A DNA stretch of 64,000 bases from a virus. Lineage: Duplodnaviria > Heunggongvirae > Uroviricota > Caudoviricetes. The stretch covers positions 1 through 64,000 of the IMG/VR virus record IMGVR_UViG_3300017971_002799, one strand, 5' to 3'. Made by a program: the position numbers and the translations under genes. Positions 1 through 64,000 of this stretch are shown one piece after another. The notes under the pieces were generated by a model. That model ran no database searches and was not told the origin of the DNA. It saw nothing but the letters and a program-made list of their open reading frames with translations. Position 1 is the first letter of the stretch; each line of letters starts with the position of its first letter.

Positions 1-220
1 CTATCAGCTCGGCCCAAATAGCCACGTAGGGACCTAGGTAGGGAGGTTTGTTTGGTCCTTTATCGCAATGCGGCAGGTGAGGGGAGGGGCCGGTTCGGGT
101 CCAATTTTTAAATATGTAAATTTTTAAGGACCTAGTATCGTACCGTCCGGTGAAATATTTGGGTTTGAAAATTTTTGTGGCGCGTAGGTGGGTTAGGTGA
201 GTGGTTATACAAGTAGGCAT

Positions 221-247
221 GAAAAAAGGGATGCCCGTAGACACCCC
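221..247 (-). terminator. Rho-independent terminator candidate at end of leftward operon
   Basis: On the minus strand a GGGGTG-loop-CATCCC hairpin is followed by a U6 run (A-run 222-227 on plus). It lies just downstream of ORF 289..618. Confidence 0.45.
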
Positions 248-288
248 TTTCTTCTGAGGGAAATGATGTTGGAGAATAAGCGCCTTAC

Positions 289-618
289 TCAGCGTTCCTC
301 CTTTGATATTATGTAACCATGTGAAATAGGTTTTGGGGTCGGCTTCCTTTCTCCTTCTTCTTCCTTTAGTAACTGCATTGTGGCGGAGGAGATGTGTATT
401 GTTGCTAAGTCTAGATCTTTTAGTATAATTTGTTGTTGTGGGTGTAATCTTTTTCTTAACTCAGAGATTTGGGTTACGATTTGTGCAAGTTCCGTCTTTG
501 CTTTTTTTATGTTCCCTAGATAAGCTTCTTTTATGGTATAGCAGAGAGTACAGGATCCATCTTCGTTTGTCACTGTGGCTTTCTGGCATCTAGGACACCA
601 GGAGGTTTCGTTGTTCAT
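289..618 (-). CDS. hypothetical zinc-ribbon protein with coiled-coil
   Basis: ORF track; CPRC...CTLC zinc-ribbon motifs; co-oriented and tightly packed with neighbours. Confidence 0.55.
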   Translation of the reverse strand: MNNETSWCPRCQKATVTNEDGSCTLCYTIKEAYLGNIKKAKTELAQIVTQISELRKRLHPQQQIILKDLDLATIHISSATMQLLKEEEGERKPTPKPISHGYIISKEER

Positions 619-634
619 TTGTTGGTTCCTCCTT

Positions 635-1039
635 TTAGTGGGGGTTCATCATTCGTAGTACATCTATCCCGGTTTTCTTTTTTATCTCCTCGTTTGCAGC
701 TTTTAGGTCTTCTAAGTCCATATTAGGGTTGACGAGGTTGAGGTAGCTCGACAGCACGACACCTCTTTTAGCTTCCCCAATGAAGTCGCCTTCGACAAAC
801 CGTAACACATCACGTTTGTCAATATCCCAGATAAAACTTTCGGACGCTTCGGGCATTTGAATGAAACAGAGATAGCCACTGTCGTCTGTAGCTATGTCCC
901 AGACCGGGAGTAGTTTAAGTCTCATAGCCTCGTTTTGACGTTCGGCTTGCTCCTCAGTTAACAGATAGCAGGATTTGATTTTACGAGTGTGTTCCAACTC
1001 TTTTTTCGTCCAGACCCAACCTTTTATATCGCCTAGCAT
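635..1039 (-). CDS. hypothetical protein
   Basis: ORF track; start lies next to a GGAGG-like SD (aaaggaggaaccataATG on the minus strand). Confidence 0.55.
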   Translation of the reverse strand: MLGDIKGWVWTKKELEHTRKIKSCYLLTEEQAERQNEAMRLKLLPVWDIATDDSGYLCFIQMPEASESFIWDIDKRDVLRFVEGDFIGEAKRGVVLSSYLNLVNPNMDLEDLKAANEEIKKKTGIDVLRMMNPH

Positions 1040-1155
1040 TATGGTTCCTCCTTTAAGACGTTGACTGCTCCAATTAACTCATTCGTAGCTACTTTGAAGG
1101 TGTTGGAGACTCCTGTTATACTGATTTCTACTTGTCCGGGATGCTGTGTCTTCCG

Positions 1156-1568
1156 TTACAACCTCTTCGAGAAGACACTAGCTGCTCCGAGTAATTCGTG
1201 GGTTGAAACTATAACAGATCGGTCACAACCTGTTATGTCTATTTGTATTTGGTCAGCCCTATCTGAACGTAGGGTAAGACTTTCGGTACTACTCGTGATT
1301 AGTGAACTACTATCGTTCTCGAATACTGGAACTAGTAATGGTATTTCAACTTTGATGTTCATTCGCCTCCCTCCTTTGATGGTATGTTTTCGTGGAAGTA
1401 CGTTTGGCCATACATTCGCCCGAAGTTGACGGTTTTACCGATTTCCCTTTGTGTATTAGTCACCTCGTTTGGGGGGATGTTGAATATTTTCGAGGCGGCT
1501 TCTACATGAGGATCAAGGTCTGTTAATGGAGATTCCCCTTCAACAAGGTCGTCAGGATCTATATACAA
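1156..1568 (-). pseudogene. Decayed 3' remnant of a family-A DNA polymerase gene (internally deleted, frame-shifted)
   Basis: ORF 1359..1568 contains YIDPDDL (PolA YIDPLPDL), DPHVEAASKIFNIPPNEV (DIHxxTAxxVFGV) and QREIGKTVNFGRMYG (PolA motif B / O-helix RRxAKxxNFGxxYG). The adjacent frame 1156..1362 contains KVEIPLLVPVFEND (PolA C-terminal VPLLVEVGxGENW). Motif A and motif C are absent. Confidence 0.55.
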
Positions 1569-1984
1569 CTCCTTTCACCTCCTTTTGGTTTATGGATTGG
1601 ACAGATGTAGCCTTCTGGATAGGTTTCGTTCGGGCCTTCACATTGACAGTTAATCTCTTCAGTTTCTGTTTTCTGTTGGTATTCTTTGAATCTTTCGTAA
1701 GCGCAGGCTGAACAGTAGCCGACTAGTGTGGAGGGGGCACCGCAAACCTTACAGGGTGGGCGTTCTTTCTCATCTTGCTCTTTAAAGAAAGCATCTAGTT
1801 GTGTCTCGTTGTCGTACACTTCTTTGTACATTATAGCGTAGCTAACGTTGTTGGTGACATAGGTTTTAAAAGCTTGTTTCCAACCTTCGGTGCGAAGATT
1901 ATCAGAAGCCTGGGACCACTCTTGAAAGCTATTGTAGTCGCTTTCGAGAAGGACTTTGGTCTCAACTCTTACTAGCTTTGACAT
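1559..1984 (-). CDS. hypothetical Cys-rich (zinc-binding) protein
   Basis: ORF track; CKVCG...CSAC...CQCEG...CPIH cysteine clusters. Confidence 0.55.
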   Translation of the reverse strand: MSKLVRVETKVLLESDYNSFQEWSQASDNLRTEGWKQAFKTYVTNNVSYAIMYKEVYDNETQLDAFFKEQDEKERPPCKVCGAPSTLVGYCSACAYERFKEYQQKTETEEINCQCEGPNETYPEGYICPIHKPKGGERSCI

Positions 1985-2297
1985 TGAGCTCCTCCAACAT
2001 TTTATCGATGACTTGAATCGCTTTGAAGACTTGTTTGGGGTCGTTGTTATCTATCCAACAGACAGAAAGTGCTCGTATTCTTTGGGCCACAGCCTCGACG
2101 GGACAATCTATTTCGGGAAACGTTGAACACTCTTTTCCTGTTTGTTGGAAAACATATTCACAACCATAACACTCAACATCTGCCGAGAAGTTTGTATTTC
2201 CGTGGGTACCTACATTGTCTACGTATCTACCTTCAAGGACGTTTATAGCCTGTTGTCGAAGCTTTTTTAGAGTGCTTCTATATGTTAGCTTTTCCAT
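1962..2297 (-). CDS. hypothetical protein
   Basis: ORF track; CYGC...C motif. Confidence 0.5.
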   Translation of the reverse strand: MEKLTYRSTLKKLRQQAINVLEGRYVDNVGTHGNTNFSADVECYGCEYVFQQTGKECSTFPEIDCPVEAVAQRIRALSVCWIDNNDPKQVFKAIQVIDKMLEELNVKASKS

Positions 2298-2542
2298 TAT
2301 ACAAGCTTGTCCTTTAAGGTATTATCCACATTTCCTTTTGTAAGAGCTGAGTTCATAATACTGCGGAGTTCTTCTTTAATCGCTCTTGTTTCGAAAACCC
2401 TTAGATTATATATGTCGCAGTAATCTCTAAAGGTTGTTTCCTCATCGCAGTGAAGGAGATGCCATAATAAAACAGCTTCTTCAGGTTTCTCGAGTGTAAG
2501 TGTTATAGGGTGGTATGTATCGTCTACGAATGCTTTTACCAT
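2297..2542 (-). CDS. hypothetical protein
   Basis: ORF track; start/stop abuts the neighbouring gene (translational coupling). Confidence 0.5.
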   Translation of the reverse strand: MVKAFVDDTYHPITLTLEKPEEAVLLWHLLHCDEETTFRDYCDIYNLRVFETRAIKEELRSIMNSALTKGNVDNTLKDKLV

Positions 2543-2629
2543 TACTCCTCCTTAAGCTCTTCTAGCGCTTCGATGTCGGGGCACCAACTGTCGTCGGGAT
2601 GTACCATACCGCAACGGTCGCATATATAG

Positions 2630-2851
2630 TTACCCATCGGAATTCTCCAACCAGGGATTCCCTATAACTAGCCAGGGATGGACAGTGTTTAGCAATGTGA
2701 AAAACTTCTCTTCCACTTCGGAGTCTTCAAACTCGATGGAGAGTTGATCCCCTTCTGAAACTTGTGCCTTGGTAGCTCCCATCCTTAAAGCTATTGCACA
2801 CCATTTATCTGCTAAGTACTTGTCGTGTTCTCGTCTATTTCTTATAACCAT
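2630..2851 (-). CDS. hypothetical protein
   Basis: ORF track. Confidence 0.4.
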   Translation of the reverse strand: MVIRNRREHDKYLADKWCAIALRMGATKAQVSEGDQLSIEFEDSEVEEKFFTLLNTVHPWLVIGNPWLENSDG

Positions 2852-2861
2852 TGGTATTTCC

Positions 2862-3182
2862 TTATCTGGGTGCGTGTGGAATTGTCATTCCGCGCTTAAG
2901 CATCTCGTCTTTAAGGTCAAAGTAAACCGGAGGAACGGACTGAAAGTAGGATGAGCCTTGATCATTCATTATGCTAAGCGTGAAGTTGTGAACTTTATTC
3001 ATAGCCGCGGAGAGATGGTAACGATTCATTTTGTGAATAGGAATACGTTGACCATTACTTCTTAACCATGTAGGTTTCTCGCGAATCTGTTGAGACTCTA
3101 CTACTTTCATATACTTCGCGAAGTCTTCAGAGTTCATCCTCTGGCGGGCGATCTCGATTGGGTCGACTTTGGATTCATTCAA
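2862..3182 (-). CDS. hypothetical protein
   Basis: ORF track. Confidence 0.5.
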   Translation of the reverse strand: MNESKVDPIEIARQRMNSEDFAKYMKVVESQQIREKPTWLRSNGQRIPIHKMNRYHLSAAMNKVHNFTLSIMNDQGSSYFQSVPPVYFDLKDEMLKRGMTIPHAPR

Positions 3183-3381
3183 AATAACCCTCCTCTCTTA
3201 ACCAGTTAGCAAAGCTTAGGCACTCTTCCTCTGTTTGGAAGATTACTTGAACAGAGTCGTGTATTGGTTTAATTGCTAATGCATTGTACTCAATAGCTTT
3301 CGGTACAATTTGTGAGAGAGCCTCCATTCGTTCTCTGTCAGCAGCTATTTGCACTAAAAGGTTATTACTCACTTCAACCAC
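3175..3381 (-). CDS. hypothetical protein
   Basis: ORF track; overlaps neighbours by a few nt (operon-like). Confidence 0.45.
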   Translation of the reverse strand: MVEVSNNLLVQIAADRERMEALSQIVPKAIEYNALAIKPIHDSVQVIFQTEEECLSFANWLREEGYFE

Positions 3382-3791
3382 TCCAATAGTTCGTTAACAT
3401 ACTCAATAGAGCAGGTTTTGCAATACATGTAGTTAGGGCGAGATGCTCCTCTGTACATCTCTTTAGAGGTTTTTGCTCTGAAGTGCATGCATCTATGGTC
3501 TGCTTGGATTTCCTTCTCGCAGTTACTACAAGGACCTGTTAGATCTTTACCTTTTAATATTACAGCTGCTTTAATCCTTAAAGTGCGAGGGATCTTTCTA
3601 GCTTGCAAAGCCTCTTTCAGGATTTCGAGATCTTTGATCGAGCAGGCTCTGCATGTACGGATGACTCTACCACCTCTGAGCCTTGAGATAAGTGTATATG
3701 ATTTAATGGGTATACGCTGGCCGCATTCAGGACAATCAGTTTCCTTTACTGAGGTGCTCAGATACATCGTTTTCCTCCGAACAGTGATCAC
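3369..3791 (-). CDS. hypothetical multi-zinc-ribbon protein
   Basis: CPECG...CRAC...CSNC...CKTC motifs. Confidence 0.55.
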   Translation of the reverse strand: MITVRRKTMYLSTSVKETDCPECGQRIPIKSYTLISRLRGGRVIRTCRACSIKDLEILKEALQARKIPRTLRIKAAVILKGKDLTGPCSNCEKEIQADHRCMHFRAKTSKEMYRGASRPNYMYCKTCSIEYVNELLEWLK

Positions 3792-3977
3792 ACACTACTT
3801 GTTCAGACTCGTAGTAGTCGAGTTCGAACTCTCTTTTACACGTAAGGCAGTGTCGTATATAATATCTTTCCTCGCGGTAACGTACTATAGGTCTCTCCAT
3901 AAGCATTCCCCCTTCTCTTTATTAAGGTCAAAGCCTCAGTTACAGCCCCCAACGAATTGAGGACTGTAGGCTGGGGT

Positions 3978-4448
3978 TTAGACTTCAGAAAGATCTATGC
4001 GATCTTGCGTCAGCTGCTTGATTTTGTTTAGTGCGTCGATCAGTTGAGTATTCTCATCAGTAAGTCTGGTTACTTCTGATTCCAGATACTCTAGATGATT
4101 TTCGATGCAAACACCGGCAGCATCGTCGATGATGTCTAGAATCTGATTGTCGAGACTATTGTTTACAGGAACGGCCTCGCTTACAGGTTCTTCCTTCGAC
4201 TTCATCAGCTTGGGCTCGTCTTCAATCTTCTGTCCGCAGTTGATATGGATGTGAGCCGTTTTGTAAGAAGTGGCTTTACCACATTTAGCACACTCAAGGT
4301 GTTGACGGGGTTTACCATTCTTCTCGTAGTGTTTGTACATAAGGCGCAGTTCTGGATGCTCCTCATTTATATGTACAAACTTGTCTCTGACGACTTTGCC
4401 GCAGACGGGACATGGACGAGTCTTCTTCTGTACCTCTGACATAATCAC
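3978..4448 (-). CDS. hypothetical zinc-finger / coiled-coil protein
   Basis: CPVCG...CAKCG motifs followed by a C-terminal heptad-like region. Confidence 0.55.
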   Translation of the reverse strand: MIMSEVQKKTRPCPVCGKVVRDKFVHINEEHPELRLMYKHYEKNGKPRQHLECAKCGKATSYKTAHIHINCGQKIEDEPKLMKSKEEPVSEAVPVNNSLDNQILDIIDDAAGVCIENHLEYLESEVTRLTDENTQLIDALNKIKQLTQDRIDLSEV

Positions 4449-4538
4449 CTCCTTTTTTATTTGAGGTCACAACCTCAGGGACAGATCCAACGTGAGCAGG
4501 GAAATGGTTACGTTGGATGTGTCGTCTAAGCTTGTGAT

Positions 4539-4883
4539 CTAACTCGTTTTATTTTTTATAACTCCTTGGCTCGCGAGATAGTCAATAAGCTCCTCTTCCT
4601 TTAGGAGTCTACACCACTCAGGAAAAGGTCTACTGTACGACGAGTAAATTACTCGACGGTCAAGAGAGCACGACGTATGGATCTTGGTCTCTTCTTCTGT
4701 GTAGTGCGGACAAGTCTTACAATCCGTTATCATTATATAACGACGCCCTTTTATTTCGTTAGAGGGTTTGTCTATTTGTATAAACGGTTGTAGACTTTCA
4801 CAGGAGACGCAGAATTGTGCAGGGTTTGCCTCTTCGTGCTCTGAATGTATCCAGCCGCAGGTTGTACATCTAAAATAAGCCAT
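4539..4883 (-). CDS. hypothetical zinc-ribbon protein
   Basis: CTTCG...CVSC...CKTC motifs. Confidence 0.55.
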   Translation of the reverse strand: MAYFRCTTCGWIHSEHEEANPAQFCVSCESLQPFIQIDKPSNEIKGRRYIMITDCKTCPHYTEEETKIHTSCSLDRRVIYSSYSRPFPEWCRLLKEEELIDYLASQGVIKNKTS

Positions 4884-4991
4884 TAGACATACTCTACAAT
4901 GTTTAGCTCGAAGTCTGTAATGCCTTCGCGTTCTTCGTTTGAGGCGATAATGTTTGCTATGACTTCGTCTGCAGCTTCTTCATGGGTTGCC

Positions 4992-5348
4992 TCAAAGGTT
5001 ATCTCGAGATTGTAAGTTATCATTACTCCTCCTTTCGGTGTTTAGCACTTTAGACCCGTGACTTTTTGCATAGTCGAGGAATTCAGGATCAAATCTATTC
5101 TTTTCTTGGAATTTTGTTTTCAGTTCTTCAACGAGTTCTTCTTCGGTTGGTGGTTCAGGTAGGAATTTGATTTTGATTGGGTCAATCTCGCCTATTGTAT
5201 GGTAAGCGACTTGCTCACAAGTTTCACAATGCCAGACAGCGTAGGCGACACCACAATCGATTTGGACAACAGGCCAAATTTCTCTACCATCACAACAAAT
5301 CAGAACTGTCTTCTTATCGGGGTCTCCGCTTCTAACTCGTTCCATCAT
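4992..5348 (-). CDS. hypothetical protein
   Basis: ORF track; CETC motif. Confidence 0.5.
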   Translation of the reverse strand: MMERVRSGDPDKKTVLICCDGREIWPVVQIDCGVAYAVWHCETCEQVAYHTIGEIDPIKIKFLPEPPTEEELVEELKTKFQEKNRFDPEFLDYAKSHGSKVLNTERRSNDNLQSRDNL

Positions 5349-5510
5349 TTTGACGCCTTCAATAGTTCGGTGAGACCCTTTGACTTACGAATGACGTTGT
5401 CAACAGCTTCATCCCTACCATCACTATGGGGTAGGTCATATATGAAGGTAACGTCTTCCGTGATTTCCTTGATTAACATCAAGATTGTACTTTTCCCCAT
5501 ATTGTCCTCC

Positions 5511-5711
5511 TTATTGCTTCATTGATTTGAGCATAGACTTCATCGAGTCACATTTCTCAATAGCAGAGTTAATGGCTCGTATTCGATCTAGTGCGCTTTT
5601 AGCGTTGTCGATGTGTTTCAGGTCCTTCTCGATTTCCTTGAGTATCTCTTTACATATCTCGATGCTAGTCACACCCTTCTCCTTTCGTGTGATCAGGTTT
5701 GACAGACCCAC
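5511..5711 (-). CDS. hypothetical small protein
   Basis: ORF track; coiled-coil-like composition. Confidence 0.4.
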   Translation of the reverse strand: MGLSNLITRKEKGVTSIEICKEILKEIEKDLKHIDNAKSALDRIRAINSAIEKCDSMKSMLKSMKQ

Positions 5712-6195
5712 ACGAAGATCCCCCAGGAGTTACGCAGTAGAGGAAAACCTGTTTATCGAGCTCGTTAGCGAACCGTTGAGCAATTTCTTCTCCACGTTTA
5801 AATCTTCCTATCTCTGGTTGTTCGTCTTTGTATAGGATGTTTAACATATTCCAACCTTGATTAGGAAGATACTCACGCCCTTCTGAGACAACTACAAACG
5901 TCTCGTGTTTGTCTCTAACATCGTAACCCGTGTCCTCGAATAGAGCGTCGGAGTTAGAATGCCAAGGTCCCTTGTGATGTTCAATTGTACCGTCCTCGAG
6001 AGTAAATGAGAGTACAGCTCCGCCGAATCCGAGGTTGGATCCCCCAGTTGGACAGAAGTAAATGTTCTGTGCACAGGCTTCTCGCATTGCCACCATCCAA
6101 GTACCTCGAGACCCTACAAGCTTCCTGTAGACAAGACCTGAGGCGTCTTGTGCCGCGCTCATTGAGTGGTCATGTTGCTTTATAAGTAGATCCAT
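5665..6195 (-). CDS. hypothetical protein
   Basis: ORF track; no family recognised by eye. Confidence 0.5.
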   Translation of the reverse strand: MDLLIKQHDHSMSAAQDASGLVYRKLVGSRGTWMVAMREACAQNIYFCPTGGSNLGFGGAVLSFTLEDGTIEHHKGPWHSNSDALFEDTGYDVRDKHETFVVVSEGREYLPNQGWNMLNILYKDEQPEIGRFKRGEEIAQRFANELDKQVFLYCVTPGGSSCGSVKPDHTKGEGCD

Positions 6196-6207
6196 ATTAA
6201 CTCCTTT

Positions 6208-6471
6208 TTAGTAGTAGATATGTGTATGAGACCAATCACAACCAAATCTACGACAGTAAAAACTTTCGCTGCCAGTTTCGGAATTAGCATAAGACTCACA
6301 TTCCACGTCGTGACCTTTAATCCTGCATAGGGGTTTTGATATAAGAGACATGCCCGCTAACGTAACAGCAAGGCGAACATACTCTAGGAAACTTGGTTTG
6401 TCTGTAGATCTCTCGCCGAAGAAATGCTCTAGTCCTATATCCTGTTTGTACTCACTCCACGAGTAATACAT
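6208..6471 (-). CDS. hypothetical protein
   Basis: ORF track. Confidence 0.45.
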   Translation of the reverse strand: MYYSWSEYKQDIGLEHFFGERSTDKPSFLEYVRLAVTLAGMSLISKPLCRIKGHDVECESYANSETGSESFYCRRFGCDWSHTHIYY

Positions 6472-6572
6472 GAAACGTTACCTCCTTTCTTTTTATTTCA
6501 GTGTTCAACCACTGATTAAGGAGCCGAAGTAGAGAGGGTGAAGAGGCTTCGACTCCATAGATCAGGGGGTGA

Positions 6573-6866
6573 TCATTCCTGTTTTGTTGTAGTACTTCTT
6601 CTTTCTGGGTTGCGGAGATATTCTATTACTCCACTAATCTCTTCGAGTATAGAATTAAGACTGTCTTGAAAGGCGTCACTGCTAGATAGAGCAGGAGCGA
6701 TACAGTCTTTGAGATCAGTATGCAAGCGCAGACGAAAATATTCCTCAACTTCGTCTAGATTCATCTCGAAGGCTATTGAGTGCTTGATTGTAGTTGTATG
6801 CATAAAACCGGCCCAGATTTCTTTCTTTTTTTCTTCAGGGAGATTTTCCCAATCCTTTAGATTCAT
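6573..6866 (-). CDS. hypothetical protein (N-terminus similar to ORF 7510..7839)
   Basis: Its N-terminus MNLKDWENLPEEKKKEIW resembles MEFKDYDSLTEDEKRRVW of ORF 7510..7839. Confidence 0.5.
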   Translation of the reverse strand: MNLKDWENLPEEKKKEIWAGFMHTTTIKHSIAFEMNLDEVEEYFRLRLHTDLKDCIAPALSSSDAFQDSLNSILEEISGVIEYLRNPERRSTTTKQE

Positions 6867-6868
6867 TC

Positions 6869-7135
6869 CTATCCTCCAAAGTGTTGTTCGATGATGTCCG
6901 GAAACACATCAGATAACCAACGAACTTCTCCTTCTGTAAGTCTGCCAGCAGATGCAGGCTTTTCGTTCTGAGAGGCATCGATGAAGGTTCTGTGAAATGA
7001 GACTTTTAGTGGACCGTTATCGTACCGCATAACGGAGACATGGAACTTTGATCGTTCTGACGTTGCTAGACTATCAGACCAGATCTCCACATCTTTATCG
7101 GGGTCGTACTTCGACATGAGTTGGATCCTCCTCAT
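6869..7135 (-). CDS. hypothetical protein
   Basis: ORF track. Confidence 0.5.
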   Translation of the reverse strand: MRRIQLMSKYDPDKDVEIWSDSLATSERSKFHVSVMRYDNGPLKVSFHRTFIDASQNEKPASAGRLTEGEVRWLSDVFPDIIEQHFGG

Positions 7136-7239
7136 CTTTTTTCAGTGCGTAGGACACTGATTATGAGAGCTGGAATGTCACTGCCACACTCCAGCTCCCC
7201 AATCACTATGCTACGAACTCGACGAATCCAAAGTTGGAT

Positions 7240-7362
7240 TTACTCGTCGTCATCACAATCATCGTCGTCGTCGTTATCATCTGGAGGAAGATACGCTTGA
7301 GGTTTTAGACCCCAGCCATTCATCCTTCTAATGGTTTCCTTCTCAAGGGGATGTAGAGCCAT
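7240..7362 (-). CDS. small acidic protein (40 aa, poly-Asp C-terminus)
   Basis: Not in the ORF track. Minus-strand ATG at 7362 sits behind a strong SD (aaaaggaggaaccaatcgaATG). Translation is MALHPLEKETIRRMNGWGLKPQAYLPPDDNDDDDDCDDDE. Confidence 0.45.
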   Translation of the reverse strand: MALHPLEKETIRRMNGWGLKPQAYLPPDDNDDDDDCDDDE

Positions 7363-7420
7363 TCGATTGGTTCCTCCTTTTCGGCTTGTGTTCGGATGTT
7401 TGGGGTTGGATCTTCAAGGC

Positions 7421-7447
7421 AAAAAAAGTACCCGTAGAAACGGGTAC
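7421..7447 (-). terminator. Rho-independent terminator (strong)
   Basis: GTACCCG-TAGAAA-CGGGTAC hairpin, followed on the minus strand by U7 (plus A-run 7421-7427). It lies downstream of ORF 7510..7839. Confidence 0.7.
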
Positions 7448-7509
7448 TTATTACTCTTCTTCAGAGTTTTTAGGTTTCTATATTCAATTGTAAGGCGGTG
7501 ACGGTTAAG

Positions 7510-7839
7510 CTAGGCGGCCATAAGTTCGTCGTAACGATCTTTATGGTTGGCGATCAGCTGAGTCTTAGCACGATTCTTCGCGCTGTTGTCCATCGATTTT
7601 TCCTCAGCTTTCTTGAGGATGTCTTCTTTCTGCTTATCAGTGAAGACAGGACGCTCAACCGTTTTCCGGATCTTAGCCTGGATTTTCTTGAATTCTTCAT
7701 CGAATTCCGAAATCAGTGTTGATATGGCTTGATTCCGCTTTTTGTTTGTTTCCTGTCTCTGCATGGAGGACTTAACGTAGGTATCCCATACCCTTCTTTT
7801 TTCGTCCTCGGTTAGCGAATCATAATCTTTGAATTCCAT
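7510..7839 (-). CDS. hypothetical protein (paralog-like to 6573..6866)
   Basis: ORF track; basic, alpha-helical composition. Confidence 0.55.
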   Translation of the reverse strand: MEFKDYDSLTEDEKRRVWDTYVKSSMQRQETNKKRNQAISTLISEFDEEFKKIQAKIRKTVERPVFTDKQKEDILKKAEEKSMDNSAKNRAKTQLIANHKDRYDELMAA

Positions 7840-7872
7840 TCCTTTTCTCCTTTAAAATAGAGTTTAGACACG

Positions 7873-8079
7873 TCAACCGTTTTTAGAGTTAGCGCATTTA
7901 GGTTCACCTCCCTCAAAATGAAGTAGCTGACTTTCGGGTGCTCGCTCGAAATACAACTTCCAGTTTACCACCCAGTGTTGCATTTCCTCGTGTATGTACC
8001 CACACACGTTGCACACCCTCTCTTCTGTCTTTTTCTCTGCTATGTTCACCCCCTTAACACTTCGATTGAAAAAGAGCAT
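7873..8079 (-). CDS. hypothetical zinc-ribbon protein
   Basis: CNVCG...C motif; promoter-like motif immediately upstream. Confidence 0.5.
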   Translation of the reverse strand: MLFFNRSVKGVNIAEKKTEERVCNVCGYIHEEMQHWVVNWKLYFERAPESQLLHFEGGEPKCANSKNG

Positions 8080-8088
8080 CTCTTCCTC

Positions 8089-8106
8089 TAATTATATTAT
8101 ATAGCA
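8089..8106 (-). promoter_or_regulatory. Conserved promoter-like motif TGCTATATAATATAATTA (copy 1)
   Basis: The minus strand reads TGCTATATAATATAATTAG and contains a TATAAT -10 box. It lies directly upstream of the RBS/ATG of ORF 7873..8079. Near-identical copies occur at 9093..9107 and 53524..53538. Confidence 0.45.
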
Positions 8107-8204
8107 GTTTACTAAATCCCACACGCTTTTTTCCTTTAAGATTTAACTCCAAAGGATTGCAAGTCGAAAGTGAATTTCTGAAAAATGCATCTTTGTATTC
8201 TTCC

Positions 8205-9077
8205 CTAAGCATCATGATTCCCTCTTACAGAAAATCCATTCTTCCGTAAGTATTGAATAAAGGTGTTATACTTTTCGTCGTTAATAAAGCTCCCAGAAAG
8301 TACATGCTCGTATCGGGCCTTATCCCTAACAGCGAGCTTGGATGTGACATCGAAGGCGAATTCGGCGGAATGGACAAAGTCGGATTTTAATACAAACTCG
8401 GATTTTTCGGCGACTTTGGATTTCGTCACGGTTCGAACGTTTTCACAAACCTTACACTCCTCATACCAGGAATCAGGACTAGAAGGCAGGTCTAAGCAGG
8501 GACCCCACTGACAAATGTGGACTTTCACATCTTCATAGCAGTGGCAGTTGAAACAGTAGTAGTGAATTTTGTGAATAGAATAGGGGATTACGTTATTACA
8601 GTGACGACAGAGAATCGGTTGGAGGTTGATCTCTCTGTTGAGCCCGGCGTGGTCTGTGAGCAGTTGGTCTAAGACTTGCATGTTGGTGTAGGACATTTCT
8701 TCTCTCGGCGGATATTTAGTCTTAGATCTCTTCTTCTCCTCTACGTGAGCTTCAAGTGTCTCAAGTACTTTGAGGAACGTCTCCTCCGTGATAACTTTGA
8801 TATCGTATTCATTCCATTTCTCCATAGGCAATTCCTCTTCGGGTAGCTCTTCTAGAAGGTTTAGAAGCTCTCCCTCTGTTATACGAGGTATACCTAGAAC
8901 TATGGCTTTAGCTTCCTTTGATCCAGGCTTCTCACCAACAACGAGATAGTCAGTGTTTCGAGAGACAGAGGAACCAACGAAACCACCTGCTTTTCGTGCT
9001 GCTTCAGAGGCTTGGTTACGAGTGACAGCGAGCTTGCCGGTGAACACAAACACCTTGCCCTCAGCTAGAGTAGCCAT
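8205..9077 (-). CDS. BRCT-domain protein with C-terminal Cys/His-rich region
   Basis: N-terminal [10 protein letters not shown]...[40 protein letters not shown]...[14 protein letters not shown] matches the BRCT fold of NAD-ligase C-termini. The C-terminus has CRHC...CFNCHC...CKVC clusters. Confidence 0.55.
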
Positions 9078-9092
9078 TCTTATCCCTCATAA

Positions 9093-9107
9093 GTATATTA
9101 TATAGCA
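9093..9107 (-). promoter_or_regulatory. Conserved promoter-like motif (copy 2)
   Basis: The minus strand reads TGCTATATAATATAC. It lies about 20 nt upstream of the GAGGGA RBS and ATG of ORF 8205..9077. Confidence 0.45.
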
Positions 9108-9170
9108 TCTTTCGAAAAATGTCAACCTGATAGCATACGCATTTTTTAATTTTTTATGGAATACTTTTTC

Positions 9171-18195: not shown

Positions 18196-18390
18196 TTAAT
18201 CTATAAATGGACACAAGTCTTCGCTCTTTTCGGATCGTGCTTTGTTTGAGATAGCAACTGCATAAACACAACAACCGTTAAGTAAGTATCGTGCTACATG
18301 CTCGCCACAAACAAGTGCATCAGGTTTAATACCCGTATGGTCAACAACTCTCCAAACGGCAGGACTTTCACACTTCCTACAACTTATCAT
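18196..18390 (-). CDS. hypothetical zinc-ribbon protein
   Basis: CRKCE...CGEH motif. Confidence 0.45.
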   Translation of the reverse strand: MISCRKCESPAVWRVVDHTGIKPDALVCGEHVARYLLNGCCVYAVAISNKARSEKSEDLCPFID

Positions 18391-18455
18391 CCGTTACCTC
18401 GCTACAGAGTTTTGAAAAGTTAACCAGGTTAGCGATCTCTAACAATATCCTAGTT

Positions 18456-19019
18456 TCATTCTAATGTCTCCTCTAACTTCGGTATACTAGGTTTCTTACT
18501 GATAATACGGTAATAGTGTTTATTCCTGATAGAAGACATATCCGTTTCGGAAGCGAGCCAAGTGTTCAGGAGTGTAGTCGTATCTGAATATAACTTGTGG
18601 TAGTTAGTAGCATCAACCTTCCATTGTCCACCAAGAATAAGCTGTACAGCGTTCATAGAGGCTTGTCTAGTAAGAAAAGGACTAGAGCTTATCAACGTCA
18701 TATTGGTATTGCTAGCTAACTCCTCCGCTTCCGATGTTATATGGTCTCTAATGCCTCGATCAGTCAATTCTTGTCTCGTCGACAGTAAGACCCTCATCTG
18801 CAGCCAGTTCTGAATCAGATCCTGAACTGCTGCGTCCAAATCTTTTCCCTCCAAGATGCCGAGGAAGTTTAACTCTATCACATTCACTTCCACTTGGGAG
18901 AATATTGTTTTCTTCATCTTGGTTGAGTGGGCTACTTTCCACGGGAAGTTGTTCACTTTCGGGTCTATCCAGGTTATCGTCTCCACTCTTATTTCCGGAA
19001 GAAAGTCTTGACTGCTCAT
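18456..19019 (-). CDS. hypothetical protein (overlaps 18760..19707 in another frame)
   Basis: ORF track; shows ordinary amino-acid composition throughout. Confidence 0.45.
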   Translation of the reverse strand: MSSQDFLPEIRVETITWIDPKVNNFPWKVAHSTKMKKTIFSQVEVNVIELNFLGILEGKDLDAAVQDLIQNWLQMRVLLSTRQELTDRGIRDHITSEAEELASNTNMTLISSSPFLTRQASMNAVQLILGGQWKVDATNYHKLYSDTTTLLNTWLASETDMSSIRNKHYYRIISKKPSIPKLEETLE

Positions 19020-19707
19020 CTACGGTCTCCTTACTCACAGGCATTAAGTAACGCCGTGACTGATTTGTTATAGTATTAACAAACACAACCCAGGCAGTTA
19101 AATGACTACTACCAGGACTGCAGTGAAACACTGAACCGATTCTCATTCTGATAAGGGGATGAAGGAAGTCCATTTTGGCGATACTTATTAAGAAGTATCG
19201 ATTATCCACTATTGACGAGTCAAGTTTAGCAAGAAGATTGTCTAACAAGGCTTGAGACTCTTCATCTGAAAATCCGAGAGGAGCAAACATTCCATCAGCG
19301 TAGTAGCCTATAGTATTTTCGGGTGTAACTTGATTTGGAACTGTTGAACAAACCCACAATTCTGGTTTGTCAACACTTAACCCGATAGCAATCTGCTTCA
19401 TAATGAAATTCCTGGCATCGGTTTCTAAACCCGTAAAGACCCAAACCCTTTCGATTGGAGAGGCGTCTCTTCTAATAGTCGGAAGCTCGGCGTGGACGGG
19501 TGCACCCCGCTCGGTTATCCCAAGAGCTTTTCTAAAAGCTTCAACCTTTCCATCATCTAAGCAAATAGCGTTGGTAGAATCAGCATAAGGACAAGAGGTA
19601 AGACCAATACGTTCTATCTCACTCCAAAGCTTTAGTTGGTATTGCTTACCAATAGCCTCAACTTGATCGGCTGCTGACATATTGGGTATGATATTGATGT
19701 TGCTCAT
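18760..19707 (-). CDS. hypothetical protein; C-terminal ~80 aa low-complexity and probably read-through into the next gene
   Basis: The N-terminal ~230 aa look protein-like; the tail SGNKSGDDNLDRPESEQLPVESSPLNQDEENN... overlaps 18456..19019. Confidence 0.4.
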   Translation of the reverse strand: MSNINIIPNMSAADQVEAIGKQYQLKLWSEIERIGLTSCPYADSTNAICLDDGKVEAFRKALGITERGAPVHAELPTIRRDASPIERVWVFTGLETDARNFIMKQIAIGLSVDKPELWVCSTVPNQVTPENTIGYYADGMFAPLGFSDEESQALLDNLLAKLDSSIVDNRYFLISIAKMDFLHPLIRMRIGSVFHCSPGSSHLTAWVVFVNTITNQSRRYLMPVSKETVDEQSRLSSGNKSGDDNLDRPESEQLPVESSPLNQDEENNILPSGSECDRVKLPRHLGGKRFGRSSSGSDSELAADEGLTVDETRID

Positions 19708-19708
19708 A

Positions 19709-19972
19709 CTACTTTCCCTTTACTAATACTTTTAGAGCTTTAACATTGTCGATCGTTCCTTTCAATACGTCACTGTATAACCAGCTGATGAAACCAGCCA
19801 TCTCTTTATGGGGGTAGCAAAGTTTGCTTGGGTACACAGTTGTATTTCCACATTTTGGGTAAGCACAAGTTTCAATATTTTTCCACCCACAATCGCAAAC
19901 GTGCGTACCAGCACGCGTTACGAATATAGCTTTACCACCGCAATCTGGACACTTTACATGTTCAAGTGACAT
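19709..19972 (-). CDS. hypothetical zinc-ribbon protein
   Basis: CPDCGG...CDCG...CAYPKCG...C motifs. Confidence 0.5.
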   Translation of the reverse strand: MSLEHVKCPDCGGKAIFVTRAGTHVCDCGWKNIETCAYPKCGNTTVYPSKLCYPHKEMAGFISWLYSDVLKGTIDNVKALKVLVKGK

Positions 19973-20222
19973 CGTCTTCCTCTCCTGTTTTACCCAATAC
20001 TTGGTTCAGTTGATTTAAGCACTCCGATAAGGCTCTATGAGGAGACTTGCCTGTACCGAATACCCTATGACCAAAACCATACTCGATGGTGAATGTCCAT
20101 CTATCCATATGTTCAGAATAAAAGAAGTCTCCGCGACGAAACATACGATTGTATAGTCTCTTTGGTACATACGAAAGCTCTTTTAAGAGATCTCTCTTCG
20201 ACTTCTTAACTGGTGTTGCCAT
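19962..20222 (-). CDS. hypothetical protein
   Basis: ORF track. Confidence 0.45.
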   Translation of the reverse strand: MATPVKKSKRDLLKELSYVPKRLYNRMFRRGDFFYSEHMDRWTFTIEYGFGHRVFGTGKSPHRALSECLNQLNQVLGKTGEEDDVT

Positions 20223-20415
20223 CTTTCATCTTCCAAATCTTTTTTCTTTTGTTAACTTGTTCCTGCATAATTAAGTCGCTCTCCTCTAAAGCCCTTAGAT
20301 AATTACGAATCGATGCATCGGTATAGCCAGTACGCTCTTGCAACTGAGCTATAGACAAGCCACCACCTGATAAATTTCTATACACACGCCAAAGCCTGTC
20401 TTTGTGAACAGCCAC
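20206..20415 (-). CDS. small winged-helix DNA-binding regulator
   Basis: HTH segment LSIAQLQERTGYTDASIRNYLRALEESDLI. Confidence 0.5.
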   Translation of the reverse strand: MAVHKDRLWRVYRNLSGGGLSIAQLQERTGYTDASIRNYLRALEESDLIMQEQVNKRKKIWKMKDGNTS

Positions 20416-20427
20416 ATCCTTCTCCTC

Positions 20428-20730
20428 CTACTCGTAAAAGTCTTGAGCTCTGGTGTCAGGAATCAATAGAGCATCCCGCCTCCTGAACCCTACTATTATC
20501 GGTTCGAAGTAAGGTCTGCTTCTGGAGTTTACACAAGTACCACTTGCTAGTCGACACCTTAGCACGTACGTGGATTCGTAGTGTGTACAGTCGTGGCAAG
20601 AATGTTTTGGAGGTCCCAATTCATCTATCTCTTCAGACAGAGCGCCTGTTTTACGTCTACTGTACCAAAGCTTAAAAGCTACCGGCGGATTCTTGGGAGC
20701 AGGGGGCAATTCATCCTTTTGAGTTATCAT
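20428..20730 (-). CDS. hypothetical Cys-rich protein
   Basis: CHDCTHY...C motifs. Confidence 0.45.
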   Translation of the reverse strand: MITQKDELPPAPKNPPVAFKLWYSRRKTGALSEEIDELGPPKHSCHDCTHYESTYVLRCRLASGTCVNSRSRPYFEPIIVGFRRRDALLIPDTRAQDFYE

Positions 20731-21070
20731 TCAGTTCCTCACTTTCTTTTTGTAACTTCAAGAAGTCGTTAAAAGTCTTTCCTGGATTGTCTTTCAACCA
20801 CTTATGAGCTCTTCTAAGCATTTTCTCATTTTCATTCTTTTTGTTCTGAAAAGCTTTTCCCTTGGGAGAGTGTCTATATTTCTCCTTCGAGAGCTTTCCC
20901 TTTTCAGACTTAGCATATCTACTAGCAGTCCCTTTACCCTTTTCGGACTGCTGATGTTTTTTGTGAGCAACTCTCCCTTTTTCGGACTTATTATATCTAC
21001 GTTGTGCTGCATCTATTTTCTCCGCAGGATCTTGATCGTCAAATAAATCTGTCTTAGAGGACATGCTCAC
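20711..21070 (-). CDS. basic repeat protein (tandem ~13-aa KSEKGK repeats); first gene of leftward operon
   Basis: RYNKSEKGRVAHKK / QQSEKGKGTASRY / AKSEKGKLSKEKY / RHSPKGKAFQNKK repeats, mirrored by DNA repeats at about 20830-21010. Confidence 0.5.
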   Translation of the reverse strand: MSMSSKTDLFDDQDPAEKIDAAQRRYNKSEKGRVAHKKHQQSEKGKGTASRYAKSEKGKLSKEKYRHSPKGKAFQNKKNENEKMLRRAHKWLKDNPGKTFNDFLKLQKESEELNDNSKG

Positions 21071-21249
21071 CTCGCAAATTTGAAATCGTTGTGTAATATA
21101 AATGAAGGGTCTCTATTATAATAATAATGCATCTTGCCAAAAACATCAAGCTTTCTAGCTTAAAATTTTATTTCAATTTTATGTAAGACAAATAGAGCGA
21201 AATTCCTTTTAGCTATACATTCGCAGAAAGGTCCTTAATAATATGACTA

Positions 21250-21279
21250 TTGAAATTTAGTCTTTAAATTGTTATAATA
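21250..21279 (+). promoter_or_regulatory. sigma70-like promoter for rightward block
   Basis: TTGAAA (21250-21255), 18-nt spacer, TATAAT (21274-21279), about 50 nt upstream of ORF 21328. Confidence 0.45.
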
Positions 21280-21327
21280 TATCAGTGGGTTTCAATCTGT
21301 ACGTAAAACTCTTGGGAGCGCGTTGTA

Positions 21328-21615
21328 GTGAGGAAATTTGAAGTAGTTATTCGTCGAGAAACAGATGAAAGGGTTTACACTATGGAGTCCGTGACTCGCT
21401 ACGAAGCAGTTGTAAATGCAATCGCTAGCTTTATAAGCGAGTTCAGGATTGAGGGTAGACCTTATTTATTTTACCCTGGACAGAAGAGAGGTAACGAACT
21501 TGAGATTCAAACGAGGACACTAGAAAGTACAGATAAGAGACGTAGAAAGAGAACGAATCTCAAGATATATGAAGGTGCTACACCTCAAGCAGTTGTAGGA
21601 GTTGACAATGTCTGA
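21328..21615 (+). CDS. hypothetical protein, first gene of rightward block
   Basis: ORF track; lies downstream of the promoter candidate. Confidence 0.5.
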   Translation: MRKFEVVIRRETDERVYTMESVTRYEAVVNAIASFISEFRIEGRPYLFYPGQKRGNELEIQTRTLESTDKRRRKRTNLKIYEGATPQAVVGVDNV

Positions 21616-22360
21616 ATTCAAAGTAGTTGATATTAGTACAATTGAGAATGAACAGTTAGTCAATGAGCTTGCGCTAATTCAAAAAGAACAACATGATCAA
21701 GCTCTTAAAAACCTTATCACAGGAATAACTCCTACAGAAGAATTTGAAAAAGGGGAGATACCCCGTAGAAAGGGAAGAGGTGGAAAGTTCTTTCCATACT
21801 TACCTAACTGGTGGTTTATTAGAGAAGCCAACGCAGTATTCAACCGTGCTTGGGATTTTGAAATAGAAGATGTAAAGATATTCGGTCCTCCTGGTAAGGA
21901 AAAACAGGCAAGTGTGCAAGGTAGAGTAACTGTTAAAATCCCTGGACAGAAGATAACTAGAACGTATTCGGACGGTACTGTTGAAGTAATTGAGATTGAA
22001 GGCTTAACACTAAGCAAATCACAATTCGGTAGTACTGATATAAAACAGCTCAAAGATGGAAGCGGACCTGTTTCGATTGGTGATGACCTTAAAGGGGCAG
22101 CTACTGATTCTATGAAGAAGAGCCTTTCACAATTTGGTTTTGGTGCTGATGTTTACGGAATGAGAGAAGGTGACGAAGATAGCGCTGAGGCCCAAGAGGA
22201 AAGACAAAACAGTGCTGTGCTAAAGATAATGGAAGATAAGGGTATTACAGAAGAGCAAGTCGAAGAACTTAGTATGAAGCTATTCGGCAAACCTTCTACA
22301 GAACTTCCAAACACAAAAACCCTCCAGCTTATCAACGAGTTGAGAAAACTCGAAGTATAA
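21602..22360 (+). CDS. Rad52/Sak-family single-strand annealing protein candidate
   Basis: GRGGKFFPYLPNWWFIREANAVFNRAWDFEIEDVKIF resembles the Rad52 N-terminal motif GGxxLxYLxGWxVIxEANRIFGFDGW; the C-terminal tail is acidic. Confidence 0.45.
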   Translation: MTMSEFKVVDISTIENEQLVNELALIQKEQHDQALKNLITGITPTEEFEKGEIPRRKGRGGKFFPYLPNWWFIREANAVFNRAWDFEIEDVKIFGPPGKEKQASVQGRVTVKIPGQKITRTYSDGTVEVIEIEGLTLSKSQFGSTDIKQLKDGSGPVSIGDDLKGAATDSMKKSLSQFGFGADVYGMREGDEDSAEAQEERQNSAVLKIMEDKGITEEQVEELSMKLFGKPSTELPNTKTLQLINELRKLEV

Positions 22361-22382
22361 GACCCGGGAAACCCCAAAAACT

Positions 22383-22853
22383 TTGGTGTGGGACAAAAAA
22401 AATAACCTTGCAAGGAGGAACATGGCAAAAGAAAAACCGGTAACCGTCAACATGACAGATGCAATCGCGCTCGGACCTTTGGATCCTAAGCTTATGTATC
22501 TGTTCGCCATCAGTAAGTGGGCTTATGGCAAGACCGATAAAGGTAATAAGGTAGATGTAGTGTTCGAAGTTGTGAAACCCGAAGGAATTAAGGGTAAAGT
22601 CTTCGATGCTATCAATCTGGAGAATGAGTACACTAAAACCCGGGCCCGCGATATCATGGTAGCCACCGGTGTTACTACTGTGGAAGAAATGTCAGAGAAC
22701 ACAAGCTTTGAAATGCCCTCTGAAGAGGAAATGCTTGGTCGCCAGTTCGCCGCTCGAGTCAGAACACAAGCCGGCACTGACGGTTATGATGACCGCAGCC
22801 AGCTTCGAAAGGTCCTGCCTGAGTCCGAGTATACAGAAGAAGACGAAGAATAG
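22383..22853 (+). CDS. putative ssDNA-binding protein (acidic C-terminal tail)
   Basis: The C-terminus PESEYTEEDEE is typical of SSB tails; position next to the annealing protein supports the call; there is a strong SD (caaggaggaacATG). Confidence 0.35.
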   Translation: MVWDKKNNLARRNMAKEKPVTVNMTDAIALGPLDPKLMYLFAISKWAYGKTDKGNKVDVVFEVVKPEGIKGKVFDAINLENEYTKTRARDIMVATGVTTVEEMSENTSFEMPSEEEMLGRQFAARVRTQAGTDGYDDRSQLRKVLPESEYTEEDEE

Positions 22854-23806
22854 CAAGAGACTCTAGGTGGATTTGACAGAGTAAAAGATCTTAACCGGGT
22901 TTGATCTTGGGGTTTTGCAAGTGGGCGAACACCTTCCTTTCCGCACCGGGAAGGTTAGTAACTCACTTACTTCAAACTTTTCTTGGTTCCTATCAGTTAT
23001 TATGAAGTGCCTCCCGTACTTTTTATGTTCCGGACTGATGGGAGCCAACAAGAGCTTGAGGATCGAGACAACCTCCGAAGTTCTTGAACTCAACCTCGAA
23101 AGGGGTTGTATCACTGGGAAGAGGCTGGACCCGAGGACAGACTGGCATCCTGAGGGAATTGAACAACCGCCTTATTGTAAAGCTCTCAGGCGAATGCGGA
23201 CGGAGTGGAGTGGTGCGGGGTGAAATAGCCCGCGAGTAGGGTCCAGTCCTCACATCAACACGGCATATGGCGCTAGAGAGTAGGCGTCACCGGTAACCAA
23301 CCCGGAGATCTTGGACAACGTATCTGAGATCTAGGTTTTCGACGGAGAACCGAATTCGTGCGGGGTTTGATTCCCAGCGGCCGTGACCAGAAAACTTATG
23401 ATCGGAGGATAAAAAGGAAGGACTAGTACCCCTTCTGATTATCCCTCGGTTTTGTGTAGATACTAGTTAAGACACGAAGTCGAAATTTGCTTCCTTCCGA
23501 CGGAAGCAGTTGAGAAAGTAGGGAATAAACCCTCTCCGATCACCAATGTACATACTAGACTTGTTAACTTGGGAGTTCATAAAACTATATCTCCTAATGC
23601 AAGAACTTTTTATTACACTTGCAATACCTTATATCAAAGATCCTAAACTCGGTAACAAAATTCAACACCACTTAATCAGTTGCCAGGTGTTGAGAACGAT
23701 GAGTTTAAATGAATTACCTAGTATCGCGAGAGATAAGATACTCTGGCAAGGTAGACTAATGTTAGTACTGTTACTAGGTACAATCGTTTTCAAAGAGTTA
23801 TACTAA

Positions 23807-23881
23807 TGCAGGGTAGAGCAGAGGCAGCTCGCTTGGCTCATAACCAAGAGGTCGACGGTTCGAGTCCGTCCCCTGCTACCA
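23807..23881 (+). tRNA. tRNA-Met (anticodon CAT) with initiator-like features
   Basis: Hand-folded cloverleaf: acceptor (T)GCAGGG/CCCTGC(T), U8, D-stem GAGC/GCTC with A11:U24, anticodon stem CTTGG/CCAAG, loop CTCATAA, T-arm GACGG-TTCGAGT-CCGTC, discriminator A, encoded CCA. There is a 1:72 mismatch. Confidence 0.7.
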
Positions 23882-23882
23882 A

Positions 23883-24000
23883 GGAGTAGTGCCCGAGAGG
23901 TTAGGGTTACAGTGTCACGAGAGGGTAAACATGTGACTACTGGGGGCACCCAGTTAAAGCTGTATTAAACACGTAGGTTCGAATCCTACCTACTCCCCCA
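23883..24000 (+). tRNA. 118-nt tRNA-like gene with ~39-nt insertion in the anticodon arm (putative intron; anticodon possibly CAC)
   Basis: Perfect 7-bp acceptor GGAGTAG/CTACTCC, U8, D-loop GAGAGGTTA, canonical T-arm GTAGG-TTCGAAT-CCTAC, discriminator C, encoded CCA. The anticodon helix ACAGT/GCTGT encloses a GTCAC/GTGAC helix and a CTGGG-GGCA-CCCAG hairpin. Confidence 0.45.
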
Positions 24001-24008
24001 AGAAAACA

Positions 24009-24110
24009 GGAGTGGAGGCTTCTAATCGCACCACAGGGTTAGAACTGGTCACTGGGACTGTGGAATAATCATTCGGGAGAATGAACGAGTCAACCCAGTG
24101 AGCCTCCTAC
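24009..24110 (+). ncRNA. structured RNA element candidate (7-bp closing helix GGAGGCT/AGCCTCC with interleaved helices)
   Basis: GGAGGCT (24014-24020) pairs with AGCCTCC (24101-24107). Internal CCACAG/CTGTGG and CACTGGG/CCCAGTG helices interleave, so the fold would be pseudoknot-like. The element sits immediately downstream of the tRNA pair. Confidence 0.25.
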
Positions 24111-24266
24111 AAATGGGTGAAAGCCTTAAAGGGAGAAAATGAGACCGATTGACGCTATAGAGAAACATTGCACTTTCTGCGCAACAAGAGGATTGAGATT
24201 CTCCTGTGACCTTCAAAATAGTATTCAATACTATGATCACCCTTGTTATATGAGACATGAACACGT

Positions 24267-24719
24267 TTGTCTCAAAGCGGAAGAGGTGAGAAAAGAAATG
24301 CATCTGAGAGTAGTTGGCAGAAGTGCTCCTGTGAGGGGAAAAAGAGAGTGATAATTAATATGCCTTATATCGGTAGGGTTCTTTCTGTAAACTACTATAA
24401 AGTTTACGATCGTAGAGGAGTTCCTACAAATACTACCAAATCAGTTACACAAGACTGGATGGATACCCTAACACGATTAATTAGGGAACATCCCGAATTC
24501 GAAAGTGTTCATCATAAAGATGTTACAATAAAGTTAACAGGACATTTCAAGGATCAGCGTTATCCCGACTTACATAATCTACACAAGATAATCGGAGACG
24601 CTGTAGAGCCTGCAATTGAAGTAAATGACAAGTATATCAAGTTTGAAGACGTTGGTTCCTTTATCGGTGCAAGAGTTCCCATACTGAAAATAGAAATCGT
24701 TCCTGATAACAAAATCTAA
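24267..24719 (+). CDS. RusA-like Holliday junction resolvase (probable true start at ATG 24360)
   Basis: MPYIGRVLSVNYYKV matches RusA LPxPPSVNxYW; PDLHNLHKIIGDAVE matches RusA DxDNxxKxxxDAL. Confidence 0.5.
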   Translation: MSQSGRGEKRNASESSWQKCSCEGKKRVIINMPYIGRVLSVNYYKVYDRRGVPTNTTKSVTQDWMDTLTRLIREHPEFESVHHKDVTIKLTGHFKDQRYPDLHNLHKIIGDAVEPAIEVNDKYIKFEDVGSFIGARVPILKIEIVPDNKI

Positions 24720-24735
24720 CAGGAGGTAGTTTAGA

Positions 24736-25041
24736 GTGCCTGACTACAAACTGAAAATTAAACCTGAATCAGCTCAAGCTCTCAGAGACGCTTTAGAAAC
24801 AGCTGAGATACTTCACCAGGCTGGAGAGTGTCCTAAATCAGTTGTAACAAACTTACAAAGCTTGGTAACCAGAGTCAAGCGAGCAGAAATGCATCACGAT
24901 ATTTACTACTCGCCAATCACCAAAGCGTACGAGATACAAATCCAAAAACCAGAGTACGAAGCAGCTTTATGGGCTCAACAGGCTGCAGACAAAATGCTGG
25001 GTACAGGTTCAGTTCAGTTCGGACCGACAAAAGTAGTTTAA
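24736..25041 (+). CDS. hypothetical protein
   Basis: ORF track; SD caggaggtagtttagagtg; probably a GTG start. Confidence 0.45.
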   Translation: MPDYKLKIKPESAQALRDALETAEILHQAGECPKSVVTNLQSLVTRVKRAEMHHDIYYSPITKAYEIQIQKPEYEAALWAQQAADKMLGTGSVQFGPTKVV

Positions 25042-25056
25042 GGTATAGGAGGAGAG

Positions 25057-25749
25057 ATGACAGTAAAAGCTGTTATACTATTATCTGGCGGCCTAGACAG
25101 TTCAGTAGTCGCCTACATAGCGAGGCATGACATAGGAGAGTCAGGGGATTTATATGCTCTGACTCTTTCTTATGGTCAAAGACACGAAAGAGAAATAGAA
25201 AGTGCTATGGACATCGCGAGAGCTGTCGGGGCTTGTCAGCATATTATACTCAAAGGCTTACCAATAGATGTCCTAGTTAAAACCGCTTTAACAGGGGATT
25301 TCGAAGTTCCAACAGATGGAGTCAGTGCCGAGATACCTTCTACTTGGGTTCCACAAAGAAACAGTATCTTCCTAGGACTTGCTTTCGCTCTTGCGGAGAC
25401 TGTTGACGCTCGCGCTGTTTACATAGGTGTTAATTCTGTAGACTACTCTGGCTACCCAGATTGTCGACCAGAATTCATATCGTCAGCAGAAAAGACTTTT
25501 AACCTAGCGAGTAAAAGGTTTGTAGAGAAGCGCAGAGCAATCGAGTTAAGAACTCCGATAATTAGTAAGTCTAAAAGAGATATTGTTCGTTGGGGTATGG
25601 AGTTGAGGGTTCCATTCGATTTAACTTGGTCTTGTTATCAAGGTAACGAAAAGGCCTGCGGGGTCTGCGATAGCTGTCGGATAAGAGTAGCAGCTTTTAG
25701 GAGTCAGGGATTAACAGATCCTATTGAGTATGAAGAGGTTGTAAAATGA
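25057..25749 (+). CDS. queC: 7-cyano-7-deazaguanine synthase QueC
   Basis: PP-loop LLSGGLDSS; YGQRHEREIE; C-terminal zinc motif CYQGNEKACGVCDSCRIR; size ~230 aa. Confidence 0.85.
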   Translation: MTVKAVILLSGGLDSSVVAYIARHDIGESGDLYALTLSYGQRHEREIESAMDIARAVGACQHIILKGLPIDVLVKTALTGDFEVPTDGVSAEIPSTWVPQRNSIFLGLAFALAETVDARAVYIGVNSVDYSGYPDCRPEFISSAEKTFNLASKRFVEKRRAIELRTPIISKSKRDIVRWGMELRVPFDLTWSCYQGNEKACGVCDSCRIRVAAFRSQGLTDPIEYEEVVK

Positions 25750-26069
25750 TCGATGACCCAAATCTAGTCACGGAATCACCCAAGAAAACCTTAATTGGCA
25801 AAGGCTGGTTTGCTTTTATCTTCGTGGTAGTCGTCTTAGTAGCTATCACAATAGCAGTGGGGACCTTGCCGCGAGGAGACGATTCTCCACCAAATGTAGT
25901 TTCTGCTCCGTACGAAGTCAAATCGTCTTTTGGAACCTACTATGTTCAAGGTTACCAGATTGACGACGGCATTCTTGTAATACAATTCCCCACTTTAGGT
26001 ACTCCAACGGCTGAGGATATCTTGATTATTGGGGGAGACTTCGAAATTAGGCCCAGAGTATTAAAATAA
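25746..26069 (+). CDS. small membrane protein
   Basis: TM helix WFAFIFVVVVLVAITIAVG. Confidence 0.45.
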   Translation: MIDDPNLVTESPKKTLIGKGWFAFIFVVVVLVAITIAVGTLPRGDDSPPNVVSAPYEVKSSFGTYYVQGYQIDDGILVIQFPTLGTPTAEDILIIGGDFEIRPRVLK

Positions 26070-26083
26070 AAATTTTTAGGAGG

Positions 26084-26677
26084 TTGTCCGTGTTGGACGA
26101 GCAATTTAAACAAGCCAGTAGCGATTTGGTAAGCAGCCTTAGAGAGATGTATAAAGATTGGGATGGTGTAAGTCAGTTCAATGATACAGAGAATCGACTA
26201 ATCCGATTGTTTGACGAATTCTGTTGGCCTCCCGATAAGATTGAGACTGCTTTGGATAAACACTTCAAAGCAACCTTTCCACATCAGTTTGATGAGATGC
26301 TGGTGTCAGGCCCTTTTAAAGTCTTCACTTTATGCCCACACCACTTAGTACACTGCGAACTCCAGACGACCATCGCTTATGTACCTAGTGACAATAAGGT
26401 ATTAGGCTTGTCGAAATTTATCAGAATAGCAGAAACGATGGCTCGCAGACCTATACTCCAAGAACAGTTCTGCAACGAACTTGCTTGTGAGTTTGAAAAG
26501 AGACTTCACCCCAAAGGCGTTGCTGTTTATGTCGTAGGTAAGCATGGATGCATGACTTCTCGAGGCGTTAGACAACACTCAAGAGTCACAACAAGTGTCT
26601 TAAAGGGGACATTTGAAACGCAAGCAGTAACGCGTGCAGAGTTCTTTGCCATAGCTAGAAACGGGAAGGTAGAATGA
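26084..26677 (+). CDS. folE: GTP cyclohydrolase I (FolE)
   Basis: CPHHLVHC (FolE CEHHLxPF zinc site); VLGLSKFIRIAETMARRPILQEQF (FolE GLSKxxRxVExxxRRLQVQE). Confidence 0.8.
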   Translation: MSVLDEQFKQASSDLVSSLREMYKDWDGVSQFNDTENRLIRLFDEFCWPPDKIETALDKHFKATFPHQFDEMLVSGPFKVFTLCPHHLVHCELQTTIAYVPSDNKVLGLSKFIRIAETMARRPILQEQFCNELACEFEKRLHPKGVAVYVVGKHGCMTSRGVRQHSRVTTSVLKGTFETQAVTRAEFFAIARNGKVE

Positions 26678-27630
26678 TCAGCGTTGATGAAGAACAGCTT
26701 GAGGTTGTTGAACACAAAGGCAGTACAATATGTGTTGCAGGTCCAGGAAGCGGTAAGACTCGAACATTGCTCGCCAAAGCCGAACGCCTCTACGAAAAAA
26801 ATAGAGATCTGATCTGTTTAACGTTTACAAGAGCAGCTGCTGAAGAATTAATAGACAGAATGCCAGGAATAACAGCTTCCACAATACACTCTTACTGTTG
26901 TAGAAATGTTGGTTGGAATGGTAGTTACGATAGACTTCTATTCGACTTTCAGAATCGGAAATACAAAGACAAATACGAATACGTTTGTATTGACGAAGTC
27001 CAAGACTTAACAATCGAACAAATGGATGTAGTACTCTCTATAGCTGGTGAGAAGATTTTTGCTATTGGAGACCCTTATCAATCAATTTATGGTTTTAACG
27101 GTGCTTTAGGTTTAGAAGCTATCAAAATGCTGAAGCAGTGGGGTTGTGAAGAATTTACATTACATAACAACTACCGAAGTGAACCTAAAATTGTTGATTT
27201 CCTAAACAAGATCTACGCAAGGAAGTTGATAAGTAAGGGTTTTAAAACCAATGGAAAGACAGCAATACTTTCTCGCACGAACAAGTTAGTCAAAGAGGTC
27301 TCTACACTCTTAAGAGGTTTGGGGATTGCTCATACTGTGAGATTTGGTAATGCCAGTGAGGGAGAGTCAAAAGAAACAAACTATGGCAGTGGCAACTTAA
27401 TTGTACAAACGTGTCATCAATCGAAAGGTACAGAGTTTGATTATATTCTCCTCTACAAGTGGGAACAACATCGCTTCCTTACAGACGAAGAAAAAAATCT
27501 TTTCTACGTAAGCGTTTCCAGAGCAAGTCATGGCTTTGCTCGTATATACAATAGACATCAGTTAATGGAAGCTTTAAAAACAGTAGGTCATGGCGAAAAA
27601 ACACAGTCAGGAAACTCGCAAGCGTCTTAG
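26674..27630 (+). CDS. minimal UvrD/Rep-like SF1 helicase
   Basis: Walker A GPGSGKT, motif II DEVQD, motif III GDPYQSIYGFNGA, motif V/VI-like CHQSKGTEFDYILL; lacks the 2B insertion. Confidence 0.6.
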   Translation: MISVDEEQLEVVEHKGSTICVAGPGSGKTRTLLAKAERLYEKNRDLICLTFTRAAAEELIDRMPGITASTIHSYCCRNVGWNGSYDRLLFDFQNRKYKDKYEYVCIDEVQDLTIEQMDVVLSIAGEKIFAIGDPYQSIYGFNGALGLEAIKMLKQWGCEEFTLHNNYRSEPKIVDFLNKIYARKLISKGFKTNGKTAILSRTNKLVKEVSTLLRGLGIAHTVRFGNASEGESKETNYGSGNLIVQTCHQSKGTEFDYILLYKWEQHRFLTDEEKNLFYVSVSRASHGFARIYNRHQLMEALKTVGHGEKTQSGNSQAS

Positions 27631-28009
27631 TGAAGCTGCTAAACGCCATTACGATAAGCACCCAGAGACGCGTATGCAAATAAGCCACACGCTTCGAGGC
27701 AAGCGTAAAAAACCAAATAAACAAGAAACCAGAGTTCTAAACTTCCTCAATAGAAAGTATCCAAATTGTTGGTGTTGGAATGGTGGTTGGCTAACTTTCG
27801 AAGGGAAGATACCCGATTTTATTCACGAGCCAAGTAAACTGAAAATAATTGAGTTCTTCGGTAACTACTGGCATAAACTAGAGGAAGAGGAAGAGAAAAT
27901 AAAATTCTACGCCAAGTTTGGTTACAAAGCTTTTATTATTTGGGAAACGGAGCTTGAAAACGCTTCCGGGATGGTAGAAAGACTTGATAAATTCATGCAG
28001 GAGGAGTAA
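27590..28009 (+). CDS. homing-endonuclease-like protein (NUMOD3-like N-terminus + Vsr/DUF559-type nuclease core)
   Basis: HSQETRKRLSEAAKRHY is NUMOD3-like; IPDFIHEPSKLKIIEFFGNYWH matches the Vsr-type D...E.FDG.YWH motif. Confidence 0.4.
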   Translation: MAKKHSQETRKRLSEAAKRHYDKHPETRMQISHTLRGKRKKPNKQETRVLNFLNRKYPNCWCWNGGWLTFEGKIPDFIHEPSKLKIIEFFGNYWHKLEEEEEKIKFYAKFGYKAFIIWETELENASGMVERLDKFMQEE

Positions 28010-28741
28010 ATGTTACTATCATTGGAAATACCAACGGGGATGTTAAAATTGATAACACCGTTAACGGACTTCGAATTCGCCTTAACACACCTTGTACTAA
28101 GCGATCAGGAGTATCAAAAACATTACGCGGAATCCGCAAACTTCAAAATTCTCGACAACTCTGTTAATGAAACCGGTACTCCCACCACGATTGCGGAACT
28201 GGAAGAAGCTGCGAGGATTATTCTACCAGATGTGATTTGTCCACCAGACTATTTTCTAGATGCTGACAAAACTCTGGACGCTCTAGAGGACTCGCAAGAT
28301 GTTTTCGACTTTGAAAAAATTCTACCAATTCTCCAAGGAGACTCCCACGATGTCGCTACTGATTGCGCTTGGGAAATACATAAAATGGGGTTCAACAAAC
28401 TAGCAATCCCGTATAGTATAACAAAAGATAGAAAAGCTGACTCTAGAGATAGTATGGCGGAAGCTCGTTATAACATTATCTATACTATATCTGGGCTGTT
28501 CGAGTGGATACATCTTTTGGGCGTGACTACACTAGACGAGCTCGGGGCTTATAGTGAGTTTCGCAACGTTTCCACTCTTGATACAGGAGTACCGATTACA
28601 GCTGCTTTTAAAGACTATAGCTTAGCAAGTCAAGAGTTACACCCCAAGAGTCAAAAGATGGTTTGGGATGGAGAGATTACTCCTGCGATTTGCAATCTAG
28701 CGCTCTACAACATAGCGTACCTAAGAACAGCTATGGTATAA
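28010..28741 (+). CDS. TGT-family DNA transglycosylase DpdA-like protein (paralog 1)
   Basis: FKILDNS aligns with the TGT DSGG loop; ILPILQGDSHDVATDCAWEIHKMGFNKLAIPYS aligns with TGT GIVQGGxYxDLRxxSxxxLxxxGFDGYAIGG; lies next to the preQ0 synthesis genes. Confidence 0.4.
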   Translation: MLLSLEIPTGMLKLITPLTDFEFALTHLVLSDQEYQKHYAESANFKILDNSVNETGTPTTIAELEEAARIILPDVICPPDYFLDADKTLDALEDSQDVFDFEKILPILQGDSHDVATDCAWEIHKMGFNKLAIPYSITKDRKADSRDSMAEARYNIIYTISGLFEWIHLLGVTTLDELGAYSEFRNVSTLDTGVPITAAFKDYSLASQELHPKSQKMVWDGEITPAICNLALYNIAYLRTAMV

Positions 28742-29009
28742 GAAGGTGCGGTGCCCTCGGAAGACCTAGGAGGTGTAGACCCCCGTATCACGCGATTACA
28801 TTCGCAGGGTGGAAGTCCTTTTTAAGATAACGGGTAAGGCTGCTCCTAGAGTCTGAATGTCTTGCTTGCTAGCGAAGTGAGGATATAAACTGTATGATCT
28901 AGAGACCTCGTGGGGAGATAGAATTCTCCATGCAGTTGGGTGTGCTTGGGTGAAAAGTGCCGAGCCCAATAGTCGGCCTACCGCATCTTAATGAAGAAGT
29001 GGTTGAGGA

Positions 29010-29588
29010 GTGGGAGAAAATAAAATGATTGAAGTGGAAAAAATTTATGACGACATAAGGACTGAAGGATTGTACTGTGGTACTCCTATGACCTTTGTCA
29101 AACTAGGTTTGGGTACTGAATATCCAAGCTGTAGACAGCTTCTAGAGAATGTTGTTCTCTTGGGAAGAAGAAGATGGGTTTGTCTAATCGGTGAGAATAC
29201 TACAAGAGCTGGTATAGGAAGATTCTTCGAAGGTTTAAAGTCTTTTGGTTTCTCTAGCGAGGTAGTTATTACTGGTAATAGAAAAGAGCCCGGTTGGAGA
29301 AACAAAACCACAAGCATTATAGTAGAACTCGGAGAGGAACTTCGATACGACCTTACAACTCTTAGAATGGGAGATGCTATTCGAATCTCTTTACATACTG
29401 TTGATGATGTAAAGAATATTCAATCTGTATTGGATAGATTCGAAGAAGATCCTTTCTGGAAGTTTCTCTTCATCGACCCTGTTCTAGGAAAGGGTGAAAA
29501 AAGGAATCTCGTCTTGAAACGTATGATCATGGAAGCTGCCGAAGCTGCTAACAAGTGTGAGAAAGCGAGGGTTTTCTGGAATGTTTGA
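29010..29588 (+). CDS. QueE-like paralog lacking the radical-SAM CxxxCxxC triad
   Basis: Aligns with the QueE of this window (IYDDIRTEGLYCGTPMTFVKLGLG vs [24 protein letters not shown]; RRRWVCLIGEN vs [11 protein letters not shown]; GFSSEVVITGN vs [10 protein letters not shown]), but the CNLKCKYC site is replaced by LGTEYPSC. Confidence 0.45.
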   Translation: MGENKMIEVEKIYDDIRTEGLYCGTPMTFVKLGLGTEYPSCRQLLENVVLLGRRRWVCLIGENTTRAGIGRFFEGLKSFGFSSEVVITGNRKEPGWRNKTTSIIVELGEELRYDLTTLRMGDAIRISLHTVDDVKNIQSVLDRFEEDPFWKFLFIDPVLGKGEKRNLVLKRMIMEAAEAANKCEKARVFWNV

Positions 29589-29737
29589 TATATCTTTACA
29601 CACCAAAATAAAGTACTGGATTCAAGTTAAATTAGGACAGAAGCTTTGCTCAGGTCACAAAGTTTATCCTAACGGAGTAAGTTGTCCTGGTTGTCGAGAT
29701 TGTAAGTAGATAAACAACACCAAGTAAAAGGAGTAGG

Positions 29738-30706
29738 ATGTTAGCACAAGCCGTAATAGCAACTCCGGCTGAAGAAACGCATGCACCAGGATTTTCTGTA
29801 ACACAAGCTTCCCCGTGTTCTTATGCTACCTATTTAAACTACCATAAACTGGATCCTAAAGAAAGAGACGAGAGCGCTCATCTCACTTTCGAGGACGGAC
29901 ACGAGCAGGAAGCATCAATTGTAAAACAACTGGCACGTGCAGGCTTTGCTATGCGTTTCACAGGCGAGGATCAGTTGGAAGTCAAAGTCGGACGATCCGA
30001 AGTTCCAGGACATCCTGATGGTCTTGTAACACCTAAAGCTAAAGAGCTAATGCTTGAAATCAAAGCGATGCACGACTACAGATTTCAAACTGTTAGAGAA
30101 AAAGGTCTCACATTCGAGCCTCTTATTTACAATCAAGTTCAGATGTACATGCCTGGTTTAGAACAAACATTTGGTATTAAGGTTGAAGGTACTCTCCTCT
30201 ATTGTAAGAACAAGAACACTTGCGATCCCTTTGACATGTTTGTCGAAAGAGACGATTCATATTCCAAACCCATTATCGAGGCTATGGACGAAATCATTTT
30301 AGGTAATTGGGAACCTAAACCAGAAGTTTGTCAAATATGCACGACGTGTAGACACTCTAAGTTCTGTTGGGGCGCTCCAGTCCTTGATTTTACTGGCGGA
30401 CGTGTAATAACAGATCAACAACTTGTAGAGAAATGGATGCAAGGAAAGTCTTATAAGACTATGGGTGAAGAGCTCTACGAACAAGCGAGAGAGCAGATGA
30501 AGAAGCTTCTTGGAACAGACGATGTCATCTACTTTGAAGCTACCTTTGGGGAAAATGTAATTGTTGTTGAAGCTAAGTTAACACCTACTACCTATAGAAA
30601 CTTTAGTTCTGGTAAATACGCAAAGATACACGGAGTCAAATATTTGGAAGACTGTTACAACATTACAGATAGCTTTCAATTCAGAACACAAGAGATAATA
30701 AAGTGA
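29738..30706 (+). CDS. Cas4/RecB-family PD-(D/E)xK nuclease with Fe-S cysteine cluster
   Basis: N-terminal SPCSY cysteine; HPDGLV...LEIKAM (D..E.K); C-terminal CQICTTC...C cluster. Confidence 0.5.
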   Translation: MLAQAVIATPAEETHAPGFSVTQASPCSYATYLNYHKLDPKERDESAHLTFEDGHEQEASIVKQLARAGFAMRFTGEDQLEVKVGRSEVPGHPDGLVTPKAKELMLEIKAMHDYRFQTVREKGLTFEPLIYNQVQMYMPGLEQTFGIKVEGTLLYCKNKNTCDPFDMFVERDDSYSKPIIEAMDEIILGNWEPKPEVCQICTTCRHSKFCWGAPVLDFTGGRVITDQQLVEKWMQGKSYKTMGEELYEQAREQMKKLLGTDDVIYFEATFGENVIVVEAKLTPTTYRNFSSGKYAKIHGVKYLEDCYNITDSFQFRTQEIIK

Positions 30707-31077
30707 GTCAAGATAAAATGAGATACCGACCTTCAAGAGTAACTAAATCGATTCTCGATATGAGAATTCAGGCATATGAAAATAAGGGCTTTGCTAAAAC
30801 AAAGTGGATAGAGTTCTGTGAATTGATGTTAGCTAAAGGATTCATCCTACACATGTATGAAGCGAAGTCTACAGTCTCAAAGTATATTACAGTATCTCAT
30901 CCGAGTAAGCCTGGTAAGCGTTTCAGAGTAAGATTCTCTAATCACAAACCTATTAAGCATCGTGAACTAAATGGTGATTGTGATTTCTTTGTAGGTATTA
31001 CTAACTTAGCTACTACTAATACTGAACAAGCTATCGAAGCAACTCTAAAACATTTTTCGGTTGGGGTTAATGCTTAA
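30703..31077 (+). CDS. hypothetical protein
   Basis: ORF track; start overlaps the upstream stop. Confidence 0.5.
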   Translation: MSQDKMRYRPSRVTKSILDMRIQAYENKGFAKTKWIEFCELMLAKGFILHMYEAKSTVSKYITVSHPSKPGKRFRVRFSNHKPIKHRELNGDCDFFVGITNLATTNTEQAIEATLKHFSVGVNA

Positions 31078-31294
31078 CATAGCTGACATTAGATTCGGAG
31101 ATAAGGTACACTATAAACCACCTTACTACGGCGAGGATAGGTGGGAGAATGGTAAAGTAAAAGAAATACGTTCGGATGTAGACGATGCGATATGGGTAGT
31201 ATTCCACTGCGCAGGAGAATGGGAAAGATTTACAGAATACACTGCTGCAATGACTAAAATAAAAGACCTATACCCAGGGTGGAGACATGGCTAG
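31061..31294 (+). CDS. hypothetical protein
   Basis: ORF track. Confidence 0.45.
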   Translation: MGLMLNIADIRFGDKVHYKPPYYGEDRWENGKVKEIRSDVDDAIWVVFHCAGEWERFTEYTAAMTKIKDLYPGWRHG

Positions 31295-31505
31295 CTTTAC
31301 TTGTGATAATTCGAACTGTCTTCACCAGTGGGACGACGACATCATGGAAGGTAGAATCGAATGCCCCAAGTGTGGATTGTCACGTCCTAGAGTAATAAGA
31401 GCTACCTTTATTGAGCTAAATAGATCATGTACAACAATGGAATTCAATTTCGGACCTGGGCAGAGATATGGAACCCCTGTATATCACCTTAGCCAGAACA
31501 ACTAG
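31287..31505 (+). CDS. hypothetical zinc-ribbon protein
   Basis: CDNSNCLHQW...CPKCG motifs. Confidence 0.45.
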   Translation: MASFTCDNSNCLHQWDDDIMEGRIECPKCGLSRPRVIRATFIELNRSCTTMEFNFGPGQRYGTPVYHLSQNN

Positions 31506-31686
31506 CAAGCTATTACAACTCAAAGCTTACTATACACACGAGGGAAAGCTTTATTGCTTCGACTGTGGAGTAGGTCCTACTCTTATAGAAAACAGTTTAG
31601 AGTGGATAGAGCCGGGCACTTCAGCACATGAGGCTAGTATTATAATCGATGAAGTTGAAGACTGGCTAAAGAAGCGTAAAAAATGA
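31468..31686 (+). CDS. hypothetical protein
   Basis: ORF track; CFDCG motif. Confidence 0.4.
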   Translation: MEPLYITLARTTSKLLQLKAYYTHEGKLYCFDCGVGPTLIENSLEWIEPGTSAHEASIIIDEVEDWLKKRKK

Positions 31687-31721
31687 ATTACAAGGGGAAG
31701 TATTATTAAAAGGAGGTTAAA

Positions 31722-31850
31722 ATGAATTTATGGAACTTTGGTAACAAGGGGCCGCGCTACAATCGAGGGAAGAAGTTTAAATACAACTGGGGCTTCTTCC
31801 TAATGGCAGCTGCTATCATAGGTGCCATCATTCTATTCGTAACGAAGTGA
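31722..31850 (+). CDS. small membrane protein (42 aa)
   Basis: Not in the ORF track; SD aaaggaggttaaaATG; sequence MNLWNFGNKGPRYNRGKKFKYNWGFFLMAAAIIGAIILFVTK. Confidence 0.4.
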   Translation: MNLWNFGNKGPRYNRGKKFKYNWGFFLMAAAIIGAIILFVTK

Positions 31851-31857
31851 GGAAACA

Positions 31858-32253
31858 ATGCTATATATTTGTAAGAGATTCAAATTCGATGCCGCACATC
31901 GACTACCGCATTATAACGGGCCCTGTAAAAATCTTCATGGACATACCTACTTCCTAGATGTGAAGGTAAGCGGTCCGAAACAAGTAGAAGGACCTTGCAA
32001 AGGTATGATAATGGACTTCTCCATCTTGAAGACTGTAATACAAGAGAACGTCATCAGTCTGTATGATCATAACGATCTTAATAACTTCTTTAGTAACCCT
32101 ACTGCCGAGTTAATGGTTGAACAAATCTGGTATGACATCGTGGGTCAACTCGAGTTCAAAGGGGTTGTTCTAGAGGAATTAAGACTATGGGAAACTCCTG
32201 ATAGCTATGCAGAGATGAAAAGAGATCTTCCAGGAGTTGTAGGACCTTTATAA
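31858..32253 (+). CDS. queD: 6-carboxy-5,6,7,8-tetrahydropterin synthase QueD
   Basis: FDAAHRLPHYNGPCKNLHGHTY carries the QueD/PTPS zinc motif Cx5HGH; size 131 aa. Confidence 0.8.
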   Translation: MLYICKRFKFDAAHRLPHYNGPCKNLHGHTYFLDVKVSGPKQVEGPCKGMIMDFSILKTVIQENVISLYDHNDLNNFFSNPTAELMVEQIWYDIVGQLEFKGVVLEELRLWETPDSYAEMKRDLPGVVGPL

Positions 32254-32576
32254 TGGAATTCATTCACGCTAATTGCGGCGGGGACATTAGGGATAGAGTG
32301 TGTCAAGGCTGTGGTAAAAAGTGGGGCCTTGCAGCATATATGTCTGCAACGGATATTAGACCAAAGCCTGTCAGTCGGGAGGAGAGATTGGCTAAGTTAG
32401 CTGAGAAGCCACCGAAACCTGTTACCACTTATGCTTCTTGGGCTGACAATATCCCTTTTGTTCCCGTCATAGCAAAGTTATACCCCAACTGGCCTAGGAA
32501 GTGGAGGATTTTATCCTTTGTAATCTTCTATGGGATAATCATAACAGGAATTATATATTGGATAAAAACATGTTAG
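32253..32576 (+). CDS. zinc-ribbon protein with C-terminal TM helix
   Basis: CGGD...CQGCG motif; C-terminal ILSFVIFYGIIITGIIYWI. Confidence 0.45.
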   Translation: MEFIHANCGGDIRDRVCQGCGKKWGLAAYMSATDIRPKPVSREERLAKLAEKPPKPVTTYASWADNIPFVPVIAKLYPNWPRKWRILSFVIFYGIIITGIIYWIKTC

Positions 32577-32872
32577 GAGGAAAAATGAAAAAGGGACAGT
32601 TAATCGCAAAGCTTTTCATATTCACTGCAGGTATGGTATGGATGTTACTCTTTTTGTATATCTGTATCGTTTGCTTTGACTTCTTCAGAGAAGTTATGTT
32701 TGCCTACGGTGAAATAGACTTGGATAACTGGTTTATGACTGTGCTAGAGACATGGTATTTGCTTACCTGTATCGCTAGCGGCATCTGGCTTGCTCGCAGA
32801 ATGTTTCTAGTCGTTGGAGAATGGCAAAGGGAGAAGGTAAATGGTAATGGAAACCAAAAATCCAATTCTTAA
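32501..32872 (+). CDS. small membrane protein (likely true start MKKGQL at 32586)
   Basis: Two TM helices; SD ttaggaggaaaaATG precedes the ATG at 32586. Confidence 0.45.
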   Translation: MEDFILCNLLWDNHNRNYILDKNMLGGKMKKGQLIAKLFIFTAGMVWMLLFLYICIVCFDFFREVMFAYGEIDLDNWFMTVLETWYLLTCIASGIWLARRMFLVVGEWQREKVNGNGNQKSNS

Positions 32873-33554
32873 AGTAAACGAAGTTTTTTACTCCATTCAG
32901 GGAGAAGGTCTCACTGCAGGCGAGCCTACAATCTTTGTCAGACTTCAAGGGTGTAACTTAAAATGCAAGTACTGCGATACCACTTACGCACAAAACGGCG
33001 CTAGGGGTCTTCTTATAGGTACAGACGAGATCGTTAACTTGGTAAAGTCCCGATCAGAAAATAGTGTAATCGGAAAACGCTGGGTTTGTATTACCGGCGG
33101 CGAACCTCTCAAACAAATGATAGCGTTAGGGAGTCTAGTTCCTAAATTAAAGAAAGAAGGCTTCCTTATTGAGATAGAAACAAACGGGACTTATCTAAAA
33201 CCCTCCTGGTTTAACACTATCGACTCCTGGGTAGCTGATATAAAGTGTCCCTCTTCTAACTACTCCCCAACTGAAGGCATGATAACACTTTGGTTAAACA
33301 GTAGAGAACAAGATCAAGTAAAATTCGTTGTGGATAGTCATGAAGATCTACGCTTCGTAAGAAGACTACTCACAGAAGGATTTAACAACCGAAAGTACTT
33401 CAAGCCCAAGATACTGGTTAGTCCAGCTGCTAACGAGGATGCAGAGTTTAATCGAGACTGGATGGAAGAGGTCGTCGAGTTCTGTAAAGAATTGAACATT
33501 CGATTTTCTTTACAGATACATAAACTCATTTGGAAAAATAGAATAGGAGTTTAA
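32841..33554 (+). CDS. queE: 7-carboxy-7-deazaguanine synthase QueE (radical SAM)
   Basis: [32 protein letters not shown] (CxxxCxxC); GGEP motif; size 237 aa. Confidence 0.85.
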
Positions 33555-33555
33555 A

Positions 33556-33981
33556 GTGCAACAATTTGGCGAGAAGGATAGAATAGATATGGGAAAGAAT
33601 AGATTTAAATTTCTACAAAGGGTTGCAGGAGGTGAGTCTGGTAGTATGACAGGAAAGGCCAAAAGAGACTTCATGCAGGCCGCGGAGACTATGGATAAAG
33701 AAGACTTCCTTGGCCAGTTACTGGAGCAGTGGTATCCTATCATCAAAAAAGATGCCGATCCGGATGAAGAAGTAAAGAAAGCTAGAAAGCGCATAAACAG
33801 TAACTGGTTCAAAAACGTCTTCGACAAAGTCGGCATCACTGATGAGGATATCAAGCAAGTAATCCTCGATATACAGAAAGTTAAACCTGAAGTCGCGAAG
33901 AATGAAGGACCGAAGGTTGGAAGAAACGAGCTTTGTCCTTGTGGTAGCGGTAAGAAATTTAAACGCTGTTGCGGAGCGTAG
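33556..33981 (+). CDS. SEC-C motif protein
   Basis: The C-terminal [14 protein letters not shown] is identical in form to the SecA C-terminal metal-binding (SEC-C) motif. Confidence 0.5.
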
Positions 33982-34271
33982 CGATGAACCAAAGTATATT
34001 CGGGTTAATACTTATAGTAATCATCATGTGCGTAGCGATTGTATTACTACCCATAGGTATGGACGCTGTCTTTGGAGAAGATGAGTGTAAACTCAGTGAC
34101 TGCAATCTACCAGCTCCTAATTACTTATCACATAAGTACAAGAGAATAGCATACGCCCCGCCGGCTACATATGTGACTTCATACTATGTACACTGTACTG
34201 ACGGTAGGGAGCTACAGATCACAAAGGATAAGTATGACTCCTTATACTGGCTAGGAGAGAATCCAACATAA
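33969..34271 (+). CDS. small membrane protein
   Basis: TM helix [21 protein letters not shown]. Confidence 0.45.
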
Positions 34272-34513
34272 TGTTCGGCTGGAAGACAGTGAAAAACTGG
34301 CTACTGATGTTAGGTATTATTCCACTTAACATAGTATGGGTATTTATATTGGGACAGGTAGGCACACACTGGCCTAGTTTCCTACCCAACTGGCTTTGGC
34401 GGCTATTTGGTTCGTGTTGGATAGTTGCTTACCTATACATATTCTGGAGGCTCTGTAAGCCAGCTTTGAAGAAACTTTGGGATGACATTCGAAAGATCGG
34501 TGATGTGAAATGA
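34271..34513 (+). CDS. small membrane protein
   Basis: Two TM helices. Confidence 0.45.
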   Translation: MFGWKTVKNWLLMLGIIPLNIVWVFILGQVGTHWPSFLPNWLWRLFGSCWIVAYLYIFWRLCKPALKKLWDDIRKIGDVK

Positions 34514-34830
34514 AGTGGATCACGCGATACGAAGTGAAGCCTGAGTGGGCCACAACTCTTATCTGGGTTTGGGTTTGTTTAAACGTTCTAGACTACATCA
34601 CTACAGTTGTGGGAATTCAAAACGGTTTAAACGAAGGAAACCCTCTCGTAATTCCTTTTGCAGCCAACCCACTTAGCCTAGCTGGCCTAAAAATATTCGG
34701 AGCTTTATTTGTCATATTTTGGGCTCAGAAGTTTAAGTTGTGGGAAATGTTCAAGCTGCTTGTCCTTTTCTTATGGATCGTTTGTGCTTGGAACCTTCTT
34801 TGTTTATTAACAGTAATACCAGAAGGGTAA
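34510..34830 (+). CDS. small membrane protein
   Basis: Three TM helices. Confidence 0.45.
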   Translation: MKWITRYEVKPEWATTLIWVWVCLNVLDYITTVVGIQNGLNEGNPLVIPFAANPLSLAGLKIFGALFVIFWAQKFKLWEMFKLLVLFLWIVCAWNLLCLLTVIPEG

Positions 34831-34831
34831 A

Positions 34832-35329
34832 ATGAAGTTTAAACTCACAATAGACATGATCCCCGCTTGTAACTGGGGTGAGAATCTGCATAACTATCTC
34901 GACGCTCCAATCTGGGATTCTGTTAGAAGAGAAGTCTATACTCACTTCAATCTTAGATGTGCAATCTGTGGCGCATCAAATACAAAACTACACTGTCATG
35001 AAGACTGGGATATCAATGACAAGAAGTGTGCCCAAAAGCTTAGAGGCTTTCTCGCTCTCTGCGAAGATTGTCATAACGTAAAACATTGGGGGAGAACCAC
35101 AGCTGTTATAGAACAAGGGAAGTTAGATCCCTATTACAAAATAACTCTAACTAAACACTTCTGTCGAGTCAACGATTGTGGCACAAGTGATTTTGAGAAA
35201 CACGCCGCAGAAGCTAGATCTAAATGGTCTTTTAGAGCAAACAGAAGATATAAACTGAACTGGGGCAAGTTTAGTCCCGATAGAATAACAAGGGAGTATA
35301 TGAAACAAAATGCTAAGCGAAAACGCTAA
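34832..35329 (+). CDS. HNH endonuclease-like protein
   Basis: CAICGASNTKLHCHEDWD...CEDCHNVKH (HNH His-Asn-His with zinc cysteines). Confidence 0.5.
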   Translation: MKFKLTIDMIPACNWGENLHNYLDAPIWDSVRREVYTHFNLRCAICGASNTKLHCHEDWDINDKKCAQKLRGFLALCEDCHNVKHWGRTTAVIEQGKLDPYYKITLTKHFCRVNDCGTSDFEKHAAEARSKWSFRANRRYKLNWGKFSPDRITREYMKQNAKRKR

Positions 35330-37361
35330 AGATCTACTGAAAAGAAAATACTGTGCACCAGGAGAAGACTTTACAGACCTCTGTAAACGAGTCGCTACAC
35401 ATATCGCTCAAGCTGAAGAAGAAGGCAAGCGAGGATACTGGGAGCAATCCTTTTTCGACATTCTCAGCCATTTAGAGTTTCTACCAAACACTCCTACACT
35501 TGTCAATGCAGGAAAAGGAACAGGTCAACTATCTGGCTGTTTCGTTGTTCCTATAGAAGACTCCATCGAAGGAATCTTTGAAGCGATCAAGCATACAGCT
35601 ATGATACATAAAAGTGGAGGCGGAACAGGTTTTTCCTTTTCTCATATAAGACAGAAGGGAGCAGAGACCAGTAACGGGATAGCGAAAGCTGCTGGTCCAA
35701 TTGCTTTCATTGATGCCTTTAATACTTCTGTGGGAGCAGTAACTCAAGGTGGAAATAGGCCTGGTGGTAATATGGCTATTCTATCTGTAAATCATCCAGA
35801 CGTCATGGACTTTATAGAGGCGAAGAGAGTTGAGGGCGTTCTTAGTAACTTCAATCTGTCTGTCGCAATAACAGACGAGTTTATGAAAGATGTTGAATAC
35901 GATAGAAAGTCAGACCTGATAGATCCTCATACAGAATTGTTATACGATAGAATAAACGCAAAAGATCTTTTCGAGTCTATAGCCAAAGAGGCTTGGGAGA
36001 AGGGTGATCCTGGTGTAGTCTTCATTGACAGAGTAAACGCAGACGATCCAACTCCTTGGCTAGGACCAATTGAAGCTACTAATCCTTGTGGCGAGCAACC
36101 GCTACATCCTTTCGAATCTTGTAACCTCGGATCGATAGATCTAAGTAAATTCATTATTGAACGAGACCGCGACTTTGATTGGGTGCGTCTACAAGTTGCA
36201 GTACGAACAGCTGTAAGATTCCTAGACGATGTAATTGATGTAAACGTTTATCCTCTTGACATAATAGCTGAAACCACTAAGAATACCCGTAAAATTGGTT
36301 TAGGCGTTATGGGCTGGGCAGACGCTCTTATCAAGATGGGTATAATATATGATAGTGAAGAAGCTCTTAAACGTGCTGAGTTCGTAATGAGATTCATCCA
36401 AAGTGCAGCACATGAATACTCAATAGAGCTCGCAGAAGAAAAAGGAGCTTATCCAGCTTACATTGAGGATACGAGAACATTTCACAATCCTGAACAAGTG
36501 CAAAAGCCGCAGAGAAACGCCTGCGTTACAACAATAGCGCCGACGGGAAGACTCAGTATCATAGCTGACTGCTCAGGCGGAATTGAACCTATTTGGGATA
36601 TAGAGTTCCCTAGAACCCAAGCTGGAGAAACTGTTATAGACAAACATCCTCTTTGGGGTCACTATGACATTGAACTCTTTAGAAAAGCCCTCGAGATACC
36701 TTGGGAGTGGCACGTTAAGATGCAAGCAGCTTTCCAGAAGCATGTTGACAACGCTGTTTCAAAAACAATCAACCTCCCCAATGAAGCTACTTGGGAAGAT
36801 ATTTTGGGAGCATACTCACTCTCATACGAACTCGGCTGTAAAGGCGTTACTGTATATCGAGACGGCTGCAGAGATTTTCAAGTATACGGAACGAGAAGTC
36901 CCGAAGAAGAAGCGAGAAGTCGAAAGAGGCCGTCAGTAACATTTGGTACCACAGAAAGCATTCCTATAACCTGTGGTAAATTATACGTCACAGTTAACCA
37001 AGACGGACAAGGTATCTGTGAAGTGTTTGCTTCTCTAGGAAAGTCAGGTGGCTGTATCAATGCTCACCTTGAAACGATTGGGAGACTTGCATCTAACTCT
37101 TTAAGGAGTGGTGTTGCTATTGATCAAGTTATTAGAACGCTAAGCGATGTGAGATGCCCCAAACCTAGTTGGCATCAAGGTGTTAACCTTACATCGTGTA
37201 TTGACGCTATAGCTTCCGTACTGAGAGCCAGAGCCAATCTAGCTGCCACAGGTGGGAATACTAAACAAATCACTGGACAGTGTCCCATCTGTAGTGGGTT
37301 GTTGGTTCATCAAGAAGGATGCGATATTTGTCTCTCCTGCGGCCACTCAAGTTGTGGATAA
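35310..37361 (+). CDS. nrdJ: Ribonucleotide reductase class II (adenosylcobalamin-dependent, NrdJ)
   Basis: N-terminal LEFLPNTPTLVNAG...CFVVPIEDS; active-site NPCGEQPL; C-terminal zinc-ribbon CPICSG...CDICLSCGHSSCG. Confidence 0.8.
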   Translation: MLSENAKDLLKRKYCAPGEDFTDLCKRVATHIAQAEEEGKRGYWEQSFFDILSHLEFLPNTPTLVNAGKGTGQLSGCFVVPIEDSIEGIFEAIKHTAMIHKSGGGTGFSFSHIRQKGAETSNGIAKAAGPIAFIDAFNTSVGAVTQGGNRPGGNMAILSVNHPDVMDFIEAKRVEGVLSNFNLSVAITDEFMKDVEYDRKSDLIDPHTELLYDRINAKDLFESIAKEAWEKGDPGVVFIDRVNADDPTPWLGPIEATNPCGEQPLHPFESCNLGSIDLSKFIIERDRDFDWVRLQVAVRTAVRFLDDVIDVNVYPLDIIAETTKNTRKIGLGVMGWADALIKMGIIYDSEEALKRAEFVMRFIQSAAHEYSIELAEEKGAYPAYIEDTRTFHNPEQVQKPQRNACVTTIAPTGRLSIIADCSGGIEPIWDIEFPRTQAGETVIDKHPLWGHYDIELFRKALEIPWEWHVKMQAAFQKHVDNAVSKTINLPNEATWEDILGAYSLSYELGCKGVTVYRDGCRDFQVYGTRSPEEEARSRKRPSVTFGTTESIPITCGKLYVTVNQDGQGICEVFASLGKSGGCINAHLETIGRLASNSLRSGVAIDQVIRTLSDVRCPKPSWHQGVNLTSCIDAIASVLRARANLAATGGNTKQITGQCPICSGLLVHQEGCDICLSCGHSSCG

Positions 37362-37411
37362 TGGGTCTAGTGTGATGACTAAATACGGATATTTGTTTCA
37401 GGAGGATTAGT

Positions 37412-37603
37412 ATGGCTTGGATATGTCGAAGATGTAGAAGAGCACATGTAGATGGGCAACCCTGTCCCCGTCTCTTTGACACACGAACCTCTGAAGAAAG
37501 AATCGAAGATCTTGAAACTGAGATCGAGAGACTGAAAAGAGATAAATACTCAAGACGAGAAATATTCCGAAAGAGACTTAGAGGTATTAGGTGTAAAGTA
37601 TAA
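37412..37603 (+). CDS. hypothetical zinc-ribbon/coiled-coil protein
   Basis: CRRCRRAH...C motif; SD caggaggattagtATG. Confidence 0.45.
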   Translation: MAWICRRCRRAHVDGQPCPRLFDTRTSEERIEDLETEIERLKRDKYSRREIFRKRLRGIRCKV

Positions 37604-38317
37604 ATGGATATAGCAACAATAGCACCAAAGTCTCTCCTAAGTTTATGCGAGTTAACAAAACTACAATTATGTTACGCTGAGTTGGCTCTCAAGGACAATG
37701 AATATAGAAAGTTCTACCAAAACGTTAAAGGTATCGTTGTCTTAGACCACTCGCCAAGGATACCTAGAAAATCTCTTTCGGAAGAACACTTCCTGGAAGC
37801 AATTGAATTAATCAATCCAAATGTAATAATCTTACCAGACGTAGATTTCTCGGCTGGTACTACGGTGTCAAAATCTCTAAAACTCCTTCAGAGTATCGAG
37901 CCAAAACGTCGGGATCGCTGTGTTGGAGTATTACAAGGAACGAACTTCAAGGAAATAAAAGAGTGTTACAAAACTTTCAAGAGGCATTGTGGGATCATAG
38001 GACTAGCTTCCTCCGCTGAGAAGGTAATGCCTAGAAAACAAATAGCTGATAAGCTTAAGATAAAGAAGCTTCTCCTTTTGTTAGAAGTATTTTCAAACCC
38101 TGTTGACGAGCTCATAACCGACGAAAGATTGTTAGGAATTTGTACCTCGTATCATATACGTTTAGCTGCAGAAGGGCGTACTCTAAAAAACTACACACCA
38201 ACACCTAAACTACTCGATTTTTACGTAGACTACGAAATGCATTACGCTCTAGCAGAGCATAACCTGCAGACATATAAAAAACATTTTAAGAAGGAGATAA
38301 ATCGTGAAACTAGATGA
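37604..38317 (+). CDS. TGT-family DpdA-like protein (paralog 2)
   Basis: Aligns with ORF 28010 (L..D.EY.K.Y...LD.S....EA...I.P.VI.PDV; CVGVLQGTNFKEIKECYKTFKRHCGIIGLASS vs ILPILQGDSHDVATDCAWEIHKMGFNKLAIPYS). Confidence 0.4.
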   Translation: MDIATIAPKSLLSLCELTKLQLCYAELALKDNEYRKFYQNVKGIVVLDHSPRIPRKSLSEEHFLEAIELINPNVIILPDVDFSAGTTVSKSLKLLQSIEPKRRDRCVGVLQGTNFKEIKECYKTFKRHCGIIGLASSAEKVMPRKQIADKLKIKKLLLLLEVFSNPVDELITDERLLGICTSYHIRLAAEGRTLKNYTPTPKLLDFYVDYEMHYALAEHNLQTYKKHFKKEINRETR

Positions 38318-38639
38318 ACTAAAAGCTATAGTAGAAGAGATGGATAAGGAGTGCACAGAGTTACTAGGTCTCAAAAACGCTGATTACTCCAACGAAGAAG
38401 ACGCTTTGGATAACTTCAAAAAGACTTCCGCAATCTGTGCTATTCTCGATATAGACACTCGAAGGGACGGTCAAGACTCGGCGCTATTCCTCGCAATATT
38501 GAAATTAACTCGTTGGTGTAACCTGCGAAATAAGACTACCAAACCTGTAAACGAGCCCATACGTGGCTCAGTAGCAGATCTACATAACTATATCAATCTC
38601 GGTTACGCTCTCAGTGTGGAATCTAAAGAAACTCTCTAA
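38304..38639 (+). CDS. hypothetical protein
   Basis: ORF track; lies within the nucleotide-metabolism cluster. Confidence 0.5.
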   Translation: MKLDELKAIVEEMDKECTELLGLKNADYSNEEDALDNFKKTSAICAILDIDTRRDGQDSALFLAILKLTRWCNLRNKTTKPVNEPIRGSVADLHNYINLGYALSVESKETL

Positions 38640-38649
38640 GGTGAGATAA

Positions 38650-39102
38650 ATGAGTCTACTGAGAGGATTTATAGGTATAACAGTTGCCATTGGTGTGTAC
38701 TGCTTTCTCACTTATGGCATACTCGCTTCTCATGAAGACGACCTAGATCTAAGACAACAAATCGAGGACGACGGTTGGCAGTACAAGGGAGAAACTATAA
38801 TCGAGCACTCTTTGTATGAGGAAATAGTGGCAACAGAAGGTGTTAGCTCTCTAGCTGCTGACGAGATTAGGATCGTAAGAGTTGAGGACAACAATACAGT
38901 GCTAATCGACTACGCTTTCTTGTCTCTAAACGAGTATGAAAATCTAGACAAAGCCGATTGGGGTTTCGATCGAAGATTTTACAATCACACCGAGCCCATA
39001 GTTAGAGTATTCATATTCCTAGGTTCTATAGTAACATTCCTCATGATAGCCTTTGGACCAACCACCCGGAGAGTAGAACGTGGACAGTCAGAAACTGTAT
39101 GA
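38650..39102 (+). CDS. membrane protein (TM at both ends)
   Basis: Hydrophobic N- and C-terminal segments. Confidence 0.45.
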   Translation: MSLLRGFIGITVAIGVYCFLTYGILASHEDDLDLRQQIEDDGWQYKGETIIEHSLYEEIVATEGVSSLAADEIRIVRVEDNNTVLIDYAFLSLNEYENLDKADWGFDRRFYNHTEPIVRVFIFLGSIVTFLMIAFGPTTRRVERGQSETV

Positions 39103-39445
39103 TGAGGCTCTCGAACAATGGGGCATGGACTCTCAAAAACTAATGCTCGTAGAGGAATGTCTTGAACTGGCTTTAAATATTGTAAAGACTTACAGAGCCG
39201 ACTGTCAAATAACTCGAGAGGACATCGCTGAAGAAATCGCTGACGTGAGAATAATGATAGAACAAGTCGAACAAGCAATGGAGTTAGATGACTTGACAAG
39301 CCACTCGTACGTATATAAACTAAGAAGACTCGAAACAAGACTGTTTCCACCGAAAGTAGATATGGAAGGCGCAATAGAAATAGATCCCAAAGACAAATTC
39401 GTCTTGGAGGAATTCAATGTGTCTAAAGAAGATTTGTCCGAATGA
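39080..39445 (+). CDS. MazG-like nucleotide pyrophosphohydrolase (start ambiguous: duplicated MDSQKL)
   Basis: LVEECLELALN...REDIAEEIADVRIMIEQV resembles the MazG EExxELxxA...EELADVLxY motif. The hexapeptide MDSQKL is encoded twice with synonymous codon differences. Confidence 0.5.
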   Translation: MDSQKLYDEALEQWGMDSQKLMLVEECLELALNIVKTYRADCQITREDIAEEIADVRIMIEQVEQAMELDDLTSHSYVYKLRRLETRLFPPKVDMEGAIEIDPKDKFVLEEFNVSKEDLSE

Positions 39446-39864
39446 TGAGTCTTGTAAAAAGTATACCAAAGAATGTTGGAAAGGTGACTACGCATGCTGG
39501 CGTGGATGGTTTTTCCTCTTCTTCTTTATTTGGGCTACCTGGTTCAGACTACGAAAATGGGAGCGAAAGAATGATGGAGATACAGATACAGATAACAAGC
39601 ACAGGTAACGAAAAGGTAGACGGTGTAATACGTCGTGCTATATTAAACGCCGTCCAATCTGGCACTGTTGGTTGTAAAGAGAAGTCCCATAGGCATGTGC
39701 CGAAAGAGAGTCGTACATACACCTTCATACTTGATAGGCCTTTATGTGTCGGAAAAAATAACGGAATGATTGGCTGTCCCGACGGTTGTGAGAAGTATCC
39801 TGTAAAGTGTTGGAATCCTGGAATGAATGAATGCTATGTTCCAAAGGTTGACGAAGAAAAATGA
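39442..39864 (+). CDS. hypothetical Cys-rich protein
   Basis: CKEKSHRH...CVGKNNGMIGCPDGCEKYPVKCWNPGMNECY. Confidence 0.45.
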   Translation: MMSLVKSIPKNVGKVTTHAGVDGFSSSSLFGLPGSDYENGSERMMEIQIQITSTGNEKVDGVIRRAILNAVQSGTVGCKEKSHRHVPKESRTYTFILDRPLCVGKNNGMIGCPDGCEKYPVKCWNPGMNECYVPKVDEEK

Positions 39865-40040
39865 GTAAAGGCTACACAGAACCAATACCTATAATAGTCG
39901 CAATAATTGTAGGAACTCTTATCGCTTCAACAATAAATCTAGCCTCACAAGGAACCTACCTTGCGATCGTTCCCGCAATCACTGCAACCATAGCTTTAGG
40001 AATGTATGTATATCACTTAAGGAGAAAGCTGCGTGATTGA
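39861..40040 (+). CDS. small membrane protein (59 aa)
   Basis: Not in the ORF track; MSKGYTEPIPIIVAIIVGTLIAS...AIVPAITATIALGMYVYHLRRKLR; overlaps the polymerase start. Confidence 0.35.
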   Translation: MSKGYTEPIPIIVAIIVGTLIASTINLASQGTYLAIVPAITATIALGMYVYHLRRKLRD

Positions 40041-42414
40041 CCTAAGACTTTGCAATTGTGAAGAGTGTCCTCTATTCGGCTCCGGTATGGTTGTTACCAG
40101 ACGACCTTTTATATCTCCATACAATGTGATATACAAAGCAGTTACACGCAACAACGTTTTTCTGCAGCACTTTCGGATAGCTGAAGTCGAAGAGATCGAC
40201 CCTGTAGAAGTTCTTCTTATTGGAATGGCCCCCGCTTATGAAGAACTTCGCCAAGGAGATTTCTTTGTAGGCCAATCGGGTTTGCTCCTCAATGCTGTTA
40301 TGGGACAGTTAGACTACGATAGCTACGCTGTCTCTAACGTTTTGCTTTGTAGAATACCTGAAGAAGCTACACAATCTGAAATAAACAAAGCCGCTGATTG
40401 TTGCTTTCCAAGGCTGGAAGCTCAAATAAAGGAGTACCAACCAAAGTTATTAGTTGCTTTGGGAAACCTGCCTTTACACACTCTAACAGGTTTAAACATA
40501 GGTATAATGACGGCCGAAGGAAGGGTTCTCCCCAGTGACTATGGAGACGTTCTCGCAGTACAACACCCTGCAGCTGTTTTAAGATTTCCAGACAACTACC
40601 CAGACTTCCTAGAAGCTTTAAAAGGCGGTCTCAGATGGAAGTATGGAACTTACAAACAAATCACAGACGAACCTAATACTGTAGTTGTCGATGAAAACAA
40701 TATGGCCGATGTTTGTCAAAGAATCGAAAACGCCGGACTGGCAGCTATAGATCTCGAAACAACTCGTACAGGACTTAACCCTTATGGCCGAGAGCCTGAT
40801 GGTATTCGTTGTATGGCTATCACAATCGAACCAACGACAACATATATAGTACCAGGAGAAAGCTCTCCATACTGGCCTGAGCACCCTAACTTCATAAATC
40901 ATCCTGCTTTGATGGAAGTTATTCCTAAAGTTAAAGGTGTTTACCACAACGGACAATTTGATTGTGCTTTCATGTGGCAGACTGGCTATCGAAACAAAAT
41001 GTATTACGATACGATGATAGCACATCAAATAATGGATGAGAGGCCGAGATCCCATGGTTTGAAGGTATTAGCAAGAAAGAGATTGGGAGCGCCTGACTGG
41101 GAACATGATATAAAAAGGTATTTGCCTACTGGGAAAAGTAGTTATGACCTAATCCCCGACGACGTGCTCTATAGATATGCCTCTTTCGATACGATAGCCA
41201 CATATTTACTCTATCAACAATTCGAATCGGAAACTCGAGGGACGTTTTTCGACAAGTTCCTTATGAGAGCCGCTAACATGTTTGTAGATCTTAGGCACAC
41301 GGGAATTCGAATAGATCCTTGGGTTCTCATGCAAGCTGATGAGCTACTGGAGCAAGATCTGGACCAGAAAATAAAAGAGCTTTACGAAATCATCGGCCAT
41401 TATATAAACCCTCTGTCGTGGGCACAAGTTGCTGAACTACTGTACGATGAATTAGAACTACCACAAATAGCTGGACGTTCAACATCGGTTGACATACTTA
41501 AGAGATTACCTTATCATCCCGCTATAGAAAAGATTATAGAAATTAGACAGGCATCCAAGTTACGTTCTACTTACGTTTTATCTCTAATAGGGTTTATGGA
41601 TAACGATTATAGAGTACATCCAACAATCAAACTAGCAAGCACTGTAACAGGGAGAGCTTCGTCTGAAGATCCCTCTGTCATGACAATTGTGAGAAACAAT
41701 AACATCAAAAAGATGTATCTGCCCGAAGACGGTTCTCTCTTTATGGAAGCTGATGCAAAGCAGATGGAAGTAAGATGGTTTGCTATTTACAATCAAGACG
41801 AGGTGTTAAGAAAACTCTTAAACGAGGGCGACCCTCATGACATGATTAGAAAGCACATCTTAAAACTCACAGGGAAAGATTACCCAAGAGTGAGAGTAAA
41901 AGGTGCTGTTTTTGGTAAGATGTATGGCCGAGGAATTGATTCCTTCATGGCTGAATTTGGTGTACCTGCAGATGAAGCACAAGAGATCATTAATGGTATA
42001 ACAGAATTACTACCTACACTAAAACAGTACAACGATAGAATCGAGCACGATATAAAAACACTCGGTTACTTAACCAGCTACTTCGGAAGAATAAGAAGAT
42101 TCGGATTGTTAACGAAACGATCTTTTTATGAAGCACTCAAACAGGGAGTCAACTTTCCAATTCAATCAGCTGCCTCAGATACTAACTTATGGACGATGGT
42201 TCATCTCTATGAGAATGCTGATAAGTTTGGTATAGTGCCGCACTTCCCAGTTCATGACTCTGTTATCATGAGTATACAAGACAAGGATATGGTTCCGCTT
42301 GTGAAGAAGGAAATGGAGACCTTTAGTCAGGAAATTGTTAACAACGAAATGGAATTCGACATTGAAGTTAAAATAGGCCCTAACTGGGGCGAAACAAAGT
42401 TGTTAGAGGTATAA
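40033..42414 (+). CDS. Family A DNA polymerase with 3'-5' exonuclease and N-terminal UDG-family-4-like domain (catalytic Glu replaced)
   Basis: N-terminal LLIGMAPAYEELRQGDFFVGQSGLLLN (UDG4 GEAPGxxExxxGxPFVGxAGxLL, with E->M) and QHPAAVLR (UDG motif B). Exo I AIDLETT, Exo II YHNGQFDCAF, Exo III YASFDTIATY. Pol motif A EADAKQMEVRW, motif B RVKGAVFGKMYG, motif C VHDSV. Confidence 0.85.
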   Translation: MIDLRLCNCEECPLFGSGMVVTRRPFISPYNVIYKAVTRNNVFLQHFRIAEVEEIDPVEVLLIGMAPAYEELRQGDFFVGQSGLLLNAVMGQLDYDSYAVSNVLLCRIPEEATQSEINKAADCCFPRLEAQIKEYQPKLLVALGNLPLHTLTGLNIGIMTAEGRVLPSDYGDVLAVQHPAAVLRFPDNYPDFLEALKGGLRWKYGTYKQITDEPNTVVVDENNMADVCQRIENAGLAAIDLETTRTGLNPYGREPDGIRCMAITIEPTTTYIVPGESSPYWPEHPNFINHPALMEVIPKVKGVYHNGQFDCAFMWQTGYRNKMYYDTMIAHQIMDERPRSHGLKVLARKRLGAPDWEHDIKRYLPTGKSSYDLIPDDVLYRYASFDTIATYLLYQQFESETRGTFFDKFLMRAANMFVDLRHTGIRIDPWVLMQADELLEQDLDQKIKELYEIIGHYINPLSWAQVAELLYDELELPQIAGRSTSVDILKRLPYHPAIEKIIEIRQASKLRSTYVLSLIGFMDNDYRVHPTIKLASTVTGRASSEDPSVMTIVRNNNIKKMYLPEDGSLFMEADAKQMEVRWFAIYNQDEVLRKLLNEGDPHDMIRKHILKLTGKDYPRVRVKGAVFGKMYGRGIDSFMAEFGVPADEAQEIINGITELLPTLKQYNDRIEHDIKTLGYLTSYFGRIRRFGLLTKRSFYEALKQGVNFPIQSAASDTNLWTMVHLYENADKFGIVPHFPVHDSVIMSIQDKDMVPLVKKEMETFSQEIVNNEMEFDIEVKIGPNWGETKLLEV

Positions 42415-42596
42415 AGGTTTGTATAAATACGTTGTCTGTTTCTTTAACAAGAAAAACGAAGTGGTAGCTACTTATGACAACGTAGATGCTTGGTCTAACT
42501 TCGAAGCATATGCAGAGGTTAAATCAGACTTCACTTCCTGGTTTACCGAACAATATTCCTACTTAACAGAAAGACTTAACGAGGATTGGTGATATA

Positions 42597-42905
42597 ATGA
42601 ATCTTTGTTTTAGACATGCAGTGCTAAGAGTAGCTCAAAAAGGCGAAAAGATTTATCCTACTACCTTTAAAGTGAAAAACGAATGTGCCGACTGTCAAGA
42701 GGAAGAGCGAATTGAGACTTTAAGACACCGGACTCAAGACGTCGTTGAAGTCGCTCGGATGAAGGATCCCGAATACAAAACCTGGAAGGAAGAAACTCTA
42801 AAAGATTGCGAGTACGGAAGCTACGAAACAGTCTGCAGGCATCCCAACAATAGCACAAGAGACCTAAAAGGTAATTGTGACTTCGAAAAGTGTCCGAGAA
42901 GGTAA
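42597..42905 (+). CDS. hypothetical Cys-containing protein
   Basis: ORF track. Confidence 0.4.
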   Translation: MNLCFRHAVLRVAQKGEKIYPTTFKVKNECADCQEEERIETLRHRTQDVVEVARMKDPEYKTWKEETLKDCEYGSYETVCRHPNNSTRDLKGNCDFEKCPRR

Positions 42906-43272
42906 AACAGGAGGTATAGTGTTAAAAGAAGAACTGCGATTAAGAATAGGTCATCTAATCACAGAAGGACAACAAAAGGAAAGTGACAAGCTGTGGCCTA
43001 CTGTAGATCAAATAATCGAACTATTTGAAAAACGAAAACAAGAAACTGCAGTCTCAAGAGCACAACTTCACTACTGTAGATCTGAAATCAACGCAATATT
43101 CCAGCTAAGCATTTTTAGTGACTGTTGTACCTGGAAACGAGAAAACAAATGTTTGCACCTCCACGCTGATAAGTGCACTTATAACGGAGTTATGTTGACG
43201 TGTATTCGTAACGAAAAATACGAAAAAGCCTTAAAGGAACTTTACAAAGTGTACGATAAACTGGAGATATAA
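42877..43272 (+). CDS. hypothetical protein
   Basis: ORF track; probably a GTG start. Confidence 0.4.
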   Translation: MTSKSVREGKTGGIVLKEELRLRIGHLITEGQQKESDKLWPTVDQIIELFEKRKQETAVSRAQLHYCRSEINAIFQLSIFSDCCTWKRENKCLHLHADKCTYNGVMLTCIRNEKYEKALKELYKVYDKLEI

Positions 43273-43329
43273 AGATAATGAGATTAAGAACTAAGATCTT
43301 AATAACTCTTCAAATAGGAGGATTGAACA

Positions 43330-43980
43330 GTGATTAAAGGAGAACTAAAACCAATCACAATAAAGGCTTTCGATCTGTCACAAGCTTTCTACAGATGCTG
43401 CAAGTCAATTCTCGTAGAAGGATTTGACTACAAAATCGATAAGGGAAGCTCTGAAGGAAGATTTAGAAAAGAGTTTGACTTCGTGACCATCCAAATATCA
43501 AGACCAGACGCACGACCTCTGTATCCTGATATTCCAGATGGTATACCTTCTCCCTGTAACATGAGTCAAATAGAAGATTACATGGACTATCTCATAACTC
43601 CTACTAAACAGGAGAACGAACAATATACCTATGGAGAGTTTATACATCACCAAATACCCACAGTAATAGAGAGATACAAAAGAGACGGTGAAGGTTGCAA
43701 TCAGCTTTACATGACTATAGGAGATCAATACTCAATGCAAATGCCCGATCCCCCTTGTCTCAGAGGGATAGATACACGAATAAGATATGGAAGATTACAC
43801 TTCATGGTATACTTCAGGAGTTGGGATCTCTGGGCGGGTTTTCCAGTCAACCTAGGGGGCATACAACTCTTAAAAGAGTATATGGCTAACGAAATTGGGA
43901 TTGAAGATGGTGAACTCATTGCCTGTAGTAAAGGACTTCACTTATATGATCACTGTTGGGAACTAGCGGAGGCTTTGTAA
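43330..43980 (+). CDS. Thymidylate-synthase-family enzyme (short; ThyA / pyrimidine hydroxymethylase-like)
   Basis: PDPPCLRGI (ThyA PPCH nucleophile region); LHFMVYFRSWDLWAGFPVNLGGIQLL (ThyA QFYVxxxxLSCQLYQRSxDxFLGxPFNIASYALL); GELIACSKGLHLYDHCWE (ThyA GDFxxxxGDTHLYSNH). Confidence 0.6.
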   Translation: MIKGELKPITIKAFDLSQAFYRCCKSILVEGFDYKIDKGSSEGRFRKEFDFVTIQISRPDARPLYPDIPDGIPSPCNMSQIEDYMDYLITPTKQENEQYTYGEFIHHQIPTVIERYKRDGEGCNQLYMTIGDQYSMQMPDPPCLRGIDTRIRYGRLHFMVYFRSWDLWAGFPVNLGGIQLLKEYMANEIGIEDGELIACSKGLHLYDHCWELAEAL

Positions 43981-44061
43981 TGTTAGTAACAGAAATCGTA
44001 CTCGTCGGTTTAGTAATCGGCGTAGCTATAATAGTAATCAAAGAGCGAAACTAAAAAGAGG

Positions 44062-44661
44062 TTGCAAATAATGGACATCATTCCTTATGGGAAAAAGTAT
44101 CCAGACGTTACTAAGCTACTATATGACAAAGGCTATCTAAGGAGATATCCAAAACAACACAAAAGAGATGATCTACAGTACGACGATGGCATAGACATTG
44201 TCTACGATCTGAAAAACCTACCACCTGCAAAGTTTACGGAAGCATCTGACTTGTTACTACTAGCTGCCTATACAGAAGCACAAAGATATAAAGACGCTAC
44301 GTACAAATTCGCAAAGTTCATGGTGCACCTCAACAGAACAGCGCAAGGGAAAAAGCAGGTAAAGAAAGAAAGAGGTTATATAGCAAGTAGACATCGCGAT
44401 CCTGAAATCATGGTATACGGAGAACAAGGTCTTGGATACGAACTACCGGAAGAAGAGAAAAAGCCTTTCTTGATCAACAAAGTACAAGAGATACTAGGAA
44501 TTCCCGATAGCCCTAGCCCTGGTCCTTATGTCAAAAAACAACAACCATATAAAGTAATCAGACTAACAATTGGAATCAGAGCTGGCAAGATGTGGGAAGG
44601 TGTTCCAGGTCTTCTTATTCCTGGTGTGACTAATGTTAGCGAAGAAGCTACAGAAGAATGA
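44062..44661 (+). CDS. hypothetical protein; candidate terminal (priming) protein for the adjacent PolB
   Basis: The stop overlaps the PolB start (gaagaATGAaagg) and the protein is Lys/Tyr/Ser-rich. There is no sequence-level proof; the call rests on synteny with protein-primed replicons. Confidence 0.3.
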   Translation: MQIMDIIPYGKKYPDVTKLLYDKGYLRRYPKQHKRDDLQYDDGIDIVYDLKNLPPAKFTEASDLLLLAAYTEAQRYKDATYKFAKFMVHLNRTAQGKKQVKKERGYIASRHRDPEIMVYGEQGLGYELPEEEKKPFLINKVQEILGIPDSPSPGPYVKKQQPYKVIRLTIGIRAGKMWEGVPGLLIPGVTNVSEEATEE

Positions 44662-46391
44662 AAGGAATAGCAACCTTTGACATCGAGGCGGTAGCATGGG
44701 ACCAACCTATCGCTGTTGGCTTCTACGATGGAGAAAAGTATTTCGAGTTCCTTAAGATTAATGAAGATCACGATGTTATTGGTAGTTTCCTCGACTTCCT
44801 AAAGGTAAACTACCAAGGAATAAGAATCTACGCTCACAACGCTGGTGAGTATGATAACAAATTCATACTCCAAAGTCTACATCGTCGAGGTCAACGTGTA
44901 GCTATGAGTTTGGGTCAAGCCAGGCTTGAGTGGCTAGGTTTGCATATAACATTCGAAGACAGCTACCTAATGCTAAGTAGAAGACTGAGCGCTATCTGTT
45001 ACGCCTTCAATATCCCTATGAAACTAGACTGGGATCACTCTCAAACGAAGAACATTTGGGAGATGGGTGATCTAGAAGAGTTTAGAGCCTACCTGAAAAG
45101 AGATTGTGTATCTCTATCTGAAGCCATAGCAGCATATGCACAAGAACTCATCAGCAAATTCGGGGTTGCCCCCTCTACAACCATGGCTCTGACATCAGTA
45201 AAGGCCTTCAATAAAAGATTCTATCCCGTTAGTAAAATAAACGCTAACTTCGAATACGAAAACAGAATTAGACAAGCAACCTTTGGAGGGCGAAACGAAG
45301 TATATAACAAACATGGCTTAGGTATTTACTTTTACGACGTTAGAAGTATGTACGTATCTTGCTATGATACACCTGTTCCTATAGGCAAAATGTCTTGGAC
45401 TTCAAACGAGTTAGAGAAAGGAACAGTAACAGAGGCTATTGTAAAAGTTCCCACTTGGATGAACATTGGGCCTCTTCCCTATAGATATAGACCTTACAAC
45501 AACAGTGGATACGGACATTTAATGTTTCCAGTAGGAACTTTTCCTGGCGTTTGGGATACCATTGAACTAATGAATGCTGTAAATCTAGGTTGCGACGTTA
45601 CAGTTATAAAACAACTAGCCTGCGAAGAATCTCCCATACTAGACAAATTTGGAAAATACATTGCATACCTAAGAGAACAAGCAGAGAATGAAGAAAGAGA
45701 AAGAATCTGGAAAAACGTTGGTGTGCGATTAAGTGGAAAGTTTGGACAGCATCGTATCATGCAGGAGATTAAGCACGCAACAGAGATAGAGGACTATGAA
45801 GGTTGGTGTGCTATAGATGACGACGAAATATACTTCGAAAGAATGGTAGCAAAAGACCCAAAAGGATCGCCTTACATCAAGCCAGCCGTTAACATGAGAG
45901 TAAGATCAGAAGCCAGGATAAGACATCTACGAAAATTGCTTGAAGCAGAAGATAAAGGAACATTATACTATTGCGACAACGACTCCGTTTGCTCTAGTAC
46001 GCCTTTATACAATGGAAGGAAGGCTGGGGAGTTGCAGCTCTTAGACTACGCTAAAGAAGCTTTCTTTATTAGATGTAAGTTCTACGGTTACCTAAACAGA
46101 AAAGGACACCTGAATCAAAGAACAGCAGGATATAGGGATTTTAAATTAACGGAACAAGACTTCAGAGATCTGCTACAGGGAAAAACCTTGTACAATACCT
46201 TCCAAAGTCTCAGTCACTGGAAAAGTTCTTTAACAGAAGAAGGTGTAAAGATGATCGACCGTAGCAGGTCAGTAGCGATGTCTAGAGGGTTTGACAATAG
46301 AGAGTCAGTGGGATTGAAGACCCGCCCTATAGAGTTAGGTATGAAGGATGGTGAAGTGTTTAGAGTTAAAAGAAATGAGGAGAAAGAGTAG
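44658..46391 (+). CDS. Compact family B DNA polymerase of phi29/protein-primed type (577 aa)
   Basis: Exo I FDIEAV, Exo II YAHNAGEYDNKFIL (phi29 YHNLKFDGAF), Exo III YLKRDCVSLSEAI (phi29 YIKNDIQIIAEAL), motif A FYDVRSMYVS (DxxSLYPS), motif B KNVGVRLSGKFGQ (KxxxNSxYG), motif C YYCDNDSV (YCDTDS). Confidence 0.65.
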   Translation: MKGIATFDIEAVAWDQPIAVGFYDGEKYFEFLKINEDHDVIGSFLDFLKVNYQGIRIYAHNAGEYDNKFILQSLHRRGQRVAMSLGQARLEWLGLHITFEDSYLMLSRRLSAICYAFNIPMKLDWDHSQTKNIWEMGDLEEFRAYLKRDCVSLSEAIAAYAQELISKFGVAPSTTMALTSVKAFNKRFYPVSKINANFEYENRIRQATFGGRNEVYNKHGLGIYFYDVRSMYVSCYDTPVPIGKMSWTSNELEKGTVTEAIVKVPTWMNIGPLPYRYRPYNNSGYGHLMFPVGTFPGVWDTIELMNAVNLGCDVTVIKQLACEESPILDKFGKYIAYLREQAENEERERIWKNVGVRLSGKFGQHRIMQEIKHATEIEDYEGWCAIDDDEIYFERMVAKDPKGSPYIKPAVNMRVRSEARIRHLRKLLEAEDKGTLYYCDNDSVCSSTPLYNGRKAGELQLLDYAKEAFFIRCKFYGYLNRKGHLNQRTAGYRDFKLTEQDFRDLLQGKTLYNTFQSLSHWKSSLTEEGVKMIDRSRSVAMSRGFDNRESVGLKTRPIELGMKDGEVFRVKRNEEKE

Positions 46392-46585
46392 TGTTTATTA
46401 AAATAACCTGCAAGATACATCCAACGGAAAGTCTAAATGCAAAACTAGAACCTACAGAAGATAGTTTCGAGATAAGAATTACTCCCTGCACCAAATGTAT
46501 GGAAGATAAAATCAGATTCGGAAGAGATTCCGGTGTGGCTGAGTTTATTAGATCTGTTAAAGAGAAAGTGGGAATGAAAGATTGA
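46391..46585 (+). CDS. hypothetical small Cys-containing protein
   Basis: ORF track; last gene of the rightward block. Confidence 0.4.
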   Translation: MFIKITCKIHPTESLNAKLEPTEDSFEIRITPCTKCMEDKIRFGRDSGVAEFIRSVKEKVGMKD

Positions 46586-46599
46586 GGATGGGAAAGAAG

Positions 46600-46630
46600 A
46601 GGAGACATGTTAGTGGAACCACATCTCCTC
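46600..46630. terminator. hairpin between convergent blocks (possible bidirectional terminator)
   Basis: GAGGAGA...TCTCCTC inverted repeat between the last plus gene and the last minus gene; no clean U-run. Confidence 0.25.
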
Positions 46631-46688
46631 TTGCTATCCCTGTATAGGAGGAGAGACCGTATTTCTTCTTAACCGGACAGTCTCGGGA

Positions 46689-46847
46689 TTATCCTTTCTT
46701 TCCGCCAGGCTTACCGCGCTTGTAACCGCTTACCTTGACAGTTTTGTTACCACGTTTGTAAGAGAAGCCCTTAACAGAAACGGCACTGCCTCGCTGCTTT
46801 CCCTTCATTTTACCCTTCGGTAACTTTTTCTTCGGTTTCGTAGCCAT
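46689..46847 (-). CDS. small highly basic KG-rich protein (52 aa)
   Basis: Not in the ORF track; SD aggaggtattttctaATG; MATKPKKKLPKGKMKGKQRGSAVSVKGFSYKRGNKTVKVSGYKRGKPGGKKG. Confidence 0.5.
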   Translation of the reverse strand: MATKPKKKLPKGKMKGKQRGSAVSVKGFSYKRGNKTVKVSGYKRGKPGGKKG

Positions 46848-46892
46848 TAGAAAATACCTCCTGTTAGATTATAGAACCCTCGAGGGGAGAAT

Positions 46893-47387
46893 TCACTTAG
46901 TCTTCCATCGTCCTTCCTTCTGCATGCGGCTCTTAATCCTCTCAGCTTTACCAGCGCCGAGGTACTTCGAAGCCATGCTAAAGTTGTCCTTAACCATACT
47001 CTCTTCCATGTTCTTCCGTTGCTGATAAGCCTGCTTGGCGTAATTCTGACGATAAGCCTTATCTTGCTCTTCAGTACGTTTTGGACCGCGCCTTCGAGGA
47101 GCAAGCCCTACTTTCTCCAGCTCCTCTCGTTCTTTCTCACGCTTCGCTTTAGCTCTTGCAGCCTGGGCAGCTTTACGCTCAGCTTCCGAACCATACTTTT
47201 TCTTAGTACCCTTCATTCCGGTAATGCGAAGAACTAACGCGCCCTTCTCCTTCTTGTCAAGGTTCTTAGCCTTCTTACCCAACACGATATCCGCAACACT
47301 AACCTCTTCAGGCCCGCTGCCGATATCAATCATGGCCGTCATCTCCATGATCGAGGGATCAAATTTTGGTGCTAACTCCTTAGACAT
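46893..47387 (-). CDS. basic Lys/Arg/Ala-rich protein
   Basis: ORF track; AQAARAKAKREKEREELEKV low-complexity basic region. Confidence 0.5.
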   Translation of the reverse strand: MSKELAPKFDPSIMEMTAMIDIGSGPEEVSVADIVLGKKAKNLDKKEKGALVLRITGMKGTKKKYGSEAERKAAQAARAKAKREKEREELEKVGLAPRRRGPKRTEEQDKAYRQNYAKQAYQQRKNMEESMVKDNFSMASKYLGAGKAERIKSRMQKEGRWKTK

Positions 47388-47388
47388 T

Positions 47389-47661
47389 TTAGACTACCTC
47401 CGATAGAACTTTCTCTAACTCATTAACGGGTTGGTGCCCGTTCTTTTTGCTTTGAATAAACTCCTTCATCAAACGTTCAGGCAGATCGTTGAACTCTCCA
47501 ACGTGATAAAGCTCTTCCTTACTAACCTTCTGCACTCGAAGAAACTTCTGACCTTTCGACTTCATCTTCTTTTTCTTGCCGTTCGTAAAAACGAGTTTTG
47601 ACTTAACACCCTTGTCATCCTTAAATCGAACCCTTAAAGTTAAACCTCTTCCTTTACCCAC
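47389..47661 (-). CDS. small basic protein
   Basis: MGKGRGLTLRVRFKDDKGVKSKLVFTNGKKKKMKSKGQKF. Confidence 0.5.
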   Translation of the reverse strand: MGKGRGLTLRVRFKDDKGVKSKLVFTNGKKKKMKSKGQKFLRVQKVSKEELYHVGEFNDLPERLMKEFIQSKKNGHQPVNELEKVLSEVV

Positions 47662-47676
47662 GAAACCTCCTTCAAA

Positions 47677-49293
47677 CTAAAAGGGCCTTATTCTCCTACT
47701 AAAAGGAGACATCCCTCTAACTCCCCAAGGCATTCTAGTAACACCCATAGCACCAGAAGGAACAGATCCAACAGGGCTAGGAGTAACTCCAGGTTCAGTC
47801 AATTCTCTTAAATGAGCAAGTGGAGCAACTGTTGTTGGTCCGAAAGCTGGTGTCGGCACCGTAGCACGAGCTAAAGCGCCCATCGGTTGTATTTCTTCTG
47901 GGTGTATATAAGGACCAGCCAAAGTACTACGTCCTCTCTGGAAAGCACGAGGACCGGTCCTAACTGCTTGCGCAGTAGCTGTTGGTAGAGTCTGAGCAGC
48001 CCACTTTGAAGGCTCCTTGATCATCTTCTCAGTAACTTCAAGGGCTGTTTTATATTTAGGAGGTTCAAGCTTTCTCATCTCCCTTTTATGCTTAGAAACT
48101 TCAACCTTTAACTCTGCTAAGGATTTTGGTCTACCACCCTCAACTTTCCACTTATAAACAGTAGGAGCGTTGGGATCTTTCTCCCTAGCACTCTTAGTAG
48201 CCTCAACATCCTTAACTCTTTTCTTCTTAGAAGCATGGTAAAGGGAAATACCTAAACTCATCGCTTCAGATTTAACCTTCGGCAAATCTTTTTGGTATGC
48301 CCTTTCGAGTCTCTTAATATCTTTCTCTTGAAGACCTTCTGTCATCTCTGCTAAGAGCTCTCTTCGCTCTGCTCCAACTCTTGCTTTTGTTTCCTCAGAA
48401 GGTTTTCCTCTTAACTCTTCAGTAGTTTTCTCCCAACGAGCCCGCTGTTCAGGGCTACCAGCATACTCACCAAAGAGAGCGTAACCCTGTTCTTTTCGCT
48501 TCATCTCTTCAGCTTCACGTCTACGCTGAGCTTCAGCTCTTGCTAACTGTCTCTCCTGAAAAGCTCTTTGACCTCTTTCCCGACCTCTTTCTGCAAGACG
48601 TTGCGCGGTACCGTAAGCTTCTCTAACAGTAGGACCTCTACCAGTCGTCCTTTCTCGAAGATGTCCTAGAGATTCTCTAACACTCCTACGCTCTCGAGGC
48701 TCATCAGTTACATCTCTAACAACTACAGCAGTGGTCGGTCTTTCCTCTGTAACCCTCGGCTGAGCAACTACCATAGGCAAAGCTCTACCAGAAGTAGGCT
48801 CGGTATGAACGGTGGGTCGAGCACTAGGAACTTCCGTTACAGCTTCAAGCTCGGCTTCGCCTCCAGGGATTTCAACAGTGCGGCCAAAGGGCTCCTCAAT
48901 CTTCATAGGAGGTAATGTCCTAGAAGGAACGCCAACTTCTTCAACGACAGCCTCCTCTAAAACATCTTCATCCTCTTCGCCTTTCTTCTTTCGAGCGATC
49001 TTATCCTTAATCCACTTTATGGGATTAAAGTTATGAGCACGAACAACGGCCTCCCAACCGCCAGCAGGTGAAGGCTGTACGGACATTATCTCAACTTGAT
49101 CCAAACCAGCATCAAGGGCAAAACCCTGCATCTTGGTAATAATACCCATTACCTGATCAGCAGAGTTGCCGCGAACAATAGCAGTTACACCTCTGCCACC
49201 ACTCTCACGAGTCACGCCTCCACGAGTAAAGGTTTTCTTTGGAGCACCGTGAGGCTTACTGGTTTTCTTTTTCGTTACTCTCTTGTTAGCCAT
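47677..49293 (-). CDS. large charged coiled-coil protein with basic N-terminus (function unknown)
   Basis: Basic N-terminus MANKRVTKKKTSKPHGAPKK; central Arg/Glu-rich heptad region; Pro/Gly/Thr-rich C-terminus. Confidence 0.55.
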   Translation of the reverse strand: MANKRVTKKKTSKPHGAPKKTFTRGGVTRESGGRGVTAIVRGNSADQVMGIITKMQGFALDAGLDQVEIMSVQPSPAGGWEAVVRAHNFNPIKWIKDKIARKKKGEEDEDVLEEAVVEEVGVPSRTLPPMKIEEPFGRTVEIPGGEAELEAVTEVPSARPTVHTEPTSGRALPMVVAQPRVTEERPTTAVVVRDVTDEPRERRSVRESLGHLRERTTGRGPTVREAYGTAQRLAERGRERGQRAFQERQLARAEAQRRREAEEMKRKEQGYALFGEYAGSPEQRARWEKTTEELRGKPSEETKARVGAERRELLAEMTEGLQEKDIKRLERAYQKDLPKVKSEAMSLGISLYHASKKKRVKDVEATKSAREKDPNAPTVYKWKVEGGRPKSLAELKVEVSKHKREMRKLEPPKYKTALEVTEKMIKEPSKWAAQTLPTATAQAVRTGPRAFQRGRSTLAGPYIHPEEIQPMGALARATVPTPAFGPTTVAPLAHLRELTEPGVTPSPVGSVPSGAMGVTRMPWGVRGMSPFSRRIRPF

Positions 49294-49304
49294 AATAAAC
49301 TACC

Positions 49305-49736
49305 TTAGCGGGCTTGGTCATATAACTCTTGACGCTTCCTCGCCCACTCGACAGCTCCCTCTGAAGTAGACACCTTGTGTTGAATTAATTCCTGAGCTAA
49401 CTCCCTATCAGAGAAAGTCTCATCTATATCGGAGCCAGTACCTACACCTACAACAGAATCCTTCCGTACAGCAGTTACTAAGCGCTGATAATTGACCTCT
49501 TCACTCGCCTTGGGTAAAAAAGCTTCCCAGCCTCTCGTGTGCTTGTTCTCTCTTACAGAAACATTGTAACCCTGATGCTTTGCCCAATCAAACTGATGAG
49601 CAAGAGTAGCTTTAGCGTCCTGGAGATCATCTGTATAAGCTGTAGGACCTTCTTTATAGACACCATCTTCGTACCAAGGAACAGAAAACTCTTGCCATTC
49701 AGGGTCCCACTTTATTGAAAGAAGAATGTCCTTCAT
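49305..49736 (-). CDS. hypothetical protein
   Basis: ORF track. Confidence 0.5.
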   Translation of the reverse strand: MKDILLSIKWDPEWQEFSVPWYEDGVYKEGPTAYTDDLQDAKATLAHQFDWAKHQGYNVSVRENKHTRGWEAFLPKASEEVNYQRLVTAVRKDSVVGVGTGSDIDETFSDRELAQELIQHKVSTSEGAVEWARKRQELYDQAR

Positions 49737-49742
49737 TACAAA

Positions 49743-50354
49743 CTACCTCACAGGATAAGTCACTGTTAAATCTCTTAACTTAGAGCCAACGCTACCCATT
49801 TGCTTTGAAATCCTTCCTATTGGAGTTCCGGCAGCTTCAGCTACTACAGAACCAGGAGTAGGAGCAGTCATAGGAGTAGGCGCTCCGGCCGTAGCTTGTT
49901 TCAATCTTTGCATCTGTGCTCCGGAAGGTCTAACGTCTGGTACCTGGCTAGGTCTCACGCGAACATCAAGGTCACCAGTACGCTGCGGGGTGACTGAAGG
50001 TCTCTGCTCAGTAGGTTCAGCATAAGCCTCTACTAAAGCCATTGCGTCGTCCATGTCGAGGTCTTCATAGTCCCCTCCAACTCTAGGAGTAGGTCCAACA
50101 CCCATCATCTGAGATGGAACATCAGAAGAATCTCCCATGTCATAATCGAGCTGGACAGTGGTTTGGACTTCTCCAGGTTCCACTCTCTCAGTCTTTATTT
50201 GTTTTCGAACAGCTTGACGCTCTTTCCATCTAATCATACCGTTTCTAGACATATAATCCAGAAAAGCAGTTCTAGCGTGTTTGGAGTCAGGAGCATCAAC
50301 TTCTGCATTCAGATTCTGTCCAGGTATCCAAGTTAAATAAGTAGGCATTGTCAA
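49743..50354 (-). CDS. hypothetical protein (N-terminal MTMPTY like ORF 50373..50594)
   Basis: ORF track; Pro/Thr/Val-rich C-terminal half. Confidence 0.5.
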   Translation of the reverse strand: MTMPTYLTWIPGQNLNAEVDAPDSKHARTAFLDYMSRNGMIRWKERQAVRKQIKTERVEPGEVQTTVQLDYDMGDSSDVPSQMMGVGPTPRVGGDYEDLDMDDAMALVEAYAEPTEQRPSVTPQRTGDLDVRVRPSQVPDVRPSGAQMQRLKQATAGAPTPMTAPTPGSVVAEAAGTPIGRISKQMGSVGSKLRDLTVTYPVR

Positions 50355-50372
50355 TTACCTCTAAGCGACTCT

Positions 50373-50594
50373 CTATCCAAAAACATCGAAGCCTCGAGTA
50401 CTATACACAACTTCTATGCGATCCGGTGATATTCTCAAATGCTTTGCAACTACGTTAACTATAGGATCTGCCTTGGGATACTGATAATAAATATCTAAGT
50501 ACTCCTGATCCTTATAGTATTCAGCAACGAGGTTATCATTCTCGTCACGAACCGTAAGGGTGGTATCCTCGTCAAAAACTTCGTAAGTAGGCAT
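50373..50594 (-). CDS. hypothetical small protein (N-terminal MPTY)
   Basis: ORF track. Confidence 0.45.
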   Translation of the reverse strand: MPTYEVFDEDTTLTVRDENDNLVAEYYKDQEYLDIYYQYPKADPIVNVVAKHLRISPDRIEVVYSTRGFDVFG

Positions 50595-50605
50595 TGTTAG
50601 TTACC

Positions 50606-50977
50606 TCAGTTCTCACTAATAAAAGGCTTCGGGTAATCTTTTTCGGTCCATCTTTCCAATTCAGAAGTCTTGTAACTCTCTCTAAAAGGTAAGTCCTCAA
50701 ACTGTTTAGCGACATCGTACTCCGACAAAGTAGAAGCTTCTCCCCAAGGAATTTTTTTAGCACCGGTCTCACTCATAAAGAACTCAAATTCCTCTTCAGA
50801 GAAAGACACGCTACGACGCCCAACTTTAAGACTCGACTCGAGTTTTCTAACTATAGCCTCCAATAGATCTCTTTCGTCAGAAGGGGGATACTCAGAAACC
50901 TTGTTTCTAAACCTCTCTAGGATTTTAATCATCTGCCCCTTATCAACGAATCCTATAGTACTATCCCCTATAGCCAT
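50606..50977 (-). CDS. hypothetical protein
   Basis: ORF track. Confidence 0.5.
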   Translation of the reverse strand: MAIGDSTIGFVDKGQMIKILERFRNKVSEYPPSDERDLLEAIVRKLESSLKVGRRSVSFSEEEFEFFMSETGAKKIPWGEASTLSEYDVAKQFEDLPFRESYKTSELERWTEKDYPKPFISEN

Positions 50978-50978
50978 G

Positions 50979-51389
50979 TTAATTCAACCTGCGTTTAAAA
51001 TCCTCTTCGCTAGTAGGAACACCTCTAGGAAACTCTGGCAGCGGAGCTTCAAGACTAGAAGACGTTCTATCAGAAATAGCCTCCAACCGTCTTTGCATCT
51101 TATCCATAGGAGGGGCAACTGCTCCAATTGTCTCTGGAGCGATCGTTCGGTAGGATGAAGGCTCTGCCCAATCTTTGTTGTGTAACATACCTAAAGCAGT
51201 CATAACGGAATAAATATCAAGACCAATTAGAATCTCAAGTTCCCGGGCTGACCTATCCATTCTAGAGAGTTCTTCAAGTATAATCTCCAATCGAGGAAAC
51301 TTCCTAAAGATCTCAGGGTCAGCCTCCATTTCAAGAGCTACTACTCCTCGAGGAGTAATGCTCCACTTGGTTTGAGGTCCGACCTTCAT
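50979..51389 (-). CDS. hypothetical protein
   Basis: ORF track; abuts neighbours. Confidence 0.5.
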   Translation of the reverse strand: MKVGPQTKWSITPRGVVALEMEADPEIFRKFPRLEIILEELSRMDRSARELEILIGLDIYSVMTALGMLHNKDWAEPSSYRTIAPETIGAVAPPMDKMQRRLEAISDRTSSSLEAPLPEFPRGVPTSEEDFKRRLN

Positions 51390-51392
51390 GAG

Positions 51393-51701
51393 CTATCTAC
51401 CCTCTTCCAACCAACGCATATAACCTTCGGGATCTTCCGTTAGAGGTATAACGTCAACAGCGTAACCGTCTACAATATTATATCGAGCTACCATCTCTGG
51501 AAAAGGAGATCCGTCTATCTCAACAATAAACACGTCACCATCCCTCGCTCTTCTAGCAGCTCTATCGATAAACAAACCAGCTTCCCCAGGACTGTTAAAC
51601 CTCGCAACCTCTTTGAAAGGAGCTAACTCACTTTCCGTTTGTCTACTAACAATATAAGTAGCCCCAGAAGGTAATCTGCTCATTCGACTTTCACTCTCCA
51701 C
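51393..51701 (-). CDS. hypothetical protein
   Basis: ORF track. Confidence 0.5.
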   Translation of the reverse strand: MESESRMSRLPSGATYIVSRQTESELAPFKEVARFNSPGEAGLFIDRAARRARDGDVFIVEIDGSPFPEMVARYNIVDGYAVDVIPLTEDPEGYMRWLEEGR

Positions 51702-52059
51702 TCTGTAGAAGTCTAGGATTAGGATCCACTCTAAAAGCTATCTCAAAAGGTTCCGCAGCTTGCATAGCTCTTAACCCGTGTCTTCTGCTTGATAAGAGCT
51801 CAGAAAAACTTCCAGCGTGAAAGCCCCCAGGTGTGCCGGTGTGACGATACAAACCACCCAAGTCTTCTAAGGAATACTGCATAGCCTCTCTCTCTTTAGA
51901 AGTAAACTGAGGTTGAGGAGAGCTTTCTAACTTCTTAGCAGCGGAACGCAAATGCTTCGCCAGATAGTAAGAATCGTCTGGAAAGCCTTCTACGTTTTCC
52001 TCAAGAAGTTCGGCTTCCTCAACGAGTATAGCCGCTAAGTGTTTTCGCTTCGCATTCAT
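51691..52059 (-). CDS. hypothetical protein
   Basis: ORF track. Confidence 0.5.
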   Translation of the reverse strand: MNAKRKHLAAILVEEAELLEENVEGFPDDSYYLAKHLRSAAKKLESSPQPQFTSKEREAMQYSLEDLGGLYRHTGTPGGFHAGSFSELLSSRRHGLRAMQAAEPFEIAFRVDPNPRLLQSGE

Positions 52060-52101
52060 AGTTACAACCCTAATAATCTATTAGACATGATTAATCACCA
52101 C

Positions 52102-52629
52102 TTAATCTTCTTCGTCGGAATCATCTTCACCAAACTTTATTACTATTTCCTCATCGTCGTCAGTAAGAGCTCGACCCTCAAACGAGCTAACTCCAGCAGT
52201 ATAAGCGTCAAACCGTTTTTTAGCTCTAGTCGTCTCTCCGGAAGTAAGTTCCCAGGGTTTTAATCCTGGTCCGGGAACTTCCACAGGAGCAGCAACTGCG
52301 CGCGTTCTAGCTTCAAAGCTATTATCGAATAATGGGAGAGTTCTGAAAGCATATTCGTCAGCTAGCTTACGGAGTATCTTCGCTAAACCTTTCTTTCCCC
52401 TATTGACGATTACAACGTAATTGGCATCGACTCTTGGCTCCCTAATTTGTCTACGAGGAGCATACCAACGAGAGTAAGCATTGGACCACATCATAGCATA
52501 GACAATACCTTTAGAAGGAACATCTCTATAACCTAAAGAAGTTAACTCGCCAATAGCCTCATCGATCTTGGTAAGAATATCCTCTTCGGTATCATCCTTC
52601 TGTATTACAGCTACGCCTCTGTAATCCAT
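52102..52629 (-). CDS. hypothetical protein with acidic C-terminus
   Basis: C-terminal FGEDDSDEED. Confidence 0.5.
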   Translation of the reverse strand: MDYRGVAVIQKDDTEEDILTKIDEAIGELTSLGYRDVPSKGIVYAMMWSNAYSRWYAPRRQIREPRVDANYVVIVNRGKKGLAKILRKLADEYAFRTLPLFDNSFEARTRAVAAPVEVPGPGLKPWELTSGETTRAKKRFDAYTAGVSSFEGRALTDDDEEIVIKFGEDDSDEED

Positions 52630-52631
52630 AA

Positions 52632-52871
52632 TTACAACCCCAAATCAGCGAGACGCGGATAGACTCTTGCTCTACCTCTATGCATCTCACCCTGCATCCT
52701 CCTGGCACGTCGAAGACCATTACCAGCAGTCGCCTCAGCAAGCTGTCGTTGACTTTGTACACGCCTACGTCGTATAACTTCAGAAGGAGGCTCCTGCATC
52801 TCCTGAAGCTTGTAGAATCGCGGAACTCTCCGCCTCGCTTCCGTTACCGGAAAACCGTACAGTATTGCCAT
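52632..52871 (-). CDS. small Arg-rich basic protein
   Basis: RRRVPRF...RRRRVQSQRQ...RRARRMQGEMHRGRAR. Confidence 0.45.
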   Translation of the reverse strand: MAILYGFPVTEARRRVPRFYKLQEMQEPPSEVIRRRRVQSQRQLAEATAGNGLRRARRMQGEMHRGRARVYPRLADLGL

Positions 52872-53034
52872 AGCTATCTACCTCGATAACCACCTGCGAA
52901 CATAGCTCGCTGTTGACGCTCCGCGTCTTTCTTGTTCTTGTATCAGGTACCAGAATCTCCGAACTTCCATCCCATAATGACTTTCGGTTTTCTAGCACCT
53001 TTAGGCTTCTTTTCCTTCCTCAGAACACAACGTT

Positions 53035-53166
53035 TCAGGGGCATATCTTAATCCTCTTACTCTTCTTGGCTTTCGATTGGAGCTTGGGACTAAGTAGACC
53101 ACCTTTCGGAACTGTCTTTATGTACTGAGTAATCGTAGGGATTTTTGTTGTTAGTGAACCTTGCAT
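53035..53166 (-). CDS. small basic protein with KTVPKGGLLSPKL motif (43 aa; start chosen at MQGSL behind a GGAGG SD)
   Basis: The track ORF 53035..53226 is trimmed to the ATG at 53166, which follows ggaggctcagaATG. The motif is shared with ORF 53216..53452. Confidence 0.4.
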   Translation of the reverse strand: MQGSLTTKIPTITQYIKTVPKGGLLSPKLQSKAKKSKRIKICP

Positions 53167-53215
53167 TCTGAGCCTCCAAAAAGAGGAGGGCTGTTTAGAC
53201 CCTCCCCTCTGAAGA

Positions 53216-53452
53216 TTACATACCAAGATTCGAGAACTTGCCCTTAGGCTTCTTCATGGGTCTGATCTTCGAAACGTTCTTACCCATTCCCAAGCCAGCG
53301 CCTTTGCGAAGACCAGGATTAAGAAGGCCGCCTTTCGGTACTTTCTTTGCATAGTCGTCAAGGTTTGGCATTCTCTTGCCAAGCTTAACCTTCGCAGACC
53401 GTGCTCTGATTTTCTTGAAAGCTTTCTGACCACCGCCTCTAACCTTTTTCAT
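53216..53452 (-). CDS. small basic protein with KKVPKGGLLNPGL motif
   Basis: SD aaaggaggtaatttcagATG; MKKVRGGGQKAFKKIRARSAKVKLGKR... Confidence 0.5.
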   Translation of the reverse strand: MKKVRGGGQKAFKKIRARSAKVKLGKRMPNLDDYAKKVPKGGLLNPGLRKGAGLGMGKNVSKIRPMKKPKGKFSNLGM

Positions 53453-53523
53453 CTGAAATTACCTCCTTTAGAATCTTTTTTCCCAACCCAAAGGGGTTAC
53501 TGAATCGTGAGTAGTTTCTTCCC

Positions 53524-53538
53524 TAATTATATTATATA
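53524..53538 (-). promoter_or_regulatory. Conserved promoter-like motif (copy 3)
   Basis: The minus strand reads TATATAATATAATTAGGG, about 70 nt upstream of ORF 53216..53452. Confidence 0.4.
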
Positions 53539-53578
53539 TTTTTTATATGGAAAATTCCATAGTCATATTATTAAGGAT

Positions 53579-53806
53579 CTATGTACTCTTCTCCATCACG
53601 CGAAGTCTCGTGTAGTAATCAGAGTGTTCCTTTAAGTGATCAAGAGATACTCTAGCAAACACCTCCGGATCTTCACCTAAAACATCGGAATGCTCTTGTT
53701 CAACATTCATTCCCATAGTAAACTCTTTCAAGCTTACTTTACGGAAGTCCACCCCAAGTTTCTTACCTATCTTCCGCGCTTCTTCTTTTGTATATCTCTT
53801 CGCCAT
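53579..53806 (-). CDS. hypothetical small protein
   Basis: ORF track; MAKRYTKEEARKIGKKLGVDF... Confidence 0.5.
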   Translation of the reverse strand: MAKRYTKEEARKIGKKLGVDFRKVSLKEFTMGMNVEQEHSDVLGEDPEVFARVSLDHLKEHSDYYTRLRVMEKST

Positions 53807-53940
53807 CCTTTACTCCTCGGCTTCGCTCCAGGGCTCATAGCATCCCAAACTCCCCAGAGAAAATCGCCACTAATTTGTTTCATTCCCTGAGTGAATCCCT
53901 TTGGCAGCAGCTTTCTTTGCCTTTGCATCATCGGCCTCCT

Positions 53941-54108
53941 TCAAGAAATCCAATACAAACCTTCGAACTCAGAAACATCCCAACCAAAAAGGTTGTGCAA
54001 AAACCAGTTCCAGTAAATCTCTACATAAAAGTAGCTTAGCACAAGAAGTACGCAAAGCAAAAAGATTAGCAAGGCGACTTGTTTATCACCCAACTTTCTC
54101 TTTGCCAT
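53941..54108 (-). CDS. small membrane protein (55 aa)
   Basis: Not in the ORF track; SD aaggagtatagtctttATG; MAKRKLGDKQVALLIFLLCVLLVLSYFYVEIYWNWF... Confidence 0.4.
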   Translation of the reverse strand: MAKRKLGDKQVALLIFLLCVLLVLSYFYVEIYWNWFLHNLFGWDVSEFEGLYWIS

Positions 54109-54218
54109 AAAGACTATACTCCTTAAGCATACTAGGAATGTCTAACGCCGCTCTAACGAAAGCAAGAAAGAGTGCACTAAGAACTAACCCCCAAGCGAGT
54201 GTTATTGACCAAAATTCG

Positions 54219-55439
54219 TTATGCTTGTAAAGAACTTTTCTTAAAACCCTTACCAACATAATTACTCCTATACCTAATCCATTTGGGAGTTAACTGCTTA
54301 TCCTTAATCTCCAAAGCTACTAACCCAAGTAAAGCGAAGTAAAAAGGCATCCACAGATTAAACCACCACCAATCGGCGCTCCCAGTAGCAGACATGATAA
54401 AGATAGCAAGTAATGCATATCTGTATCTCTTACTGTGGTAAATAGCAACAAGTGTAACAAACAACCAGGAAAGAGCAGCCACCACTCCCATATTGTCAAG
54501 TAATACCAGAGGAACATTATGTAAATTTATACCATATCTGTTAGACTGCCCATGAAGACCTCCATCTTCATCTTTTTCCAAATCCAATCCGTGTCCCACG
54601 AAACTAAAGTTCCGTAAAGCCTCTCCATTAGCATCAAGCCTCGTATTCAAGGACTGTGCTCCCCTCAAGCTACCCTTTTCCCAAGCATCCTGAACCTGAT
54701 TCACTTGCCAAACTCTCTCTTGTATACTAGTTGAGGAAGCAACAACCACGACTAGGAGTAAAACAAAACATCCGAGGGTTGTTAAGAACTTCTTGCTTAA
54801 ATTTACTTCTTTCTTCACTAAAGCAATAAAGCCACAACCCACTAAGGCCATTAAGGCCCAGTACGAACCCGTAAAGAGTATTGTTATCATAGCAGGAAAC
54901 GCTAACCACTTCCACCTACCTCCCAATAGAAAAATACAAACTACAAGTATAGAAGCTACCTGATCGGTGTTCTCAGAAAAACCGGTTGCCCTCGCTATAA
55001 AAGCCTCATGCTCAAGTAGTCTGTTAACACCATCCCACATTACACTTGCACTGAGAATCATAATTATAGGAACAGCAAACCAGGTTAAGTTATATCCCTT
55101 GCGCATCGAAGCTAGATAAAGTAAGAACATAAAAGTAAGTGTGACGAAGTAAAATATACCAATACTCAAATCATCGTCTAGAAAAATCCACATAAAAGAT
55201 GAAGCCACGATTAAGAGTAACGGTATATAAACTACCTTTGGACCAAAGGACAGCTCCTTCCTCTTAAACCATAGTGTTCCGAATACTCCTGCAAAGAAGA
55301 GCATAAAAGCCAATACAGTGGACGAACCCGTTCCCCAAGGCATTCCTCTAAAAGACAGAAAGACGAAACCAATTATCATATACAATAAAAGAAAGTCAAC
55401 CTTCCTGCCAAATAACATCTTACCCTGATTCTTTTCCAC
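54219..55439 (-). CDS. O-antigen ligase/polymerase-family (Wzy_C-like) polytopic membrane protein
   Basis: About 10 TM helices and a large loop with VGHGLDLEKDEDGGLHGQSNRYGINLHNVPLVLLDNMGVVAAL (Wzy_C GxG...H.HN..L..L.E.G..G). Confidence 0.5.
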   Translation of the reverse strand: MEKNQGKMLFGRKVDFLLLYMIIGFVFLSFRGMPWGTGSSTVLAFMLFFAGVFGTLWFKRKELSFGPKVVYIPLLLIVASSFMWIFLDDDLSIGIFYFVTLTFMFLLYLASMRKGYNLTWFAVPIIMILSASVMWDGVNRLLEHEAFIARATGFSENTDQVASILVVCIFLLGGRWKWLAFPAMITILFTGSYWALMALVGCGFIALVKKEVNLSKKFLTTLGCFVLLLVVVVASSTSIQERVWQVNQVQDAWEKGSLRGAQSLNTRLDANGEALRNFSFVGHGLDLEKDEDGGLHGQSNRYGINLHNVPLVLLDNMGVVAALSWLFVTLVAIYHSKRYRYALLAIFIMSATGSADWWWFNLWMPFYFALLGLVALEIKDKQLTPKWIRYRSNYVGKGFKKSSLQA

Positions 55440-55692
55440 TTGTAAGACTCCTCCTCGCTCTTCTACTCAGTTTCCAACCTATGTAACCCAAGCAACCACC
55501 GATCACTGATATCGCAAAGAGCCACAACCACGTCTTATTAGAATAAGTAGTCCACAACCACTCATCCCACTCGAAATCACCTCTCAACAGACGTCGACTC
55601 TCTGTCCCAGCAAGAGTTAAGACTATTACTGTAAGTACTGGCATCAGTAAGATCAAAAAACATCGGATCCTCTCGCTCCATGTACGCAACAT
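55420..55692 (-). CDS. small membrane protein (overlaps 3' end of the next ORF by 116 nt; boundaries uncertain)
   Basis: Two TM helices. Confidence 0.35.
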   Translation of the reverse strand: MLRTWSERIRCFLILLMPVLTVIVLTLAGTESRRLLRGDFEWDEWLWTTYSNKTWLWLFAISVIGGCLGYIGWKLSRRARRSLTSGKESG

Positions 55693-57034
55693 AAACCCTC
55701 CTATCAGAATTTAACGCGGCAACAAGGTGACACCACTCCTCAAAGTTTTCATTCATCTTTGGTTGATCAGCCTCTTCGAAAACCGCAGGAACTACTACAC
55801 CTTCTTTTTCCAAGTTCTCAATATAAGTAGCATAACGATCATCCCAATAAACCTTAGCATAACGCATTAAAGCTATGTCGTTATCTTCTTTTAAGTTATG
55901 GTACTCTGTTATCAATCCCGGATGAGCCCAAGCACTTGTAATAATAATACTACCATCCTGTACTTCATCAAGGATATGGTAAAACTGTCTAGCAGTAGTT
56001 GGGTCTTCGTCAACATTTCTGTCGAGATCGTAAGTGATAACGTTATTAGCCATTAACACTATCGGTATCAACAAGAATATCGGGGTCGCCCACTTATAGG
56101 GAACTCGACTAAATCCCCAACCCGCGAGGACTGCAGCAAATGCTGAAACGAACGTGAGATAAGTCACCCATTGAGGAAGTAGCGAGAACATATAAAGACC
56201 CAACACTGCTAGACAGATTGAAGAAACTAAATACACCTCCTTACTCCTCTTCAAGTACAGATACAGAGGTATAGTAAAACCGAAACTGAGCCCGCCAACA
56301 AGAGCAAACTCATACCATCTATCAAGCGTGCTGCTAAAAGGAACAACAGGTAAAGCTCCTACTATTTGTAGTATATCAAAGACAGTCATTCCCGATTCTG
56401 CTAAGCCGTTGTCTGCACTGCTATCAGAAAAGACCATCTGAAGATAAGCTAAGAACCCTAATGAACCAAAAGCTGACAATTTGAGAACGTACTTCCAATC
56501 CTTATTCTTATGGAAGAAGACGTAAACCATACAGGGTATAATAGCAAACGTGACAATTGGATGAAGACCTAAACCCAAAGCAAACACAAATGTGGCCCAG
56601 TAAAAGCGATGCTTCAAAACGAAATAGGTACCGCCTATCATTACTAGTAACGTAGGGGTATATACTTCCGGGATCGTACTTTGAGTCCAAGCTATGAAGG
56701 AACCTGCATAAACAAGAGCTCCAACATAAGGAGCCCACTTATTTGGTGTAAAGTGTCTAACAGAAAGGAATATAAATATACATACACCCAAGGAACACAA
56801 AGCACTGAGGACAGCGCCCCACCAATAAGGATTGCCTGGCATGTGAACGAAAGGCCACGCTATTATCATCCACATCGGGTAACCAGCGAGAATAGCCGGT
56901 TCCATATACTCAGCAGAACCTACGTAACTAAACATGTCTGAACCTAAGTTCATCCATGTCATGTCAGTTGTTAAGCCAAAAAGGTAATAAACAAAAATAA
57001 CACTAAAGAATAAAATCTCTCTCCAGTATCTCAC
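55577..57034 (-). CDS. GT-C-fold membrane glycosyltransferase-like protein (ArnT/PMT-like topology)
   Basis: About 12 TM helices, an acidic motif in the first loop (TTDMTWMNLGSDMF), and a C-terminal soluble domain; GTG start. Confidence 0.4.
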   Translation of the reverse strand: MRYWREILFFSVIFVYYLFGLTTDMTWMNLGSDMFSYVGSAEYMEPAILAGYPMWMIIAWPFVHMPGNPYWWGAVLSALCSLGVCIFIFLSVRHFTPNKWAPYVGALVYAGSFIAWTQSTIPEVYTPTLLVMIGGTYFVLKHRFYWATFVFALGLGLHPIVTFAIIPCMVYVFFHKNKDWKYVLKLSAFGSLGFLAYLQMVFSDSSADNGLAESGMTVFDILQIVGALPVVPFSSTLDRWYEFALVGGLSFGFTIPLYLYLKRSKEVYLVSSICLAVLGLYMFSLLPQWVTYLTFVSAFAAVLAGWGFSRVPYKWATPIFLLIPIVLMANNVITYDLDRNVDEDPTTARQFYHILDEVQDGSIIITSAWAHPGLITEYHNLKEDNDIALMRYAKVYWDDRYATYIENLEKEGVVVPAVFEEADQPKMNENFEEWCHLVAALNSDRRVYVAYMEREDPMFFDLTDASTYSNSLNSCWDRESTSVER

Positions 57035-57154
57035 ACATCACCACCCTAACACATTACTTGAGACATAAGCCAGAATGCAAGAAGAACTCCACCAACAATT
57101 ACTAATTTCTTTCCCACTAATCTCCTCCTATACTATACTTGAATACAACTGAAA

Positions 57155-57718
57155 CTAAATCTGCAAACCCTTTAACTGTTCGACAAAAGGTGTTTCGGTA
57201 TCGCTTCCTTCCTCGGGCATTAAACTAACCTTAAGAAGTTTCCTCTGTTCTGTAAGATCTACAACAAAGGTTTTCCTTCTACTGAATCTTCTTTCATGCG
57301 CATCAATTACAGACGTAAAAGGTTTTATACCCAATCTACACTCAATAAGGACATCACAAGAACGCCGAATCCTCTTATCTATGTGATAAAACTCGTTCGC
57401 ACCTATTAGCACGATATTATCACGAGTCCGGGAAGTAACTGTAAAATAAGTAAACAACTTATTGAGCTTACCCATCACGTTCCTGGAGTCAAAGAATGCG
57501 TACGCTCTATTCAAGCAGACACACGAATTACATATTCCATCCCCTTCAAGTACCTCCACTAACACATCCGCATCGAAAATCTCGGAGCCTTCAAAAGCAA
57601 ACTCATCTTGTGCCCCAGCGTAGTAAAGTGTTCTACCACCGTCCATCTCTTCTTTAGCCAAGTAGGCTAGGTACTCCCTTGCACCCGAGTAATCATGACC
57701 CACAACAGCTGCAATCAT
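57155..57718 (-). CDS. Zot-like NTPase paralog with degenerate Walker A
   Basis: Shares FFDSRNVMGKLNKLFTYFTVTSRTRDNIVLIGANEFYHIDKRIRRSCDVLIEC with ORF 58991 (LLDSRNSVGKINKLLTYFVVQTRKRNVDLYVCTHHIDHVDKRLRRAVDIRGTC) but lacks GxxGKS. Confidence 0.4.
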   Translation of the reverse strand: MIAAVVGHDYSGAREYLAYLAKEEMDGGRTLYYAGAQDEFAFEGSEIFDADVLVEVLEGDGICNSCVCLNRAYAFFDSRNVMGKLNKLFTYFTVTSRTRDNIVLIGANEFYHIDKRIRRSCDVLIECRLGIKPFTSVIDAHERRFSRRKTFVVDLTEQRKLLKVSLMPEEGSDTETPFVEQLKGLQI

Positions 57719-57742
57719 TAAAATCCTCCTATACTATAAACT

Positions 57743-57862
57743 CTACAAGTCCTTTGCAGTAATCTCTTTCTTATTTCTTTTTAAACGAATAAAGAGACCT
57801 ACAAGACCAACTGCTACAGTGACTGCCCCGGCAATAACACTTAGCCTTCGCTTGTTAACCAT
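57743..57862 (-). CDS. small membrane protein (39 aa)
   Basis: Not in the ORF track; SD gaaggaggggggtgatatATG; MVNKRRLSVIAGAVTVAVGLVGLFIRLKRNKKEITAKDL. Confidence 0.4.
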   Translation of the reverse strand: MVNKRRLSVIAGAVTVAVGLVGLFIRLKRNKKEITAKDL

Positions 57863-57902
57863 ATATCACCCCCCTCCTTCTGAGTCAATTAATAGCTCTG
57901 AC

Positions 57903-58406
57903 TTATTCGCTATTCAAGACAGTAACCAAAGCCTCTCTCTTGGAACGCCAGTCACGCCCAAACTGTCCGTTTATACCACACTTCAGTAATATTATTTGGT
58001 AATTCCACCAAACAGTTGTTGTAGACATTCCCAAAATACCAGCCACCCTCTGATGCGAGTGTCCCAAAGCAAACAGGTCAGCCATTAAGCGCTCTTTCTT
58101 TGTTAAGTGAAAAGAGTTCTTAATACTGGTATCAAGAGTACCGTCCTCCTGCAAGCGATCTACAATTCCGTCTCTCATAAGTAACCAAACCAAAGCGGCT
58201 CGGGGATTATGATCACTCTCTTTATCAGGCGCCAGTCTTGTTTTATTGTAAATCGCATTTATATGTCTCTCAGCTGAGTTCAGCTCCAAAAAGAGTTTTT
58301 CCGATATAGCAGAATTTCTATAACCTCTAGCAATCCAGTAACAAACCTGCAACTCCCTTCGAGTTAAGAGACTCCAATCCACCTTTGTAGTCTCGTGCGT
58401 ATACAT
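57903..58406 (-). CDS. tandem LuxR/GerE-type HTH transcription regulator (two HTH domains, no receiver)
   Basis: LTRRELQVCYWIARGYRNSAISEKLFLELNSAERHINAIYNKT and LTKKERLMADLFALGHSHQRVAGILGMSTTTVWWNYQIILLKCG. Confidence 0.5.
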   Translation of the reverse strand: MYTHETTKVDWSLLTRRELQVCYWIARGYRNSAISEKLFLELNSAERHINAIYNKTRLAPDKESDHNPRAALVWLLMRDGIVDRLQEDGTLDTSIKNSFHLTKKERLMADLFALGHSHQRVAGILGMSTTTVWWNYQIILLKCGINGQFGRDWRSKREALVTVLNSE

Positions 58407-58436
58407 ACAACCTCCTTTAAATTTAAAACAACCCCT

Positions 58437-58739
58437 TTATAGTTTCGTTCTCTTCATTGGCAAAGGACTCAAAGCGGGGTTGTGAGTCATCACACCAGCT
58501 TGCTTCATGCTTCCCTTGGCAGCAGTAAGAAAAGATCTCAAAGTGCCTAAGTCAGTTAATCTATTGAGACCCAAATCCCTCATCCAATTCGGACCATACT
58601 GCTTCTTCAACTGCTTGATAACAGCCTCCCTCTGGGCTATCGTTTCCTCTCTGGAAGTAACCTCTTCCTCAATCTCAAGTCTGGCGGCTTCCTCATACAG
58701 TTGGTCCTCTGATCTCTTTTTCCCGTCTAACACTCCCAT
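58437..58739 (-). CDS. hypothetical protein
   Basis: ORF track. Confidence 0.45.
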   Translation of the reverse strand: MGVLDGKKRSEDQLYEEAARLEIEEEVTSREETIAQREAVIKQLKKQYGPNWMRDLGLNRLTDLGTLRSFLTAAKGSMKQAGVMTHNPALSPLPMKRTKL

Positions 58740-58972
58740 TAGACTCTACCTCCTGTAAGCTCTTGGACAAGTCCTGCTCTCTCAAGCTTACGCATCTCAC
58801 TCAACAACACACCTCGAGTATAACCGGAAGTAGCTAAAAGCTCGCTTTCCGTTGCTGTGTGTCCATGAGCCGAATAGAGATAATCGAGTAGAGGATCTCT
58901 ATCGCCCATAACGATACTACCTGCTTTCTTTTTCCCCAACTTCATAATTTTCCACATTCTCTCTACAGACAT
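58739..58972 (-). CDS. small winged-helix DNA-binding protein
   Basis: ATESELLATSGYTRGVLLSEMRKLERAGLVQEL. Confidence 0.5.
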   Translation of the reverse strand: MSVERMWKIMKLGKKKAGSIVMGDRDPLLDYLYSAHGHTATESELLATSGYTRGVLLSEMRKLERAGLVQELTGGRV

Positions 58973-58990
58973 CTACTCTTCCTCCTATGT

Positions 58991-59659
58991 CTACATAACG
59001 TCTTCGAGACTAACCGACTTTTGCTTGGATGTTAGAGCTATTCTCTCCTCTGTATCATAAAGATTCCAATACATAGCTGCGGGAACAATTATCTTGCGAA
59101 CACGTTGCCAGCTTCTGGAAGCTCTTCTGTTAAAGAACGTTACCTGTGAGAAGCCAGTCTTGCCCTCGCCAAAGCAACGACCACAAGTATTAGGAGGCAT
59201 TCTCTTTTCCCAAGCATCATAGGTTACGTCGCCCTTAAACTCACCAGTTCCACCACAACGTTTACAAGGCTCTTCAAGAGTAAACTTACAAGTGCCTCTG
59301 ATGTCTACAGCCCTGCGTAGTCGTTTATCAACGTGATCAATATGATGAGTACAAACATAAAGATCCACATTTCTTTTCCTAGTTTGTACAACAAAGTAAG
59401 TCAAAAGCTTGTTTATTTTACCAACGGAATTTCGACTATCAAGTAGCTGGTACATCTCATCTAGCCATATATCACAGTTGGTAAGCTCGTCGTCTTCAAT
59501 ATGCTTTAAGAAGTAAGCTAAGTCGAAATGAGTATACTCAAAATTGAGTGTAGTGTTAGCGATTATCCTACGATCGTGATGAAAATAGTCATTATGTAAG
59601 AGAGCGCATGCGGAGATAGACTTACCTGCACCCTGTATCCCCTCCAGTGTAATTATCAT
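58991..59659 (-). CDS. Zot-like P-loop NTPase with C-terminal zinc ribbons
   Basis: Walker A ITLEGIQGAGKS; Walker B IWLDE; a Zot-like THHIDHVDKRLRRAVD segment; CKRCGGTG...CGRCFGEG. Confidence 0.45.
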   Translation of the reverse strand: MIITLEGIQGAGKSISACALLHNDYFHHDRRIIANTTLNFEYTHFDLAYFLKHIEDDELTNCDIWLDEMYQLLDSRNSVGKINKLLTYFVVQTRKRNVDLYVCTHHIDHVDKRLRRAVDIRGTCKFTLEEPCKRCGGTGEFKGDVTYDAWEKRMPPNTCGRCFGEGKTGFSQVTFFNRRASRSWQRVRKIIVPAAMYWNLYDTEERIALTSKQKSVSLEDVM

Positions 59660-59973
59660 TAGTCCTCTCCTACATCCATACCCCTTCTGACAGCAAGAGC
59701 AACTTCTGCATATTCATCACGTCCCTTTCTGTCTTTACTAACCTCAAGAGTGTACAGCTCCCTTAACATGCTCTCAATTATTGGAGACTTATACCGCTTT
59801 TGAATAACACCTGCCACAGTCAATGGAAACATTAATTCAGGAGTAATCTCCGTTAACTGCTTCAGCCTAGCCATCTTACGAGTCTCAAAGTAACTGTCAA
59901 TTAAAGCAGTTTCTTCACCACCCCCTCCCATTGAGACTATGCCACCGATAGCTCCACTAGACCTACTAGACAT
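59659..59973 (-). CDS. hypothetical protein
   Basis: ORF track; start abuts the upstream stop. Confidence 0.45.
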   Translation of the reverse strand: MSSRSSGAIGGIVSMGGGGEETALIDSYFETRKMARLKQLTEITPELMFPLTVAGVIQKRYKSPIIESMLRELYTLEVSKDRKGRDEYAEVALAVRRGMDVGED

Positions 59974-59988
59974 TTACAACCTCCCTTT

Positions 59989-60237
59989 TTAAGATCTTAA
60001 TAATATCTGGCCCTGATTCAACTCCTTTACACGAATAGAGAAAGGCGGCTCAAGAACTCCCGACCTCTTAGCCTCTCGCGCCATCATTTCCAACTTAGAC
60101 TTACTAGTACCGAGCACAACAAAAGAACCCGTCTGAGCTAAGTCTGGCCCATGAGCGTTAAAACCCCTATCTCTCAAAAAGTCATGAAAAGACACAGCAG
60201 CCATAGGTGAACCTGTTGTAATAAAATAAGAAGCCAT
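59989..60237 (-). CDS. hypothetical protein
   Basis: ORF track. Confidence 0.45.
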   Translation of the reverse strand: MASYFITTGSPMAAVSFHDFLRDRGFNAHGPDLAQTGSFVVLGTSKSKLEMMAREAKRSGVLEPPFSIRVKELNQGQILLRS

Positions 60238-60497
60238 TAAAACCTCCTACGAGCGCGCCTCTCAGACTTCTGATCCAACCAAGACTGTCGTCTAGCATTT
60301 GACTTGTCTCTATAGCTTTGCTTAGCAGGTCGACCACTCGTATACTCTTTAATAGCAACGATCAACATCCAGAAAGCTAATAGCAAACAAGTATATTGCA
60401 AGTATACAAAACTTGAATGTGTACTCGTATGCTCGGCAAAGAAAAAGAAGCCAAATAAACCAGCGGTCGTAGCTGCTAAATAAAGAACCAAATTCAA
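60237..60497 (-). CDS. small membrane protein with basic C-terminus
   Basis: Two TM helices and an RRQSWLDQKSERRARRRF tail. Confidence 0.45.
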   Translation of the reverse strand: MNLVLYLAATTAGLFGFFFFAEHTSTHSSFVYLQYTCLLLAFWMLIVAIKEYTSGRPAKQSYRDKSNARRQSWLDQKSERRARRRF

Positions 60498-60512
60498 AAC
60501 GTCACCTCCTTA

Positions 60513-60770
60513 CTACGTCGACTTGCTTTGAACGTAAAGAATCATATCCAAAACGTCGAGCTCACCATCACCATTCCGGTCGCCAATCTTTTTCCAGTCA
60601 ACCTCATTAGAAGGAACAGTTACAGGAATTTCAACAACCTCGGACCCCGACTCCTTATCCGTAAAAATTAAAAATCCTCCTAAAGTGACGAGACCAACAA
60701 CAAAAGCAATACCTATAAACCGCTTATTGTTAAATAGACTTTTCAACATAAAACCTCCCCCTCCATACAC
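60513..60770 (-). CDS. membrane-anchored protein with dockerin-like Ca-binding repeat
   Basis: N-terminal TM helix; IGDRNGDGELDVLDMILYVQ resembles the dockerin type I repeat (GDxNGDGxxNxxDxxLLxxY). Confidence 0.4.
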   Translation of the reverse strand: MYGGGGFMLKSLFNNKRFIGIAFVVGLVTLGGFLIFTDKESGSEVVEIPVTVPSNEVDWKKIGDRNGDGELDVLDMILYVQSKST

Positions 60771-60778
60771 TTTTTTTT

Positions 60779-62854
60779 TTAAAAGAACATTCCACCAGGA
60801 CCACCAAAAGGACTTATCAAACTATTACTTCTACCTGGAGGCCCCCCCGGCTCTGGTTCTGATATTTCGTAGGTAATCTTTAATACAGGTCTGTAAGATC
60901 CTCCTTGCTCTACCATATAAGCGTAGAAATACTCAGCACCATCTGCAACCAAATTCGGATCTGTAACAGACGCATCACCCACCATCCGTATTCCAAGGTC
61001 TGTCCAACCACCCACATCTACCTCGGCTAAGCCACTAGCATTAAGAACCCAATGGTTATACCCTGCAGTGTTAATACTACTACTAGTTATTGAATTATCT
61101 GATAATGCTGTACTCCCCCAATTAGCCACGTTATAGTCTGAGGCTTGTACTGCTGTATGTGTCCCAGGACTGCAAGAGTATACATTCCAACTAGCAGTAT
61201 ACCCAGCGTGCTCATCAACTACTGAGTGTCCGTATAAAGAAAATGTGCCAGATATAACAATTGCATTACTAGGTAAATCCGAAGTATCAAACATGAAGAC
61301 AGTTCTAGAATTCTGCTGATACTCAGCTGTACCACCTGCATCCTTATTGAATCCTGCGTAATCATTTGCATTTGTAGCATTAGAGTGAGTACCTGCACTT
61401 TCTACTACAGTAGTCCAAGACTGGCCCGCCGCGGGAATATATCTAGTAACTCTACCATCTGCACTAGGATAGTAAGTAGCCTTAACTTCCTCCGTGTATG
61501 TAACCTCTAATTTAGGTCTTGTAGCTCCTCCCTGATCTGTGGTGTAAAAGACGCAAGCCGTAGATTCATTATCGGCACCTGAAGAAGGTGTATTCCCTGC
61601 AGCATCGTAATAGGCTTCCCTTATACCAAACTCCGAAACACTTGTTGTACTAATTTTTGCTAAGCCTGTGCTATTTAAAGTAAAGTTATTAAATCCCGAC
61701 GTGTTATAGGAACCGTAACTAATCGAAGTAGCTAACTCAGTCGTCCCATAAGTTACATGATCAGCAGTCACCAACGCAGTGTTACTAGCCGGATTTGAAG
61801 TGTAGACATTTAAAGCAAAATTCGCACTTAAACTAAGAGCATCCTGCTTACTAGTGCCATAAATCGACAGAGTAGCTGCACTAATATTCGCATCATCCGG
61901 TAAAGAGCTAGTATCAAATAGCTCTATCTCTCTATATATACCCTTCCAATCACTACCCGTTCTAGAATTAAACTGAATTTGAGCGCTAGTCCAATCATCA
62001 TAAACATGAGTACCGGCTCCAGCCCTAATAGTAGCCCAATTCTCAGTTACATCCCATCTTAATGTACTGCCATCTACACTAGCACTCTCTGGATGAGCAT
62101 CGGGATAAAATGTAGCGCTATCACTTATTCTAACAGTGCCAAACTCCTCTAGAAGACTTTCAAGGTCCTCTATAGGAATAAATTCTCTATCCAACCCTCT
62201 GGCAAAAGTACCAAGAATCAGATTAAAATCCCCTTCCTGATTATAAACAAAGGTTACATCTTCCCCTGGAGACTCTGTAAACTCCCAATACCCTTGTATC
62301 TTACCTTCAATAAGACGAAGGTATCTACTACAGTATTTGTAATCCCATACCAGTACATTACTGGAATAATAAGAATTTATAGAATCAACATCCAATAGTT
62401 TAGGCGCAACACTTTTAGGAAAAACTTCACGCCCACCTAAAAACATTTGAGGGCTATACTGTAGTGTATCACCATTATTCAAACCATTACCCTGATCATT
62501 CTCGACTACGATAGTAGTTAAATTGTCGTCAACTATACATATGAAAGTATTCTGCTTAGAACTAAAATAACTACCATAATCAAGCCACTCAGGTTCTATA
62601 AGACTATTACGAGCATCCACATGAGGTAACTGGTCTATAACCATTACCTTCTCACCTGTTTTTGTGTTTCTATACACCTTAGAACAGGCCAGGCTCATAT
62701 CTACGCCTATAATATCATCATCAATACCCTCTCCATAATCTCGTTCGAGAACTAAGTCAGAGGTATTCGCCGTGACACTACCTATAGGCAAACCGCCTAA
62801 TATTAAAGCAAGTGTAAGTAGTAAGTAAAGTATTCTAAATTTCATTCCCATCAC
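60779..62854 (-). CDS. large Ser/Thr/Gly/Asn-rich beta-protein with N-terminal signal-like segment (tail-fibre or adhesin-like)
   Basis: N-terminal MMGMKFRILYLLLTLALILGGLPIGSVTA; long low-complexity TDxxGxT-rich sequence; Gly/Pro C-terminus. Confidence 0.45.
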   Translation of the reverse strand: MMGMKFRILYLLLTLALILGGLPIGSVTANTSDLVLERDYGEGIDDDIIGVDMSLACSKVYRNTKTGEKVMVIDQLPHVDARNSLIEPEWLDYGSYFSSKQNTFICIVDDNLTTIVVENDQGNGLNNGDTLQYSPQMFLGGREVFPKSVAPKLLDVDSINSYYSSNVLVWDYKYCSRYLRLIEGKIQGYWEFTESPGEDVTFVYNQEGDFNLILGTFARGLDREFIPIEDLESLLEEFGTVRISDSATFYPDAHPESASVDGSTLRWDVTENWATIRAGAGTHVYDDWTSAQIQFNSRTGSDWKGIYREIELFDTSSLPDDANISAATLSIYGTSKQDALSLSANFALNVYTSNPASNTALVTADHVTYGTTELATSISYGSYNTSGFNNFTLNSTGLAKISTTSVSEFGIREAYYDAAGNTPSSGADNESTACVFYTTDQGGATRPKLEVTYTEEVKATYYPSADGRVTRYIPAAGQSWTTVVESAGTHSNATNANDYAGFNKDAGGTAEYQQNSRTVFMFDTSDLPSNAIVISGTFSLYGHSVVDEHAGYTASWNVYSCSPGTHTAVQASDYNVANWGSTALSDNSITSSSINTAGYNHWVLNASGLAEVDVGGWTDLGIRMVGDASVTDPNLVADGAEYFYAYMVEQGGSYRPVLKITYEISEPEPGGPPGRSNSLISPFGGPGGMFF

Positions 62855-62855
62855 C

Positions 62856-64000
62856 TTATCTCTCAGAAGGCCAACTTATCTCGGCCATTATCATATGAGC
62901 GTCACCAGTCATACTAGTACTACTACTCCTAGCAAACTGCCATACAACTATATCTCCAGCATCCCACCCAGGATCGAAGGCACTGAACGTGGAAGTATTT
63001 ACATCATTAGTAGTACTATCTATTGTAGTGGTAACTGAAACAGTTCCACCCAAAGCGACGTCATACTGTTCACTATCAGCAACTCCCACTGTACTAGCCC
63101 ACCAAACCACATCACCTGTAGTAGGAGTACCTGTCCATGATATAGTAGGTGTTATATTACCACCCGTATAAGTAAGAGGAATTTCAAAATCCCAATAACA
63201 CTTGGACAACGTACCCGAAGCAAAGCTTAGAGTATAGTAACTATGATTAGTTCCATCAGTCATGGCCTGTGTAGGACCGCCACTTGTAGGAATGATTGCA
63301 CCTCCAGGGGTAAGTACGATACTGTAACTGGTATCTGCTAGCGAAACACTCCCAGGTCCTGTTATATCGAAATCGTCTACATCAAACTTACCAGTCAAAG
63401 CTACAGTACCACTTTCACTAGGAAAAGCAATCACATTGCCATTAACAGTAATAGTAGTAGTACCAGAAAGACTGAAAGTATCCGTAACTACTGCACCAAA
63501 AATACCATCTGTAATATACGCTGTAGTAAACGCGGCGGAACCGGGGTTATTCGCCCCTATTATAACCCCATCTAAACTACCAGAATTTATATCCACATTA
63601 GTGAGATTCTGGTTATTAAAGTCTTGAGCAGCATTCCAAGTAAGTCCCCCTGATACTGTGAGAGCAGACACATCACCACCATTTATGTCAAAATTACTGC
63701 CTTCTATTTCCTGAGCACCGCCTGTTAACTTACCATCTAAAGTAAAGGCTGCTATAGTAGAAGCATTTGCAATACCAAAACTATTCATATCTAGTGTAGT
63801 AGAAACAGTATTACCTTGCTCCATTACTTCTCCAAGTGTAGGTGTTCCACTAGCACCAGCACCTGTATAACTAATAGTCAAAGTATCACCTGTTATACTA
63901 GTCGCAACATTAGTACCTCCACTAATGGTAAGGGTGTCTGGATTGTCATCTGCAGTAGCGCTACCACTATCTGCAATTACTTTATTAAAGGCCTCATACT
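62856..64000 (-). CDS. fibre/adhesin-like repeat protein, 5' partial (reading frame open to the window edge)
   Basis: The frame continues open upstream of the track start to 64000 (…YEAFNKVIADSGSATADDNPDTLTISGGTNVATSITGDTLTISYTGAG…). It has internal TLTIS repeats and Thr/Gly/Ser-rich composition. Confidence 0.45.
   Translation of the reverse strand, partial: YEAFNKVIADSGSATADDNPDTLTISGGTNVATSITGDTLTISYTGAGASGTPTLGEVMEQGNTVSTTLDMNSFGIANASTIAAFTLDGKLTGGAQEIEGSNFDINGGDVSALTVSGGLTWNAAQDFNNQNLTNVDINSGSLDGVIIGANNPGSAAFTTAYITDGIFGAVVTDTFSLSGTTTITVNGNVIAFPSESGTVALTGKFDVDDFDITGPGSVSLADTSYSIVLTPGGAIIPTSGGPTQAMTDGTNHSYYTLSFASGTLSKCYWDFEIPLTYTGGNITPTISWTGTPTTGDVVWWASTVGVADSEQYDVALGGTVSVTTTIDSTTNDVNTSTFSAFDPGWDAGDIVVWQFARSSSTSMTGDAHMIMAEISWPSER

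Follow-up and report, generated by a model that had tools for sequence, protein, structure and literature searches.

At the left end of the window (the whole stretch of 64,000 nt of tailed-phage DNA that was analysed) lie motifs of a family-A DNA polymerase (PolA), 38 kb from the PolA gene that the genome already has. An earlier note read them as a second polymerase gene, internally deleted so that three signature segments are collapsed into some 400 nt, and as a sign of decay or of polymerase replacement. The question that the locus raises is whether this is the debris of a gene or a gene in its own right. The evidence set out below argues for the latter: the minus-strand reading frame orfA (Table 1) is probably a functional, translated small phage gene, an exapted N/O hairpin of PolA whose product would act in trans.

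One contiguous polymerase segment in an intact reading frame

The translation of orfA, MYIDPDDLVEGESPLTDLDPHVEAASKIFNIPPNEVTNTQREIGKTVNFGRMYGQTYFHENIPSKEGGE, matches the Pfam family PF00476 (DNA_pol_A) with 37.0 bits (E 2.5e-9; the curated cut-off is 34.3 bits), with residues 17-58 falling on positions 183-224 of the 381-position profile, that is, on motif B and the O-helix. Pol I chains of Bst, Klenow and Taq in the PDB are matched at E 1e-4 to 4e-3, and in phmmer residues 7-58 align with Bst 375-424. The six-frame translation of the window has a single instance of R...K..NFG..YG, and shuffles have none. The core residues – D19-P-H21, then R41, K45, N48, F49, Y53 and G54 – have Klenow equivalents in D732/H734, R754, K758, F762 and Y766, and contain the motif B arrangement R-x3-K-x3-F-x3-Y-G (R41, K45, F49, Y53, G54). 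The DxH and O-helix segment that had been pointed out is therefore real, borne out by both the Pfam and the PDB matches, and the proposed origin from a family-A polymerase is supported.

The remaining signatures do not add further segments. Where the earlier note saw a YIDPxxDL signature the string YIDPDDL is literally present, but in the phmmer alignment it forms the N-terminal margin of that one collinear PolA piece. The supposed C-terminal VPLLVxV (IPLLVPV in orfB) is a chance match: orfB finds nothing in Pfam (E<=1), the PDB (E<=10) or PHROGs (E<=1), scores -0.2 bits against a custom HMM of 64 PolA C-termini (rank 40 of 369 window ORFs), and [VI]PL.V is observed eight times in the six-frame translation against four expected. 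Neither motif C (HDE) nor the palm strand VPLxV...W has a match in orfB or in any frame of 1000-1700 by Pfam, PDB or the C-terminus HMM. Motif A (DYSQIELR, with the catalytic Asp) is absent from orfA, which begins 18 residues ahead of D-P-H. The loss of motifs A and C had thus been correctly described, as the Pfam boundaries and tblastn both confirm. A tblastn comparison with full-length PolAs returns a match at 1365..1526 and nowhere else in the region; further PolA pieces are undetectable in any frame of 1000-1700. What had looked like an internally deleted gene with three surviving parts is a single contiguous PolA segment of about 65 residues, itself a complete ORF, and orfB is a context gene, unrelated to PolA and outside the polymerase-derived module. 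Because motifs A and C, palm and thumb are all absent, the orfA protein cannot polymerise.

The resident PolA at 40033..42414 is intact (UDG, 3'-5' exonuclease and PolA; 194.8 bits in Pfam), retains motifs A, B and C in full and can be aligned with Taq over its whole length. The similarity of its O-helix region to orfA is marginal (BLASTP E 0.088). orfA is the more Pol I-like of the two, just as the earlier note held, and is therefore no recent copy of the resident gene. A special likeness between them (DPH, a basic residue at 51, M52) was considered and discounted: these features are common among the stand-alone proteins described below.

Table 1. Positions of orfA, its parts and the adjoining gene in the window
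Feature	Position	Strand	Description and basis
orfA ('mini')	1359..1568	-	69 codons, TTG start 1566-1568, stop 1359-1361; stand-alone PolA fingers hairpin
Shine-Dalgarno (SD) of orfA, AAGGAGGTG	1576..1584	-	GGAGG core 1578-1582, 9 nt upstream of TTG; read directly
orfB	1156..1362	-	68-codon gene downstream of orfA; ATGA stop/start overlap with orfA
PolA-homologous core of orfA, aa 17-58	1395..1520	-	Pfam and PDB alignments, Foldseek superposition
Predicted helix 1, aa 20-29, equivalent to PolA helix N	1482..1511	-	AlphaFold2, block pLDDT 94
Predicted helix 2, aa 38-57, equivalent to PolA helix O (motif B)	1398..1457	-	AlphaFold2, block pLDDT 95-87
Acidic disordered C-terminal tail, aa 58-69, FHENIPSKEGGE	1362..1397	-	pLDDT 54-62; alignment with P0002

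The frame is uninterrupted from start to stop, is furnished with an SD and overlaps both neighbours: its SD sits within the 3' end of the upstream ORF (1559..1984), with which orfA shares 10 nt, and orfB, which follows, has an SD of its own (AAGGAGG at 1370..1376). orfA is translationally coupled to both. The same frame was called by the JGI gene callers on three contigs of ~87.8 kb, and its composition is that of the genome (GC 0.45, GC3 0.46; the window averages 0.42). It is the third-from-last gene of a long minus-strand array that runs from 21070 to 289, and the operon that ends near it is made up of small, mostly unannotated genes. Rfam reports neither a group I intron nor any other RNA family near orfA (tRNA is all that it finds within the window), no endonuclease domain is present in the two neighbours scanned against Pfam (ORFs of 141 and 134 aa), and promoter and terminator scans of 1-4000 did no better than shuffles.

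The AlphaFold2 model has two helices (residues 20-29 and 38-57, pLDDT about 90) and disordered tails; its confidence rests on an alignment that includes real polymerases. All 50 top Foldseek matches in the PDB are Pol I fingers (38-47% identity), most of them superposing with an rmsd of 0.6-1.0 A over 36-38 residues. A hairpin of 37 residues may not fold alone. The protein as a whole carries a net charge of -8. Its C-terminal tail is collinear with the O1-helix region of PolA ('FGLAQRLGISxKEAAE') save for a deletion of four residues (tblastn of PolA fragment P0104, residues 37-92, to 1520..1365).

Conservation and stand-alone relatives

An exhaustive HMMER search of 1.84 billion proteins returned P0002, a 60-residue protein with 52% identity to that of orfA (E 5e-10), which is the only orthologue found for the window's own lineage. 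It comes from a 20-kb phage contig that has 12 proteins in common with the window (25-53% identity) and the same divergent-operon layout; its position in the operon differs. The derived tail YGQxxFxExIP is common to the two proteins (FREDIPLQDDEED in P0002) and to no other mini. Outside a few patches, neutral DNA of the two phages can no longer be aligned, and identity between the genes is 0.69, 0.70 and 0.37 at first, second and third codon positions. Since third positions are near-random and the other two are conserved, this pattern, drawn from a single orthologue, indicates selection on the protein; SD and start codon are likewise kept in both. P0002 is an intact small ORF in a relative, and it too carries polymerase homology. 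With an intact frame, its SD and start, coupling to both neighbours and a distant orthologue conserved in this manner, neither decay nor polymerase replacement is supported for the locus.

Word-indexed protein searches gave the protein itself and P0002 and nothing more; megablast of window positions 1-6000 against GenBank phages gave no match; and IMG/VR scans with orfA and with the upstream 141-aa ORF gave no relatives, while one with a Rad52-like alignment gave seven loci that share the Rad52-like protein alone, with none of them carrying an orfA-like gene. A scan of JGI metagenomes with a two-sequence alignment confirmed nothing; as the source contig was not returned either, the collection searched presumably lacks that sample.

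About 20 stand-alone proteins of 47-151 aa have the same PolA core between non-PolA flanks. We provisionally define such 'minis' as proteins of roughly 150 aa or less whose sole PolA similarity falls at Pfam profile positions ~174-235, with flanks that are non-PolA or missing. All 11 that were scanned match this interval above the cut-off, and orfA (69 aa, 183-224) fits the definition. Those with names – P0002, P0011, P0013/P0070, P0081, P0173, ORF9 of the cultured Ralstonia phage RP13 and others – are all annotated as hypothetical. Two small PHROG families match the segment: phrog_38792 (62 aa, function not assigned), which orfA matches weakly but specifically (E 3.5e-4), and phrog_30466. The flanks vary, with a Zn-ribbon in P0013/P0070, a motif-A-like N-terminus in RP13 ORF9 and P0173, and a longer PolA-like C-terminal extension in P0081. 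Stand-alone minis occur in several unrelated phages, and none has previously been studied.

In all seven lineages whose surrounding DNA was inspected (the window, RP13 and five metagenomic lineages) the mini lies within a one-directional array of small phage genes. No other PolA part was found near the five metagenomic minis with full-length PolA queries (up to 8-10 kb a side, less where contigs end). In RP13 the mini (ORF9/ORF273, BCG50027.1) sits within the terminal repeat, about 59 kb from the phage's own PolA, with which it shares the rare motif QRKY.KTIN. No conserved neighbour gene that would point to a pathway emerged among the minis compared: genes downstream of other minis, when translations were compared by eye, resemble neither orfB nor one another, and a conserved downstream partner was accordingly dropped.

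Mean core identity is 0.50 among minis and 0.49 between minis and PolAs, so overall identity lends no support to a monophyletic group. Since a mini resembles other minis no more than it does PolAs, the 'family' may, on these sequences, be of polyphyletic origin, and short-lived fragments could be among its members. P0147, at first a candidate fusion of a mini with an HTH domain, appears instead to be an incomplete PolA at the end of a contig. A shared acidic character was also rejected: net charges span -10 to +19, a heterogeneity that leaves no common electrostatic logic.

A comparison of 18 minis with 112 PolA-like sequences – chosen by their similarity to minis and mostly canonical Pol I fragments – separates what is kept from what is changed. 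D19, A25, R41 and K45 are present in every mini and H21, F29, Y53 and F/Y49 each in 17 of the 18, a retention that is partly built in, as minis were found via the conserved motif. No such bias affects the shift from hydrophobic to polar residues at positions 20, 51, 55 and 58. At position 51 (Klenow L764), 96% of PolAs but 28% of minis have a hydrophobic residue (p 7e-11), and 4% and 72%, respectively, a polar one, the window having NFG-R51-MYG; position 20 (I733) is hydrophobic in 96% and 50% (p 1e-6), with Pro enriched there (8 of 18-20 minis, 4 of 112-114 PolA-like sequences); and positions 55 and 58 change in the same direction (p 6e-4 and 1e-4). Positions 43 and 47 remain hydrophobic. In orfA itself Klenow I733, L764, M768 and F771 are replaced by P, R, Q and F. 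The residues of the dNTP-binding O-helix face (D19, H21, R41, K45, N48, F49, Y53, G54) are kept in orfA, and polar replacement of positions that are hydrophobic in PolA is what would be expected of a free-standing hairpin.

The pair P0013/P0070 shows a further peculiarity: the core alone diverges. Nucleotide identity is 69% in the core and 92% in the flanks, and dN is 0.31 and 0.03, respectively; dN/dS of the non-PolA flanks is about 0.09. The P0013 core is nearer to a real PolA (70%) than to the P0070 core (54%). DGR-like mutagenesis was rejected as the origin of this variability, for all base classes change, and third positions with them.

Candidate functions and rival explanations

We propose that a Pol I-like polymerase gene gave rise to orfA in the distant past and that its product has been maintained ever since as an independent protein, consisting only of the fingers hairpin (helix N, loop, helix O) and short, disordered acidic tails. 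The data show homology, an intact ORF, conservation under selection, membership of the mini family and the predicted fold; expression, binding partner and biological role we infer from conservation: the protein would act in trans by presenting the dNTP-binding face of the O-helix. The mechanism that we tentatively prefer, one possibility among several, is molecular mimicry: the hairpin would pose as the O-helix of the polymerase and, as a decoy, tie up a host or defence factor by which family-A polymerases are recognised or targeted, or else compete with such a polymerase for a partner. Leaning in this direction are the core-only divergence of P0013/P0070 and the RP13 mini, with its motif shared with the phage's own PolA and its place in the terminal repeat; phage DNA polymerases are documented targets of defence systems (PMC11348598). 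Location in small-gene arrays or a terminal repeat, together with the fast-changing P0013/P0070 core, are circumstantial pointers to either an anti-defence decoy or a nucleotide sponge. For the minis at large we advance, as a speculative and rather doubtful generalisation, that phages of many lineages may repeatedly have carved the ~40-residue N/O-helix segment from PolA genes, sometimes swapping the core like a cassette to track the real polymerase, and that the product may serve as a decoy for host immune or inhibitory factors that detect the conserved active-site face of polymerases, or as a trans-acting regulator of polymerases.

The closest alternative, itself a doubtful one, is that the hairpin keeps the triphosphate site of the open fingers and buffers, senses or sequesters dNTP/NTP, pyrophosphate or a phosphate-rich ligand. 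The invariance of R41, K45 and D19 and the near-invariance of H21, F/Y49 and Y53 are what such a binder would show. H734 is among the residues implicated in nucleotide selection by Pol I. The O-helix residues R754/R702, F710 and Y714 are implicated in it as well (PMC10520511). Titles in the reference list of PMC4082485 (Mullen, Shenbagamurthi and Mildvan 1989; Mullen, Vaughn and Mildvan 1993) report that a synthetic 50-residue fragment of E. coli Pol I binds both substrate and DNA by itself. This peptide was made in the laboratory, whereas the orfA protein is natural, evolutionarily maintained and has surface changes and tails. The synthetic peptide of Mullen et al. reportedly spans residues 728-777, essentially the same stretch as the orfA core. 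Oligomerisation or contacts with nucleic acids could come from the Zn-ribbon or zinc-knuckle modules to which some minis are fused; the orfA protein, however, has no effector domain attached, and its net charge is unfavourable for polyanions. The affinity of an isolated peptide is expected to be weak, stoichiometric sequestration seems costly, and binding of nucleotides gives no reason for a fast-evolving or swapped core in P0013/P0070.

Set beside the decoy and the nucleotide binder, a non-functional pseudogene – decaying after internal deletion or polymerase replacement, its ORF-like appearance incidental – is unlikely. Derivation from PolA and the loss of motifs A and C would suit it, as would a place at the contig periphery among genes of unknown function, but the intact frame, its strong SD, its coupling to both neighbours and its genome-like composition would not, nor would the want of any second PolA piece in 1000-1700. 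Polymerase swapping is common in tailed phages (PMC11348598); published swaps, however, happened in situ, within the replication module, and left no fragment 38 kb off at the end of an array of small, mostly unannotated genes. Many short metagenomic PolA matches are indeed frameshifted fragments or artefacts (P0071, P0072, P0097, P0107, P0152, P0015), whereas orfA has an orthologue of the same architecture whose codon-position identities point to selection, and the family-wide polar replacement, combined with a retained dNTP face, is unlike a product of decay.

Highly improbable, finally, is that orfA is an exon or trans-complementing piece of a split polA, interrupted by an intron or a homing endonuclease, or a spare, cleavage-resistant homing-endonuclease target (a repair template) whose frame stays open solely through gene conversion from a real polA: its best matches among GenBank phages are the PolA genes of Herelleviridae (listed as several ORFs, ORF86/88/90, in phage K), split PolAs exist in Bacillus phages, and the sharply bounded replacement of exactly the PolA-like core in P0013/P0070 is compatible with gene conversion, but the window has neither a group I intron nor an endonuclease domain in the two neighbours scanned, the five metagenomic minis have no other PolA part around them, the resident PolA is complete and leaves nothing to complement, its O-helix region has diverged much too far for gene conversion to operate, and orfA and P0002 are conserved at the protein level, with third positions randomised and SD and start codon kept. 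PolA genes of Herelleviridae carry introns and homing endonucleases. A coincidence of the core's right edge with the intron insertion site of SPO1-like phages was considered and fails in Goe3, where PolA is one uninterrupted ORF.

Relation to known systems and significance

The nearest known structure is the pair of fingers helices N and O of Pol I (Klenow, Bst large fragment, KlenTaq), with the same D-x-H ... R-x-x-x-K-x-x-N-F-G-x-x-Y-G nucleotide-binding face. The orfA protein differs from Pol I in its size (69 aa instead of >550), in lacking palm, thumb and exonuclease, in the polar residues that most minis have at the positions of I733, L764, M768 and F771, and in its disordered, acidic termini. 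Other small phage ORFs that have gone unstudied (RP13 ORF9/ORF273, phrog_38792, phrog_30466 and the metagenomic minis) share the PolA segment, the size class and the setting in small-gene arrays; their flanks differ.

In Caudoviricetes, polymerase swaps are described as replacements of whole genes in situ in the replication module, with selection by host defences acting on the polymerase as the proposed driver (Yutin et al. 2024, PMC11348598). Like the phages of that study, the genome of the window has more than one polymerase-related gene. The extra divergent PolAs described there keep a palm with catalytic residues, and orfA has no palm; a term search of the text of PMC11348598 finds no mention of stand-alone fingers fragments.

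If the proposed reading is true, a subdomain of one of the best-studied enzymes has been put to further use as a small phage protein that stands on its own, encoded by genes that are now labelled 'hypothetical protein' or mislabelled 'DNA polymerase' in phage genomes. One practical consequence concerns viromic surveys of PolA, in which above-threshold DNA_pol_A matches in ORFs of <150 aa should be counted neither as polymerases nor as pseudogenes. RP13 ORF9 and the window gene would make a concrete, experimentally accessible case of the recycling of enzyme fragments by phages. Such proteins could also lead to a host factor or defence system for which the polymerase O-helix is the recognised feature; the work on polymerase swapping raised this question and left it open. 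Should they act as decoys or regulators, they would constitute a previously unrecognised class of counter-defence proteins that mimic enzyme fragments, with cultured RP13 as the test case.

A single contiguous polymerase segment in an intact small gene

Against Pfam DNA_pol_A, orfA, a small minus-strand ORF at the left end of the window, scores 37 bits (E 2.5e-9; curated cut-off 34.3), with residues 17-58 on profile positions 183-224 of 381. Its PDB matches are Bst, Klenow and Taq Pol I chains (residues 7-58 on Bst 375-424), and tblastn with fragments of family-A polymerase (PolA) as queries shows collinearity up to the final residue: the tail FHENIPSKEGGE pairs with ...FGLAQRLGISxKEGAA, with a 4-aa deletion. 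The homology is thus real, but belongs to one contiguous piece, which extends from just past motif A to just past the O-helix (motif B). The earlier note had read 1156-1568 as the remnant of a second PolA gene with three signatures: the homology stands, the three separate signatures do not. YIDPxxDL (here YIDPDDL) is the edge of the same piece. The supposed C-terminal VPLLVxV (IPLLVPV in orfB, the next ORF downstream) finds no counterpart: orfB has no match in Pfam, PDB or PHROGs, and a purpose-built HMM of 64 PolA C-termini, whose top score is the PolA resident in the window, places it 40th among the window's 369 ORFs (-0.2 bits). With all six frames translated, [VI]PL.V turns up 8 times where 4 are expected. 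Motifs A and C, correctly reported missing, were tested together with the palm and are absent; orfA is therefore not a polymerase.

The Shine-Dalgarno sequence of orfA is AAGGAGGTG, its GGAGG core lying 9 nt upstream of a TTG start. The gene overlaps the Cys-rich ORF upstream by 10 nt and orfB by ATGA, AAGGAGG being orfB's own Shine-Dalgarno. It is third from last in a long minus-strand array of small genes (about 21 kb, down to 289), and its GC (0.45; GC3 0.46) is in line with the genome (0.42). The array also encodes SPFH/Band 7 and BRCT-domain proteins, both unusual phage cargo. The window belongs to a phage contig of 87.8 kb (JGI metagenome 3300028840, Ga0309773_1000552) and is 100% identical over 11,568 nt to locus L001; neither GenBank phages nor IMG/VR contain close relatives.

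Features of the window and of related DNA
Feature	Position	Strand	Details
orfA	1359..1568	-	69 aa; MYIDPDDLVEGESPLTDLDPHVEAASKIFNIPPNEVTNTQREIGKTVNFGRMYGQTYFHENIPSKEGGE
orfB	1156..1362	-	68 aa
Cys-rich ORF	1559..1984	-	141 aa; directly upstream of orfA; zinc-ribbon-like end (CKVCG...CSAC...CQC...CPIH)
BRCT-domain protein	8205..9077	-	290 aa
Rfam tRNA-model match	12677..12871	-	195 nt
SPFH/Band 7 protein	13071..14597	-	508 aa
Intergenic element	23262..23388	+	about 127 nt
Counterpart of element, L002	5599..5716	-	
Zn-ribbon ORF	31287..31505	+	72 aa; NCLHQWDDD...IECPKCG, then degenerate ...FNFGPGQRYG
Resident PolA	40033..42414	+	UDG + 3'-5' exonuclease + PolA fusion
Family B polymerase	44658..46391	+	protein-primed type (PF03175, 119 bits)
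P0013/P0070 mini gene	L005 223..513; L007 162..452		
RP13 ORF9 (LC554890.1)	3254..3454		annotated hypothetical
RP13 ORF273	167896..168096		second copy of ORF9

An AlphaFold2 model, computed with a 24-sequence alignment that includes real polymerases, predicts helices at 20-29 and 38-57 joined by a loop (block pLDDT 87-95) between disordered tails. The top 50 Foldseek PDB matches are all Pol I fingers (38-47% identity), most of them with an rmsd of 0.6-1.0 A across 36-38 residues; the small size of the model keeps E-values at about 0.06.

The resident PolA aligns with Taq end to end and has motifs A, B and C. Since this enzyme is complete, and its O-helix region barely resembles orfA (E 0.088), orfA is neither a recent copy of its gene nor a part that it lacks. 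A subfamily of UDG-fused phage PolAs, of which the resident enzyme appears to be a member, is described in bioRxiv 10.1101/2025.03.26.645540; a second DNA polymerase, of family B, lies 2 kb away.

An orthologue and a wider family of mini-proteins

When 1.84 billion representative proteins were searched exhaustively with HMMER, a single clear orthologue came up: P0002, of 60 aa (E 5e-10, 52% identity), which shares the derived, non-canonical YGQ, 4-aa deletion, F-x-E-x-I-P and acidic end, and is the only orthologue found for the window's own lineage. Its 20.5-kb Logan contig, L002, is distantly related to the window phage: 12 proteins match at 25-53% identity, the genes around the divergent promoter region are laid out alike, and only a few short patches align as DNA. 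The mini has a different operon place there, next after an SNF2 helicase gene. In both phages it is intact, with Shine-Dalgarno and start codon, and identity at codon positions 1/2/3 is 0.69/0.70/0.37, as expected where purifying selection acts on the protein. These data contradict the decay proposed earlier: orfA, tested for ORF integrity and selection, is not a pseudogene. An intact small ORF without polymerase homology in a related genome would have been at odds with the earlier note; the intact ORF exists, but P0002 carries PolA homology.

Window and L002 also share an intergenic element (82% identity), conserved although their proteins are so divergent. RNAalifold folds it into a 6-bp closing stem, with 3' ACCA after it, and five hairpins, one of them T-arm-like (GGGGTTTGATTCCC); of the 38 pairs, 8 show compensatory double changes. 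ARAGORN does not call it, nor does Rfam (E<=1). It lies about 420 nt upstream of tRNA-Met and is probably a structured RNA that resembles a tRNA with additional arms. Elsewhere, an Rfam tRNA match (30.3 bits, cut-off 29) needs a very large insertion and was not confirmed by ARAGORN; this is a false match or else a tRNA-like gene that is interrupted.

HMMER, followed by a profile search, turned up about 20 short proteins of 47-151 aa that contain the same core (D-[PI]-H-x3-A-x3-F ... V-T-x2-Q-R-x2-K-x2-N-F-G-x2-Y-G), with their own start and non-PolA flanks. We refer to this provisional family, whose features orfA has, as stand-alone PolA N/O-helix mini-proteins (minis). All 11 minis scanned, orfA included, exceed the DNA_pol_A cut-off (profile ~174-235). 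Many other short matches were clearly fragments of bacterial polA with frameshifts, adapter chimeras or tandem artefacts; P0003, P0015, P0058, P0071, P0072, P0097, P0107 and P0152 were left out. DNA context was examined for P0002, P0011 (contigs up to 31 kb, three sources), P0070/P0013, P0173, P0081 and Ralstonia phage RP13: each mini has its place among small, closely packed phage genes that all run in one direction. Full-length PolA queries found no other PolA parts near the minis of the five metagenomic lineages (up to 8-10 kb per side, less at contig ends). Two small PHROGs families match (phrog_38792, 62 aa, unknown function; phrog_30466), so such ORFs are already catalogued; our literature searches found no paper discussing them. 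Overall, minis are no nearer to each other than to polymerases, and repeated independent origin is as likely as a single one.

A Zn-ribbon or zinc knuckle is fused N-terminally to the core in P0013/P0070, P0122 and P0175, and the Cys-rich ORF upstream of orfA may be related to these by gene fission or fusion. A further window ORF, with a Zn-ribbon like that of P0013/P0070 (BLASTP E 5e-7) and no Pfam PolA match, represents the Zn-ribbon module by itself or else a second mini that has strongly degenerated.

In RP13, ORF1-12 recur as ORF265-276 in a long direct terminal repeat; the mini lies within it, and so is present twice. It adjoins an exonuclease III gene, and about 1.6 kb downstream of the left copy there is also an NAD-dependent ligase gene. 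RP13 also has a full PolA (ORF88), 37% identical to the mini from motif A through the O-helix (8-aa deletion); both contain the rare QRKY.KTIN.

Residue changes and possible core exchange

We compared 18 minis, column by column, with 112 PolA-like sequences picked by similarity to them. Retention of motif residues in minis is partly an effect of ascertainment; the shift to polar residues is not. At position 51 the minis carry, among others, E, Q, H, R, K, S and D. Helical periodicity puts positions 43 and 47 on the side facing helix N. The polar shift fits a hairpin no longer packed against the rest of the fingers.

Residues of the core in PolA-like sequences and minis
orfA position	Klenow	State	PolA-like	Minis	P
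D19, A25, R41, K45	D732, R754, K758 (19, 41, 45)	conserved	invariant	invariant	
H21, F29, Y53, F/Y49	H734, Y766, F762 (21, 53, 49)	conserved	96-100% (H21, F/Y49 invariant)	17/18	
51	L764	hydrophobic	96%	28%	7e-11
20	I733	hydrophobic	96%	50% (Pro in 8)	1e-6
55	M768	hydrophobic	80%	39%	6e-4
58	F771	hydrophobic	76%	28%	1e-4
43, 47		hydrophobic	82%, 100%	100%, 94%	not significant

The near-identical contigs L005 and L007 differ sharply only in the PolA-like core of their mini gene (P0013/P0070). The flanks are about 92% identical (dN 0.03, dS 0.35, dN/dS about 0.09), the rest of the gene thus being under purifying selection, whereas the core (~110 nt, sharp boundaries) is 69% identical (dN 0.31, dS 0.71); the P0013 core is 70% identical to a real PolA vs 54% to that of P0070. 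With diverged core and constrained flanks, the core has therefore been exchanged or is evolving much faster than the rest, which looks like cassette replacement or diversifying evolution in an otherwise constrained gene.

Possible roles of the mini-protein

orfA is a translatable, conserved small gene for the N/O-helix hairpin only, in which the nucleotide-binding face is retained and the former packing face has become polar. Its product would act in trans through the retained O-helix face, perhaps by imitating the polymerase O-helix, as a mimic or decoy directed at a host or defence factor or at a polymerase partner. The swapped or fast-evolving P0013/P0070 core, the idiosyncratic likeness of the RP13 mini to its own PolA, the location in small-gene arrays and the terminal repeat, and the action of defence systems on phage polymerases (PMC11348598) all point this way; we favor a mimic or decoy, only tentatively, over binding of nucleotide or pyrophosphate. 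Such binding, somewhat less probable still, draws support from the conserved residues (PMC10520511 gives roles for R754/R702, F710 and Y714) and from a 50-residue Pol I peptide reported to bind substrate and DNA. A non-functional remnant fits the data poorly and is improbable; an exon or DNA-level element, where Rfam finds no intron, fits poorly too and is very improbable indeed. A polymerase O-helix mimic or decoy remains our preferred, if doubtful, reading. orfA would be a known domain fragment in a new and independent role; RP13, being cultured, offers an experimental system.

Follow-up and report, generated by a model that had tools for sequence, protein, structure and literature searches.

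The DNA analysed here (the window; 64,000 nt of the viral record IMGVR_UViG_3300017971_002799) contains a gene that has the outline of a tRNA and carries a structured insertion at the place of the anticodon loop. The question it raises is whether this insertion is removed, leaving a tRNA that decodes, or whether it stays in place and the RNA serves some other purpose. The gene and its parts, with the evidence for each, are:

23883–24000, plus strand: tRNA-shaped gene, 118 nt with the encoded CCA (RF00005, ARAGORN -i, fold)
23883–23889 with 23990–23996, plus strand: acceptor stem, GGAGTAG with CTACTCC, 7/7 pairs (sequence, fold, frame scan)
23890, plus strand: U8 (sequence)
23892–23906, plus strand: D arm, CCCG-AGAGGTT-AGGG, with G18 and G19 present (Rfam alignment)
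23908–23913 with 23959–23964, plus strand: anticodon stem, (U)ACAGU with GCUGU(A) (folds)
23914–23953, plus strand: inserted module, the 40-nt 'intron' of ARAGORN (ARAGORN, folds)
23914–23919 with 23932–23937, plus strand: hairpin 1 of the module, GUCACG/UGUGAC, with the 12-nt loop AGAGGGUAAACA
23940–23953, plus strand: hairpin 2 of the module, CUGGG-GGCA-CCCAG, with a 4-nt loop
23954–23958, plus strand: single-stranded joiner, UUAAA (excision enumeration)
23965–23972, plus strand: variable region, UUAAACAC, 8 nt (ARAGORN drawing, sequence)
23973–23989, plus strand: T arm, GTAGG-TTCGAAT-CCTAC (sequence, fold)
23997, plus strand: discriminator base C73, followed by the encoded CCA at 23998–24000 (sequence)

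This is a real tRNA frame. The acceptor stem, U8, the GG of the D loop, the T arm with its TTCRA-type loop and the CCA are all present where the original prediction had placed them, and the frame is recognised by two programs. The tRNA model RF00005 (Infernal) scores it at 34.2 bits, where 29 is the gathering score, and aligns it with 51 nt inserted in the anticodon arm (the E-value of 4.4e-05 comes from a 1.3-kb search). ARAGORN in intron mode (-i), at default stringency, calls a tRNA-Leu(taa) with a 40-nt intron, placing the insertion after the first base of the anticodon loop and preferring Leu(UAA). The default bacterial settings of ARAGORN and a whole-window Rfam run at the gathering score both missed the gene, which therefore looks unannotated. 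The minimum-energy fold is a cloverleaf with an added three-way junction (−40.4 kcal/mol, 29% of the ensemble, z −2.16), and the tertiary contacts U8-A14, G15-C48 (C48 being the last base of the variable region) and G18G19 with the T loop are all possible at the sequence level. The T arm and 3' acceptor strand, 24 nt in all, are identical to those of a tRNA-Tyr(GUA) on a viral contig. The primary sequence holds no canonical 7-nt anticodon loop on a 5-bp stem. The D arm is of the kind seen in tRNAs with a long variable arm, with a G13.A22-type closing pair in the Rfam alignment, and the variable region exceeds class I length while being too short, and unpaired, for class II.

The helix ACAGT/GCTGT had been proposed to enclose about 47 nt; the helix stands but the enclosed length is 45 nt. 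The insertion in the anticodon arm is structured as described; its length comes to 38 or 40 nt according to the register chosen (about 39 in the original prediction). Its two components, the GTCAC/GTGAC helix and the CTGGG-GGCA-CCCAG hairpin, are reproduced by the minimum-energy fold; both are perfect helices (about 5–6 bp), and their fold is well defined. Taken alone, the expanded anticodon arm has a z of −2.63, with 3/200 shuffles as stable. Neither the module nor its loop has a second copy within the window, and a repeated or mobile hairpin element was rejected on this ground; nor does the window contain an antisense target for the module loop, taken as 14 nt in this search. That the insertion would be too short for a group I intron was correct: at 38–40 nt it gives no Intron_gpI match, and tRNA is the only family matched in Rfam at E≤10 around the gene (23100–24400). 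The same result removed ribozymes, other riboswitches, Y RNA and a preQ1 riboswitch (queuosine genes adjoin) from consideration. GOLLD, ROOL and small self-cleaving ribozymes are absent from the window at the gathering score, and at E≤10 around either RNA cluster. A tmRNA or permuted tmRNA was also rejected, with no call by ARAGORN -m and a tmRNA_permuted score of 15.6 bits against a gathering score of 47.

If the insertion is removed, the identity of the product depends on where the cuts are made. By enumeration, nine excisions lead back to a 7-nt loop on a 5-bp stem, with U33 in place and position 37 a purine, and all nine products fold as cloverleaves. Since their anticodons are UAA, UUA, CUA, CAA or CAC, the anticodon CAC, which the original prediction had read from a canonical 37/38 placement, is possible without being unique. 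The joiner UUAAA is the source of UAA, or of part of UUA, CUA or CAA, once the module is excised. Leu(UAA) fits the codon usage better than CAC: UUA is the phage's most used Leu codon (26%), and GUG, which CAC would read, is its least used Val codon (11%). Stop-codon recoding, the attraction of a UUA or CUA suppressor, was rejected; long ORFs are not lengthened by reading through any one stop codon, and the phage therefore uses the standard genetic code. An exhaustive motif scan of the nine loop-restoring junction pairs found no bulge-helix-bulge (BHB), strict or relaxed, in keeping with the earlier view that none was evident. In bacteria, A73 is an identity rule for Leu, Val and Tyr tRNAs, and a long variable arm is expected of Leu and Tyr tRNAs, whereas every excision product here has C73 and an unpaired variable region of 8–9 nt. 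A further reading was considered since the resemblance to tRNA-Tyr extends over D arm, T arm and acceptor: the CUGGG hairpin would be a displaced tRNA-Tyr-like variable arm, with GUA in the 12-nt loop. It is less parsimonious, and was rejected because it needs two separate insertions and provides no U33.

The gene does not stand alone. The window holds several other tRNAs or tRNA-related RNAs, in two clusters:

12676–12872, minus strand: second oversized frame, tRNA-Pro(UGG)-like (RF00005 30.3 bits, ARAGORN -i, frame scan)
12888–13062, minus strand: third oversized frame (frame scan, ARAGORN at lowered stringency, fold)
23259–23390, plus strand: multi-arm RNA 1, closing stem CACGGC/GCCGUG followed by ACCA
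23399–23545, plus strand: multi-arm RNA 2, closing stem GAUCGGAG/CUCCGAUC followed by ACCA
23807–23881, plus strand: normal tRNA(CAU) (RF00005 62.8 bits, ARAGORN)

The normal tRNA(CAU) ends 1 nt upstream of the 118-nt gene and is 88% identical to a tRNA-Met of Rhodobacter phage RcXuper. It probably reads AUA, the top Ile codon of the phage (46%), and from its position is likely to be the co-transcribed partner of the 118-nt RNA in a dimeric precursor. A scan for frames in which a perfect 7-bp acceptor stem adjoins a T arm picked out three oversized ones in the window, while 30 shuffles gave 0.27 on average. In the Pro-like frame the 5' part of the anticodon loop, AUUGGG, is intact; some 103–122 extra nt follow directly after G37, the canonical intron site, and its 3' end matches phage tRNA-Pro genes. 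The third frame has a perfect 7-bp acceptor (GGGGTCG/CGACCCC), the T arm GCGGG-TGCAAGT-CCCGT and about 100 extra nt. All three frames were missed by standard bacterial settings. C73 is common to 3/3 oversized frames while the normal tRNA(CAU) has A73, a post hoc observation with a chance of about 0.01.

The two multi-arm RNAs have 4–5 arms each, and no single excision turns either into a tRNA. In RNA 1 a T-like arm (GCGGGG-UUUGAUU-CCCAGC) adjoins the closing stem; its fold (−54.1 kcal/mol, z −4.25) was equalled in stability by 0/200 shuffles, and Rfam has no match to it. RNA 2 has a z of −3.87, with 2/200 shuffles as stable. Together with the three frames these RNAs fill about 1.3 kb of a compact phage genome, and the 118-nt RNA appears to belong to a set made up of the three C73 frames and the two ACCA-tailed multi-arm RNAs. 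A further structured stretch lies at 24012–24110. The JGI gene calling has no gene in 23224–24347; an 86-codon ORF is found at 23546–23806, between RNA 2 and tRNA(CAU).

The phage has a genome of about 88 kb, and its gene content is like that of bacterial phages (a family A polymerase-UDG fusion, RusA, a Rad52-like annealing protein and an NAD-ligase BRCT domain). Among named flotillins the nearest come from Planctomycetota, and tRNA(CAU) is closest to tRNAs of alphaproteobacteria phages. Gene content and nearest homologues point to a host among the bacteria, although one match of the D arm is archaeal. A search that covered the first 69.7 kb of the 87.8-kb contig, with approximately 50 ORFs of the window (PHROGs/Pfam; many of the ORFs are unannotatable) and the gene table for 64–69.7 kb, turned up neither an RNA ligase nor a splicing endonuclease nor a domain for RNA repair. 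The last ORF of the window is part of a 1003-aa gene that extends beyond it.

No orthologue of the 118-nt gene was found in the viral, metagenome or genome collections searched. Exact and degenerate DNA patterns run against IMG/VR returned nothing related, the sole match being an unrelated tRNA-Tyr that shares the T arm and acceptor strand. A QueC-based search for the locus reached ≤55% identity and no intron-bearing tRNAs, while protein searches gave identities of ≤64% for QueC and ≤65% for flotillin, and only three matches for the Rad52-like protein. The syntenic loci of relatives contain no tRNA frames, and this includes the site of the second cluster in relatives whose flotillin is 54–65% identical. 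Looking up exact protein sequences led only to contigs that are nearly identical (1 mismatch in 6.7 kb); six contigs, each assembled independently, agree fully at the 118-nt gene, and no allele with the same exons but lacking the insertion was found among these near-identical matches. Of 185,579 species genomes, a single one has the identical 17-nt D arm, which lies there in a tRNA-Ser-like gene of a Nitrososphaeria archaeon, and a metagenome scan returned archaeal-looking intron-bearing tRNA-Ser genes with the same D loop, together with a GC-rich tRNA-like family.

Tentatively, we favour the reading that the 118-nt RNA is an unspliced, non-decoding tRNA mimic, comparable to the species 1 RNA of phage T4, over a spliced tRNA of the type suggested by the Lak megaphages, whose tRNA genes carry 'enigmatic introns' (Devoto et al. 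2019, PMC6784885). The spacing of 1 nt suggests that it would be transcribed together with tRNA(CAU). Given the intact acceptor/T minihelix, RNase P would be expected to free the 5' end, and trimming to leave the encoded CCA as the 3' end. The usual 'top half' of the L shape could then form from acceptor stem, T arm and D arm, their contacts being possible at the sequence level, and at the other end the predicted fold has a rigid three-way junction of two perfect hairpins in place of the anticodon loop. The RNA would most likely remain unspliced and act as a tRNA mimic, with the tRNA half providing for processing, stability and recognition by a tRNA-binding partner, and the junction blocking decoding. 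As a pure guess, the partner could be a host factor directed at tRNAs, for instance an anticodon nuclease or some other defence that senses tRNAs, or else a factor of the phage that recognises C73.

In favour of the mimic, the frame is intact and not decayed (7/7 acceptor and 5/5 T-stem pairs, a canonical T loop, the GG and the CCA), what has been inserted is a well-defined fold of two perfect hairpins, and no excision yields a standard isoacceptor, given C73 and an unpaired variable loop that follows a D arm typical of long-variable-arm tRNAs. The excess of oversized frames, all with C73, and the two neighbouring stem-plus-ACCA RNAs with a T-like hairpin, which cannot be reduced to a tRNA, argue in the same direction, as do the same layout in the T4 tRNA cluster and other phage tRNA clusters, those of three viral contigs among them, with tRNA frames that lack any 7-nt anticodon loop. 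The lack of a group I, BHB or ribozyme signature, and of a recognisable ligase, endonuclease or repair domain, is also as expected of an RNA that is not spliced. However, the anticodon loop is the precise site of the insertion, and the sequences on either side of it, once joined, make a canonical stem-loop with U33 and A37. UAA would read the commonest Leu codon, which with CCA for the companion frames and probably AUA for tRNA(CAU) makes a typical phage set, and in the Pro-like frame the anticodon loop is still that of an authentic tRNA-Pro as far as G37, which is more easily explained if decoding still matters. The C73 pattern was noticed post hoc and orthologues were not found. In addition, Lak tRNA genes occur with and without insertions, their exons otherwise essentially identical (PMC6784885), which suggests that insertions in phage tRNAs can be removed. 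These points lend weight to an intron-containing tRNA gene, most likely tRNA-Leu(UAA), alternatively tRNA-Val(CAC). Its 38–40 nt would be excised, and the two halves ligated, by proteins that have so far escaped recognition in bacteria and phages. This would be the same phenomenon as in Lak, with the helix between loop and insertion presenting both cut sites at the junction. The cloverleaf products of excision, the sensible set formed by Leu(UAA), Pro(UGG) and tRNA(CAU), and the placement of the Pro-like insertion at the canonical site are all consistent with it. So is a viral contig bearing a textbook class II tRNA-Leu(UAA), with A73, a variable arm and a 36-nt hairpin at the 3' edge of the anticodon loop, and so are the Lak tRNA-Tyr and tRNA-Phe genes, with insertions of 93 and 79 nt at 37/38, no Rfam hit and insertion-free alleles (PMC6784885). 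Nevertheless, we regard this reading as somewhat less likely than the mimic. Its splice sites are undefined, with nine solutions; U33 with a purine at 37 is not unlikely to arise by chance from one of eight possible registers; the candidate junctions carry no BHB, and neither ligase nor endonuclease was found. The spliced product, with C73, no long variable arm and a variable loop of 8–9 nt, contradicts the identity rules for Leu, Val and Tyr. Moreover, bacteria are not known to splice tRNAs by means of proteins.

The odd identity (C73, the 8-nt variable loop, a class II-type D arm without a variable arm) could equally be read as decay, the gene being a former tRNA, now functionless, that was broken by a 40-nt insertion or a local rearrangement. 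There is no evidence of conservation to set against this, the collections searched holding no relatives of the phage, and relatives by flotillin have no tRNA frames at the site of the second cluster. Decay is improbable, however, in a gene where none of the five helices has a mismatch, the CCA and the positions of the tertiary pairs have been kept and the insertion is itself two perfect hairpins; three such frames and two structured RNAs (z −4.25 and −3.87) take up sequence in a compact genome, and six independent assemblies agree here. Less probable again is that the 118-nt unit forms a single domain within a larger, composite locus for non-coding RNA at 23224–24138, conceptually like the GOLLD and ROOL RNAs found beside phage tRNAs. 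Some 900 nt of structured segments do follow one another there (RNA 1, RNA 2, tRNA(CAU), the 118-nt gene and 24012–24110) in a region where JGI called no gene, but there is no match to GOLLD, ROOL or any other Rfam family, the 86-codon ORF may interrupt the run, and every unit has its own closing stem and NCCA end, which argues for separate processing. Finally, the D-arm matches to the Nitrososphaeria archaeon and to archaeal-looking tRNA-Ser genes would suit an archaeal-type intron in an archaeal virus, removed by the splicing endonuclease of the host, and it is normal for archaea to have several introns in one genome, also at non-canonical positions (PMC4090602). This is very improbable in view of the missing bulge-helix-bulge at all tRNA-yielding junctions, the bacterial-phage-like genes and the affinities of the flotillins and tRNA(CAU).

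Viewed as a whole, the three C73 frames and the two ACCA-tailed multi-arm RNAs may form a family of RNAs built on a tRNA scaffold, a wider proposal that we put forward with rather more reserve than confidence. They may be mimics of a new class, non-decoding and working with a partner of their own, for example decoys against tRNA-directed host defence; or they may be substrates of protein-dependent tRNA splicing in a bacterial host, a process never demonstrated in bacteria. The locus offers a compact test case, joining a tRNA top half to a 40-nt module, with the adjoining normal tRNA as an internal control. Excision of the module would mean that bacteria or their phages can splice tRNAs by a route other than self-splicing. 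Its retention would mean that phages make tRNA mimics in which other structures take the place of the anticodon end; this would bear on how phages handle defences that target tRNAs and, standard bacterial settings having missed all three frames, on how the tRNA content of phages is counted.

Among known systems, group I introns are ribozymes of about 200–300 nt, which in tRNA-Leu(UAA) classically lie between anticodon bases 34 and 35. The bacterial tRNA-Leu(UAA) genes with such introns share with the 118-nt gene the nominal anticodon UAA and an interruption within the anticodon loop, but the insertion here is only 40 nt, and the 34/35 register would leave G33. We know of no tRNA splicing endonuclease in bacteria. 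The BHB introns of archaea and eukaryotes (PMC4090602) resemble the insertion in size, in lying in the anticodon-loop region and in pairing loop bases with the intron, but the motif of 3-nt bulge, 4-bp helix and 3-nt bulge is lacking and the host is likely bacterial. Phage tRNA genes with short insertions other than group I introns have one earlier report, from the Lak megaphages, which infect Prevotella; there the insertions were called 'enigmatic' (PMC6784885). Like them, the 118-nt gene is an oversized phage tRNA gene, too long for bacterial tRNA finders, with an anticodon-loop insertion that is far too short for group I and belongs to no Rfam family, and in both cases there are several per genome. 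The two Lak insertions examined are 79–93 nt long, lie at 37/38 and include a T-arm-like piece (PMC6784885, Table S6), whereas the insertion here is 38–40 nt, consists of two plain hairpins and has an ambiguous position, from 32/33 to 38/39. Lak exons are those of normal isoacceptors with insertion-free alleles, in contrast to the C73 and odd variable loop of a gene for which no such allele was found, and Lak genomes are about 540 kb with an alternative genetic code (PMC6784885), against about 88 kb and the standard code here.

The closest parallel in layout is the tRNA cluster of phage T4, where tRNA-Arg is followed after 1 nt by rnaD (119 nt) and, after a further 6 nt, by rnaC (139 nt, with a T arm). 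These are the small stable RNAs species 2 and species 1, respectively; as far as we know they are not spliced, and their function has been open for decades. No homology to rnaC or rnaD was detected, a blastn search of 50,697 phage records giving only T-arm and acceptor matches to tRNAs, and the folds differ. While rnaC falls below the tRNA model (17.5 bits, with tRNA-Sec only), the 118-nt RNA has a full frame and an encoded CCA. In placement and size the resemblance is close: in T4 RNAs of 119–139 nt lie 1–6 nt behind the preceding gene of a phage tRNA cluster, and in rnaC a canonical T arm adjoins the terminal helix; here an RNA of 118 nt, its terminal helix likewise joined to a T arm, begins 1 nt after tRNA(CAU).

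The candidate, a tRNA-shaped gene of 118 nt (23883–24000, +), is both genuine and unusual. It reads GGAGTAG-TG-CCCGAGAGGTTAGGG-T-TACAG-T-[GTCACGAGAGGGTAAACATGTGAC-TA-CTGGGGGCACCCAG]-TTAAAG-CTGTA-TTAAACAC-GTAGG-TTCGAAT-CCTAC-CTACTCC-C-CCA, and contains every structural element listed in the original prediction. An intact tRNA top half is combined with an encoded CCA and close linkage to a normal tRNA, while a rigid two-hairpin module replaces the anticodon loop. At minimum energy the RNA folds as a cloverleaf, and its anticodon stem (23908–23913 with 23959–23964) leads into a three-way junction bearing the module:

23914–23919 with 23932–23937 (+), hairpin 1, with a 12-nt loop
23939–23954 (+), hairpin 2, with a GGCA loop

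The energy of the whole fold is −40.4 kcal/mol, with z −2.16 and a 29% share of the ensemble; for the anticodon arm in isolation z is −2.63. The Rfam tRNA model (RF00005) gives 34.2 bits in a 1.3-kb search (gathering score 29) and treats 51 nt as an anticodon-arm insertion, and ARAGORN, with introns allowed, calls a tRNA-Leu(taa) with a 40-nt intron placed 3' of the first loop base. Standard bacterial ARAGORN and a whole-window Rfam run at gathering score do not report the gene. No repeat copies of the module were found in the window. The insertion cannot be a group I intron because it is just 38–40 nt long, as had been argued from the outset. A search of 23100–24400 at E≤10 found no Rfam family except tRNA (ribozymes, riboswitches and tmRNA included); tmRNA_permuted scored 15.6 bits, against the 47 required.

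If the RNA were spliced, the product could carry any of several anticodons. Nine single excisions leave a stem of 5 bp capped by a 7-nt loop in which position 33 is U and position 37 a purine, and all the products fold to cloverleaves. The stem UACAG/CUGUA encloses UUUAAAG or GUUAAAG, with the anticodon UAA (Leu); for ACAGU/GCUGU the anticodon is UUA, CUA, CAA or, at the canonical 37/38 placement, CAC (Val). Codon usage (24 long ORFs) speaks for Leu, with UUA the commonest Leu codon (26%). The CAC first proposed is one of the nine valid excisions, but it is the less likely of the spliced readings, given the ARAGORN call of Leu(taa) and the low use of GUG, the least frequent codon for Val (11%). 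The known bacterial tRNAs for Leu, Val and Tyr carry A73, those for Leu and Tyr together with a long variable arm. All nine products retain C73; in each the variable region is 8–9 nt and unpaired, and the D arm is of the type found in long-variable-arm tRNAs. The T arm with the 3' acceptor strand (24 nt) is shared exactly with a tRNA-Tyr(GUA) on an unrelated viral contig (L001), and blastn with the 3' end gives weak matches, mostly to phage tRNA-Tyr, tRNA-Ser and tRNA-Lys genes. Taken together, these features suggest that the frame was derived from a class II tRNA, yet it matches no isoacceptor.

The candidate is not alone. A scan for perfect 7-bp acceptor stems immediately 3' of a T arm (span 60–260 nt) found three oversized frames in the window, against a mean of 0.27 in shuffled sequence. 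The two others, and the RNA genes near the candidate, are:

12676–12872 (−), second frame, tRNA-Pro(UGG)-like, 197 nt, RF00005 30.3 bits
12888–13062 (−), third frame, about 173 nt, adjoining the Pro-like frame on its upstream side
23259–23390 (+), RNA 1, fold z −4.25 (0 of 200 shuffles as stable), T-like loop UUUGAUU
23399–23545 (+), RNA 2, fold z −3.87
23807–23881 (+), tRNA(CAU), ending 1 nt 5' of the candidate, 62.8 bits

The acceptor-stem scan itself places these two frames at 12678–12871 and 12889–13060 (−). Acceptor and T arms are both perfect in the Pro-like frame, which has no encoded CCA; 3' of its authentic AUUGGG anticodon loop come about 103 nt, inserted at the canonical 37/38 position, and one further long arm. 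The third frame (acceptor stem GGGGTCG/CGACCCC, T arm GCGGG-TGCAAGT-CCCGT) is called by ARAGORN at lowered stringency only (Lys/ttt, weak model). All three oversized frames have C73 (23997, 12677 and the 12888 region), whereas the normal tRNA(CAU) has A73 and oversized frames of other phage contigs mostly have A or G. The candidate has two copies of the motif GAGAGG (+), one in the D loop at 23895 and one at 23919 in the loop of the inserted hairpin, and the third frame has two as well (12994 and 13011, −), out of 38 occurrences in 128 kb, both strands counted. As a lead only, the motif could be a D-loop-like element common to both frames or a binding site for a protein.

Upstream of tRNA(CAU), the apparently non-coding stretch 23224–23545 folds as two multi-arm RNAs. 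In each, the closing stem is followed by ACCA and a T-like hairpin lies beside the 3' strand, in the fashion of a tRNA minihelix. Neither RNA has an Rfam match, nor a blastn match among 50,697 phage records. They belong to an RNA gene cluster of about 900 nt, whose other members are tRNA(CAU), the candidate and a structured stretch that lies downstream of the candidate (24012–24110). tRNA(CAU) shares 88% identity with the tRNA-Met of a Rhodobacter phage and has a U1·U72 mismatch. It probably reads AUA codons, since AUA accounts for 46% of Ile codons (24 long ORFs), and may be a tRNA-Ile2 of the lysidine type and not a tRNA-Met.

The window belongs to a metagenomic phage contig of about 87.8 kb (JGI 3300028840 Ga0309773_1000552; also in ENA and Logan), of which other copies are identical in the candidate region. 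The phage uses the standard genetic code and encodes a UvrD-like helicase, a Rad52-like annealing protein, RusA, a Cas4-like nuclease, ribonucleotide reductase and thymidylate synthase, as well as:

13071–14597 (−), flotillin (SPFH)
25057–25749 (+), QueC, 7-deazaguanine pathway
26084–26677 (+), GTP cyclohydrolase I, 7-deazaguanine pathway
31858–32253 (+), QueD, 7-deazaguanine pathway
32841–33554 (+), QueE, 7-deazaguanine pathway
40033–42414 and 44658–46391 (+), two DNA polymerases, 2 kb apart

The preQ0-type 7-deazaguanine pathway is complete (25057–33554, +), and its first gene lies 1 kb 3' of the RNA cluster. The pathway suggests that the phage DNA is modified; of the ORFs scanned, none was recognised as a transglycosylase (DpdA). 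One polymerase belongs to family A and carries a uracil-DNA glycosylase domain at its N terminus; the other is of the protein-primed family B (organellar/viral) type, and phage polymerase identity to any isolate phage is at most 28%. The closest named relatives of the flotillin are in Planctomycetota, class Phycisphaerae (45–47% identity), a possible clue to the host.

No sequence related to the candidate was found in IMG/VR, JGI metagenome contigs or 185,579 species genomes. The closest proteins to those of the phage are 64–65% identical, and no tRNA frames occur at their loci. At two loci with flotillins of 65% identity (L198, L199), a TnpB (IS605 OrfB) gene occupies the site of the tRNA frames, downstream of flotillin. 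Oversized tRNA frames do recur as a class in phage tRNA clusters: a search of IMG/VR with a degenerate D-loop/T-loop pattern and a 60–90-nt gap gave 94 stretches, 28 of them with a paired acceptor stem. Four loci serve as examples, all of them adjoining ordinary tRNAs and too low-scoring for Rfam to report in a normal run:

L161 (IMGVR_UViG_3300044701_004957), 4614–4710 (−), textbook class II tRNA-Leu(UAA) with A73 and a variable arm
L157, 3432–3529, long hairpin with a CCCA tip, no 7-nt anticodon loop
L099, 277–374, 5-nt loop, no 7-nt anticodon loop
L164, 5-nt loop, no 7-nt anticodon loop

L161 is a cleaner case of a short non-group-I insertion in a phage tRNA gene: an AU-rich hairpin of 36 nt interrupts its anticodon loop at the 3' edge. 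The other three lie within phage tRNA clusters, and are probably non-decoding tRNA-like RNAs because they lack a 7-nt anticodon loop and have very long variable arms (31–49 nt). A GC-rich family of tRNA-like genes of about 105 nt was also seen in IMG/VR (L100, L104, L111, L114, L115, L123, L128, L146, L151, L152, L165, L167) and in metagenomes (L183, L185, L186, L191). Its members have an acceptor stem, a D arm (CCCGAGAGG), GGGTGAC...GCAAAAGG, a T arm (CTGGGTTCGAATCCCAG), often a 3' ACCA, and a long arm with a GGC-7 nt-GCC tip of variable loop sequence; Rfam does not recognise them at gathering score. A 105-nt tRNA-Ser(GGA)-like gene of Nitrososphaeria (L197, 2102–2185; listed with L184 and L190) has a D arm identical to that of the candidate, and the hairpin separating its D arm from the anticodon stem is probably an archaeal non-canonical intron.

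The original description, an unusual intron or a tRNA-like RNA, was itself right, and the evidence still rests between the two. On either reading the RNA would be co-transcribed with tRNA(CAU), cleaved by RNase P at 23883 and matured at its 3' end to CCA. Our tentative preference is for an unspliced, non-decoding tRNA mimic. It is favoured because C73 is common to the three frames, no excision product matches an isoacceptor, the neighbouring RNAs are not reducible to tRNAs, and there are precedents in the stable RNAs of T4 and in L157 and similar frames. It is also favoured because the RNA shows no splicing signature and no splicing enzyme was found among about 50 window ORFs or in the gene table of the contig at 64–69.7 kb. 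True splicing by an unrecognised protein pathway is somewhat less likely. In its favour, the insertion lies precisely within the anticodon loop, the match to codon usage is good, the loop of the Pro-like frame is intact through G37, and insertion-free alleles exist in Lak phages.

A dead gene is unlikely, with all helices perfect and three such frames present. That the candidate is a piece of a composite large RNA, within a cluster of structured RNAs, we regard as improbable. An intron of archaeal-virus type is the most improbable of all: a scan of every position pair for two 3-nt bulges around a 4-bp helix, with at least one flanking helix, found no such motif at any junction leaving a tRNA, which bears out the initial impression that no obvious bulge-helix-bulge is present.

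The mimic reading has its nearest parallel in T4, whose tRNA-Arg is immediately followed by two small stable RNAs (the gaps are 1 nt and 6 nt); of these, rnaC contains a canonical T arm. In Lak megaphages, “enigmatic introns” occur in tRNA genes, including insertions of 93 and 79 nt at 37/38 (Table S6) that have no Rfam match and for which insertion-free alleles exist (PMC6784885). The candidate belongs among these oversized phage tRNA genes, a poorly understood group, in which its short insertion (38–40 nt) of ambiguous position, its C73 frame and its setting in a cluster of tRNA-shaped RNAs are new.

Follow-up and report, generated by a model that had tools for sequence, protein, structure and literature searches.

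A preQ0 synthesis cassette with a DpdA3-family guanine transglycosylase and a nucleophile-less paralogue in an uncultured virus-like element

Among the most effective means by which phages conceal their DNA from restriction enzymes and Cas nucleases is the replacement of guanine by 7-deazaguanines. All phages in which such bases are known to occur in DNA encode a DpdA protein, and one branch of these proteins, the DpdA3 subfamily described in 2023, has so far been tied to 100% replacement of G, with all three of the DpdA3 phages tested being fully modified (PMC10516641). The window analysed here, a 64-kb stretch of an 87.8-kb contig from a metagenome assembly, contains genes for the synthesis of 7-cyano-7-deazaguanine (preQ0), set among helicase and nuclease genes, and two open reading frames (ORFs), at 28010 and 37604, that an earlier note had assigned to the TGT/DpdA family. 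The locus thus raises the question of whether the element modifies its own DNA and, if so, with which base and by which protein. The viral status of the element, implied by the note when it spoke of virion DNA, is an assumption that rests on three relatives listed in IMG/VR: no capsid, portal or terminase gene is recognisable within the 64-kb window. No nucleotide similarity between the window and deposited phages was found.

All six genes named beforehand lie at the positions given for them, on the + strand (Table 1). The four enzymes of preQ0 synthesis, said to be complete and to carry their diagnostic motifs, were each recovered by a profile match and by the motifs sought: SGGxDS with a Cys cluster in QueC (present as the P-loop SGGLDS and as CGVCDSC), C-x-H-H in FolE (CPHH), CxxxHGH in QueD (CKNLHGH) and CxxxCxxC in QueE (CNLKCKYC, together with GGEP). 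Judged by NCBIfam equivalog cutoffs, QueC (TIGR00364, 194.4 bits, cutoff 150.3) and QueD (TIGR03367, 89.7 bits, cutoff 89.25) pass, and FolE (NF006826, E = 2.8e-39, under the curated cutoff) and QueE (TIGR04349, E = 2e-40, under the model's trusted cutoff) match below cutoff. Gene callers place the start of FolE at 26090.

Table 1. Features of the preQ0 cassette and its surroundings, in window coordinates
Feature	Position	Strand	Evidence
QueC, preQ0 synthase	25057..25749	+	PF06508 E=3.8e-65
FolE, GTP cyclohydrolase I	26084..26677	+	PF01227 E=1.5e-37
Short UvrD-like SF1 helicase within the cassette	26674..27630	+	PF00580 E=9.8e-26, PF13245 E=2.2e-21
139-aa ORF, putative mobile (homing-type) endonuclease	27590..28009	+	33% identity to 327-aa ORF of L007
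DpdA3-family guanine transglycosylase, paralogue A, 243 aa	28010..28741	+	tblastn, family HMM, PDB profile, fold
Degenerate QueE paralogue	29025..29588	+	BLASTP to the window's QueE: 28% identity over 126 aa, E=3e-8
Cas4-like PD-(D/E)xK nuclease	29738..30706	+	phrog_1990 E=2.6e-18, PF01930 E=1.3e-7
Small Cys-rich ORFs	31287-31686, 32253-32576		sequence
QueD, 6-carboxytetrahydropterin synthase	31858..32253	+	PF01242 E=4.2e-31
QueE, radical-SAM 7-carboxy-7-deazaguanine synthase	32841..33554	+	phrog_2076 'QueE-like radical SAM' E=1.2e-51; PF04055
DpdA3-like paralogue B, TGT/DpdA fold	37604..38317	+	between class II RNR and UDG-PolA gene

Profile searches, named in advance as the test of the family assignment, place ORF 28010 (paralogue A) in the TGT/DpdA family, and homology assigns it to DpdA3, a subfamily of the DNA guanine transglycosylases. 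In tblastn searches its only matches are DpdA3 genes from Campylobacter and Cellulophaga phages, with a few others (E = 7e-9 for CP20/CPt10, 1e-7 for CP220 gp056 and 6e-7 for phiST CGPG_00065), and the locus tag of the last identifies it as the founding DpdA3 (PMC10516641). A family HMM from which these phage proteins were left out gives 1.3e-37 for CP220 gp056 and 3.3e-32 for phiST, and the NCBIfam DpdA model matches ORF 28010 at E = 1.8e-5. The only credible PDB profile match is DpdA (7ui4), a DNA preQ0 insertase. The AF2 model of ORF 28010 (pLDDT 93.7) has the same type of fold: the top four Foldseek hits in the PDB are TGT or arcTGT structures, among them TGT 2ash and 7a4x and arcTGT 1j2b. 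When aligned to 7ui4, in which the roles of the active-site residues are known (PMC10164549), the QG motif falls on His181/Gly182, the HLLG motif on Leu236 and D191 on the nucleophile Asp256. D49 and D80 are invariant across the family and probably correspond to Asp95 and Asp130 of DpdA, respectively, an equivalence drawn from motif order and strand position rather than from a direct TGT alignment. The protein is also devoid of tRNA-specific parts, as the earlier note had proposed: both paralogues have about 240 residues, compared with 360–580 in the matched TGT/arcTGT chains, and ORF 28010 has neither a Zn subdomain nor a PUA-type tRNA-binding domain, its family showing no invariant Cys or His cluster. 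Membership of the tRNA-guanine transglycosylases, tried as an assignment for both ORFs, was rejected: neither has any Pfam match at E <= 0.01, PF01702 (TGT) included, and the Zn-binding subdomain and C-terminal tRNA-binding domains were not found.

The best overall explanation, and one that we consider probable, is that the region serves an uncultured virus-like element as its base-modification module: the element would make preQ0 and have it put into its own DNA by the DpdA3-family protein. GTP would be converted to preQ0 by FolE, QueD, QueE and QueC. ORF 28010, the predicted inserter of the 7-deazaguanine base, would then act as a TIM-barrel enzyme that swaps guanine in the DNA of the element for preQ0 by the double-displacement mechanism of TGT, with Asp191 as the nucleophile, Asp49 as the general acid/base, Asp80 and Gln109-Gly110 reading the base and Leu170 stacking on it. 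The product would be DNA substituted with dPreQ0, or with dADG if the amide intermediate is released by QueC, and such DNA would be expected to resist restriction enzymes and other DNA-targeting defences. That DNA is the substrate, which base it receives and to what extent guanine is replaced are points that we infer.

The choice of base depends on genes that would act after preQ0. QueF, Gat-QueC and ArcS had been described as missing, and none was found in the window, nor was DpdL. The tblastn searches of the whole window with four QueFs and four second QueCs of relatives and with the phiST DpdL returned nothing; the Pfam QueF, GATase and formyltransferase models have no match in the + strand block at 21.6–46.4 kb; and the recorded Pfam hits of called genes, which extend to contig position 70,021, contain no tailoring gene. 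By contrast, QueF is present in all seven syntenic relatives. The base predicted for the window is therefore dPreQ0 or dADG and not a dPreQ1 derivative, so that the window would represent a preQ0-end variant, provided that no QueF is supplied elsewhere in the contig or by the host. The other members of the clade most likely make dPreQ1-type bases. The proposal that the DNA carries a 7-deazaguanine, probably dPreQ0 or a close derivative, is in this way supported by a full preQ0 pathway, a DpdA-type enzyme and the lack of QueF, Gat-QueC and ArcS.

The cassette had been regarded as unusually fragmented. The interrupting genes are indeed present, but this genome is not alone in its arrangement: the gene order QueC-FolE-DpdA3-QueF...Cas4-QueD-QueE...B-UDG/PolA is conserved in related contigs of uncultured viruses, at least seven in all, and the apparent fragmentation is thus the layout of a clade. 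In the window, ORF 28010 lies within the cassette, 1.3 kb downstream of FolE; in the relatives, the DpdA3 gene directly follows FolE in four contigs (L005, L012, L013 and L014) and lies near that place in two more (L006 and L007). The Cas4-like nuclease, whose gene lies in relatives between QueD and the QueE-like gene, occurs in six of the seven (L005, L007, L010, L012, L013 and L014), and homologues of the UvrD-like helicase adjoin the cassette in L010 and L014. The QueE-like gene encodes a protein without the CxxxCxxC cluster, its Fe–S cysteine region being deleted in the alignment, and without the C-terminal segment; homologues occupy the same position in five of the seven relatives (L005, L007, L010, L012 and L013). 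This protein, the helicase and the Cas4-like nuclease may conceivably each have a role in the module. The 139-aa ORF, which has no Pfam or PHROG match, is possibly a homing-type mobile endonuclease, as putative NUMOD3-like and Vsr-like motifs in its sequence may suggest; its sole relative among the fetched loci, the 327-aa ORF of L007, separates two QueF fragments.

Paralogue B, the product of ORF 37604, had been described as a second TGT-family protein beside the RNR. Its place in the TGT/DpdA family holds by profile and fold, but its catalytic nucleophile Asp is gone, so it is not a second classical transglycosylase. Its homology to the DpdA3 family is full-length (hhalign probability 99%, E = 6.3e-18, 223 columns; HMM score 8e-22), its AF2 model (pLDDT 87.9) adopts a DpdA-like fold and its only credible PDB sequence-profile match is again 7ui4. 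Sequence identity between the two paralogues is low, about 22%. The Asp191 column holds Cys in the window's protein and C, V, A, W, G or T in all 35 of the aligned B members; the Asp80 column holds S, D, N, G or C; and, where A has its HLLG motif, B shows a hydrophobic-hydrophobic-L-E pattern. B does keep the QG motif and the equivalent of Asp49, and a conserved Glu has been gained on a neighbouring strand. Since the nucleophile and the base-recognition Asp depart from the DpdA3 pattern, we treat B as a separate sister family and not as a DpdA3 enzyme. The gene always lies among nucleotide-metabolism and replication genes, with TSCPD/RNR or dUTPase upstream and UDG-PolA downstream; it is found upstream of UDG-PolA in L008, L010, L011 and L014, and the position is kept in at least five contigs. 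Paralogue B is most likely a conserved accessory of the module that either serves as a partner without catalytic activity or has taken on a new enzymatic function near the replication genes.

The same neighbourhood bears on how the base reaches the DNA. One or both of the DpdA3-like proteins might act on free (deoxy)guanine nucleotides and swap the base there, after which the polymerase of the element would incorporate the modified dNTP, with B, near the RNR, dUTPase and PolA, serving a nucleotide-pool step; we consider this unlikely, although such incorporation would explain complete replacement. The DpdA3 gene of CP220, likewise, lies between an HD-phosphohydrolase/ATPase and thymidylate kinase. 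That of phiST is two genes downstream of an HHpred dUTPase/MazG match, cells infected with CP220 contain the ADG nucleoside in their cytoplasm, and an enzyme acting after replication would not usually achieve 100% replacement (PMC10516641). However, no deazaguanine-nucleotide-specific kinase or pyrophosphatase was identified in the window, and gene neighbourhood is weak evidence within a replication module. Moreover, every characterised TGT/DpdA enzyme, to our knowledge, acts on polymers, and post-replicative insertion is the route favoured by the authors of the DpdA3 paper.

The loss of the nucleophile Asp and of HLLG, together with the low identity to A, could also mean that B is a decaying, functionless duplicate in a system with a single working DpdA3. 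This is highly improbable in view of the family to which B belongs: in a set clustered at 50% identity, 57 representatives match it at E < 1e-10, and it has near-invariant residues of its own (Y24, D48, R55, T87, G112, C121, E139, R144, E169, P184 and R186), and the window's copy is an intact, full-length ORF with a conserved place and a confident model. When 50,697 deposited phage genomes were searched by tblastn for the B-family consensus, none gave a match. Least probable of all, to the point that we give it hardly any weight, is that the cassette is an auxiliary RNA module in which preQ0 feeds tRNA queuosine or archaeosine in the host or the element's own tRNAs and the TGT-like protein acts on tRNA: the same four enzymes do serve tRNA modification and the element does encode tRNAs, but ORF 28010 lacks the Zn and C-terminal tRNA-binding parts of bacterial and archaeal TGTs as well as a PF01702 match, it comes closest in sequence to the DpdA3 proteins of phages whose DNA is modified, and its sole credible PDB profile match is a DNA enzyme.

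Insertion of preQ0 into DNA by ORF 28010, the reading that we prefer, can be set against known systems. Like the DpdA3 proteins of CP220 and phiST, of which it is a full-length homologue at 25–27% identity (HMM E = 1e-37 and 3e-32), ORF 28010 has a short architecture consisting of the TIM barrel only. Campylobacter phage CP220 and Cellulophaga phage phiST carry dADG and dDG at 100%; their pathway stops before preQ0, and DpdA3 is held to be 'unlikely to insert preQ0' in those phages (PMC10516641). In contrast, the QueC encoded in the window is canonical and scores above the TIGR00364 cutoff. In function, the seven QueF-bearing relatives are best matched by a system that combines DpdA3 with a complete preQ0 pathway of its own; the window differs from it in having no QueF and, in Pfam scans of the + strand genes, no formyltransferase-type (DpdN-like) domain, which is why its end product is predicted to be dPreQ0 or dADG. 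Escherichia phage CAjan and Enterobacteria phage 9g combine DpdA1 with the preQ0 pathway and contain 25–32% dPreQ0 or dG+, a modification that is partial and sequence-dependent. They share with the window the four-enzyme preQ0 supply, and the base predicted here is that of CAjan (dPreQ0), but their transglycosylase is of another subfamily: DpdA1 gives a Pfam TGT match and the protein encoded in the window gives none. The bacterial DpdA of the Dpd system (Salmonella Montevideo, PDB 7ui4) has about 410 residues, Asp256 being followed by a large insertion; it depends on the ATPase DpdB and modifies <0.1% of G (PMC10164549). It is the best structural match for both paralogues, and A keeps its His/Gln-Gly, Leu236 and Asp256 elements; the window's proteins are much shorter, and DpdB was not found. 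The UvrD-like helicase is the only nearby ATPase, and it is a matter of speculation whether it plays a role in modification. For the A–B pair, the QTRT1–QTRT2 heterodimer, the eukaryotic tRNA-guanine transglycosylase, offers an analogy only, its substrate being tRNA; in B the neighbouring strand carries an acidic residue that is conserved, so that B may still be an enzyme.

The modification system is thus of a known kind, and the nucleophile-less paralogue B and the Fe–S-less QueE paralogue are undescribed companions of it. No DpdA3 has been shown to be active in vitro or in a heterologous host, and attempts in E. coli failed (PMC10516641); the two companions are candidates for a 'missing factor', the lack of which might account for the inactivity of DpdA3 by itself in E. 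coli. It is possible, if doubtful, that the B family is a functional component of the DpdA3 system, acting either as a non-catalytic partner that makes DpdA3 a processive, replication-coupled inserter, much as QTRT2 is the partner of QTRT1, or as a neofunctionalised enzyme whose substrate is the modified base or the nucleotide pool; with the QueE paralogue that lacks its cluster counted in, the clade, possibly archaeal, would then run an elaborated pathway of enzyme/pseudo-enzyme pairs. Some of the tRNAs encoded by the element bear introns, and one related contig has an AglB gene. The intron-bearing tRNAs, with the AglB gene of the relative, hint at an archaeal host. The element and its relatives form a natural series, with and without QueF and with and without a second QueC, that provides a handle on the substrates of DpdA3. 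The element and its relatives are very far from all cultured phages and, if their host is archaeal, the range of DpdA3 would reach beyond bacteriophages.

The system encoded in the window falls into an established class, 7-deazaguanine modification of DNA of the DpdA3 type, as read from gene identity, motifs, fold and synteny; its substrate, product and extent of base replacement we infer. QueC, FolE, QueD and QueE lie within an early/replication module (roughly 21.3–46.4 kb, plus strand) with tightly packed genes and positive GC skew. The earlier note had called all four from diagnostic motifs, and this is borne out by profile matches and by the presence of every motif; QueE additionally matched five NCBIfam QueE models, each under its cutoff. 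The helicase, Cas4-like nuclease and zinc-ribbon-type genes placed amid the cassette are likewise there, as a short UvrD-like helicase, a Cas4-like nuclease and several small Cys-rich ORFs. The cassette had also been termed unusually fragmented: the intervening genes are real, but the arrangement is the normal layout of the clade, recurring across related contigs.

Positions of features in the window and in loci (L) fetched from related uncultured contigs
Feature	Position	Strand	Details
SPFH/Band-7 protein	13071–14597	−	
tRNA-Pro(tgg)	12676–12872	−	ARAGORN: 103-nt intron at position 37/38; Rfam tRNA 30.3 bits
Rad52-like annealing protein	21602–22360	+	
tRNA-Met, ordinary	23807–23881		adjoins tRNA-Leu(taa)
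tRNA-Leu(taa)	23883–24000	+	ARAGORN: 40-nt insertion; Rfam tRNA 34.2 bits
RusA-like resolvase	24267–24719	+	
QueC	25057–25749	+	PF06508 3.8e-65; NCBIfam equivalog cutoff passed; SGGLDS, CGVCDSC
FolE	26084–26677	+	PF01227 1.5e-37; CPHH
A (DpdA3 family)	28010–28741		243 aa
QueE-like	29025–29588	+	
QueD	31858–32253	+	PF01242 4.2e-31; TIGR03367 cutoff just passed; CKNLHGH
QueE	32841–33554	+	PHROG 'QueE-like radical SAM' 1.2e-51; CNLKCKYC and GGEP
HNH endonuclease	34832–35329	+	phrog_5200 2.8e-27
B (DpdA3-like paralogue)	37604–38317		237 aa
UDG-domain/3′–5′ exonuclease/PolA fusion	40033–42414	+	793 aa
Thymidylate-synthase-like	43330–43980	+	216 aa; phrog_160 1.9e-15
Protein-primed-type family B polymerase	44658–46391	+	PF03175 E=2.9e-34
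Wzy_C-like membrane protein	54219–55439		
TMEM260-like membrane protein	55577–57034		
QueE-like homologue	L005:13428–13970		same position
QueE-like homologue	L007:16788–17309		same position
QueE-like homologue	L010:3089–3616		same position
QueE-like homologue	L012:12812–13492		same position
QueE-like homologue	L013:14301–14849		same position
Second, divergent QueC	L005:11166–11801		shortly past QueF
Second, divergent QueC	L006:12628–13329		shortly past QueF
Second, divergent QueC	L007:13532–14296		shortly past QueF
Second, divergent QueC	L010:1263–1907		shortly past QueF

The window corresponds to positions 49–64,048 of the 87.8-kb metagenomic contig JGI 3300028840 Ga0309773_1000552. No nucleotide-level relative of it was found among deposited phages, the whole cassette gave zero megablast matches against 50,697 phage records, and no deposited-phage PolA exceeds 28% identity to that of the window. 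Seven related uncultured contigs, including three IMG/VR viral genomes, were recovered and scanned with family HMMs and window proteins. Their conserved order is QueC–FolE–DpdA3 (A)–QueF–(second, divergent QueC)–(QueE-like)–Cas4-like–QueD–QueE–…–(RNR/TSCPD/dUTPase)–B–UDG-PolA–protein-primed PolB, with the Cas4-like nuclease present in six of the seven. Four genomes carry A and its paralogue B together on one contig: the window, SRR6963352_25826, ERR12799405_1212 and IMGVR_UViG_3300011013_002204. No long contig was seen that carries one and demonstrably lacks the other. The window's two DNA polymerase genes belong to different families and are separated by 2 kb, and the pair is kept in L008 (SRR6963352_25826) and L014. 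The HNH endonuclease gene sits just upstream of that for the class II (B12) RNR. The short, divergent thymidylate-synthase-like protein matches PF00303 at profile positions 111–216 only (E=1.4e-9); it could be a pyrimidine hydroxymethylase, hence a second base modification. Between its modification and polymerase genes (422–6842 and 14070–19534), L008 encodes an STT3/AglB-type oligosaccharyltransferase, glycosyltransferases, sugar epimerases/dehydratases, a B12-radical-SAM protein and a polysaccharide flippase-like protein.

PHROG and Pfam scans of ten large minus-strand ORFs revealed no capsid, portal or terminase in the window; its viral identity rests on gene content and on the three relatives listed in IMG/VR. 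The ribosome-binding sites are strong GGAGG Shine–Dalgarno motifs, which do not discriminate between bacteria and many archaea. The RNR has the T. maritima class II enzyme as its closest PDB relative, which gave no information on the host. A DpdA3 alignment found zero matches in 185,579 reference genomes, and proviruses therefore give no host clue. In two tRNA genes the anticodon loop or its vicinity holds an insertion; introns at the canonical site, together with the AglB/STT3 gene of L008, are a hint of an archaeal host. A 1.4-kb stretch (22854–24266), which takes in the tRNA-Met/tRNA-Leu pair and the sequence before it, lacks a convincing ORF and matches no Rfam family besides the tRNAs.

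A is the predicted 7-deazaguanine inserter. Its match to the NCBIfam DpdA model is weak (E=1.8e-5), two PHROGs of unknown function were matched, and a Pfam scan gave zero family matches for A or B. By tblastn against deposited phages, A found only 21 records, at 23–27% identity over nearly its full length, from Campylobacter firehammer-type and Cellulophaga phiST-type phages, one Chryseobacterium phage and one Weizmannia phage. The phiST match is CGPG_00065, which, with the Campylobacter homologues, was named DpdA3 by Cui, Hutinet et al. (PMC10516641). A profile built from 23 metagenomic relatives only scored CP220 gp056 at 1.3e-37 and the phiST DpdA3 at 3.3e-32, and its single match among all PDB sequences was 7ui4, the Salmonella DNA preQ0 insertase DpdA; a broader profile again placed 7ui4 first, with four chance-level matches beneath. 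With a 20-residue tag offset allowed for, Gln109-Gly110 of A aligns with His181-Gly182, the second Leu of HLLG with Leu236, and Asp191 with Asp256, the DpdA nucleophile, mutation of which abolishes exchange (PMC10164549). Asp49 (in LDNS) and Asp80 (in PD), invariant across the family and located at strand ends in the AlphaFold model, are provisionally assigned, by order only, as counterparts of DpdA Asp95 and Asp130. This model (pLDDT 93.7) has bacterial and archaeosine TGTs as its best four Foldseek PDB matches, and A is a bare barrel that lacks both the Zn-binding cysteine cluster and the C-terminal RNA-binding domain. We therefore file A under the DpdA3 family, on the basis of phage DpdA3 homology, the 7ui4 profile match, the TGT fold and the bare barrel; its earlier reading as a TGT/DpdA-like protein without tRNA-specific parts stands. 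A rival reading is that the genes form a tRNA-directed auxiliary pathway.

The reading with the best support follows the scheme published for phages, which combines the known queuosine pathway with DpdA3 (PMC10516641). FolE would convert GTP to H2NTP, QueD H2NTP to CPH4, QueE CPH4 to CDG, and QueC CDG to preQ0 via ADG; DpdA3 would then replace guanine in DNA by the 7-deazaguanine base. The other rival is a nucleotide-pool route. Under the published scheme the expected product would be dPreQ0, or dADG if the amide is released by QueC, or dPreQ1 if a host QueF intervenes. Extensive replacement is plausible, because the DpdA3 phages so far analysed are fully substituted (PMC10516641).

QueF follows DpdA3 in all seven relatives; at this place the window has a 283-nt non-coding gap (28742–29024). 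As the earlier note had it, the window lacks QueF: tblastn of the whole 64 kb with four QueFs and four second QueCs found nothing, and neither gene is among the recorded Pfam hits of the genes called in the 6 kb of contig that follow. These results make the window a QueF-less member of its clade. The gap was rejected as the site of a QueF remnant, of a preQ1 riboswitch and of any other structured RNA (tblastn and Rfam negative; folding z-score −0.73). Flavobacterium phage immuto, with DpdA3, the full pathway, QueF and DpdN, is the closest characterised analogue of the window's relatives. The window's combination of canonical QueC without QueF occurs in no characterised DpdA3 phage. The second QueC, carried by four relatives and undetected in L012–L014, is roughly 23–27% identical to canonical QueC and could serve to tailor a preQ1-type base. 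The sole relative in the fetched loci of a 139-aa ORF (27590–28009) is a partly homologous 327-aa ORF between two QueF fragments (L007:11161–12743), which looks like the insertion of a probable mobile endonuclease into a pathway gene.

The QueE-like ORF is a paralogue of QueE (28% identity over 126 aa, E=3e-8) that retains the N-terminal EGL..G.P..F and WVC..G segments and lacks the roughly 28-residue CxxxCxxC stretch and the C-terminal SLQxHK segment. A radical-SAM function is ruled out, and within the cassette the protein could act as a pseudo-enzyme or bind deazapurines. One candidate homologue, L010:2255–2776, proved unrelated on alignment. We found no description of a cluster-less QueE paralogue in the literature searched.

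B had been proposed as a further TGT/DpdA family member; the homology holds, but a classical transglycosylase active site does not. B matched nothing in PHROG, in NCBIfam or, by tblastn, in the 50,697 phage records, where the B-family consensus also gave zero matches; B is thus not known from deposited phages. A single-protein search of IMG/VR was likewise empty, and a word-indexed protein search made B look like an orphan. This was overturned when 1.8 billion cluster representatives were searched exhaustively with phmmer, which found 206 relatives, 57 at E<1e-10 and 23 at E<1e-30 (30–45% identity). B matches A by BLASTP (E=8e-8) and the A family by HMM (8e-22) and hhalign (99% probability, 223 columns). 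On sequence comparison, B is a genuine homologue of the A family and a family in its own right. When 35 members were aligned with DpdA3 proteins, the general-acid Asp column (32/35 D) and QG were retained, the base-recognition Asp column was S/D/N/G/C, His168 was hydrophobic and Gly171 was Glu/Asp in 31 of 35. The nucleophile column never held Asp: its residues were Cys, Val, Ala, Trp, Gly and Thr. R55, C121, E139 and R186 are near-invariant and B-specific. Judged from the nucleophile column, B cannot perform classical double displacement through that aspartate. A dead duplicate is a rival explanation of B, a family that by these alignments is clearly under selection; most likely B is a non-catalytic or neofunctionalised accessory.

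The module thus comprises two pairs of enzyme and degenerate paralogue, DpdA3/B and QueE/QueE-like, and in some relatives a third, QueC/second QueC. The DpdA3 literature that we found, a 2023 paper and its preprint, gives no account of a second, nucleophile-less paralogue family. The cassette itself is of moderate interest, and its conserved companions, B and the QueE-like protein, are of higher interest. Because the position of B beside the replicase is fixed and DpdA3 alone failed in E. coli (PMC10516641), we hypothesize that B is a candidate for the missing factor of DpdA3.

Follow-up and report, generated by a model that had tools for sequence, protein, structure and literature searches.

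A QueE-derived paralogue without Fe-S or SAM sites in the deazaguanine gene cluster of an uncultivated phage lineage

Genes and features of the locus

The window analysed here is the whole stretch of 64,000 nucleotides, a piece of an uncultivated phage genome. Its comparison with 50,697 GenBank phage records yielded zero nucleotide matches, and the nearest QueE proteins from isolates share at most about 37% identity. The open reading frame at 29010..29588 (+) was confirmed. It contains an in-frame GTG at 29010; the true start is predicted to be the ATG at 29025 and not this GTG, because MIEV opens every homologue and the ATG is preceded, at a distance of 7 nt, by the Shine-Dalgarno sequence GGGAG. 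The gene (29025..29588, +) then encodes a protein of 187 aa, a QueE-derived paralogue without Fe-S or SAM sites, hereafter the paralogue. Exactly the same protein sequence was recovered on metagenomic contigs of about 87.8 kb from JGI, ENA and Logan.

The gene order around the paralogue is QueC, FolE, UvrD-like helicase, NUMOD3-type ORF, DpdA3, a gap of 283 nt, the paralogue, Cas4-like nuclease, QueD and QueE. QueC (25057..25749, +) was detected with TIGR00364 at 194 bits, above the curated cutoff, and Pfam QueC was matched in the gene calls of L001. FolE, a GTP cyclohydrolase I (26084..26677, +), was assigned by Pfam (1.5e-37), and the UvrD-like helicase gene, starting at 26674, lies between FolE and the NUMOD3-type ORF. 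The DpdA3-type DNA guanine transglycosylase homologue (28010..28741, +) was identified by tblastn comparison with CP220 and phiST proteins, together with a weak NCBIfam DpdA match (1.8e-5). On the other side of the paralogue are found the Cas4-like PD-(D/E)xK nuclease (29738..30706, +; Pfam Cas_Cas4, phrog_1990 and TIGR00372), QueD (31858..32253, +; Pfam PTPS, 4e-31) and the true QueE, parent of the paralogue (32841..33554, +). The latter matches Pfam Radical_SAM and Fer4_12, phrog_2076 (1e-51) and QueE entries of the PDB, and its CxxxCxxC motif is intact. The preliminary description of the locus had placed the paralogue inside a deazaguanine cluster, and the presence of QueC, FolE, DpdA3, QueD and QueE in the window bears this out. 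The phage is predicted to carry a 7-deazaguanine in place of guanine in its DNA.

The product of the ORF at 28010 matches phiST gp042 and CP220 gp056, presumably the DpdA3 genes of these phages. PMC10516641 established DpdA3 as a family from phiST and from phages of Campylobacter. A second, divergent DpdA3-like paralogue, called here DpdA3b, lies further downstream (37604..38314, +). It is related to the ORF at 28010 by BLASTP (E=5e-5) and to the DpdA3 group by hhalign (97.7%), and is conserved in four of the related loci (L010, L011, L012 and L018). The DTG motif of DpdA3 reads CTS in DpdA3b, which may thus act, like QTRT2 of eukaryotes, as a partner without catalysis of its own.

Several other features of the window and of the related loci were recorded. 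The NUMOD3-type ORF (27590-28009, +; 139 aa), recognised by a weak, sub-threshold Pfam NUMOD3 match (E=0.047), overlaps the end of the UvrD-like helicase gene and carries a C-terminal stretch that looks Vsr-like by eye. It is probably a mobile homing endonuclease, since it is found in the window phage only among the relatives. At 12677-12871 on the minus strand, a weak Rfam tRNA match of 195 nt (30.3 bits, just over the gathering score) was obtained with no ARAGORN call, and could correspond to an intron-containing or degenerate tRNA. Relatives contain two or three tandem QueC paralogues (L010:6381-9208; L012:4038-4721 and 7714-8424), and these multiple copies suggest extra ATP-dependent tailoring steps. 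In three relatives DNA polymerase A is fused to an N-terminal UDG-family domain (L010:16210-18759, L011:10466-12361 and L012:17641-20088). The true QueE of L018:8762-10609 (IMGVR_UViG_3300032046_004423) appears to be split by an intein, some 380 aa long and carrying a putative HNH endonuclease domain; as read by eye in the translation, the insert sits in the radical-SAM Cys motif, between THCSW and CDTAYAQ, beginning with CLVDG and ending with LCHN. Finally, the window phage lacks QueF, and nearly all of L006, L008, L010, L012, L016, L017, L096 and L097 carry queF, usually right after dpdA3. Judged from this gene content, the window phage may end at preQ0 while its relatives proceed to preQ1-type bases.

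The non-coding gap upstream of the paralogue (28742..29024, +) measures 283 nt to the ATG and 268 nt to the GTG. It had been described as an unusually long, structured leader of about 270 nt. The gap itself is real, and among the 38 gaps nearby just one is longer, but others of 263, 216 and 184 nt are also present. The structured character did not hold: the folding energy has a z-score of -0.73, with 42 of 200 shuffled sequences folding equally well or better, Rfam returned no match to the gap even at E<=10, and comparison with the region upstream of the homologue in L004 revealed no convincing conservation. A tRNA search of the gap was also negative, and a structured RNA was rejected at this place. 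Scanning the gap for promoters and terminators yielded neither a sigma-70-like promoter nor a terminator. No similarity to the rest of the window or to the related loci was found by blastx or blastn, and the candidate of a decayed queF or other gene was dismissed, these searches against all related loci being empty. In L010, L011 and L012 the gene of the paralogue abuts or overlaps its upstream neighbour. The gap may be a rearrangement scar, because it sits where relatives carry queF right after dpdA3 and the window lacks queF; no leftover similarity in the gap backs this reading. A separate observation concerns L004:1-197, upstream of a close homologue, where two hairpins with loops resembling a tRNA T-arm occur, GTGGGTTTAAGTCCCAC and TACAGTTCGAATCTGTA, with no ARAGORN tRNA.

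Homology to QueE and loss of the catalytic sites

The preliminary description had recognised the ORF as a paralogue of QueE. BLASTP between the paralogue and the window QueE gives E=4e-9 with 28% identity over residues 3-107, and an HMM of the paralogue family matches the window QueE with E=2.5e-19. The careful alignment, which could have ended in no homology to QueE, extended instead over the entire protein: hhalign of the family against the QueEs of the lineage reaches a probability of 99.6% (E=1.4e-24), residues 3-176 being aligned with residues 4-223. As to the sequence blocks said to be shared by the two proteins, EGLxxGxPxxFV and GFxxExxxxG are found in both, while in the middle block the ORF reads RWVCxxGE where QueE reads RWVCxxGGE, so that the pattern noted earlier, RWVCxxGxE, was slightly off.

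The paralogue is about 50 residues shorter than QueE and presents the QueE-type radical-SAM half-barrel fold with an N-terminal beta-hairpin. AlphaFold2 attained a pLDDT of 95.9 with the alignment of 41 sequences, against 52.6 with 3 sequences only. Profile comparison of the family with PDB sequences gave only marginal matches (adenosine deaminase, E=0.03; QueE, E=0.2).

The fate of the catalytic sites was followed in a MAFFT alignment of the 41 family representatives with five QueEs of the lineage and E. coli QueE, whose numbering is used below; the roles of its residues were taken from PMC11142719 and PMC5347944. The loop bearing C31, C35 and C38, which hold the Fe-S cluster, and the Mg2+ ligand T40 is deleted in frame in all 41 representatives, and CxxxCxxC is present in 0/41 sequences. 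The Cys triad is thus absent, as had been stated. What had been put as its replacement by LGTEYPSC is more aptly seen as the in-frame loss of the entire loop that carries the cluster, and the lone Cys of this segment in the window protein has no family-wide conservation. The contacts to SAM follow the same trend: GGEP has shrunk to G-E/x, with G94 becoming Glu or variable, the D-x-K-C-P-S-S segment including S136 is deleted or variable, and Q189 is variable. The C-terminal SLQxHK (QxHK) is missing. Among the ligands of the substrate CPH4, Q13 is an invariant Arg in the family (R12, 41/41), E15 is retained in 30/41 (E14 in the paralogue), and R27, which forms a salt bridge to the carboxylate of CPH4, is variable. 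The Glu of ETxG (E81) is present in 29/41 and is Val81 in the window protein.

Could the cysteines be recovered by correcting a frameshift? Searching CxxxCxxC in the six frames of 28700-29700 returned no usable motif, the single regular-expression match crossing two stop codons. The paralogue is therefore dead as a QueE, as proposed earlier, in that the [4Fe-4S] and SAM sites are gone from the alignment. It is predicted to be unable to bind a radical-SAM [4Fe-4S] cluster or SAM, and hence to perform the QueE reaction, and on this prediction must serve some role other than QueE chemistry. By its sequence the family is derived from QueE and is not QueE by membership, because none of the four defining catalytic features tested was found intact.

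Distribution, selection and origin of the family

HMMER, run exhaustively over 1.84 billion representatives, recovered 41 clusters, 31 of them at E<=1e-10, all made of intact ORFs of 165-190 aa. No Pfam model matched any of the 41 members, the thresholds of PF04055/PF13353 (Radical_SAM) not being reached; PHROGs gave no match to the family, which stays below the threshold of the QueE group (PHROG 2076), and no NCBIfam model matches it. PADLOC, queried for any tie to defence or anti-defence, gave no match, and neither did tblastn of the paralogue against the 50,697 GenBank phage records. The related loci recovered with a subset of 10 members were short metagenome contigs only, and none came from GTDB genomes. 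Full-text searches of the literature on DpdA3, on QueE-like phage proteins and on radical-SAM pseudoenzymes turned up no account of the family.

The dN/dS of the paralogue is 0.07-0.09 with respect to its two closest homologues, dS being saturated in these comparisons. The paralogue, the true QueE and the DpdA3 homologue occur together in 9/9 independent long contigs of the lineage (the window, L006, L010, L011, L012, L016, L017, L096 and L097/L018). QueD, FolE and QueC are each present wherever the examined stretch of these contigs covers them, and QueF is present in most. The check proposed in the preliminary description, conservation in related phages, was thus answered positively by the 41 intact cluster representatives and the nine contigs. 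Outside the lineage, the paralogue was detected in none of about 75 QueE-bearing viral loci, and it is absent within +/-20 kb of DpdA3 in phiST, CP220 and MA9V-3; being absent from these characterised DpdA3 phages, it is no general component of DpdA3 clusters. Purifying selection maintains it, and each member of this uncultivated lineage of DpdA3-encoding phages that was sampled also has an intact QueE. This co-occurrence could reflect common ancestry, not common function, because the phages are syntenic overall.

The origin of the paralogue was approached through its relationship to the QueEs of its own phages. With the family HMM, the lineage's true QueEs reach 39-66 bits and other phage QueEs (80 IMG/VR loci) 33 bits or less, while no match at all is obtained to QueE of phiST, of CP220 or of Chryseobacterium phage MA9V-3. 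The near-invariant residues P89, W91, R114 and D117 of the family belong to the motifs ETNG..PxW and RxxDQ[IV]KF, which are common to the paralogue and the lineage QueEs and occur in 0-1 of 55 other phage QueEs. These lineage-specific motifs and the HMM scores indicate that the paralogue was born of a queE duplication inside its own phage lineage or at the base of the latter, and that its cofactor sites were then lost. Between the same pairs of phages, identity is 25-32% for the paralogue against 39-50% for QueE, so the former evolves somewhat faster.

Taken together, we are highly confident that the paralogue is a selected derivative of QueE without Fe-S and SAM. It has the properties that define a pseudoenzyme, being a homologue of an active enzyme minus the essential residues and under purifying selection across species. 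This label would apply to the QueE reaction, and leaves room for a new non-radical activity.

Proposed role and comparison with known systems

The best overall explanation, which we hold to be about evenly balanced between right and wrong, is that the QueE-derived pseudoenzyme is a non-radical accessory of 7-deazaguanine DNA modification. A duplicate of the lineage's own queE has kept the half-barrel core and the N-terminal substrate hairpin, while in-frame deletions have removed the Mg2+ site and the CxxxCxxC loop for [4Fe-4S], together with QxHK and the segments that contact SAM (GGE and D-x-K-C-P-S-S). The product is then predicted to be unable to make the 5'-deoxyadenosyl radical or to turn CPH4 into CDG. 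Its remnant QueE pocket, with an invariant Arg in place of Gln13, with Glu15 retained in most members and without Arg27, would accommodate an intermediate that is a pterin or a 7-deazapurine; the paralogue might also join QueE or DpdA3 as a subunit without catalysis of its own.

A role of this kind in the deazaguanine pathway, by ligand binding or as a partner subunit, we regard as possible, with a probability somewhat below even. The roles suggested in the preliminary description, a scaffold or regulator of the modification machinery or a substrate-binding decoy, are conjectural, the present data being compatible also with a ligand carrier or a new non-radical enzyme. Retained ligand binding is favoured because the N-terminal hairpin, which carries the substrate ligands of QueE, is the best conserved part of the family and because the change of Q13 to Arg is invariant. 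The second DpdA3-like paralogue and the multiple QueC copies fit a pathway of paralogous, possibly non-catalytic subunits. Several points weigh on the other side. Apart from R12, most of the conserved residues are found in the parent QueE as well and could have a structural role only; Arg27 is not conserved, and the ETxG Glu is Val81 in the window protein. Moreover, the most constant neighbour of the paralogue is a Cas4-like nuclease and no deazaguanine gene. A more ambitious version, rather unlikely in our estimation, would make the paralogue an obligatory new part of high-efficiency guanine replacement of the DpdA3 type, that is, a cofactor-free module that would capture CDG or preQ0 through the invariant Arg and then hand the product to the transglycosylase pair DpdA3/DpdA3b or carry out a non-radical tailoring step not known so far.

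It is unlikely, to a degree slightly greater still, that the paralogue is a neofunctionalised enzyme whose remnant barrel runs a new non-radical reaction on a pterin or on a 7-deazapurine base or nucleotide, for example a final tailoring. Such an enzyme would account for the invariant or near-invariant residues specific to the family and absent from QueE (R12, and G63-x-G65 after the former GGE strand), and for the charged residues retained at strand ends (E79, E81, D117 and R182). The lineage does expand other enzymes of the pathway, with 2-3 QueC paralogues and the second DpdA3, and DpdL, the QueD-like proposed CDG decarboxylase, provides a precedent (PMC10516641). However, no missing step is evident, FolE, QueD, QueE, QueC, QueF and DpdA3 all being present in the relatives and all but QueF in the window. 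Just one invariant polar residue is specific to the family, E14 and E81 vary within it (E81 being Val in the window protein), and the paralogue has no cofactor motif.

The constancy of the Cas4-like nuclease leads to another reading, quite improbable in our view, in which the paralogue is an accessory of this nuclease or of a replication-recombination module, apart from base synthesis; the recycled fold would serve as an adaptor or specificity factor, for instance telling modified from unmodified DNA. The nuclease (314-324 aa) lies 3' of the paralogue on the same strand in 13/13 loci showing both genes, at a distance of -70 to +2590 nt. The paralogue is always just 5' of it, whereas what precedes the paralogue differs between loci; in 8/13 loci the two genes overlap or stand no more than about 130 nt apart, and a UvrD-like helicase, an SSB and a Rad52-like protein are encoded nearby. 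Nevertheless, two loci have 1.5-2.6 kb between the two genes and others have small ORFs there, nothing in the median pI of 6.2 points to nucleic-acid binding, and the adjacency, seen within loci of the lineage, is explicable by synteny alone. A search for related loci with the nuclease alignment returned no matches.

Very improbable is a host-directed moonlighting function on a target such as the divisome, on the model of the dead E. coli QueE-R27A that blocks septation: the division block by E. coli QueE is indeed separable from catalysis, but it depends on the enterobacterial E45-W67 insertion and is abolished by the mutations C31A and C35A (PMC11142719), and both the E45-W67 and Cys regions are deleted in the paralogue. 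As for a decaying pseudogene, a frameshifted QueE or an assembly artefact, the missing motifs are its sole support and it is refuted by the 41 intact representatives, the dN/dS of 0.07-0.09 and the frame scan of 28700-29700, which places the Cys motif in no other frame, together with the pLDDT of 96 and the identical protein from JGI, ENA and Logan sources.

Returning to an accessory of DNA modification, phage 7-deazaguanine modification is an active field that already counts DpdA1-4, DpdL, DpdM and DpdN. An explanation of how DpdA3 phages come to replace all of their guanine is still lacking, and reconstitution of DpdA3 in E. coli did not succeed (PMC10516641); the paralogue, and likewise DpdA3b, could be missing accessory parts. 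The paralogue defines an undescribed, lineage-restricted and cofactor-less QueE-derived family outside current databases. It is a clean natural case of a radical-SAM enzyme that became a pseudoenzyme, and its origin, a duplication inside one phage lineage, can be dated. If the paralogue were the obligatory component envisaged above, it would be the first radical-SAM fold shown to function in nucleobase modification with neither SAM nor an Fe-S cluster.

With respect to QueE of known structure (PDB 5TGS/5TH5, 4NJG and 6NHL), the paralogue differs by the absence of CxxxCxxC, the Mg-binding Thr, GGEP, D-x-K-C-P-S-S and QxHK, by the Arg in place of Q13 and by an R27 that is not conserved. Non-catalytic paralogue subunits exist in other systems, such as QTRT2 in the eukaryotic tRNA-guanine transglycosylase and Dph2 in the Dph1-Dph2 radical-SAM pair. 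As in these cases, an inactive duplicate is kept beside the active enzyme, and the lineage also keeps DpdA3b with its CTS. Unlike the paralogue, Dph2 still binds an Fe-S cluster, and a heterodimer of the QTRT2 or Dph2 type may be envisaged for the paralogue by analogy only. HemW is a HemN-like protein of the radical-SAM family that acts as a heme chaperone (PMC13495026). It resembles the paralogue in its proposed role, a radical-SAM scaffold reused for ligand handling and not for radical catalysis, and differs in keeping its [4Fe-4S] site, of which the paralogue has none.

DpdL is a QueD-like protein of DpdA3 phages proposed to be a CDG decarboxylase (Cui et al. 2023, PMC10516641). Like the paralogue, it is a copy of a preQ0-pathway enzyme found in clusters of the DpdA3 type that has lost the signature residue of its parent (the Cys of CxxxHGH in QueD) and is thought to have gained a new role. 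The two differ in their fold, a T-fold in DpdL against a radical-SAM half-barrel in the paralogue, and in their context, DpdL being found in phages without QueC and credited with a specific reaction, whereas the paralogue stands beside the full pathway with no reaction assignable. By this analogy, DpdL is the nearest conceptual precedent for the paralogue within deazaguanine biology.
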